Shown one piece after another: positions 1-32,000 of a stretch of 32,000 bases of DNA. A program made the translations under genes and the position numbers. Under the pieces are notes generated by a model that saw only the letters and a program-made list of their open reading frames with translations, was not told the origin of the DNA and ran no database searches. Each line of letters opens with the position of its first letter. Within the stretch, counting starts at the first letter, position 1. Source of the stretch: Chitinibacter fontanus (GTDB lineage: Bacteria; Pseudomonadota; Gammaproteobacteria; Burkholderiales; Chitinibacteraceae); the NCBI RefSeq assembly GCF_013423785.1, contig NZ_CP058952.1, positions 1,483,665 through 1,515,664 of the forward strand, read 5' to 3'.

Positions 1-349
1 TATAAACGGCAAAAGCTTCTGCGATAAACTGCAAGGCGCCATGCACGCCGCTAGTTTCATAACCATGCACCCCACCCGTCACCAATACAGTTGGTCGTTC
101 AGGCTGCCACTGGCAGCTTTTTACGGCATAGAGCGGATAACTCGATAAACCGAGCTGGGTGTAATCCAGCGTACCGTATTCAATCAGCTGCGCCTGCGCG
201 GGCAAATTGGCGAGCAGTGGCGCCACGACCTCTGCCTGATAGCTACGCTGCACACATTGCTGACTGAGCCATTGCTGGCGTTCAACCACTCCCCACGCTT
301 GCAGCGGCTGCCCAATTGGATAGGCAGGATGAATTGGGCTTGCGCTCAT
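1..349 (-). CDS. M14-family zinc carboxypeptidase-like protein (succinylglutamate desuccinylase/aspartoacylase-like), N-terminal part; the gene runs off the left edge
   Basis: Not in the supplied ORF track because it is open to the window edge. My translation from the ATG at 347-349 gives MSASPIHPAYPIGQPLQAWGVVERQQWLSQQ...PTVLVTGGVHGYETSGVHGALQFIAE. The GGVHGYETSG stretch resembles the zinc-binding HxxE region of M14-like peptidases. Confidence 0.45.
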   Translation of the reverse strand, partial: MSASPIHPAYPIGQPLQAWGVVERQQWLSQQCVQRSYQAEVVAPLLANLPAQAQLIEYGTLDYTQLGLSSYPLYAVKSCQWQPERPTVLVTGGVHGYETSGVHGALQFIAEAFAVY

Positions 350-520
350 GGCATACACTCTGGCTGAAATTGATGGGCAGAATATAGCATCGACCAGCGC
401 GGCATGATATTGGGAATACTGCTAGCGCATGATCAGCGCCAGCGGCAATTAACCATGGGTATTGCCCTATAAGCCATACAAAAAAATAACATACAGAGCA
501 ATACCCATACACAATTACAA

Positions 521-1534
521 TCAGAACCCTGCCAGAACAATCTTGCCTTGCGCACGGCCACTTTCGAGTAGCGCATGGGCGCGGCGAAGATTTTCTGCAT
601 TAATCACGCCAAATTGCTCATTCACCGTGGTGCGCAGCACGCCTTGATCAATTAAATCAGCCACGGCATTCAGCAAATGATGCTGCTCAATCATATCGGC
701 AGTCTGGTACAGCGAGCGGGTAAACATCAGTTCCCAATGGATCGCCACGCTTTTGCGCTTGAACGGCATCACATCGAGTACCCGTGGATCGTCAATCAAA
801 CCAAAATGGCCTTGCGGGGCGATGCTCTCCAGAATTTGTGGCAAATGCTGTTCAGTCTGGTTTAGGCTAACGATGTGTGTGACCTGCGGGATGCCAATGC
901 GCTGCAGCTCTTCGCTCAGCGGCAAACGGTGATCAATCACATGATGCGCGCCTAAATCTTGCACCCATTGCTGCGTTTCTGGCCGCGAGGCGGTAGCAAT
1001 AATCGTCAGCCCAGTTAATTGCCGCGCCAATTGAATCATCACTGAGCCCACGCCGCCCGCGGCACCAATAATCAGCAGTTGCTGCCCGCTTGGTGTTGGC
1101 GAACGGGCAATTTGCAGGCGATCAAACAACATTTCCCACGCGGTAATCGCGGTCAATGGTAAGGCTGCGGCGGCAGCGAAATCTAGGCTGCTCGGCATAC
1201 GGCCGACAATCCGCTCATCCACCGTTTGGTATTGCGCATTACTGCCTTGGCGCGAAATATCACCGGCGTACCAGACCCGATCACCCACTTTAAACAAGCT
1301 CACCTGTGGCCCCACTGCAGTAACCACACCGGTGGCATCCCACCCCAGCACTTTCCATGCACCATCTGGCGCGTTGACCCCATTACGAATCTTGGTATCA
1401 ACCGGATTGACCGATACGGCTTGTACCTCGATCAATAGTTCTCGACCTTCTGGGCGCGGTACGGGTAAATCGATATCTTGCAAACCCACCTCGGCAGTCA
1501 GCGCGTGGGCAGTTTGGTAAGCAATGGCTTTCAT
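521..1534 (-). CDS. Zinc-binding alcohol dehydrogenase family / quinone oxidoreductase-like protein (MDR superfamily)
   Basis: 337-aa ORF. The N-terminal GroES-like segment (LLIEVQAVSVNPVDTKIRNG) and the Rossmann motif LLIIGAAGGVGSVMIQLA are typical of MDR oxidoreductases. Confidence 0.8.
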   Translation of the reverse strand: MKAIAYQTAHALTAEVGLQDIDLPVPRPEGRELLIEVQAVSVNPVDTKIRNGVNAPDGAWKVLGWDATGVVTAVGPQVSLFKVGDRVWYAGDISRQGSNAQYQTVDERIVGRMPSSLDFAAAAALPLTAITAWEMLFDRLQIARSPTPSGQQLLIIGAAGGVGSVMIQLARQLTGLTIIATASRPETQQWVQDLGAHHVIDHRLPLSEELQRIGIPQVTHIVSLNQTEQHLPQILESIAPQGHFGLIDDPRVLDVMPFKRKSVAIHWELMFTRSLYQTADMIEQHHLLNAVADLIDQGVLRTTVNEQFGVINAENLRRAHALLESGRAQGKIVLAGF

Positions 1535-1619
1535 GGTGAACTCCTAAAATTTTCGGCAATAGCCCACCCGCACGGCCATCAAAGCCGTGGGCGAGCTGCG
1601 ATAGATGGATTAAAGGGAA

Positions 1620-2717
1620 TTAAGTCGCTGCGGGATAATCGGTGTAACCCTTGGCATTACCGCCAAATAGCGTTGCGCCATCCAGTTGCGCCAACGACTG
1701 CCCAGTGGCAATGCGGCGCGGAAAATCGGGATTAGCGATAAAGGGTCGGCCAAACGCCACCAGATCGGCCAGACTTTGGCTCAAAATCAACTCGGCCTTT
1801 TCTGGCGTGTAGCCACCGGCCACGATCAATGCGCCAGTAAAGGTATTGCGCAATTGCTGGCGAAATGACAGCGGCACCACCGGCGCATCATCCCAATCGG
1901 CTTCAGATAAATGCAGATAGGCAATCCCTAGGCTATTGAGTTGCTCAGCCGCCAGCAATATGGTTGGAATAATGTCGGGGCAATTCATGCCACGGGCGGT
2001 GATAAACGGAGCAAGACGCACGCCAACACGCTCGGCACCAACCTCATCGACCACGGCGGCGGTGATTTCCTGCAAAAAGCGCACGCGGTTTTCGCGGCTG
2101 CCGCCGTATTGATCTTGGCGCAGGTTCGAGGTGGTGCGTAAAAATTGATCAATTAAATAACCATTAGCGCCATGAATCTCCACCCCGTCAAAACCGGCAG
2201 CCATTGCATTGGCTGCGCCACGGCGAAAATCATCGACGATCTCGGCAATTTCAGCGGTTTCAAGCGCGCGCGGCAGCGGACAATCGACCATCGCGCCCTT
2301 GCCGCTTTCATCGGCAACCCAGACTTGTGCCTGCGGCAAAATGGCCGATGGTGCGACTGGCGCTTCTCCGTTATGAAATGACGCATGCGACATCCGCCCC
2401 ACATGCCACAACTGCAAAAAGATTTTGCCACCCGCGGCATGCACCGCGTCGGTCACCAAGCGCCAGCCATTGATTTGCGCTGTAGTGTAAATACCCGGCG
2501 TAAAGCTATAGCCCTGCCCTTGACGAGAAATTTGCGTGGCTTCACTGATGATTAGGCCAGCGCTGGCGCGCTGAGCGTAATACTCGGCCATCAAGGCGTT
2601 GGGAACATCGCCCGGCTGGGTGGTACGGCAACGCGTCATCGGCGCCATGACGATCCGGTTGGTCAGTGGCAAGTCCGCTAATGCCGTCGTGCTAAATAAC
2701 TGGTTAAACATGGTCAA
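1620..2717 (-). CDS. nemA: Old Yellow Enzyme family NADH:flavin oxidoreductase / N-ethylmaleimide (alkene) reductase
   Basis: 365-aa ORF, collinear by eye with E. coli NemA (MAPMTRCR..., ALMAEYYAQRASAGLIISEATQIS, LQLWHVGR, GFDGVEIHGANGYL, GYTDYP C-terminus). Confidence 0.85.
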   Translation of the reverse strand: MTMFNQLFSTTALADLPLTNRIVMAPMTRCRTTQPGDVPNALMAEYYAQRASAGLIISEATQISRQGQGYSFTPGIYTTAQINGWRLVTDAVHAAGGKIFLQLWHVGRMSHASFHNGEAPVAPSAILPQAQVWVADESGKGAMVDCPLPRALETAEIAEIVDDFRRGAANAMAAGFDGVEIHGANGYLIDQFLRTTSNLRQDQYGGSRENRVRFLQEITAAVVDEVGAERVGVRLAPFITARGMNCPDIIPTILLAAEQLNSLGIAYLHLSEADWDDAPVVPLSFRQQLRNTFTGALIVAGGYTPEKAELILSQSLADLVAFGRPFIANPDFPRRIATGQSLAQLDGATLFGGNAKGYTDYPAAT

Positions 2718-2837
2718 AGTCCTCGAAGACGCAGCAATCTTTCAGTGAGGTCATTATTACAGTCGATAAAAATTTAATAAACTTGCTATTCAGATAAAGA
2801 TCTTCAACAATTTATTGAAAATAACGAGGGATCTGCG

Positions 2838-3749
2838 GTGAAATTGCTGCGCGAATTTGAGATTTTTATCCATACCGCCCAAACCGGCAGCCTGTCCGAT
2901 GCCGCCCGCTTGCTCGATTTAAGCCCGGCCGCCACCAGCATTGCCATCAAGCGCCTAGAAGCCCAGCTCAATACCGCGCTGTTTATTCGCTCCACCCGTA
3001 GTTTGCGACTCACCCATGCCGGCGAAGTATTTTTGCAACATTGCCTGCCCGCAGTACAACTGCTCCAGGATGGCTGCCGTGCAGTGCAGGCGGGTGATCA
3101 GCTCAGTGGTTTATTGCAGATTTCGCTGCCATCCGATCTGGGGCGCAACGTCATCCTGCCATGGCTCGATGAGTTTCAACGCCTATACCCGCAAATCAAA
3201 TTACGCGTGGCGATTTCAGATCGGCTAGCGGATATTTTTCGTGAGTCGGTTGATCTGGCTTTGCGTTATGGCAGCCTGCCCGATTCGGCGATGATTGCAT
3301 TACCCGTTTGCAGCGACAATCGGCGCGTGCTGTGTGCCGCGCCCTCCTACTTGGTGCAGCATGGCACACCAAAACAATTAAGCGATCTGGCGCAGCACAA
3401 TTGTCTGTGCTTTATGCTGGGCGACTATGTGTATGACCGTTGGCGTTTTCGCGCGCTGGGGCAGGAAATATCAATTCAGGTTAGCGGGGATCGGGTTGCG
3501 CTCGATGGAGATGCTGTACGCCGGTGGGCGGTAGCGGGTTTTGGAATTGCCTACAAATCACAATTAGATATTGCGGATGATTTACAGGCCGGTCGCTTGA
3601 TCCGCCTCTGCCCCGATTTGGAAGGCGAAGCTGCTCCGCTCAACTTGCTATGCGCCGACCGCCGCCAGATCAGCCCGATTGTGCAAGCGCTGCAAAGCTA
3701 TCTGAGCCAGCGCTGTGCCAACCTGCTGCAGGCAATTTCAGTTGATTGA
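2838..3749 (+). CDS. LysR-family transcriptional regulator, divergent from the nemA-like gene
   Basis: 303-aa ORF with a GTG start preceded by GAGGGA. N-terminal wHTH signature (FIHTAQTGSLSDAARLLDLSPAATSIAIKRLE) plus a LysR substrate-binding-type C-terminal region. Confidence 0.85.
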   Translation: MKLLREFEIFIHTAQTGSLSDAARLLDLSPAATSIAIKRLEAQLNTALFIRSTRSLRLTHAGEVFLQHCLPAVQLLQDGCRAVQAGDQLSGLLQISLPSDLGRNVILPWLDEFQRLYPQIKLRVAISDRLADIFRESVDLALRYGSLPDSAMIALPVCSDNRRVLCAAPSYLVQHGTPKQLSDLAQHNCLCFMLGDYVYDRWRFRALGQEISIQVSGDRVALDGDAVRRWAVAGFGIAYKSQLDIADDLQAGRLIRLCPDLEGEAAPLNLLCADRRQISPIVQALQSYLSQRCANLLQAISVD

Positions 3750-3789
3750 CCAGCATTATTCAAATCACCCGGATAAACAGATCAGCATA

Positions 3790-3818
3790 AAAAGGAGTGG
3801 TCTAGCACCACTCCTTTT
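3790..3818. terminator. Bidirectional intrinsic terminator between the convergent LysR gene and the lipoprotein gene
   Basis: aaaaGGAGTGG-tctagca-CCACTCCtttt: an 11-bp stem including the flanking A/T runs, with an A-run on one side and a T-run on the other. Confidence 0.6.
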
Positions 3819-3825
3819 CTCTTGA

Positions 3826-4425
3826 TCAGCGCAATTTCACTGAAGCTAATAACTGCTGATATTGCGGATAATCACGTTGCCAGAAATTCTTCCGAATTGC
3901 CGAATACGCGATGATTAGCAACTTGCCTTTATAAACTGTGCCATAGATTTCTTGTTGATAGTCTAGGCCTTTAGCATTTTTCCAAGTCAGCAACAACCGG
4001 TATGCATCACGATTAGCAATCGTCGCAGGGCCTCGCTCCAATACCTGAATATTCAGATTTAGCGCGGCATAGGCTTTCTGTAACTGACCTAAGAATTGAT
4101 CCGCCAACTCAGAAGAATCAAAATCTTCTTCTAACTTTAATTGCGCCTGAAAATCGTGCTTACCCGACAATGAGCGGATTGCTACTTCAGGGGTGTCATA
4201 ACTGATGACCAGTTCCTGCATGGCAAACCCGTCGCGCGTGTAACGCCAATTTGAGGCATTAGCTGGTGGCTGCATTAATTGCATCCAATTGAGCGGCGCA
4301 GAGAATGACACTAACTTGCTTGCATCTTGTTCAACTTTATTTTCGCGAATTTTTGCCCAAGGTGCACATGCAGCCAAGCCCAAGCACAGCGCAAAAGTGA
4401 TAATCAGTGAAAATATTTTCTTCAT
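3826..4425 (-). CDS. Hypothetical lipoprotein, last gene of the M48 protease operon
   Basis: 199-aa ORF. Signal peptide with lipobox (LGLAAC). Its start overlaps the upstream M48 gene stop by 4 nt. Confidence 0.6.
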   Translation of the reverse strand: MKKIFSLIITFALCLGLAACAPWAKIRENKVEQDASKLVSFSAPLNWMQLMQPPANASNWRYTRDGFAMQELVISYDTPEVAIRSLSGKHDFQAQLKLEEDFDSSELADQFLGQLQKAYAALNLNIQVLERGPATIANRDAYRLLLTWKNAKGLDYQQEIYGTVYKGKLLIIAYSAIRKNFWQRDYPQYQQLLASVKLR

Positions 4426-5636
4426 TTTTTTTCTTCCTGTGGTGTTGCAGACGCTACGGTAGCCACGGCGTCAGGATTTCGTTTAGTGTTAACTTTGTTG
4501 AGTAATTGCCGAGCAAAGCCCGCATCCGCTTCGCTTAATGGCGTCGTTTGCAAAATCGACTCCAGCAAGCTGCTGGCTTCATCTAGTTTGCCTTCCCGAT
4601 AGGAAAGATTAGCTAACCCTCGCATGGCACCGATGTGCTGCGGTTGCTGCTTTAAAACCTCGGAATAGGATGAGCGTGCTAAACCAGAATCTCCGCTTTG
4701 CTTGCGCAGACGATATGCTTCTGCCAAGTAAAAATCGGCTTCAATGCCATAGCGGCTTCTATTCTCGACCTTGCTCATTGCGGTAATGAGCTGGGTGTAC
4801 CTAGCCGCCTGAAAGTCATTTTTGAGTTGGGTTTGCCGCAAAACCCGCGTAGCTTGTTCGAAGCGCTCCTTACCTAACTCACCACCTTGTGCATTCTTGG
4901 CAACAAGTAGCGCCTTGAAGCTATCCTCGCGCTCCTCCAGTTTTGGATGCGTGGCAAACACATAGGGAGGTGGATTGGTATCTTTCACTGCCAGCGCTTC
5001 TTCGGCCAACATTTGGAAGGTACGCGTCGCTTCGCGCAAATCATAACCATTCTGAGAAAGGCGCTGAAATGCTACCCGATCAGCTTCACGTTCATTATCG
5101 CGTGAGAACCCATACAACCCTGCTGTCTGCGTGAAAACGCCAAGCAACCCAACCAGTGGGTTAATTACCGTTACCAAGCCAGTCACCACTGCCAAACCAT
5201 CTGCCGAGTTGCGCAAACGATAGCCATGACGATAAATCACATGCCCCGCCTCATGGCTGAGCACCGTTGCAAGTTGAGCCTCATTTTCAAGCCTAGCCAG
5301 TAACCCTGAGTGGATATACACCGCGCCATTTGGCATGGCAAAGGCGTTATAGACGGGGTCATCAATCACCTGTACCCGCAAAATGCCTTTCCATTCTGGA
5401 TACAAGCCATCCATCACTTGCTGTACATACGCTTGCAATGGCGCGTTCTCGATGGTTCGACCTTGTTCTTTCAGGACATTCTCGGCACGTTCTGCTTCAA
5501 ACCACAGATTGCTCTCGGCGGGGACGAGTTTAGTTACCATCTCGGGCGTGAGTAACTCATAGGCGTGGGCTTGGGAGCTTAAGGCCCAAGCCAGCAAAGT
5601 ACTCACGAGGCAAAGTTGGGGTTTCATGCCAGCCAT
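4422..5636 (-). CDS. M48-family zinc metallopeptidase with C-terminal TPR repeats (BepA-like periplasmic protease)
   Basis: 404-aa ORF. N-terminal signal peptide, HExxH motif (SHEAGHVIYRH), and a TPR-like C-terminal region (AEAYRLRKQSGD..., YREGKLDEASSLLESIL). Confidence 0.8.
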   Translation of the reverse strand: MAGMKPQLCLVSTLLAWALSSQAHAYELLTPEMVTKLVPAESNLWFEAERAENVLKEQGRTIENAPLQAYVQQVMDGLYPEWKGILRVQVIDDPVYNAFAMPNGAVYIHSGLLARLENEAQLATVLSHEAGHVIYRHGYRLRNSADGLAVVTGLVTVINPLVGLLGVFTQTAGLYGFSRDNEREADRVAFQRLSQNGYDLREATRTFQMLAEEALAVKDTNPPPYVFATHPKLEEREDSFKALLVAKNAQGGELGKERFEQATRVLRQTQLKNDFQAARYTQLITAMSKVENRSRYGIEADFYLAEAYRLRKQSGDSGLARSSYSEVLKQQPQHIGAMRGLANLSYREGKLDEASSLLESILQTTPLSEADAGFARQLLNKVNTKRNPDAVATVASATPQEEKK

Positions 5637-5639
5637 GAC

Positions 5640-6347
5640 TTATTTGCCTAAAATTTGGTCAAGCTGTTGTTTGTAACGCTGCTTGGTCGTTTCCGCATGT
5701 TTCAAATCGCTGAAACCACTGTTATCACGACTTAGCCAAACAATATCCCCATTATCCAAATCCGCAATACCGAGGCTGGTATATGATTGCCCCATTGGAA
5801 TACCAATCCCTACGGCAGCCCCCAAAAACGCCATTGCAACACGACCACCACTGCTGACCAAATCCAAGCCGCTAACAACCAACGCATACCGACTACCCGT
5901 TTTTTGCTTGAGCCATGGCAAGCCACTACCCAAGGTGTAGTCATAATGTTGCCGCCGCTCTTCCCAACCTGCAGCAAACACTTGCTGTGAGCTGCGGCTT
6001 ACCACGTCAAATAGGGCAAAATATTCTTTGATCTCGCTTTTCTCAGCAGCACTTAAATCATCAAGTTTGATCAATTTATTATTGGGGCGAGCAGCAAAAT
6101 ACTGATCGACAGCTTGCGTTACTGCGGTCTGAGCTTGCTGAGTATCTTCGCGCATAATCGTAATCGCACCGCTTGCGGAGAACTCATACACTTCAACATC
6201 GGTACCCAACAAAACCATCGGTAATGTAAAGTCCCCACGCTTCACTCGCTCAGGCAAATCTGTACGACTTAATTCAAAAGCCTGCGCAATCGCTCCGAAC
6301 ATAATTAAAGCTAGAAACAGCCCTATACGACTTACCTTACCCATCAC
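5640..6347 (-). CDS. Hypothetical secreted protein, first gene of the M48 operon
   Basis: 235-aa ORF with a signal peptide (LFLALIMFGAIAQA). Its stop lies 3 nt upstream of the M48 gene start. I recognise no family. Confidence 0.5.
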   Translation of the reverse strand: MMGKVSRIGLFLALIMFGAIAQAFELSRTDLPERVKRGDFTLPMVLLGTDVEVYEFSASGAITIMREDTQQAQTAVTQAVDQYFAARPNNKLIKLDDLSAAEKSEIKEYFALFDVVSRSSQQVFAAGWEERRQHYDYTLGSGLPWLKQKTGSRYALVVSGLDLVSSGGRVAMAFLGAAVGIGIPMGQSYTSLGIADLDNGDIVWLSRDNSGFSDLKHAETTKQRYKQQLDQILGK

Positions 6348-6488
6348 ATTTCTCTGCCGTTGTAAAAGAATGGTAATTTTACCCTAGCCACTGCAATCTT
6401 GATAAAAGACCTAGTCCTCAATTGCAAAATCAATACAGAGAGTTAAAAAATGCTTTATTTGACTTAGATCAAATACAAATTACAGGCA

Positions 6489-6517
6489 TAAAAAATGCCG
6501 CTCACAATGAGCGGCAT
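6489..6517 (-). terminator. Intrinsic terminator downstream of uppP
   Basis: Perfect 10-bp stem ATGCCGCTCA-caa-TGAGCGGCAT at 6495-6517. It is followed on the minus strand by a T-run (plus-strand aaaaa at 6490-6494), about 50 nt past the uppP stop. Confidence 0.65.
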
Positions 6518-6569
6518 AGGTATAAGCACAGCAGCCTCTATTTATCTAAGCGTACGATGTATACCCCAG

Positions 6570-7397
6570 CTAGGCAGCATTCCAATTCACCCAACCAAAA
6601 TGCCACGTGGCCAGCACAATTAAACCAAACGCGATGCGGTACCAGGCAAACACGACAAAAGTATGTGTAGAAATAAATCTAATTAAGGCGCGAATAGCAA
6701 TAAATGCAAAAATAAATGATGAAATAAACCCTACCGCGAAAATGCCAATATCGGCACTATCTAAAACGTGTCGATGTTTTAGTAAACTATACAACGACGC
6801 CGCGCCTAGGGTTGGAATCCCGAGAAAGAACGAAAACTCTGTCGCGGCTTTACGCGACAGCCCAAGAAACATACCACCGATGATCGTCGCACCAGAGCGG
6901 CTAGTACCTGGAATCAACGCCAAACATTGGCATAAGCCTACTTTTAACGCATCTTTCAGGCTTAGATCATCGACAGTGGCCACAGTCACCGTATGTTGGC
7001 GTTTTTCTGCCCACAAGATAATTAGCCCGCCCACGATAAACGCTACCGACACCGCAACGGGGTTAAACAACACCGCTTTGATACTTTCGGAAAACAGCTT
7101 GCCTAAAATCGCGGCCGGAATAAAGGCAATCACAATACCCAGCAGCAAGTTACGTTCACCACCAGGGCGGCTCACCCCTTGGAAGGTTTTTCCAATCTTG
7201 GCCCGATACTCCCAGACCACAGCCAGCATCGCTCCCAACTGGATAAAGATTTCGTAAACGTCACGTTTTTCTTTGCTTAAGAACCCCAGCAAATCACCCG
7301 TTAAGATCAAATGGCCAGTCGAAGAAATAGGCAGAAACTCGGTAATCCCTTCGACCAAACCCATAATCAGGGAATGAAACAACAAAATCGGATCCAT
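6570..7397 (-). CDS. uppP: Undecaprenyl-diphosphate phosphatase
   Basis: The ORF track gives 6570..7541 from a TTG. The conserved UppP/BacA N-terminus (MDPILLFHSLIMGLVEGITEFLPISSTGHL) begins at the internal ATG at 7395-7397. Multi-pass membrane protein with the PGTSRSGATI motif. Confidence 0.9.
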   Translation of the reverse strand: MDPILLFHSLIMGLVEGITEFLPISSTGHLILTGDLLGFLSKEKRDVYEIFIQLGAMLAVVWEYRAKIGKTFQGVSRPGGERNLLLGIVIAFIPAAILGKLFSESIKAVLFNPVAVSVAFIVGGLIILWAEKRQHTVTVATVDDLSLKDALKVGLCQCLALIPGTSRSGATIIGGMFLGLSRKAATEFSFFLGIPTLGAASLYSLLKHRHVLDSADIGIFAVGFISSFIFAFIAIRALIRFISTHTFVVFAWYRIAFGLIVLATWHFGWVNWNAA

Positions 7398-7654
7398 GTG
7401 GCACTCGTGCGAATTGGTTAAACGGTGCGCGATTATAGACTTAAGGACACTGTAATGACTGCTGGCAAAGATGAAATTTTCTTCACGCGCCCGGAGAGCC
7501 CAAGCCACGGCAGATTTAAATACAACGGAAATTAGCCCCAACGGGCAAAACGTGAATATTTACACCAGGGCTTGGGAACCGGAGGCTGCGCCCACACTCT
7601 TACCATCAAGTGTGCAATGCAAGTGTGCATTTTGCTCATCTCCTCCCTGTTGAC

Positions 7655-7689
7655 CGGGCGCCTTTTGCAAAATCGGCGCCCGTTTTTTT
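7655..7689 (+). terminator. Plus-strand intrinsic terminator with no annotated plus-strand gene upstream
   Basis: CGGGCGCC-ttttgcaaaatc-GGCGCCCG followed by TTTTTTT on the plus strand only. On the minus strand no U-tract follows the stem. Confidence 0.55.
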
Positions 7690-7721
7690 ACCTATTTTTT
7701 ATTGCTGCCCAGGCCGGGTAA

Positions 7722-8165
7722 TCAGCCCTGTTTACGCTGATGATGTCGCAATAAATTGCTTAATGCGGTTTTTAGAGCGGGGTCATCAACCTGAGCCTGT
7801 AGCTCTGAAAAAGCAGCCTTTGCCGGCTCTGTCATTCGTAAGGTCTTGGTTTGTAGCGGATTTCCTTGCTGCAGCGCCACTTGCACCTTGGCGCGGATTG
7901 CGGTAGCGTGCACACCAGCTTGGCCTAATGCGGCCAAAATAGCGGGTTCGGCCTGACGCAAGCGCGTTGCCGCGGCGCTGCCAGGTACCGCCACCAGCAA
8001 AGTGGTGCCCGACCAAGCTGTGCCTTGGCACACCCGAGCTAATTCTGGCGCCACGGCCGAACGCACAATCTCTAGCAGCCCATTGAGCTGGTCGAGCTGC
8101 TTTACCAAGCGTTTTAGCTGGTAATCACCTTCAACCAGTTGCGTAAAATTAGCGTGTTTGATCAT
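7722..8165 (-). CDS. DUF721-domain protein (DciA-like)
   Basis: 147-aa ORF divergent from the M23 peptidase/secA pair. Size, basic C-terminus and this synteny match the DUF721 gene found beside secA in many proteobacteria. The family call is from memory. Confidence 0.55.
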   Translation of the reverse strand: MIKHANFTQLVEGDYQLKRLVKQLDQLNGLLEIVRSAVAPELARVCQGTAWSGTTLLVAVPGSAAATRLRQAEPAILAALGQAGVHATAIRAKVQVALQQGNPLQTKTLRMTEPAKAAFSELQAQVDDPALKTALSNLLRHHQRKQG

Positions 8166-8179
8166 TTACAAGGGTTCCA

Positions 8180-9064
8180 ATGAATATCATTGTGGTCTCA
8201 AATCGGCTCGACAAAGCCATTTCATTAGGCCCGCGCGAGCTCACCGCGCTGGCACTGGCGCTGACCTTATTGATCGGTGCTGCCGCATTTGGATTAGGCA
8301 TGTTGTTCGCCCCCAATCGTGTAGAGCCACTGCTGCGTCTAATGCCCGGCCAGCATGCGCGCCAGAATGAAATTGATGCTTTGGCCGTACAGGTCGGTGA
8401 GCTGCAAGCCAAACTGACCCGCTTAGATAGTCTGGCCAATCGGGTTGGCGACAAAACGGGGATTGATATTAAACCGTTTTTAAGTAAAAACGCAGCACCG
8501 CAGGGCGGGCTGGCCCACGATGGTCAGCCATTTGCGGTTTCCGGCCTACGCCAACTGCTGCAAGACACAGATGCCAAAATGGCCGCCATGATTGATCAGC
8601 TCACACTGGCCGAGGCCATTCTGATTACGCCTGATGCGAGCTATCTCCCCCGCCACTCGCCACTGACGATTGCACCGCAATCATCAAGCTTTGGCTGGCG
8701 TGTTGACCCATTTCGCGGCACACAAGTTTTTCACGAAGGCATCGATTACCAAGGCGATACCGGCACACCAATTGTAGCCGCCGCCACAGGTAAGGTCGTG
8801 TATGCAGCTTACCATCCTCAATATGGTAATATGGTCGAGCTTGATCATGGTAAAGATTTAACCAGCCGCTATGCCCACGCCAGTCAATTACTGGTGAAAG
8901 TAGGCGACACAGTGCAAGTGGGGCAAAAAGTCGCCTTGCTCGGCAGTACCGGGCGCTCTACGGGCCCACACCTGCACTTTGAGATCCGCTATCGTGGCGT
9001 GGCGCAAAATCCGCTGCGTTTTCTTGATGGTGGTCAATCAAACTATGCTCAAGCCACTAAGTAA
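8180..9064 (+). CDS. M23-family peptidoglycan metalloendopeptidase
   Basis: 294-aa ORF. N-terminal membrane anchor, coiled-coil segment, and LytM-domain motifs (FHEGIDY, GSTGRSTGPHLHFEIR). Confidence 0.85.
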   Translation: MNIIVVSNRLDKAISLGPRELTALALALTLLIGAAAFGLGMLFAPNRVEPLLRLMPGQHARQNEIDALAVQVGELQAKLTRLDSLANRVGDKTGIDIKPFLSKNAAPQGGLAHDGQPFAVSGLRQLLQDTDAKMAAMIDQLTLAEAILITPDASYLPRHSPLTIAPQSSSFGWRVDPFRGTQVFHEGIDYQGDTGTPIVAAATGKVVYAAYHPQYGNMVELDHGKDLTSRYAHASQLLVKVGDTVQVGQKVALLGSTGRSTGPHLHFEIRYRGVAQNPLRFLDGGQSNYAQATK

Positions 9065-9183
9065 GCCTTGAAAAAAGGTAGGGTGGAGCCAACTAAGGTC
9101 AGCCAGCCCAAACAAAGAACGGGCGTTGGCCTTTGTCGATTAATAAAAACTGAGCCTCATCGAGGCCGTCACGTGGTAGCACT

Positions 9184-11925
9184 ATGATCTCGAATCTGCT
9201 GAAAAAAGTATTTGGAAGCCGTAACGACCGTTTGTTGAAACAATACGGTGCCATCGTCAAGCAGATTAATGCCCTAGAGCCAACAATCTCCGCCTTGTCT
9301 GATGCCGACCTACGTGGCAAAACCGATGAGTTCAAAGCCCGCCTTGCTAAAGGTGAAACGCTAGATCAAATTCTTCCTGAAGCATTCGCTGTATGCCGTG
9401 AAGGTGGTAAGCGTGCTTTAGGGATGCGTCACTTTGACGTACAGCTGATTGGTGGTCTGGTGCATCACCAAGGCAAGATTTCCGAGATGCGTACCGGTGA
9501 GGGTAAAACACTGGTTGCCACCTTGGGTGCCTACCTGAATGCACTGACAGGTAACGGCGTGCACGTCATTACGGTGAATGACTACTTGGCACAGCGTGAC
9601 TGCAACCAGATGAGCAAGTTGTTTAACTTCCTCGGTCTGACCTGCGGCGTGAATCTGGGCCAAATGGCGCACGAAGACAAAAAAGCCGCTTACGCCTGCG
9701 ACATTACCTACGGTACCAACAACGAATTCGGCTTTGACTACCTGCGCGACAATATGGTGTTCAGCCCTGAAGAACGCGTACAGCGTGGCCTTAATTTCGC
9801 AATCGTCGACGAAGTGGATTCGATTCTGATCGACGAAGCGCGTACCCCACTGATTATCTCTGGCCCAGCCGACGACAATACTGATCTTTATCGTGCGATG
9901 AATGGCATTCCTGGCCAGCTAAAGCGTCAGGAAACTGAAGATGGTGAAGGTGATTACTGGGTAGATGAAAAAGCCCACAGTGTCATGCTGTCAGAAGCAG
10001 GTCATGAACACGTAGAACAAATTCTCAGTCAGATGGGTTTACTGCCCGAAGGCGACAGCCTCTACGCCGCAGCACATATCAGCCTGATCCATCATTTAAA
10101 TGCTGCGTTGCGCGCTCACTCGCTATTCGTTAAAGACCAGCACTATGTAGTGATGGATGGTGAAGTCATCATCGTCGATGAGCACACTGGCCGTTTGATG
10201 TCAGGTCGTCGCTGGTCAGAAGGCTTGCACCAAGCTGTAGAGGCCAAAGAAGGTGTCGAGATCCAGCAAGAAAATCAAACGCTGGCAACGATCACGCTGC
10301 AAAACTACTTCCGCATGTACAACAAACTGTCAGGTATGACGGGTACTGCAGATACCGAAGCCTACGAATTCCAGCAAATCTATGGTTTGGAAACGGTCAT
10401 TATTCCAACCAACAAGCCAATGATTCGCGATGATCGCCAAGATCAAGTATTCAAAACGGCGAACGAAAAATACAAAGCCATCATCAAAGACATTAAAGGC
10501 TGCGTTGAACGTGGCCAACCGACGCTAGTCGGTACGACGTCAATTGAACAATCTGAATTGCTCTCCGGCATCCTGACGCAGGAAGGCATTGCTCACAATG
10601 TACTGAATGCCAAACACCACGCCAAAGAAGCGCAAATCGTGGCACAAGCGGGTAGCTCTGGTCAGGTAACGATTGCCACCAATATGGCTGGTCGCGGTAC
10701 CGATATCGTACTGGGCGGCAGTATTGAAGCCCAAATTAAACAAATTGAATCTGATGAATCACTCGATGAGGCAGCAAAAGCAGCCCAAATCGCAACGCTG
10801 AAAGCCGAATGGCAAGTCAAACACGATGCCGTCCTGGCCGCAGGTGGCTTGCACATCATCGGTACTGAGCGCCACGACTCACGTCGTATCGACAATCAGT
10901 TGCGTGGTCGTTCAGGCCGTCAGGGTGACCCAGGCTCTAGCCGCTTCTACCTGTCACTCGAAGACACCCTGCTGCGCATTTTTGCCGGCGATCGCGTGGC
11001 ATTTGTGATGGACAAGCTGAAAATGCCGGAAGGCGAGCCTATCGAAGCCGGTATGGTTTCGCGCGCCATCGAATCAGCACAACGCAAAGTGGAAGGCCGC
11101 AACTTCGACATGCGTAAACAATTGCTGGAATACGATGATGTTGCGAACGAGCAGCGTAAAGCGATTTACAGCCAGCGCAATGAAATTCTGGAAAGCAGCG
11201 AAGTTGCATCCACCATTGCAGCGATGCGTGATAGTTATGTTGGCGAGCTATTTGATCAATATATTCCACCCGATTCAATGGAAGAACAGTGGGATGCTGA
11301 AGGCCTAGAACGCGCGCTGAACGAGTTGCACGTTGGAGTGAATGTCAGCGAGTGGGTGAAAAACGAGAAATCGTTGGGCATTGAAGACATGAAAGCGCGC
11401 GTGGTGGCCTCAGCCAAAGCGGCTTACGATGCCAAAGTTGAGCAAGCCTCTGAAACCAACTTCCGCAATTTCGAGCGTTCAGTATTGCTACAGCACGTTG
11501 ACCAATACTGGCGTGAGCATTTGTCAGCGCTTGATCATCTGCGTCAAGGTATCCATCTGCGCGGCTACGCACAGAAGAATCCGAAACAGGAATACAAACG
11601 CGAAGCATTTGAATTGTTCTCGGCACTGCTGGAGCAAATCAAACGCAATGTGCTGCAAATTGTGATGACTGTACAAGTGCGCGGCCCAGAAGATGTGCAA
11701 GCGGTAGAGCAGCATGAAATCCCAGCTTCTGCGATGCAATTTACACACGAAGACATCGAGGCAGTATTAGCGAGCGGTGACGAAGAGAAAATCCGCGAAG
11801 TGCTGATGGCGGCGATGCAACAAGAAGGTGGGCCGAAAATTCAATTTAGTGGCGTAAACCGCAATGACCCGTGCCCATGCGGCTCAGGCAAGAAATACAA
11901 ACAGTGTCACGGCCAATTAGCTTGA
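9184..11925 (+). CDS. secA: Preprotein translocase ATPase SecA
   Basis: 913-aa ORF. N-terminus [19 protein letters not shown], Walker [13 protein letters not shown]-like [19 protein letters not shown], and C-terminal zinc finger [14 protein letters not shown]. Confidence 0.97.
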
Positions 11926-11947
11926 GCTAGTTGATCGTTACACACCT

Positions 11948-11977
11948 AAAAGCGACTTCCATGGAAGTCGCTTTTTT
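11948..11977. terminator. Bidirectional intrinsic terminator shared by convergent secA and pilU
   Basis: aaaAGCGACTTCCATGGAAGTCGCTtttttt: a perfect palindrome flanked by an A-run and a T-run. Confidence 0.75.
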
Positions 11978-12032
11978 GTTGGGTATTACATGGCACGCCA
12001 ATATCCGCAAAACCTAGCGGCAAATACCCTGA

Positions 12033-13223
12033 CTAGCCAGCAGTGTTACCCTCGACATCGGTCGACTCCGTTTCCGGCTCTTCGTGCACCTCCAGTGACA
12101 AATGATCCAAGCCGCTGCTGTGTTCCTCTTTGCGGTGATGCTGGCTATTGAGCTTGATATTGAGCCGCAATTCATTGAGTGAATCGGCATTTTTCAGCGC
12201 TTCTTCCATGCTGATTTTACCCGCCTCATACAAGTCAAATAGCGCCATATCAAAGGTTTGCATGCCCAGCTCGCGCGATTTTTGCATTGCGGTTTTCACG
12301 CCACCAACATCGCCTTTGAAAATTAAGTCGGCCACCAGGGGCGTATTTAGTAAAATCTCGATCGCCGCGCAGCGCCCTTTGCCATCGGGCGTTGGCACCA
12401 GTCGTTGCGAAATGATGCCGCGCATATTGAGCGATAAATCCATATACAGCTGCGGATGGCGCTCTTCGGGGAAAAAATTAACGATGCGTTCGAGCGCCTG
12501 ATTAGAGCTATTGGCATGCAGCGTGCCCATGCATAGGTGGCCGGTTTCGGCGAAGTTCATCGCGTATTCCATCGTTTCACGATCGCGAATCTCACCAATC
12601 AAAATCACATCGGGCGCTTGGCGCAGCGTATTTTTTAGCGCGCTAAACCAGCCCTTGGTGTCACGCCCTACTTCGCGATGCGTCACCAGACAATTTTTAT
12701 TCTTATGCAGATACTCAACCGGATCTTCAATTGTGATGATGTGGCCGTGGCTGTGCTCGTTGCGGTAATCAATCATCGCCGCCATCGTCGTCGATTTACC
12801 CGAGCCGGTACCACCGACCAGCAGCACCAGCCCGCGCTTACTCATCATCACTTCTTTTAATACTTTGGGCAGGCCCATCTCGTCGAAGTTTGGAATCTTG
12901 CTGGTAATCGTGCGCAACACCATGCCCACTTTTTCCTGCTGCATAAACACATTCACGCGAAAGCGACCGATGCCTTCGGGGCTAATCGCAAAATTGCACT
13001 CAAATTCGCCCTCAAACTCAGCCACCTGATCGGGCCGCATCAGCGCATAAGCCAAGGCGCGAGTTGCCGCTGCGTTGAGTTTTTGCTGCCCCACCGGCGT
13101 CATCTTCCCGTTGATTTTCATTGCGGGTGGAAAATCATCGGAGATAAATAAATCGGACGCTTTGTGTTGAATCATCATGCGCAGCAAATCATGCATGGTT
13201 TTTAGGGCTTGTTCTGGGCTCAT
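12033..13223 (-). CDS. pilU: Type IVa pilus retraction ATPase, PilU-like (PilT/PilU family)
   Basis: Collinear by eye with P. aeruginosa PilU (DLFI..PPAMKINGK, Walker A GGTGSGKST, TLRQAPDVILIGEIRDRETM, ETGHLC.GTLHAN, LRLNIKL tail). I place the start at the ATG at 13221-13223 (MSPEQAL...), preceded by GGAGGTG, rather than the TTG at 13241. Confidence 0.85.
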   Translation of the reverse strand: MSPEQALKTMHDLLRMMIQHKASDLFISDDFPPAMKINGKMTPVGQQKLNAAATRALAYALMRPDQVAEFEGEFECNFAISPEGIGRFRVNVFMQQEKVGMVLRTITSKIPNFDEMGLPKVLKEVMMSKRGLVLLVGGTGSGKSTTMAAMIDYRNEHSHGHIITIEDPVEYLHKNKNCLVTHREVGRDTKGWFSALKNTLRQAPDVILIGEIRDRETMEYAMNFAETGHLCMGTLHANSSNQALERIVNFFPEERHPQLYMDLSLNMRGIISQRLVPTPDGKGRCAAIEILLNTPLVADLIFKGDVGGVKTAMQKSRELGMQTFDMALFDLYEAGKISMEEALKNADSLNELRLNIKLNSQHHRKEEHSSGLDHLSLEVHEEPETESTDVEGNTAG

Positions 13224-13310
13224 CTTCACCTCCTGTATCAACAGGATATAGACCGCTCATCTGCAACTGGCTAGCTCAATGGATGGATGGCATTAGTTGC
13301 AGCAAAAAAT

Positions 13311-13329
13311 ACTAGACGACTGGTCTAGT
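13311..13329. promoter_or_regulatory. Candidate TetR operator, copy 1 (palindrome ACTAGACgactgGTCTAGT), overlapping the tetR 5' end
   Basis: 7-bp inverted arms with a 5-nt spacer. It shares the 17-nt core ACTAGnCGACTGGTCTA with 13993-14009. Confidence 0.45.
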
Positions 13330-13945
13330 GAGCTTTATCATGCATCCCATGACGACTGAACACCAATCAATGCGCCAGCACATTCTGGATGTAGCCAAAC
13401 CCATCATCCTTGGCAAAGGCTTTTCTGCTGTAGGCCTCAATGAGATTTTGACTGCCGCCAACGTGCCTAAAGGCTCGTTTTACCATTACTTCAAATCCAA
13501 AGAAGCCTTTGGTGCGGCATTACTTGACTCATACTTTGAAGATTATTTTGGCCGATTGGAAGTCATGCTGGCACCCAATAGCGAAAATGCCGCGCAGCGA
13601 ATGGTAGCCTACTGGACCCGCTGGCTGGAAACCCAAGCCGGCGACTGCTGCGAAGAAAAATGCCTCACCGTCAAGCTGGCTGGTGAAGTATCAGATTTAT
13701 CGGAAGCGATGCGCGACAGCCTGCGCCGTGGCACCGACCAACTGATCACCCGCTTGGCCCAATGCATCAACGAGGGGATCACCGATGGCTCATTGGCCCG
13801 CGATCTGAATGCCACCCAAGTGGCCGAAACCTTGTATCAAATGTGGCTGGGTGCCACCTTGCTCGCCAAAGTACGGCGTGAAAATAGCTCGCTGATGTGT
13901 GCCATGCAAAGCACCCTTAAAATTTTGCAATTAGCTACTCCGTAA
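13328..13945 (+). CDS. TetR/AcrR-family transcriptional regulator
   Basis: 205-aa ORF with the TetR HTH region (ILDVAKPIILGKGFSAVGLNEILTAANVPKGSFYHYFKSKEAF). The start is uncertain: GTG at 13328, or ATG at 13340 or 13349. Confidence 0.8.
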   Translation: MSFIMHPMTTEHQSMRQHILDVAKPIILGKGFSAVGLNEILTAANVPKGSFYHYFKSKEAFGAALLDSYFEDYFGRLEVMLAPNSENAAQRMVAYWTRWLETQAGDCCEEKCLTVKLAGEVSDLSEAMRDSLRRGTDQLITRLAQCINEGITDGSLARDLNATQVAETLYQMWLGATLLAKVRRENSSLMCAMQSTLKILQLATP

Positions 13946-13992
13946 GCAAACACTGATCGCTCAGCACAGAGCGATCTTATTTTTATCCAATA

Positions 13993-14009
13993 ACTAGCCG
14001 ACTGGTCTA
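13993..14009. promoter_or_regulatory. Candidate TetR operator, copy 2, upstream of the yqhD-like gene
   Basis: ACTAGCCGACTGGTCTA lies 17 nt upstream of the ATG at 14026 and just before the AAGGAAA RBS. It differs at one position from copy 1. Confidence 0.45.
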
Positions 14010-14025
14010 ATAAAGGAAATGCCTT

Positions 14026-15183
14026 ATGTTTAATTTTGAATTTCATAACCCCACCAAAATCGTTTTCGGTACCGACACCATCGCCAAACTTGACCAGCTG
14101 GTTCCAGCCAATGCCCGCGTATTGATACTGCTCGGCGGCGAAAGTGCGCGTAAAAACGGCACGCTCGCTGAAGTGCGCGTAGCGCTGGGCGCACGTGAAG
14201 TGCAGGAATTCAATGGTATTGAACCCAACCCAAGCTACGAAACCTTGATGCAAGCGGTTGAGCTAATCCGCCGCGAAAAACTCGACTACCTGCTCGCAGT
14301 GGGTGGCGGCTCGGTGATCGACGGCACCAAATTTGTCGCCGCCGCCGTGCCATTTGTCGGCGAGCCGTGGGATATTCTCACCACGCACGGCCAAGTGGTA
14401 ACGGCAGCATTGCCATTTGGTTCGGTGCTCACCTTGCCCGCCACTGGCTCGGAAATGAATAATGGCTCGGTGATTACCCGCAAAGCCAGCCACAGCAAAT
14501 TGGCGTTTATGAGCACGCACGTGTTCCCGCAATTTTCAATTCTAGACCCGACCAAAACGCTAACCTTGCCAACGCGTCAAATCGCCAACGGCGTCGTCGA
14601 TGCCTATGTGCACATCGTCGAGCAATACCTCACCTACCCCGCCAACGGCATGGTGCAAGATCGTTTTGCCGAAGGCCTATTGTTGTCCCTAATCGAGCTT
14701 GGCCCTAAAGTACTCGCCACACCAAACGATTACGATTTACGCGCCAACCTGATGTGGATCGCCACGCAAGCGCTGAACGGACTGATCGGCGCGGGTGTTC
14801 CGCAAGATTGGTCTACGCACATGATCGGCCACGAGCTCACTGCGCTGTACGACATCGACCACGCCCGCACCTTGGCCATCGTCTTGCCCGCCAATTTGCA
14901 CGTCCGCCGCACCAGCAAACACGCCAAATTGCTGCAATACGCTGAGCGCGTATGGGGCATTCGTGATGGTAGTGACGAACAACGCATCGACGCAGCGATC
15001 GCCAAAACCGCTGAATTCTTTGAAGCGATGGGCATCAAAACCAAATTGGCCGATTACGAACTCGACCAATCCGCAGTCGATGCCGTGGTCGCTCAACTAG
15101 AAAAACACGGCATGACCGCCATTGGTGAACACGGCGACCTCACCCCAGAAGTCGCCCGCCAAATCCTCACCGCAGCACGCTAA
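14026..15183 (+). CDS. yqhD: Iron-containing (group III) NADPH-dependent alcohol/aldehyde reductase, YqhD-like
   Basis: 385-aa ORF, collinear by eye with E. coli YqhD (FNFEFHNPTKIVFG, LLAVGGGSVIDGTKF, LTLPATGSEMN, ANGVVDAYVHIVEQY, QDWSTHMIGHELTA, KLLQYAERVWGI). Confidence 0.9.
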   Translation: MFNFEFHNPTKIVFGTDTIAKLDQLVPANARVLILLGGESARKNGTLAEVRVALGAREVQEFNGIEPNPSYETLMQAVELIRREKLDYLLAVGGGSVIDGTKFVAAAVPFVGEPWDILTTHGQVVTAALPFGSVLTLPATGSEMNNGSVITRKASHSKLAFMSTHVFPQFSILDPTKTLTLPTRQIANGVVDAYVHIVEQYLTYPANGMVQDRFAEGLLLSLIELGPKVLATPNDYDLRANLMWIATQALNGLIGAGVPQDWSTHMIGHELTALYDIDHARTLAIVLPANLHVRRTSKHAKLLQYAERVWGIRDGSDEQRIDAAIAKTAEFFEAMGIKTKLADYELDQSAVDAVVAQLEKHGMTAIGEHGDLTPEVARQILTAAR

Positions 15184-15190
15184 CACGACA

Positions 15191-15216
15191 ACGGCGAGCC
15201 TAGGCTCGCCGTTTTG
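15191..15216 (+). terminator. Intrinsic terminator after yqhD; also marks the core-genome edge of the T6SS/rhs region
   Basis: ACGGCGAGC-ctag-GCTCGCCGT followed by TTT(g)T. Confidence 0.6.
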
Positions 15217-15428
15217 TCATCCCGCTCACGCAAATCCACAAAGCACAGTGATTGGCGCCCCCGTCCCCTATTCCACCACCTGCGCCAGCGGTACAAAGCT
15301 GCCCGCTTCAAACAGATAATGGCGTGTTTGATCGGCGGTTTGTTCCAGCGCGATGACGTCGCCATCCCAGACAAAGGTCGTGGTCTGCCCGTTGTGGCGT
15401 TTGCCGATGCGGCGGCCGAAGACGTCGT

Positions 15429-15455
15429 CCCCCAAGGGGACTTCCTACGGGGCGT
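15429..15455 (-). repeat. 27-nt insert copy a (plus strand cccccaaggggacttcctacggggcgt)
   Basis: Coding-strand reading is ...FKY|APxEVPLGD|DVFGRR, where x is TAG. Identical to the other three copies. Its two flanks come from two different Y|D sites. Confidence 0.9.
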
Positions 15456-15714
15456 ACTTGAAATGCGTACCGGCGTATTCTTTGAGCAAATTGCCGACGA
15501 TGGCGGGTATATTGCCGGGAAGATTATTACTATTAACCTGCGAGGCAATACTACCATTGGTATTAACGATATTGCTCGCCGGATCGAAGGCAAAAGTCTC
15601 TTTAGCTAGCGGGCTGGCTGGCTGCAGCGATCAGGCGGACGACTGGGTCATAACGGTAGCTGGTCGCGCCGCTGCGGCTATCGTTGATGCCGAGCAGCTG
15701 GCCGACGGCGTCGT

Positions 15715-15741
15715 CCCCCAAGGGGACTTCCTACGGGGCGT
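15715..15741 (-). repeat. 27-nt insert copy b
   Basis: Same 27-mer, at the site homologous to YQY|DAVGQ of the main rhs (main equivalent 21404/21405). Confidence 0.9.
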
Positions 15742-15924
15742 ATTGATAGCTGCGTGTTTGGCTGGCTTTGCCCGCCATGCTGCGTCAGCCGGCCCATTTT
15801 GTCGTATTGCAGCGTGGCGGCGAGCTAATTGCCCAGCGTACGGCTCACTTCGCGGTGCAGATTGTCGCGCTCGAAGCTGGCGATTTCCTGCCCATTCCAC
15901 AGCACGCACCTTACACGAAGTCTT

Positions 15925-15954
15925 CGATTACGCTTTCTAATCGGAATTACGAGG
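15925..15954 (-). repeat. Cassette-junction motif X, copy 1 (cgattacgctttctaatcggaattacgagg)
   Basis: About 75% identical by eye to 19670-19700. Contains the inverted repeat CGATTA-cgctttc-TAATCG. Confidence 0.5.
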
Positions 15955-15964
15955 TCTTAATTGA

Positions 15965-15990
15965 AATTAATCGAGTCTGCCTCATTAATT
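15965..15990 (-). repeat. Cassette-junction hairpin, copy 1 (AATTAAT-cgagtctgcctc-ATTAATT)
   Basis: Lies between the stop of the last immunity gene and rhs fragment B. Homologous to 19020-19046, with a compensatory base-pair change. Confidence 0.55.
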
Positions 15991-16006
15991 CTAACCGTCA
16001 ATTTTC

Positions 16007-16513
16007 TTATAAAATAAAGAAAGTTCCATTTATTTTTTTAAAGTCGACACTGCTTTCACATTTATAACCACAAGGCACATGACCAGCTTTATAAACCTCA
16101 CAAACTTTAGAAAAAAACATGGGTTTTAAGCCAACTCGCTTTATGAAATATTTTTCAACAATGATTAAAATAACATCATCAATAATTTTGCTCTTGATTG
16201 CCTCACGTTTTGTTAGATCAGGAGCAAACTCGACATTTAACGAGAGTTCTTCATCGCAAAATCGTCTAGCCGATTCGACGACCTTATTCCATTCTTGATA
16301 TTGATTTTGAAACTTACTATTTAGAAAAATAGTCAATACTGCTTGAGCCTCCAAACGTATGTCAGCCCATTCATCTGAGAAAAGAGCTTCATCAAACTGC
16401 GGATACGTTAAATTCTCAGTGATAAATTGCAGTTCGTTTTCTCCCACCCCGACACTAGACAGGAAATCAACCGCCTTTAATTCAGAAAATATTGACTCAA
16501 GCACCCTAGACAT
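16007..16513 (-). CDS. Hypothetical protein, putative orphan immunity protein
   Basis: 168-aa AT-rich ORF. Its ATG directly abuts the TGA of the upstream SUKH gene (TGAATG). I recognise no family; the call rests on position in the immunity array. Confidence 0.45.
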   Translation of the reverse strand: MSRVLESIFSELKAVDFLSSVGVGENELQFITENLTYPQFDEALFSDEWADIRLEAQAVLTIFLNSKFQNQYQEWNKVVESARRFCDEELSLNVEFAPDLTKREAIKSKIIDDVILIIVEKYFIKRVGLKPMFFSKVCEVYKAGHVPCGYKCESSVDFKKINGTFFIL

Positions 16514-17008
16514 TCAATTTGACTTAACATTATTAATAATAGACAAGTAAAAATCATCAAATGATTTAGCAACCAAATACAAGCCACCGCACTCATCAAC
16601 CTCAGAAATATCCTCACTATAGTTAACACCCGAATGCAAGTGAGTCCTATCCCAATAGTATATTTTATCCCCACCCTCATCGGCAGTTAACACATAGAAA
16701 TTTCCACCTCCATCTTCGCCAATAACTATTTTTCTATCAACACTAACCAAATCATCCAATACTTCATTATTTATGCAAAGCAAGTCTAGGTTCTCATTTT
16801 CCATAGCACACCCATACAAGCAATAGAAAGAGATAAACCCGTTATCCACTTTTTCCAGCGGAATATCGACATAATCACCATTTGTTATTTTTAAACCATT
16901 ATGCCTCAATAAGAAATCAAAGTAGCATCTCGGAAAATCAATTCCCAATACCGACTCAATATTACTGACAACACCTTCTTCACAACTTCCATTATACAAT
17001 ACCGTCAT
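16514..17008 (-). CDS. SMI1/KNR4 (SUKH-1) family immunity protein, orphan
   Basis: 164-aa ORF with the SUKH hallmark region (VIGEDGGGNFYVL...IYYWD) and the N-terminal FPRCYFDFLLRHNG segment. Confidence 0.8.
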   Translation of the reverse strand: MTVLYNGSCEEGVVSNIESVLGIDFPRCYFDFLLRHNGLKITNGDYVDIPLEKVDNGFISFYCLYGCAMENENLDLLCINNEVLDDLVSVDRKIVIGEDGGGNFYVLTADEGGDKIYYWDRTHLHSGVNYSEDISEVDECGGLYLVAKSFDDFYLSIINNVKSN

Positions 17009-17026
17009 TTTTATAACTTTTTAAGC

Positions 17027-17506
17027 CTACCCCCACCAATCCAATAATGTCTCATCATCTGGATCTTGGAAATTTTTATAGATATTTCCGTAATACCATG
17101 CAACTCCTGAAGCCTCGGTAAATTCATCGAATACTTCACGGATATTATCCAATCCTGAAGAAAATGGTACAGAAAATACAAGCACGCCACAGTCAAATGC
17201 GTCTTTCGTTCCGCCAAGCCTTTCTTCCACATTGGATACTAAATTCTCCAAAACATTAGGCTCAAGAGAATCTGTGTAGATCTGTATTGCAAAGTTCCCA
17301 CCCCGTTTAATAACCTCAGCAGGGGAATCGCTATCATGCAAGGAAATTACATCACTTTTTGCTAAGTTTAAGGTTAGCCCCGGCGATATTAGAAGTTTAA
17401 ATTTCCCATTTCCAAGATCTAATGCGGGCAACTCCTCTCTTACTGGGCCATTCGCGTTGTGGCCAGCTAAAACGGATACTATACATTCTAATTCTTTATC
17501 TACCAT
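17027..17506 (-). CDS. Putative cognate immunity protein for the orphan HNH toxin
   Basis: I place the start at the ATG at 17504-17506 (MVDKELE...), preceded by GGAG. It overlaps the last codons of the toxin ORF (GAPYGR*) by 11 nt. Acidic, AT-rich, family not recognised. Confidence 0.6.
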   Translation of the reverse strand: MVDKELECIVSVLAGHNANGPVREELPALDLGNGKFKLLISPGLTLNLAKSDVISLHDSDSPAEVIKRGGNFAIQIYTDSLEPNVLENLVSNVEERLGGTKDAFDCGVLVFSVPFSSGLDNIREVFDEFTEASGVAWYYGNIYKNFQDPDDETLLDWWG

Positions 17507-18368
17507 AGGGCGCTCCACAACTACCTCGTTCAACACAAGATATTCCTTCTTTCACGTAACCACTACTTCCCGCACTCAAGTTACATGCAGCATCTTCTAG
17601 TTCCACATTTAGGTCCGCCAAGTTCCCACCTTTTGCTGTTGGTACATTTTTATGACCTAAATGCATATCATCAGGATTAGTTGATGTATGACCACAGCGC
17701 CAGCAACGATATACTCCCGTTGTATTCTGGTTTAATAATTTTTCTCGACAATCCTGCTGGCCTTTTCTGTTACCACCTCCAAGCTTACTAGCTTGAATTT
17801 CAGCAGGAGTGGCCCCTTCCCCATCTTTTTTTGCGTAAACCGAAGGTTTCTTTTTTACTAGTCCAAGCGGATCAATCCACTCCACCGGATTCGGCGCATA
17901 GGCATGGGTATTTAATCCGCCCAGCAAACCAATCGGGTCCGACGAAATAAACCGCCCGATTTCCGGGTCGTAGTAGCGGTGGCGGTTGTAGTGTAAACCG
18001 GATTCGGCGTCGAAGTATTGGCCTTGGAAGCGAATCGGGTTGTCGATGCCGGCGCTGTTTGCAGCTTGCGAGTTGACCGCTTTGGCTGCACCCCACGCTT
18101 TGTACTCGGCGCTCCACGCCACTTCGCCGTCTGCGCCGGTAAAGAGTTGCGGCGTGCCGAGGTGGTCGACGTAATAGTAAGCGGTGTTACTCCCACCATC
18201 TTTTTCCACCACCTGCGCCAGCGGCACAAAGCTGCCCGCTTCAAATAGATAATGCCGCGTCTGCTCGGCGGTTTGCTCCAGCGCGATGACGTCGCCATCC
18301 CAGACAAAGGTCGTCGTCTGGCCATTGTGGCGTTTGCCGATGCGGCGGCCGAAGACGTCGTCCCCCAA
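17496..18368 (-). CDS. Orphan Rhs C-terminal core fragment fused to an HNH-endonuclease toxin domain (fragment A, intact 3' part)
   Basis: 290-codon ORF starting at the TTG inside 27-nt insert copy c. The first 170 aa match the end of the Rhs core (HYNRHRYYDPEIGRFISSDPIGLLGG...PVEWIDPLGL, ending at nt 17859). The 120-aa tail contains CWRCGH-x9-MHLGH-x9-GGN-x12-ACN, a classic HNH pattern. Confidence 0.7.
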   Translation of the reverse strand: MGDDVFGRRIGKRHNGQTTTFVWDGDVIALEQTAEQTRHYLFEAGSFVPLAQVVEKDGGSNTAYYYVDHLGTPQLFTGADGEVAWSAEYKAWGAAKAVNSQAANSAGIDNPIRFQGQYFDAESGLHYNRHRYYDPEIGRFISSDPIGLLGGLNTHAYAPNPVEWIDPLGLVKKKPSVYAKKDGEGATPAEIQASKLGGGNRKGQQDCREKLLNQNTTGVYRCWRCGHTSTNPDDMHLGHKNVPTAKGGNLADLNVELEDAACNLSAGSSGYVKEGISCVERGSCGAPYGR

Positions 18369-18388
18369 GGGGACTTCCTACGGGGCGT
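18362..18388 (-). repeat. 27-nt insert copy c
   Basis: The main rhs reads gaagacgtcgt|acgcgtattcgg (EYAY|DVFG, 21029/21030). Here the same flanks enclose the 27-mer, giving EYAY-APxEVPLGD-DVFG. Confidence 0.92.
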
Positions 18389-19016
18389 ACGCGTATTCGG
18401 TTTTGCCATTGGGCGTTTCCACAGCGCGGCAAGGCGGTTAAAGCCATCCCACGCCAGTTTCTGCACCTGCGCGCCTTGCTGTTTTTCAATCAGATTGCCG
18501 CGCGCGTCGTACTTGAAATGCGTACCGGCGTATTCTTTGAGCAAACTGCCGACAATGGTGGGTATATTGCCGGGAAGATTATTACTATTAACCTGCGAGG
18601 CAATACTGCCATTGGTATTAACGATATTGCTCGCCGGATCGAAGGCAAAAGTTTCTTTGGCATGCGGGCTGGCGGCGGCGATCAGGCGGCCAACTGGGTC
18701 GTAACGGTAGCTGGTCGCACCGCTGCGGCTGTCGTTAATGCCGAGCAGCTGGCCGACGGCGTCATCCCCCAAGGGGACTTCCTACGGGGCGTACTGATAG
18801 CTGCGTGTTTGGCTGGTTTTGCCCGCCAGCGTTTGCTGCGTGAGCCGGCCCATTTTGTCGTATTGCTGCGTTGCGGCGAGCTGATTGCCGAGCGTGCGGC
18901 GCACTTCACGGTGCAGATGATCGCGCTCAAAGCTGGCGATTTCCTGCCCATTCCACAACACGCCATGCACATGGCCGCTGCCGTAGGTAAGCCAATCGGT
19001 GCGCTGGCCATCGGGG
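18389..19016 (-). pseudogene. Orphan rhs fragment A, decayed 5' part
   Basis: Aligns by eye to the main rhs at about 21030-21625. It is interrupted by insert copy d (in-frame TAG) and by a 2-nt insertion at about 18420-18423 (ttccACagcgcgg versus main ttccagcgcgg) that shifts the frame. It has no start of its own upstream of copy d. Confidence 0.75.
18766..18792 (-). repeat. 27-nt insert copy d
   Basis: The main rhs reads gacggcgtcat|actgatagc (SYQY|DAVGQ). Here the same flanks enclose the 27-mer. The TTG inside it opens the track ORF 17912..18772. Confidence 0.92.
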
Positions 19017-19019
19017 TTA

Positions 19020-19046
19020 AATCAATCGAGTCTGACCTCATTGATT
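19020..19046 (-). repeat. Cassette-junction hairpin, copy 2 (AATCAAT-cgagtctgacctc-ATTGATT)
   Basis: Lies between the stop of the 19063..19641 gene and the start of rhs fragment A homology. Covaries with copy 1 (C:G here, T:A there). Confidence 0.55.
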
Positions 19047-19062
19047 GTGAATATATCGCTCA

Positions 19063-19641
19063 TTATCCATAAAAATAGTCCACAAAGTTTTCGAAATTTT
19101 CAGTCCCTAACAACGGGAGTACTTTCTTATGTAATGCAGCTATAAATAGAGGATCTATTTCATCATCCTCGTTACTAACGTTAAAAACTCCAAACTCGCC
19201 ATAAACAATTTCGATCAACTCAGCCAATGCAAATATAAATTTAGGTAAATTCTCAGCCATTTTGTAACCTAGTGCTGGCTCTGGCATTGCATAAATTTCT
19301 CCACTTCCTACTTTGAAAAAAATGGGTCTGCCACCGCCCTCGCCATCAACAATAACTAAATCTGTTTCAGGCCATCGATCATTTACAACTAAAGAATTAT
19401 TAGAGTAAATATAACGATACCCTATTTGCGCTGCATCAATATAAAGTGAACCAGCAATCTTTATTGGAAAAAATCCAGTCTCGATCTTTAGTGACTGGTC
19501 TCCGACGAGAGCAATATATTCTTTTACTTGGTCCTTATTAACTTCCACCCCTTTTTCACCTTTTCTACCACTTACACTTTTTATCTTATATTTTTCAACC
19601 TTTTCTCTTAGAATTCCAAACGCAGACTCAATTTCTCTCAT
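19063..19641 (-). CDS. SUKH-like immunity protein, orphan (no adjacent toxin)
   Basis: 192-aa AT-rich ORF. The segment DLVIVDGEGGGRPIFFKVGSGEIY resembles the SUKH core (hydrophobic-x-D/E-GGG). The match is weaker than for the other two SUKH calls. Confidence 0.55.
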   Translation of the reverse strand: MREIESAFGILREKVEKYKIKSVSGRKGEKGVEVNKDQVKEYIALVGDQSLKIETGFFPIKIAGSLYIDAAQIGYRYIYSNNSLVVNDRWPETDLVIVDGEGGGRPIFFKVGSGEIYAMPEPALGYKMAENLPKFIFALAELIEIVYGEFGVFNVSNEDDEIDPLFIAALHKKVLPLLGTENFENFVDYFYG

Positions 19642-19669
19642 GACAAAACCTCTACTTACTGTTTAACTC

Positions 19670-19700
19670 CGATTACGCTTTGCCTATCGAAGCTACGAGG
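19670..19700 (-). repeat. Cassette-junction motif X, copy 2 (cgattacgctttgcctatcgaagctacgagg)
   Basis: Lies in the 73-nt gap between the two immunity genes. Related to 15925-15954. Confidence 0.5.
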
Positions 19701-19714
19701 CGTACTCATTGGCA

Positions 19715-20101
19715 TCAATCAATCTTAAAATCATTCTTTGCCCAGTCTTCGAATCCTGTAGTTATAAATTTAAAATAATTCGGAGACATATCACCCAACC
19801 CAGATGAATATATACCACCATCTTTCACTCGCAATAAAAAACCAGTGCCACCACTATCATCACCAATCAACAAATAGCCAGGAGCATAAATATTCGTTTC
19901 AAAAGTAAGGTTTCTTTCGCAAAGATCTTCTGCCTCGTATAAAACAAGGCCATCATCTCGTGAATATTGACCGTACTTTTTGAGAAAATCTAAATAATGT
20001 ACATCTACCTTAGCAAGATCAACCCAATCCAAAGCCACCCCATTTAGATCAAAATCTACATCACGCCTTTCCGAGTAGAAGGAAAAATTGCCATATTTCA
20101 T
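19715..20101 (-). CDS. SMI1/KNR4 (SUKH) family immunity protein, cognate to the main Rhs toxin
   Basis: 128-aa ORF. Its ATG overlaps the rhs TGA (ATGA). SUKH core LLIGDDSGGTGFLLRVKDGGIY. Confidence 0.75.
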   Translation of the reverse strand: MKYGNFSFYSERRDVDFDLNGVALDWVDLAKVDVHYLDFLKKYGQYSRDDGLVLYEAEDLCERNLTFETNIYAPGYLLIGDDSGGTGFLLRVKDGGIYSSGLGDMSPNYFKFITTGFEDWAKNDFKID

Positions 20102-23100
20102 TTAAACGCCCCCAAACAATCAAAATATTTATAACTATCTTTGATTGATTTTTTGGCAATCTCAGGAGGAACGCCAGCATCAATCATTGATTTGTATCCA
20201 AATTGAAACTCATCACGAATTGAAGTCGATCCCCAGCGACCACCTGGACTTGCATCGAGCTGAGACCGATAAGCACGTTGCGCAGCCGAGATTTTTGCAT
20301 GGGATGCACCGCTGTTCGAAGGTAATAAAACAGCAGGTGCATCCTTTGAGGAATATCCATTTACGTTTTGCTTTGCCCATTCATCCTGTACAGGGTGATG
20401 CGACTGAATGAAGTTGTCACTTCTTGTATTTTTATGACCCGCAGCTCTGTTGCAGGCGGGACTTAAATTCCCATGCGGGTCAACATCGTGCTTCTTATAT
20501 CCACCTGGACGATTAGCTGTTCTTGTTAGTCCTATTGGATCAACCCAACCCACCGGATTCGGCGCATAAGCATGGGTATTTAATCCACCCAACAATCCAA
20601 TCGGGTCAGACGAAATAAACCGTCCCGTTTCTGGGTCGTAGTAGCGGTGGCGGTTGTAGTGTAAACCGGATTCGGCGTCGAAGTATTGGCCTTGGAAGCG
20701 GATCGGGTTGTCGATGCCGACGCTTTGCGCGGCTTGCGAGATGACCGCTTTCGCTTCGCCCCATGCTTTGTATTCCGCCTGCCAAGCGATTTCGCCCTCG
20801 GCGTCGGTCAGCAGTTGCGGCGTACCGAGGTGGTCGACGTGGTAGTAGGCGGTGTTACTGCCTCCATCTTTTTCCACCACCTGAGCCAGCGGTACAAAGC
20901 TGCCCGCTTCGAACAGATAATGGCGTGTGTGATCGGCGGTTTTTTCCAGCGCGATGACATCGCCATCCCAGACAAAGGTCGTGGTCTGGCCGTTGTGGCG
21001 TTTGGCGATACGGCGGCCGAAGACGTCGTACGCGTATTCGGTTTTGCCATTCGGCGTTTCCAGCGCGGCAAGGCGGTTAAACCCATCCCACGCCAGTTTC
21101 TGCACCTGAGCGCCTTGCTGTTTTTCAATCAGATTGCCGCGCGCGTCGTACTTGAAATGCGTACCGGCGTATTCTTTCAGCAAGTTACCGACAATGGTGG
21201 GTATATTGCCGGGAAGATTATTACTATTAACCTGCGAGGCAATACTGCCATTGGTATTAACGATATTGCTCGCCGGATCACAGGCAAAAGTCTCTTTGCT
21301 ATGCGGGCTGGCAGCGGCGATGAGGCGGCCAACGGGGTCATAGCGGTAGCTGGTCACGCCGCTGCGGCTGTCGTTAATGCCGAGTAGCTGGCCGACGGCG
21401 TCATACTGATAGCTGCGCGTTTGGCTGGTTTTGCCCGCCAGCGTTTGCTGCGTAAGCCGGCCCATTTTGTCGTATTGCTGTGTGGCGGCGAGCTGGTTGC
21501 CGAGCGTGCGACTCACCTCGCGGTGCAGATTATCGCGCTCAAAGCTGGCGATTTCCTGCCCATTCCACAACACGCCATGCACATGGCCGCTGCCGTAGGT
21601 GAGCCAATCGGTGCGCTGGCCGTCGGGCCGGATGCTGGCGATGCGATTGCCGAGCGCATCGTATTCGTGCGCCCACGTGTATTGCTGGCGCTGACCAAAC
21701 AGGCGGTAATCGTGCGTTTCCCCGACCAGATTGCCCACCGCGTCAAATTGGAAGCGGCATTCGCTAAATTGATTTTTGGCAGCGTAAATCCGGCCAAAGG
21801 CATCGTATTTAAAGCGCTCGCGGCTGGTGCCGCTGGCGCGCTCAATCAGCCGGCCAGCATTATCGTAGGCCAGCGTGGTGATCTGGCCGGCTTCGTTGAT
21901 TTGCGCCAAGCGGCCGCTGCCGGCATCGTATTGGTACTGCGTTTCGCGCTGGGCAAAATCGCGCTCGCGCAGCAGGCGGCCAACCACGTCGTATTCAAAA
22001 CGATAGCTTTCGCGGTTTTCGTTGGTGAGCGTAATGAGCTGATTGAGTTTGTCGTAGGCATAATTGAGCTGCTGGCCAGCGGCATCGGTGCGACCGCTAA
22101 TGCGGCCCGCTTTGTCGTAGGCGTAGCGCGTGGTGCGATCGAGCGCATCGATGTGCGTTAGCAAACGCCCTTCGGCGTCGTATTCCAGCTTGATTTCGGT
22201 GGTATCGGGCTGAATGACTTTTTCTAATTGGCCCGCATGTCCATACTGGTAGCGGGTAATACCACCTGCTGCGTCTTGCGCGGCTTTGATGCGACCGCGC
22301 TCGTCGTAAGTCCAGCGGCTGGTTTTGCTGGAGCAATCGGTATAGCTCAGCAGCAAGCCGGTATCGGTGTACGCCAGCTTTTTGCTGCCGCCTTTGGCGT
22401 CTTTAATCTCGACCGGCAAGCCTTGCGCGTTGTAGGCGTATTGCGTGCAATGGCCCAGCGGATCGGTTTCTTTAACCAGATTGCCTTTGGCGTCGAATTC
22501 GCGCAGCCACTCCTCGCCGTTGGGGTCGGTGATTTTGATCAGTTGATCTTTGTCGTCATACTGCATCCGCACGATGCTGGCATCGGCGCGGACGTGCTCG
22601 ATGAGATTGTCGCGCTCGTCATAAACAAAAGACTCTTGGCTGCCATCCGAGTGAATATGCTGCAATAGATTTTTGTGATCGTCCCTAAGTAGCCACTCTT
22701 CGCCGCCATCAGGATAAACGGTGCGGTATGGATAGCCAGACTCATCCATATAGTAATACGTTGGATGACCAAGCCCGTTGGTCACAATCGTCAGCCGCAG
22801 ATGCTCAACATATTCGAGCAGCAATTCGCTACTTCCATCATCGGCGTATTCGCGAATGACTCGCGCAGTGGCTTCACGACCATTCCACTCCAAATTCATG
22901 CCACGGCCAGTGCGGTCGGTATAGCGCGTTACTAGGTGATTTTGATAGCGATATTCGCGCTGATGGCCATTTTCATCTGTAGCAGCGATCAGGTCGCCAG
23001 CATCATCGTAGCGATATTGCGCCAAGACCCGCGCAGGCGTATCACCCACTGCTGTTTGCGTTAGTTTCTCGATACGCCCTGCAGCGTCGGTTTGCACCAA

Positions 23101-24687
23101 GACCCACGGGCCATCGCCACTGCGCAAACGCGTCATCCGCCCTGCCGCATCATAATCAAGGACGATCTGATTACCTGCACGATCGCGCAGTAAAGACAGT
23201 AAGAATCGCTCGCCACGCAGCTCATACAACTCAAGCAATTCATGTCCGCGCGTTACTGATAGCAGCTTTTCATCCAAGCGGCTCAGCATCAGCCCTTCGC
23301 TACGATCTTGATGATGCTCGCCGACTTTAAGCAGAGGATAATCCAGCTCACGGCCTTGCGCGTCGATATGAATCAGCTCGGCATCTTGCAACTCAAAGCG
23401 GGTATGAAAAGGTGTCAGCCAGCGGGCACCGAGCATGCCGTCGTCAAACCGGGTGAGACGCGAGTTATAACTACGCGTCCAAACCACCGGCATCACGCCA
23501 GGTAATACAAAATCGGTATGGCTAAATGTTTCATTACCCAAGCCGAGTTGAACGGCTCCGCCAACTTGTCCATTAGTGCCAGGCTTGCCAGTAGGACAGA
23601 CCTTGCACGCATTCGGATTTCGTTTTACGGGTTGTAGTTTTCGCTGTTTTTCAATCGACGCATCGACATGACGGTATTCAACTACACTGCGGCCATTTGT
23701 ATTTGCCGCACCTGTGGCTTTGACCCGACCTTTGCGATGTAGCAACCGTTCACTGATCGTTTTCAGTAACCAAGCAATACTGCCTTTAGTGCCGGCCTCA
23801 GCCAAAGCCATTATTCGTTGATTAATTTGCGGCTTAATGTCTTGGCGTAAATAGCGCGCAATCCCCAGCAATTCGGCTTGCATAGCATCCGTTAAAGCCA
23901 ACTGTAATGCTGAATTCACGACTGCCATTTGTGCGCGAGCATGGAAACTTAAAACAGAGGCAAAAAACCCCTTTTCTTGTTCCGGAGAGCGAAAATTCCG
24001 CCCAGGTTGATACTTTGCCCGACCAGCCGGACGGTATATACCTAGATGACCTGTTGCTATCTGATGCAAAAAGGTTGCAAATTGCTCTAAGAGATCATTC
24101 AGAAAGCCGCACACATCTTGCAATAAAGGCTTGAGCTCGGCAGCGAGATCATCTACCGCTTTTTCAACCTTATCGGCCAGCTTTAAATCTGTTAGCAAAT
24201 GGTTCACGACCACTGTTAAAACTGCTTCGGCAATATCCCCTTTATGATGAGCAATAGCTTGTCGAGCCAAACCAAGAACTGGACGCATGGCAATTCGGGT
24301 GGTAGCTAAGCCTGGGGCTGGAATCACCCCAAGGGCATCAATCCCTATCCCAAACCACTCAACTAAATTGGCTTCGTCTTGTTTTTGCGACAGCTCATAT
24401 AATCCAGTAAGTACATCTGCTGCTGCCAATAGGTTACCGAGCACCGGAACCGCCGACATGACCATTTCCAGGTCACTCAGTGTCAGCTTTCCACCGGTTA
24501 AACTCCTTATCCACTGGTCAAAACCATTAATATTGGCTTGCACATCTTTTGGAAGTTGCGCCCCCTTTAAGGGCAGCAGCGCATACTCGCGCATGATCTT
24601 TTGGGTTTCGTTCGCATTAGCGAGATAGCCAGCACCACTAGACTCTGAAGTCATGGTATCGCGATTGGGGCCGTAGGTTGATCCCAT
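20098..24687 (-). CDS. rhs: Rhs-family T6SS effector: about 372-aa non-PAAR N-terminal domain, YD-repeat shell, and 142-aa C-terminal toxin
   Basis: 1529-aa ORF with many YD repeats (YRYDDAGDL, YAYDKAGR, FEYDVVGRL ...). The core-end motif HYNRHRYYDPETGRFISSDPIGLLGG...PVGWVDPIGL ends at about nt 20527. The tail after it has no homology to fragment A. Confidence 0.95.
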   Translation of the reverse strand: MGSTYGPNRDTMTSESSGAGYLANANETQKIMREYALLPLKGAQLPKDVQANINGFDQWIRSLTGGKLTLSDLEMVMSAVPVLGNLLAAADVLTGLYELSQKQDEANLVEWFGIGIDALGVIPAPGLATTRIAMRPVLGLARQAIAHHKGDIAEAVLTVVVNHLLTDLKLADKVEKAVDDLAAELKPLLQDVCGFLNDLLEQFATFLHQIATGHLGIYRPAGRAKYQPGRNFRSPEQEKGFFASVLSFHARAQMAVVNSALQLALTDAMQAELLGIARYLRQDIKPQINQRIMALAEAGTKGSIAWLLKTISERLLHRKGRVKATGAANTNGRSVVEYRHVDASIEKQRKLQPVKRNPNACKVCPTGKPGTNGQVGGAVQLGLGNETFSHTDFVLPGVMPVVWTRSYNSRLTRFDDGMLGARWLTPFHTRFELQDAELIHIDAQGRELDYPLLKVGEHHQDRSEGLMLSRLDEKLLSVTRGHELLELYELRGERFLLSLLRDRAGNQIVLDYDAAGRMTRLRSGDGPWVLVQTDAAGRIEKLTQTAVGDTPARVLAQYRYDDAGDLIAATDENGHQREYRYQNHLVTRYTDRTGRGMNLEWNGREATARVIREYADDGSSELLLEYVEHLRLTIVTNGLGHPTYYYMDESGYPYRTVYPDGGEEWLLRDDHKNLLQHIHSDGSQESFVYDERDNLIEHVRADASIVRMQYDDKDQLIKITDPNGEEWLREFDAKGNLVKETDPLGHCTQYAYNAQGLPVEIKDAKGGSKKLAYTDTGLLLSYTDCSSKTSRWTYDERGRIKAAQDAAGGITRYQYGHAGQLEKVIQPDTTEIKLEYDAEGRLLTHIDALDRTTRYAYDKAGRISGRTDAAGQQLNYAYDKLNQLITLTNENRESYRFEYDVVGRLLRERDFAQRETQYQYDAGSGRLAQINEAGQITTLAYDNAGRLIERASGTSRERFKYDAFGRIYAAKNQFSECRFQFDAVGNLVGETHDYRLFGQRQQYTWAHEYDALGNRIASIRPDGQRTDWLTYGSGHVHGVLWNGQEIASFERDNLHREVSRTLGNQLAATQQYDKMGRLTQQTLAGKTSQTRSYQYDAVGQLLGINDSRSGVTSYRYDPVGRLIAAASPHSKETFACDPASNIVNTNGSIASQVNSNNLPGNIPTIVGNLLKEYAGTHFKYDARGNLIEKQQGAQVQKLAWDGFNRLAALETPNGKTEYAYDVFGRRIAKRHNGQTTTFVWDGDVIALEKTADHTRHYLFEAGSFVPLAQVVEKDGGSNTAYYHVDHLGTPQLLTDAEGEIAWQAEYKAWGEAKAVISQAAQSVGIDNPIRFQGQYFDAESGLHYNRHRYYDPETGRFISSDPIGLLGGLNTHAYAPNPVGWVDPIGLTRTANRPGGYKKHDVDPHGNLSPACNRAAGHKNTRSDNFIQSHHPVQDEWAKQNVNGYSSKDAPAVLLPSNSGASHAKISAAQRAYRSQLDASPGGRWGSTSIRDEFQFGYKSMIDAGVPPEIAKKSIKDSYKYFDCLGAFK

Positions 24688-24704
24688 GAGTTATCCAGTA
24701 AAAA

Positions 24705-27700
24705 TTATTTCAGATTAAGTTTGATCGGATTACGTGCAGCATCTAGGGTTGCCCGTGCAGATTTTGCTGCCGGAATGCACTCTGGGCCTACGGGTTGATT
24801 AACTTTAACTCCCGCTATTTTCAAGCCTTCGTTGATTGCAGCCCCATACTCACCCTGCTTGAAAGCATTCAAAGCAGTCTGAACCTGCTTCGCTTTCTCG
24901 ACCAACTTGGCCGCGTCAGCTAAAAGATTACCTTGTGGAATCGACTGGATTACTTCAGCTGGGTTAGGTACATTCGGACTTTCAACGAACGACTGAGCCA
25001 TCGCGGGCAAGAGGCTTGAAAGTTGCGCCTGAGCTTGTTGCTGCACAAGAGTTGGATCAACCGGCACTGCCTCAGCAGGCCAGTGAATAGGGGCAAACTG
25101 GCCAGATTTAGTTTTATGATTGCGCGGATCTTCGGTGAATTTCACCATAACTGCGCCAATTGGCAAACCACCAACCAGGGCCTTACCATCTTTATCTAGC
25201 AGCCCTTCGTGACGTTGTCCGAGTAGGTCGGTTAAGACATAACGACCGGTGGCGACGCCCTCTCGTCCTGCATATAGATGGTGCAATTTAACTTGCCCCA
25301 AGCCAGACGACCTAGGAAAGGCCGGAAAAGGAAGTGTCTGGCTTGCTGGCCCGCTCCAATCATGGCTTGAGCCTTTAAAACTCACCTTGCCCGGCGCGTG
25401 TAGTTCGATCTTGCCGCCTTTAATGCGGATATACGCGCCGCCGGCGGTGAGTAGGATTTCTTGCTTGGCGTTGAATAGATTCTGGCCTTTGATTGCGGTG
25501 AGTTTGACGTTTTTATCCGCCGTAATCTCCACATCATCACTCTGCGCCTGCATCTGCACTTTGCCCTTCGCAGCAATCAGCTTCAGTGCAATGCTGTCTT
25601 TGACCCCGCTCACGAACAGGCTGATGTGTGATCCGACGTTGTGGATCCAGCGCCGCCCCGTGGTTTGGTTGCTGTCTCGTTGCGCAACTTGGTCGATATT
25701 GCTACCGGCGGTTTGGGTCAGGCTTTGCGGCGTGGTGAGCGCGAGGCCATCTTGGCCGTGGAGCATCAACAGCGGCTGCTGGCCAGCTTGGTCTTCTGAT
25801 TTGGTTTTGCCCTCTGAATCCGTATTCGTGCCTGCTTCCCAGCTTTTCGCGGCGTGAACGTGGTGGTGCAGGTGGCCGGTTTTGTGCTTCTCGCCGTTAG
25901 AGTTATCGGGTTTGATCGTTTGCTCGTTCTCACCGGTTTCGATGGTGTCGGCCAGTTGTTTGGTCGCGACTTCGCCGAGGCTTTTCGCGAGTTCGAGCGC
26001 GGATTCAAGCTGGCTGCTGGCAGGGTTGCGGTCGAGCTGTTTACCCGCCGCGCCGCCTTTGGCTTCGGTGGTGAGCAGTAGCCCATGCCCAGCACGAATT
26101 GCACCGTGGGCGTCGGTTCTGAGTTCAAAGCCTTCGCCTCGCGTTTCCCCTTTGCCATTCGTGCGTGGGTGGATCAGGTAGCCGAGGTTGAGTTGCGTTT
26201 TAGCGTGTTCGCTGCTGAGCTTGGTGCGTACTTGGCCGGTGCTGTCGTCGAATAATAATTCGCCGTACTGGCCACCTTTGTATTCTTTACTCTTGATGCC
26301 CGATAACGTTTTATTGGCTGGCAGTGCGCCTGCGCCGCTAAACGTCGGCGTCGGGTGACTGCCGTTGTAGACAACACCTGTGACGATGGGTCTATCGATG
26401 TCGCCTTCAATGAAGTCCACCAGCACTTCTTGCCCGATACGCGGGATGAATTGATGACCCCAGCTCGCACCAGCGCTCGGATAGGCGACTCGAATCCAGC
26501 ACGATGATTTATCGTCGAGATTGGCACCGAAGTCGGCATGTTCGTTGGGCCGTTGCCAGTGAAACTGAACCTTGATTCGGCCCAGTCCATCGGTGTGGAT
26601 TTCTTCACCTGCAGGCCCCACCACAGTGGCGGTTTGTACTCCACGCGATTTGGGTTTCGCCAGTTGCTCGGTGCCGTCCAAATTAAAAGCAGGGGTAATG
26701 GGCTGACCACGGCGTTGGGATTTGAATTCAACGCGATACGGTGCGGGTGTATCTGTCGTACTGTGGGTGGCGGTATTGCTCGCTAACAGGCTCGGTGCAA
26801 TCTGGCGCAGTTGCTGCGTTAAATCATGCGGTAGATTGTTATGAGCAGTGAAGGTGAGTTCGGTAATTGCAAACTCACGTTGCTCCGCACTATCCCACTC
26901 GTGCGCAGGGTGGTCTTCCAAGCGAAACCATTGGCCAGCTTGTAATGAGCGCAATGTACCACTGCCGCTGAATGATTTCTTTTGCCCATCATGCGCTTGC
27001 TGGCGCAGTTGGGCGTAATGACTCAGTTGCTCGGCGTCGCTGGCGTAATACAGGCTTTGCGGGTCGTAATCTTCAAACGACGCTTGTAACTGCTGCCCAC
27101 CGTCGCCTTGATCCACTGCGCTCTCATCACCGCTGTGGCTGGTGTTGCTGGCTTTGTAATCAAAGGTGGCGAGTGCAACGTTGTTACTACCGACTTGGCG
27201 TTGTGAAGTCCATTCGAGCAGTGCATCACTCTCTTCGGTCGCATCGGCGCGATGAAAGCGGACTTGTGAATCGCTGGCTTCGGGAAGCGCAAACGCATCG
27301 TCAAACACCACCAACTGCACTTGCGGCGAATCGGCCGGCTGGTGTTCAAAGCGCCACGCCAAGCCTTCCTCGTGCATCAGTCGGACAAGGAAATCGTAAT
27401 CGGATTCGCGATACTGCAAACAGTAGGAGCGTTGGGAGTGAGCACCACTAAGTTTGAAATCCAGCGTCTGGACTGCGGCAAACACTGAGTTCGCCGCCTG
27501 ATGTTCTCCGATCACCTGTTTGACGATGTCGGGAACGGAGATGTCCTGAAACACGCGAGACGTGCGGCGATGGCGTAAGAGCGCAAACGGCGGCTCGACT
27601 TGCAAACCATACTTGGCAAAACCACCGTCCGAGCCCAACAGCTGGGCTTGCGACACCACACCGCAACGCTCGACGACGCCACCCTCAGAATCGGTAACAC

Positions 27701-27938
27701 CTATCACCACGGGCAAACCGAGCAGCGATTTGAGTTCAATCGCACCATCAGGCGACAGGCATTCCAGCGTGTAGCGATAAGCCTGATTCACCCCCTCGCT
27801 ACCCGTCACCGACTGCGGCAACAGCTGCTCACCCCAAGCGCTACCGTCGCCGAGTTGGAGGGTAATCAGGCGTTGGTCTTGATTAAACGCAGCAGCAAAA
27901 CTACTCAGGATTTGGGACAAGGAAGAAACACTGGTCAT
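24705..27938 (-). CDS. vgrG: T6SS spike protein VgrG (TssI) with a C-terminal extension of about 200 aa
   Basis: 1077-aa ORF with a gp27-like N-terminus and the gp5 OB region (VAYPSAGASWGHQFIPRIGQEVLVDFIEGDIDRPIVTGVVYNG). A DUF2345-like beta-helix ends near ...IELHAPGKVSFKGSSH, followed by an extra tail encoded at about 24708-25304. Confidence 0.95.
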   Translation of the reverse strand: MTSVSSLSQILSSFAAAFNQDQRLITLQLGDGSAWGEQLLPQSVTGSEGVNQAYRYTLECLSPDGAIELKSLLGLPVVIGVTDSEGGVVERCGVVSQAQLLGSDGGFAKYGLQVEPPFALLRHRRTSRVFQDISVPDIVKQVIGEHQAANSVFAAVQTLDFKLSGAHSQRSYCLQYRESDYDFLVRLMHEEGLAWRFEHQPADSPQVQLVVFDDAFALPEASDSQVRFHRADATEESDALLEWTSQRQVGSNNVALATFDYKASNTSHSGDESAVDQGDGGQQLQASFEDYDPQSLYYASDAEQLSHYAQLRQQAHDGQKKSFSGSGTLRSLQAGQWFRLEDHPAHEWDSAEQREFAITELTFTAHNNLPHDLTQQLRQIAPSLLASNTATHSTTDTPAPYRVEFKSQRRGQPITPAFNLDGTEQLAKPKSRGVQTATVVGPAGEEIHTDGLGRIKVQFHWQRPNEHADFGANLDDKSSCWIRVAYPSAGASWGHQFIPRIGQEVLVDFIEGDIDRPIVTGVVYNGSHPTPTFSGAGALPANKTLSGIKSKEYKGGQYGELLFDDSTGQVRTKLSSEHAKTQLNLGYLIHPRTNGKGETRGEGFELRTDAHGAIRAGHGLLLTTEAKGGAAGKQLDRNPASSQLESALELAKSLGEVATKQLADTIETGENEQTIKPDNSNGEKHKTGHLHHHVHAAKSWEAGTNTDSEGKTKSEDQAGQQPLLMLHGQDGLALTTPQSLTQTAGSNIDQVAQRDSNQTTGRRWIHNVGSHISLFVSGVKDSIALKLIAAKGKVQMQAQSDDVEITADKNVKLTAIKGQNLFNAKQEILLTAGGAYIRIKGGKIELHAPGKVSFKGSSHDWSGPASQTLPFPAFPRSSGLGQVKLHHLYAGREGVATGRYVLTDLLGQRHEGLLDKDGKALVGGLPIGAVMVKFTEDPRNHKTKSGQFAPIHWPAEAVPVDPTLVQQQAQAQLSSLLPAMAQSFVESPNVPNPAEVIQSIPQGNLLADAAKLVEKAKQVQTALNAFKQGEYGAAINEGLKIAGVKVNQPVGPECIPAAKSARATLDAARNPIKLNLK

Positions 27939-27984
27939 TTTAAATATTATCCGAGTAGATTTGCTGCAGTCACAAAATTAAGAA

Positions 27985-28419
27985 TTAACCATTAATATCG
28001 ATTTCAACACCATGCTTACTATCTTCGGTGGTATATCGAACACTCATTTTTTTATCCGGTACACCCTGCTCAATTAGGTATTTTTCTACATTTAATGCAC
28101 GAGCCAAGGCGCCATCTTTTGCATTGCCCACTTCTTTCTTATTGCTATAGCCGCGGACAACAAATGCTTTTCCTGCTTTTAGCTGTGGAATTAGTTTTTG
28201 CAATTGTGCTTCATGTTCTGGCGTTAATTTAGCGGATAACTTATCAAAATCGAGGAAATAAGGATCGCGAGCAACGATCGGTGTTGGCACCACTTTCACC
28301 GCTGAACTACTTGGAGTTGGTGTTGGCTTTGGGGCTGCCGACGGATTTGATTGGCATCCACTCAAAACCAGCCCAAAGGCAAGAACACTACTACCGAGAA
28401 GAATTTTTGCGCTATTCAT
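27985..28419 (-). CDS. OmpA-C-like lipoprotein encoded between hcp and vgrG
   Basis: 144-aa ORF with lipobox LVLSGC and a Pro/Thr/Ser linker. The C-terminal segment VVRGYSNKKEVGNAKDGALARALNVEKYLIEQGV loosely matches the OmpA_C peptidoglycan-binding pattern. Confidence 0.55.
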   Translation of the reverse strand: MNSAKILLGSSVLAFGLVLSGCQSNPSAAPKPTPTPSSSAVKVVPTPIVARDPYFLDFDKLSAKLTPEHEAQLQKLIPQLKAGKAFVVRGYSNKKEVGNAKDGALARALNVEKYLIEQGVPDKKMSVRYTTEDSKHGVEIDING

Positions 28420-28433
28420 ATTTGATTTCCTTC

Positions 28434-28473
28434 AATTTGAAAATAATCGATCTGCCATTACGGCAGATCGATT
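28434..28473 (-). terminator. Intrinsic terminator/attenuator immediately downstream of hcp
   Basis: 12-bp perfect stem AATCGATCTGCC-attac-GGCAGATCGATT at 28445-28473. On the minus strand it is followed by ATTTTCAAATT. Confidence 0.6.
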
Positions 28474-28495
28474 TGACAATCAAACCTAAATGGAA

Positions 28496-28993
28496 TTAGG
28501 CGATTGTTTTATTTGCGGTCAAATCCCAGCCTGCACTCACATTACCACCACCAGCACCATCGCTGCGTTTTTGTTGCGTGTAAGTCCATTTGATTTTACC
28601 GTAGCTAAAGCTTACCAACTCACTTGGGAAGCCTTCATCATTGGCTGAGCCATGCGGTACGACTTTAGAAACCAAAACTTGTTCCATTTTGATTTCCATA
28701 TATTTCACTTTGTCGCCACCTGAACGGCACAATTCAATGGTAATTTCTTTAATATGCTTACCCGTGCAGCATGCTTCGTAGATTTTTGGACTTGCTTTAT
28801 CTAAAAAGTGGGTAATTTCATATTGGCCGTGATTTACACGCTCAGCAGTTGCACCACCTGCTGAACTTGCCGTCGCTTGCGCAGGTTGCTCGATTTTATG
28901 AGCGAAAGATTGAATTTCGATCCAATCTTTATGTTTATCATCAGTTGATTCACCTGGAATACCATCGATCTTCAGAAAAGCATCAAATGCCAT
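28496..28993 (-). CDS. hcp: T6SS tube protein Hcp (TssD)
   Basis: MAFDAFLKIDGIPGESTDDKHKDWIEIQSF... is a canonical Hcp N-terminus. I place the start at the ATG at 28991-28993, with GGAG 9 nt upstream, rather than the track TTG at 29008. Confidence 0.95.
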   Translation of the reverse strand: MAFDAFLKIDGIPGESTDDKHKDWIEIQSFAHKIEQPAQATASSAGGATAERVNHGQYEITHFLDKASPKIYEACCTGKHIKEITIELCRSGGDKVKYMEIKMEQVLVSKVVPHGSANDEGFPSELVSFSYGKIKWTYTQQKRSDGAGGGNVSAGWDLTANKTIA

Positions 28994-29043
28994 ATTGCCA
29001 AACTCCAATAAAGTTAAAGAATTTACTTCTTAGTTTCGCTGCA

Positions 29044-30528
29044 TCAACGAGTGGGTTTAGGTAATTCGGCCACTAGACGCAAGGAAATGGTGAGTTCATC
29101 GAGCTGGAAATGCGGGCGTAAAAATGCCGCTGCGCGATAAACGCCTGGCTTGCCAGGAACTTCTACCACATCAACACGTGCTTCGCGTAATGGGTATTTC
29201 GCTTTAGCTTCTTGGCTTGCTGAATCATCGAGTAATACATATTGCGCCAACCAGGTATTGAGAAAATCCTGCACATTTTGGCGTGATGCAAAGCTACCAA
29301 TTTTGTCGCGCATAATTGATTTCATATAATGCGCAATCCGCGATACCGAAAAAATATACGGTAGCTGGGTTGAAAGACGCGCATTGGCATTGGCCGCATC
29401 GGTATTATAAGTTTTGGCTTTTTGCGTTGATTGGCCACTAAAGAACGCGGCGTAATCGGTATTTTTGCAGTGAACGAGTGAAATAAAGCCCAAGTCCGAT
29501 AGCAATTTTTCAGTGCGATCCGTTATAGCCACTTCAGTTGGGCATTTGAGTGCAACTTCACCATCGTCGGTATTAAATGTATGGGCAGGCAAGCCTTCAA
29601 CCAGACCACCACCTTCAACACCGCGAATTGCGGCAAGCCAACCAAAATCGGCAAAAGCGGCAGTCATACGCGCACCATAGGCATAGGCAGCATTGGTCCA
29701 CAGGTATTTGCTGTGATCGGTACCATCGACATTTTCTTCAAAGTCGAAGTCTTCCACTGGGCTCGTCTCACGACCATACGGCAAGCGGCCTAATACATGC
29801 GGCAACACCATGCCAACGTAGCGAGAATCTTCAGACTCACGGAATGATTTCCACTTAGCGTATTCAACGGTATCGAAGATTTTAGCTAAGTCGCGTGGTT
29901 TACCAATATCGGTAAAGCTCTCCAGACCGAATAAGCCTGCACCCGCCGAGGTAATCAATGGCGCATGCGAAGCCGCAGCTACGTGTGATAATTCTTCAAG
30001 CAGGTAAAAATCTTCTGGATGACGGCCAAATTCAAAGTCGCCGATCAAACCAGCGTAGGGTGCGCCACCGAAGGTACCGTACTCTTCTTCATAGATTTTC
30101 TTAAACAGAGCACTTTGATCAAATTCAGCCGATGCTTTGAAATCTTTCACTAAATCTTTTTTCGAAACGTTGAGCACTTTGATTTTTAACATCGTGCTAG
30201 TTTCAGATTCGGCGGTGAGATATTTCAGACCACGCCATGAAGCTTCAAGCTTTTGAAAATCATTGTGATGCATGATTTCGTTCAATTGCTTTGAAATCAG
30301 CGCATCAATTTCTGCAATTCGCGCGTCCATACTGGCGGTAAGATCACGCGAAACAGTGACAGTGCCTGCCAACACCTGATCAGCCAATTCGCTGATGAGA
30401 TCACGCGTATGGTTTTTCTCAGAATCATTGGTCGCAATTTTGCTGTTTTCAATAATTGAATCGAGCAGGCTGCTTGTTTGGGCTGGCGCGGCGACTGGGG
30501 CGTCAAGAACTTGTTGATCGGTGCTCAT
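29044..30528 (-). CDS. tssC: T6SS contractile sheath large subunit TssC (VipB)
   Basis: 494-aa ORF of typical length and sequence (LKYLTAESE, GDFEFGRHPEDFYLLEELSHVAAASHAPLITSA, LPHVLGRLPYG). Confidence 0.97.
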   Translation of the reverse strand: MSTDQQVLDAPVAAPAQTSSLLDSIIENSKIATNDSEKNHTRDLISELADQVLAGTVTVSRDLTASMDARIAEIDALISKQLNEIMHHNDFQKLEASWRGLKYLTAESETSTMLKIKVLNVSKKDLVKDFKASAEFDQSALFKKIYEEEYGTFGGAPYAGLIGDFEFGRHPEDFYLLEELSHVAAASHAPLITSAGAGLFGLESFTDIGKPRDLAKIFDTVEYAKWKSFRESEDSRYVGMVLPHVLGRLPYGRETSPVEDFDFEENVDGTDHSKYLWTNAAYAYGARMTAAFADFGWLAAIRGVEGGGLVEGLPAHTFNTDDGEVALKCPTEVAITDRTEKLLSDLGFISLVHCKNTDYAAFFSGQSTQKAKTYNTDAANANARLSTQLPYIFSVSRIAHYMKSIMRDKIGSFASRQNVQDFLNTWLAQYVLLDDSASQEAKAKYPLREARVDVVEVPGKPGVYRAAAFLRPHFQLDELTISLRLVAELPKPTR

Positions 30529-30531
30529 TGA

Positions 30532-31041
30532 TTACTCCTTTACTGCCGCAGGGCGAGCATGGCTAATTTGGTTGAGTTTTTCGGTATCACGCAGCACTTC
30601 GTCGAGCAATTCTTCGAGCTTGTCATTGCCGACCACTTTATTGCGTAAATCAGCTAGACGTTTACGTGCGTCGAGTAATTGCTTCAATGGTTCAATTTGA
30701 TTGACGACATTTTGAGGCTCAAAATCAGCAAGCGATTCAAAATTAAGCTCAACCGACATTTGACTGTTATCGTCTTTTAATTTGTTATCGACTTTCATCG
30801 CCAGGCGTGGTGCCATACCTTTTAAGACATCGTCGAAATTATCACGATCAATTTGAACGAATTTTCGCTCTTTCAGTTTTTTCTGTGGCTCTTTACTGTG
30901 CCCCGCATAATCGCCTAAAACACCCAAAACAAAGGGCAGTTCTTTATTTTCAATCGCATCGCCAATTTCAACATCGTAAGTAATCTGCACACGAGGTGGA
31001 CGTACGCGCGATAGTTTTTTTTGTGTACTTTCTTTACCCAT
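30532..31041 (-). CDS. tssB: T6SS contractile sheath small subunit TssB (VipA)
   Basis: MGKESTQKKLSRVRPPRVQITYDVEIGDAIENKELPFVLGVLGD is a canonical TssB N-terminus. I prefer the ATG at 31039-31041 over the track TTG at 31053. Its stop is 3 nt before the tssC start. Confidence 0.95.
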   Translation of the reverse strand: MGKESTQKKLSRVRPPRVQITYDVEIGDAIENKELPFVLGVLGDYAGHSKEPQKKLKERKFVQIDRDNFDDVLKGMAPRLAMKVDNKLKDDNSQMSVELNFESLADFEPQNVVNQIEPLKQLLDARKRLADLRNKVVGNDKLEELLDEVLRDTEKLNQISHARPAAVKE

Positions 31042-31081
31042 TTTGATTCCCAAATAAATAAAATTTTAGTTAAATCAAACC

Positions 31082-32000
31082 TTAATTGATCGTTTCTGTA
31101 ACCTTAAACACAATATCGCGCAATTTTAGTAACGACAGCGTCGGATCACTCAGTTGGCGCCCTAAAATATACGATGCTTCGGCATAAGCCTGATGGCTAC
31201 GCCATGGAGATTGCATATCACCAGCATTAATTATTTGCCGAGAGTCGAGCTCTTTACCCCACAGCATGGCTAATTGCTGCTCATTTATTTTTGAAAATGA
31301 AAGGGCAAGATAACGCTGTGACTCTTTACTGACAAAGGCAAAATAAATTGGATTACTACCCTGCGATTGGGTTGCTGCACGACACAGAGATAACCAGACA
31401 GAAGCGCCTAATATTTCTTCACCCAAACCAGTGGGTAAAGGTAATAGAAATAATTGCCCCGGCATGCTATTTCCATAGCGACGTGACATTTGCAAATAAA
31501 ATGCAAATGCCAAGATCATCGATTCAAGATCAGCATTTTGATCCTGTAAAGCCCGATCTAAATCCCAAGCAGCAGTTTTAGCCATGTGCCGATCAAGTAA
31601 TTGCGCAGCTAATTCTAAATCTGCACCAGCACGCTGGCTAAAAGCCATTTGATCTTCTAAAAACTGTCGACAAGCCAGCATTTCTACTGAATTATCTGCA
31701 GCACTTTTTAGTTGATCTTTTAAGCCGCTAAAAAATAATTCATTGGCTAAAACAAACTCAGCTTCTGTACCCTGAATCACTTCGCTGGGTACGCACATCC
31801 CTGCCACGAGTGGATAATGCCTAGAAGCCTCATCATGGCTTGGCATGGCAACCCCAACAAATGCCCATTTCTGATCATGACTAAAGAAAATAAATTCACT
31901 TGCAGGCATGGCTAAATAACGATGCTGCCATTCATTTTCAAGTGAAATATATTTCAAGCTATCGGCTAATTGTTGATCAACATCCAATGCGGCTGGATGG
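31082..32000 (-). CDS. TagF-like (DUF2094) T6SS-associated protein; 5' end beyond the window
   Basis: The frame stays open to nt 32000; the track start at 31987 is only a TTG. WAFVGVAMPSHDEASRHYPLVAG resembles the TagF (S/D)xVGRxYPL region. The expected GKLPxxGDF N-terminus would lie outside the window. Confidence 0.45.
   Translation of the reverse strand, partial: HPAALDVDQQLADSLKYISLENEWQHRYLAMPASEFIFFSHDQKWAFVGVAMPSHDEASRHYPLVAGMCVPSEVIQGTEAEFVLANELFFSGLKDQLKSAADNSVEMLACRQFLEDQMAFSQRAGADLELAAQLLDRHMAKTAAWDLDRALQDQNADLESMILAFAFYLQMSRRYGNSMPGQLFLLPLPTGLGEEILGASVWLSLCRAATQSQGSNPIYFAFVSKESQRYLALSFSKINEQQLAMLWGKELDSRQIINAGDMQSPWRSHQAYAEASYILGRQLSDPTLSLLKLRDIVFKVTETIN

Follow-up and report, generated by a model that had tools for sequence, protein, structure and literature searches.

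The window (the whole 32,000-nt stretch of DNA analysed, from Chitinibacter fontanus) carries a main rhs gene after vgrG, followed by 5'-truncated cores, alternative toxin tips and immunity genes. This arrangement resembles the orphan rhs toxin/immunity modules that lie downstream of the main rhs in Salmonella, E. coli, Serratia and Dickeya, and all parts of such a module (5'-truncated core, alternative C-terminal toxin and immunity gene, downstream of a full rhs) are present. The features are listed below, with a vertical bar marking the point of insertion.

24705..31987, minus strand: T6SS context, with VgrG, OmpA-like, Hcp, TssC/VipB, TssB/VipA and TagF
20098..24687, minus strand: main rhs (1529 aa, Tox-SHH tip), with three empty target sites
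21025-21030 (TACGAC), 21145-21150 (TACGAC) and 21400-21405 (TATGAC), minus strand: the empty sites in main rhs
17496..19015, minus strand: orphan rhs module 1, a core fragment with two elements and a +2 frameshift near 18420-18421
18765..18791, minus strand: element copy d, in orphan 1 at TA|T of SYQY|D; its flanks rejoin to TATGAC, identical to main rhs
18361..18387, minus strand: element copy c, in orphan 1 at TA|C of EYAY|D; GTAG variant, CGCCCCGTAGGAAGTCCCCTTGGGGGA
16007..17536, minus strand: immunity-type genes between both orphans (DUF4265, 17027-17536; SUKH/SMI1, 16514-17008; a third gene, 16007-16513)
15271..15907, minus strand: orphan rhs fragment 2, reduced to core debris that contains several indels
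15714..15740, minus strand: element copy b, at SYQY|D of orphan 2; copy d is its paralogue
15428..15454, minus strand: element copy a, in orphan 2 at a ~120-nt deletion junction; left flank from site 2 (FKY), right flank from site 1

The toxin of the main rhs is Tox-SHH. After its +2 frameshift, orphan 1 keeps an intact frame through the end of the RHS core and the C-terminal toxin (ORF 17496-18368); this toxin, which an earlier note on this DNA called HNH, contains the CxxC/HLGH motifs but has no significant Pfam match. Orphan fragment 2 is without a toxin domain and adjoins a Fe-ADH gene. Aligned with main rhs 20527-21627, orphan 1 (17859-19015) is 87% identical and shows two clean 27-nt gaps, at ~21029 and ~21404. 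Apart from copy a, which sits on a deletion junction, the inserts are clean relative to intact rhs, as had been described for every site.

An exact search of the window returned four copies of the 27-mer, written on the plus strand and starting at 15429, 15715, 18362 and 18766, whereas 100 shuffles of the window give an expectation of zero; no fifth copy appeared in the window with up to 3 or up to 6 mismatches tolerated. The number, identity and common orientation of the copies are therefore as the earlier note had them. Its register is not: the insertion has a 3-nt ambiguity (ACG), and when this is fixed through ~54 independent copies and the empty site of an Iodobacter VgrG, the true unit, CGCCCC...GGGGGA, starts one base further left. 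All four copies lie at TA|Y of Tyr-Asp codons, and translation of the coding (minus) strand gives AYAP*EVPLGDDVFGRR, confirming the nine-codon insert A-P-TAG-E-V-P-L-G-D at Tyr codons of YD motifs. The proposed GTCCCC/GGGGAC hairpin folds as described, and the 290-codon ORF (17496-18368) does open at the TTG of copy c. It opens there because TAG precedes; such a "first start after stop" ORF is a mechanical outcome of the TAG and no proof of translation. To our knowledge, no rhs orphans with a foreign micro-repeat at YD codons have been reported.

The claim that the insert occurs only in orphan rhs fragments is correct within the window and fails beyond it, as copies lie in many unrelated loci. 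Scanning reference genomes with an exact 20-mer located the element at 34 loci with unrelated flanks, and a metagenome scan placed it on at least 120 contigs. The hosts are soil and water Proteobacteria (beta-, gamma- and deltaproteobacteria), mostly Burkholderiales and Rhodocyclales, with further copies in Xanthomonadales, Desulfocapsa and a Myxococcota MAG. Many loci are intergenic, frequently within the loops of other palindromes, while about a third of the unique contexts (~20 of 54) are coding-like ORFs. Copy number per replicon is low (a Burkholderia replicon of 3.2 Mb has no more than 3 places), which is odd for a selfish repeat. Six of 72,556 plasmid records contain the element, and 5,426 E. 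coli genomes contain no copy.

These copies define a repeat unit, CGCCCCG(A/T)AGGAAGTCCCCTTGGGGGA, with sharp ends and unrelated flanks. The family consensus, CGCCCCGAAGGAAGTCCCCTTGGGGGA, consists of a conserved 14-nt single-stranded part followed by a hairpin with a 3-nt YTG loop and a 5-bp stem (6 bp counting a weak outer pair). The seven positions left unconstrained by the search are conserved in 24-27 of 27 loci, with random flanks, and the 54 unique contexts again show a conserved unit in random surroundings. The stem is supported by covariation (16 double-change cells against 2.5 expected; none of 500 shuffles reaches the observed value), and covariation support for an alternative, TIR-like hairpin spanning the whole element is absent. 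Head-to-tail arrays with a 27-nt period and 100% identity also occur. The second position of the GAAG/GTAG tetranucleotide can be any of the four bases, but the GAAG form accounts for 127 of the 129 metagenome copies among the matches listed (at least 120 loci), and this common variant is free of stops in all six frames. The window copies are a rare A-to-T variant, GTAG, in which an in-frame TAG is imposed by insertion at TA|Y.

How does the element enter its targets? It moves as an exact 27-nt block without target duplication. Of 54 contexts, 40 have a purine before and a pyrimidine after the insertion point (R|Y), A|C being commonest, and the base preceding the element, one base only, covaries with its last base (p=0.0046). 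Exact nine-codon inserts are found in GatB, MiaB, TnpB, an integrase, IS3, IS66, an Iodobacter VgrG, an ABC-F protein and others, in both orientations within functional ORFs. The Iodobacter VgrG is filled (RPEGSPLGG), whereas its own paralogue and two orthologues are empty; similarly, IS66 is filled in P. phymatum and empty in P. megapolitana and Caballeronia. In TnpB a conserved motif is interrupted, AIN[PPRGLPTGR]ILERG, and in GatB and MiaB the element forms an extra loop compared with solved homologues. Since its 27 nt make up nine whole codons and the usual variant is stop-free, the element survives as a nine-residue loop in working proteins, and it also persists between genes.

Taken together, we consider it probable, at roughly three chances in four, that the 27-mer belongs, as the rare GTAG variant, to a widespread family of non-autonomous, ultra-small repeats interspersed in genomes, and that it landed two or three times in silent, decaying rhs orphans and was then copied along. 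A device specific to rhs is not compatible with a distribution over many taxa that takes in hairpins between genes, IS elements and housekeeping genes. The earlier note had itself reasoned that a generic repeat, mostly intergenic elsewhere, would count against its reading; since the copies occupy unrelated sites and taxa, this is largely what we observe. Its idea of a site-specific micro-element survives in part, in that the unit is mobile and has a target preference (GTA|YGACG sites in rhs), but it is specific neither for rhs nor for YD codons, the general target being R|Y in many taxa. On this reading the stop, SD-like AGGAAG motif and TTG are incidental to the element sequence. The frame Y-A-P-(K/*)-E-V-P-L-G-D follows from insertion at TA|Y within a Tyr codon, and the TAG is tolerated in the orphans because their upstream parts are already untranslated debris.

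The same pattern had suggested an insulator or restart cassette, in which TAG halts upstream reading and AGGAAG-N7-TTG restarts translation of the orphan toxin, so that the insert is retained in orphans. TAG, an SD-like AGGA and TTG do stand at workable spacing, the TTG of copy c heads the intact 290-codon frame, the four copies are identical although their flanks diverge by 7%, and the stop-bearing variant is the form found in the rhs lineage of both genera, that of the window and Chitinolyticbacter albus. We nevertheless regard this function as very unlikely. The dominant variant carries no stop, and copies sit in both orientations within functional genes as well as in intergenic hairpins. 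Copies a, b and d open no toxin ORF, the +2 shift breaks the frame of d, and the copies of Chitinolyticbacter albus are decaying. Iodobacter orphans have similar ORFs of 240-340 codons without the element, and no promoter signal above chance was detected near it. Finally, established Rhs biology speaks against a 290-aa fragment devoid of the Rhs shell and the VgrG-binding N-terminus.

An even smaller probability, close to negligible, attaches to translational bypass or an assembly artefact, for which only a compact hairpin beside a stop codon speaks. Yeast mitochondria have comparable inserts, namely mobile GC clusters and byp elements: these too are short hairpins rich in GC that can lie within coding sequence. 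However, they are organellar and of other sequences, and byp elements are bypassed by the ribosome, whereas the present element needs no bypass. Unlike gene 60 and byp, it offers neither matched take-off and landing codons (CCG and CCC here) nor a continuous functional frame on both sides: upstream of copy c come the +2 frameshift and another stop-bearing copy. For the stop-free common variant bypass would be superfluous. Against an artefact speak the decayed copies that another genus has at the same site, as well as the copies found in finished replicons and in many independent assemblies.

Within rhs, copies a/c and b/d are paralogous pairs that arose by orphan duplication, and the four window copies therefore represent two or three insertion events rather than four. 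The occupied rhs sites are all GTA|YGACG (3 of 3), while the remaining three YD sites of this span are without an insert. In orphans of Chitinolyticbacter albus, decayed GTAG copies occupy the same site as copy c. A founder copy may have inserted at TA|C of EYAY|D in a Chitinibacteraceae rhs, and later copies may have reached two further GTA|YGACG sites; the copies would then have doubled when the orphan module was duplicated, and recombination between two of them could have removed 120 nt from orphan 2. A copy on a ~120-nt deletion junction, as seen for copy a, is the outcome expected from recombination between two copies. The identity of the four copies despite 7% difference in their flanks (p about 0.02 under neutrality) indicates that constraint, gene conversion or recent insertion also acts.

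Homology-driven copying between YD repeats, by ectopic gene conversion or template switching at ACG microhomology rather than by element-specific transposition, appears unlikely as the source of these copies. The three sites do have GTAYGACG and similar downstream codons in common, three of the four copies have ACG at both ends, and every rhs copy is the rare GTAG variant, suggesting a local origin; moreover, partial-unit tandem expansions in Trinickia demonstrate that slippage acts on the element sequence. Yet no flanking bases were co-converted, and the flanks rejoin exactly as in main rhs, including the TAT versus TAC difference. The flank homology in common is only about 8-14 nt, and sites elsewhere are alike in nothing beyond R|Y.

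It is highly improbable that the element exists as a recombination signal dedicated to swapping rhs toxin modules, as had also been proposed. In favor of such a role, the deletion junction at copy a joins two element sites, the conversion tract with main rhs stops at copy c (98% identical on one side of it and about 90% identical on the other), and in Chitinolyticbacter albus fragment 2 the rhs homology begins exactly at the element. All three are passive effects of an identical 27-nt repeat or of heterology. Most copies elsewhere are unconnected with rhs, and the rhs loci of Iodobacter fluviatilis and C. meiyuanensis are without the element.

Which known repeats does the family resemble? Rickettsia palindromic elements (RPEs) are selfish repeats found as in-frame insertions in housekeeping genes that are unrelated to each other, where the host tolerates the additional peptide segment (PMC10969869). 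The element likewise lies in frame within unrelated ORFs (GatB, MiaB, TnpB, VgrG, integrase, ABC-F), but RPEs measure about 100-150 bp and are confined to Rickettsia, whereas the element has 27 nt and spans several orders. The small dispersed repeats (SDRs) of Nostocaceae, in the parts of their descriptions considered here, are about 20-27 nt long and regarded as mobile, although no enzyme has been assigned to them; they form tandem copies of variable number, and SDR5 inserts into the short palindrome HIP1 (PMC2884548, PMC5861425, PMC3116915). As far as these descriptions go, the element agrees with SDRs in tiny size, an invariant core with unrelated flanks, tandem copy variation and entry into palindromes, but SDRs are reported there from Nostocaceae only and the present family is proteobacterial. 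A MITE assignment does not fit, as target duplication is lacking and the TIR-like whole-element hairpin does not covary.

REP sequences are defined by GTAG or GTGG 0-2 nt 5' of the hairpin foot, a basal stem of 7-20 fully paired bases with a loop of 2-5, and a size of 21-65 nt (PMC6006769). Like REP/REPIN sequences (RAYT, TnpA_REP) and IS200/IS605 ends, the element has a short hairpin after a conserved single-stranded segment, which in the window variant reads GTAG; the lack of target duplication, non-autonomy, clustering and a length within the REP range are further likenesses. In contrast to REPs, however, its major variant has GAAG rather than GT[AG]G, the tetranucleotide lies 3-4 nt from the covarying stem, and the stem is shorter. 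REPs are extragenic, high-copy and species-specific, whereas the element is partly inside ORFs, has few copies per replicon and is near-identical across orders. Single-strand transposition of the IS200/IS605 type would leave no target duplication and would insert 3' of a short target recognized in the manner of the element's own 3' end. The element makes no target duplication, its target is R|Y and the preceding base covaries with its last base, but a single base is involved, and one hairpin does not match the two-ended design. Such transposition also predicts a replication-related strand bias, with the active strand on the lagging-strand template.

Tentatively, and with less than even odds, movement might occur in trans on single-stranded DNA by an HUH enzyme (IS200/IS605 or RAYT-like), with spread between genomes on IS elements, MITEs and plasmids. 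Clustering of neighboring genes returned generic families only, with no mobilizing gene and no recurrent RAYT (tnpA_REP) neighbor adjoining the element. With a probability short of an even chance, the family could represent a "nano-transposon" that is active today and has not been described before, and the GTAG form in rhs could also be retained for silencing orphan cassettes or limiting recombination with main rhs. If so, Proteobacteria would have no smaller known mobile DNA unit than this one, moving by a mechanism without an assigned enzyme, crossing order boundaries by riding IS elements and plasmids, and writing a fixed nine-residue loop into essential proteins. Relative to GC skew the orientation bias of the element is weak: at 22 of 33 loci (22:11, p=0.08) the G-rich strand is the one that carries its forward sequence, and the window has the same orientation.

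The 27-mer CCCCCAAGGGGACTTCCTACGGGGCGT has exactly four matches in the window, all on the plus strand, where chance predicts none, and allowing up to three or up to six mismatches reveals no further copies there. The copies lie in two truncated rhs modules, orphan 1 and orphan 2, of a minus-strand type VI secretion locus, where TagF, TssB, TssC, Hcp, an OmpA-like gene and VgrG are followed by a 1529-residue Rhs with a Tox-SHH tip (main rhs), immunity-type genes and the two orphans.

15429, plus strand: copy a of the 27-mer, in orphan 2
15715, plus strand: copy b, in orphan 2
17496-17960: toxin domain of orphan 1
17859-19015: stretch of orphan 1 that aligns to main rhs
18362, plus strand: copy c, in orphan 1
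18766, plus strand: copy d, in orphan 1
20098-24687, minus strand: main rhs

Orphan 1 aligns to positions 20527-21627 of main rhs with 87% identity and two clean 27-nt gaps. Orphan 2 aligns in two pieces (15271-15428 to 20872-21029, and 15453-15907 to 21147-21575), which places copy a on the junction of a deletion of about 120 nt. On the coding strand each insert reads ...Y-A-P-TAG-E-V-P-L-G-D-D..., and the earlier note had described the four inserts correctly, apart from corrections made when its observations were checked. Between copies d and c, orphan 1 also has two nucleotides that main rhs lacks (18420-18421), so that the stretch upstream of copy c is out of frame with or without the inserts. 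From its CxxC, HLGH and N motifs, the toxin domain of orphan 1 may have an HNH-like fold; a Pfam search of this toxin gave no significant match (best Ntox47, E=0.089), and the gene downstream is a DUF4265 gene.

The earlier note placed the inserts only in orphan rhs fragments, which is true of the window but does not survive a wider search. An exact scan for the inner 20-mer GTAGGAAGTCCCCTTGGGGG, using one genome per species, identified 34 loci with unrelated flanks in Trinickia, Paraburkholderia, Burkholderia, Pandoraea, Bordetella, Sulfuritalea and other Rhodocyclales, Chitinolyticbacter, Luteimonas, Pseudoxanthomonas, a Desulfocapsa MAG and a Myxococcota MAG. At the seven positions left free in this search, 24-27 of 27 independent loci agree, and the agreement breaks off sharply at both ends, which defines the unit as exactly CGCCCCGTAGGAAGTCCCCTTGGGGGA. 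Scanning metagenomes with either A or T accepted at the eighth position added at least 120 loci; among the matches listed, 127 of 129 copies are of the GAAG type and two of the GTAG type, so the form found in the window is a rare one-base variant. The 66 distinct variants recovered from the fetched loci (none in shuffled sequence; family model CGCCCCGNAGGAAGT-N4-YTG-N4-R) have three regions: a stem, a loop and, 5' of them, a nearly invariant segment, CGCCCCGNAGGAAG, in which all four bases occur at position eight. Neither the orphan region nor the element is matched in 5,426 E. coli genomes, and the element is absent from the viral contigs of IMG/VR and from the 50,697 phage records of INPHARED; origins in E. 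coli or in phages were rejected on these grounds. Among plasmids it occurs in just 6 of 72,556 records, all from Burkholderia or Paraburkholderia. No Rfam family overlaps the element in the window or in eight other element-bearing loci, which led us to reject a known RNA family as its identity, and in a literature search by literal sequence no relevant paper prints the 27-mer.

Does the element move as a unit? At the three rhs sites, EYAY|D (site 1), FKY|D (site 2) and SYQY|D (site 3), the flanks rejoin exactly in main rhs, including the TAT at site 3. Iodobacter sp. CM08 (JAWQUO010000012.1; positions 8891-8917 of the locus) has a GAAG-type element in a VgrG paralogue, where it encodes RPEGSPLGG; exactly these nine codons are missing from the locus's second VgrG, from the Iodobacter fluviatilis VgrG and from the VgrG of the window, and the junctions read GGCCAA|element|CAAAAA. 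This gene lies directly upstream of that genome's rhs and is a second T6SS-locus match within the same bacterial family. An IS66 copy on the symbiosis plasmids of P. phymatum and P. phenoliruptrix has the element after GTAA|, and related copies in P. megapolitana and Caballeronia are without it. In a Pandoraea TnpB (...HADVVGAIN[PPRGLPTGR]ILERG...; locus L028) the element splits a conserved C-terminal motif, which marks it as an insertion and rejects the alternative that it is the end hairpin of an IS605-type element. In a metagenomic GatB and in MiaB of Burkholderia lata, loop residues that solved homologues lack lie exactly at the element; other hosts include a tyrosine recombinase, an ABC-F ATPase, a DedA-like protein and an indolepyruvate oxidoreductase. 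Coding-like ORFs hold the element in approximately 20 of 54 unique contexts, in both orientations, and the peptide APKEVPLGD of the GAAG variant is found in several unrelated proteins. These comparisons of filled and empty sites are evidence that the element moves as a 27-nt block.

The insertions leave no target duplication: across the 54 contexts CG never varies on the left, whereas the triplet on the right does, and a 3-nt ACG duplication was rejected as the flanking triplets match in just 7 of 54 pairs. A purine precedes and a pyrimidine follows the element in 40 of the 54 contexts, most commonly as A|C, with covariation between the preceding base and the final base of the element (Fisher p=0.0046). 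Six Tyr-Asp junctions lie in the part of rhs that the orphans span: the three reading GTAYGACG are occupied now or were formerly, and the three that read otherwise are empty; folding of rhs single strands fails to separate occupied from empty YD sites, and insertion into hairpin loops of these strands was rejected. The Tyr|Asp rule proposed from the window follows from TAY-GAY codons providing TA|Y targets, and the first C of the element completes the Tyr codon at TA|Y, which fixes the frame as A-P-(K or stop)-E-V-P-L-G-D. The suggestion of a site-specific micro-element holds in kind, as a 27-nt mobile block with a purine|pyrimidine target, and fails in its restriction to rhs, given the generic distribution. 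In two diverged transposase genes on metagenome contigs the element interrupts one and the same codon junction, FY|N, again TA|Y (L140 at about 7027-7053 and L141 at about 120-146, in the element's own orientation); from a DYIE(G/V)FYN..RRHS motif seen by eye, they look like IS3-family OrfB.

The element contains a 5-bp stem, TCCCC/GGGGA, with the loop YTG. Compensatory changes occur at three stem positions (GTGGCC/GGCCAC, GTCACC/GGTGGC, GTACCC/GGGTAC, GTGCCC/GGGCAT, CCCCC/GGGGG), with 16 double-change cells against 2.5 expected; none of 500 shuffles reaches the observed value, and in a second control the signal collapses when the partners are slid. A whole-element hairpin (CCCCGAAGG/CCTTGGGGG) shows no covariation and was rejected. 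Head-to-tail arrays with a 27-nt period and 100% identity are found, as are partial-unit expansions in Trinickia, (CGCCCCGTAGGAAGTCCCC)n and (TTGGGGGA)n. The flanks form perfect inverted repeats of at least 6 nt in 8 of 54 contexts (1.4 expected), so the element often sits in the loop of another palindrome.

The single-strand HUH chemistry of IS200/IS605 and RAYT systems (PMC6006769) is a possible route of movement, which a number of the element's features recall: a conserved single-stranded segment lies 5' of a small covarying hairpin, the ends are exact and duplication is absent, insertion is on the 3' side of a purine, whose identity covaries with that of the last base of the element, arrays run head to tail, palindrome loops are preferred, and the G-rich strand is weakly favoured (22:11, p=0.08), as it is in the window. 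Template switching at short homologies is another possible route. Clustering of neighbouring genes linked no mobilising enzyme to the element, yielding only response regulators, ABC ATPases, SDR, LysR and Bug proteins. The element occurs within IS3, IS66 and IS605-type elements, an integrase gene, a MITE-like repeat of about 195 nt from a Desulfocapsa MAG, and conjugative plasmids, with which it could travel between genomes. REP/REPIN elements are among the nearest known kinds, although the element departs from the REP definition in tetranucleotide, stem length, extragenic location and copy number. The other two are the small dispersed repeats of Nostocaceae as described (20-27 nt; Elhai, 2008), which it resembles in size, and the Rickettsia palindromic elements, which it resembles in its in-frame habit; unlike both, as far as their descriptions go, it is near-identical across orders.

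A purpose-built stop/restart cassette that insulates orphan toxins from upstream rhs debris is an attractive idea, yet it is unsupported. Read directly from the sequence, GAAG, the commonest variant, has no stop codon in any of six frames and GTAG has one in a single frame only. The element sits in working genes in either orientation, three of the window's four copies open no toxin frame, the region upstream of copy c already has a frameshift and a further stop, the copies in Chitinolyticbacter albus are decaying, and Iodobacter orphans without the element have similar ORF lengths. The 290-codon ORF reported by the ORF finder starts at the TTG of copy c merely because this is the first start codon past the TAG, and no promoter-like signal above chance was found near the element. 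As for a recombination signal, also suggested in the earlier note, the effects seen are passive only, and translational bypass of the insert is unnecessary and unsupported. We consider an rhs-specific story for the element improbable.

The closest Rhs to that of the window is from C. albus (66% identity), where three decayed orphan fragments lie beside rhs. In two of them the EYAY|D site is likewise occupied, by a GTAG-type element in decay, and in the third (L008, 1262-1350) rhs homology begins exactly at a decayed element, so that a rearrangement breakpoint coincides with the element. No copy of the element was found in the rhs loci of I. fluviatilis, C. meiyuanensis and a related metagenome contig. 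We infer that the element first arrived at site 1 as a founder GTAG copy, either in an ancestor or in a module acquired by transfer, and spread locally to sites 3 and 2; the orphan module would then have been duplicated, and recombination between two element copies would have produced the deletion in orphan 2. The flanks of the two orphans differ by 7.0%, which makes four identical 27-mers mildly unexpected under neutrality (p about 0.02); recent insertion, gene conversion or constraint may be involved. Orphan 1 is about 90% identical to main rhs on the toxin side of copy c and 98% on the other (18389-18538 against 21030-21177). This appears to be a recent conversion tract with main rhs, bounded by the 27-nt heterology at copy c, and orphan 1 may have lost a copy at site 2 through such conversion.

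For rhs biology, the idea of a stop/restart cassette is removed and the inserts become instead a usable marker, which dates and traces orphan modules and marks the limit of conversion with main rhs. The real interest is in the element itself rather than in an rhs-specific story: it is unusual mobile DNA, 27 nt long, letter-perfect across orders, with a covarying structure, purine|pyrimidine sites and duplication-free insertion, and tolerated even within GatB, MiaB, VgrG and transposases. By placing identical indels of nine residues in proteins that are otherwise unrelated, it can mislead annotation as well as inferences of horizontal transfer drawn from homology, and it offers a tractable handle on the movement of REP-like and SDR-like micro-repeats.

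Several composite arrangements were also observed. In intergenic arrays of Trinickia and a metagenome contig (L004 2960-3080, L010 7395-7500, L014 4180-4300 and L147) the element halves are separately expanded, as (CGCCCCGWAGGAAGTCCCC)n followed by (TTGGGGGA)n, and their G-runs could form G-quadruplexes. Two Paraburkholderia species carry the element plus ACCGTAACGGT between GCCRCGCA/TGCGYGGC in opposite orientations (L006 4123-4175 and L020 5065-5102), which is better explained by a hairpin-loop flip between the inverted-repeat stems than by independent insertions. The Desulfocapsa MITE-like repeat has long terminal inverted repeats and the 27-mer near its centre, on at least three contigs (L007 2860-3056, L013, L032); the 27-mer is a hitch-hiker in this larger repeat. 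At L044 the element lies in the loop of a CTACTTTTCTTTG/CAAAGAAAAGTAG palindrome, adjoined by weak, sub-threshold Rfam matches (462-564 and 1094-1189) to the Burkholderia sRNA candidate Bp1_Cand684, a family that may itself be a repeat. Another element-bearing contig has a manganese (yybP-ykoY) riboswitch (L046 698-874, 73 bits), unrelated to the element. Finally, a longer subfamily, GGTCGACCG + element + RYAGCA (L027, L045, L117, L120, L131, L132 and others), reads (A)PQGDFLRGAVD on the reverse strand and occurs in unrelated proteins, among them a FIST protein and, by eye from flanking peptides, putative HypF-like, CysRS-like, SelO-like and spermidine-synthase-like proteins.
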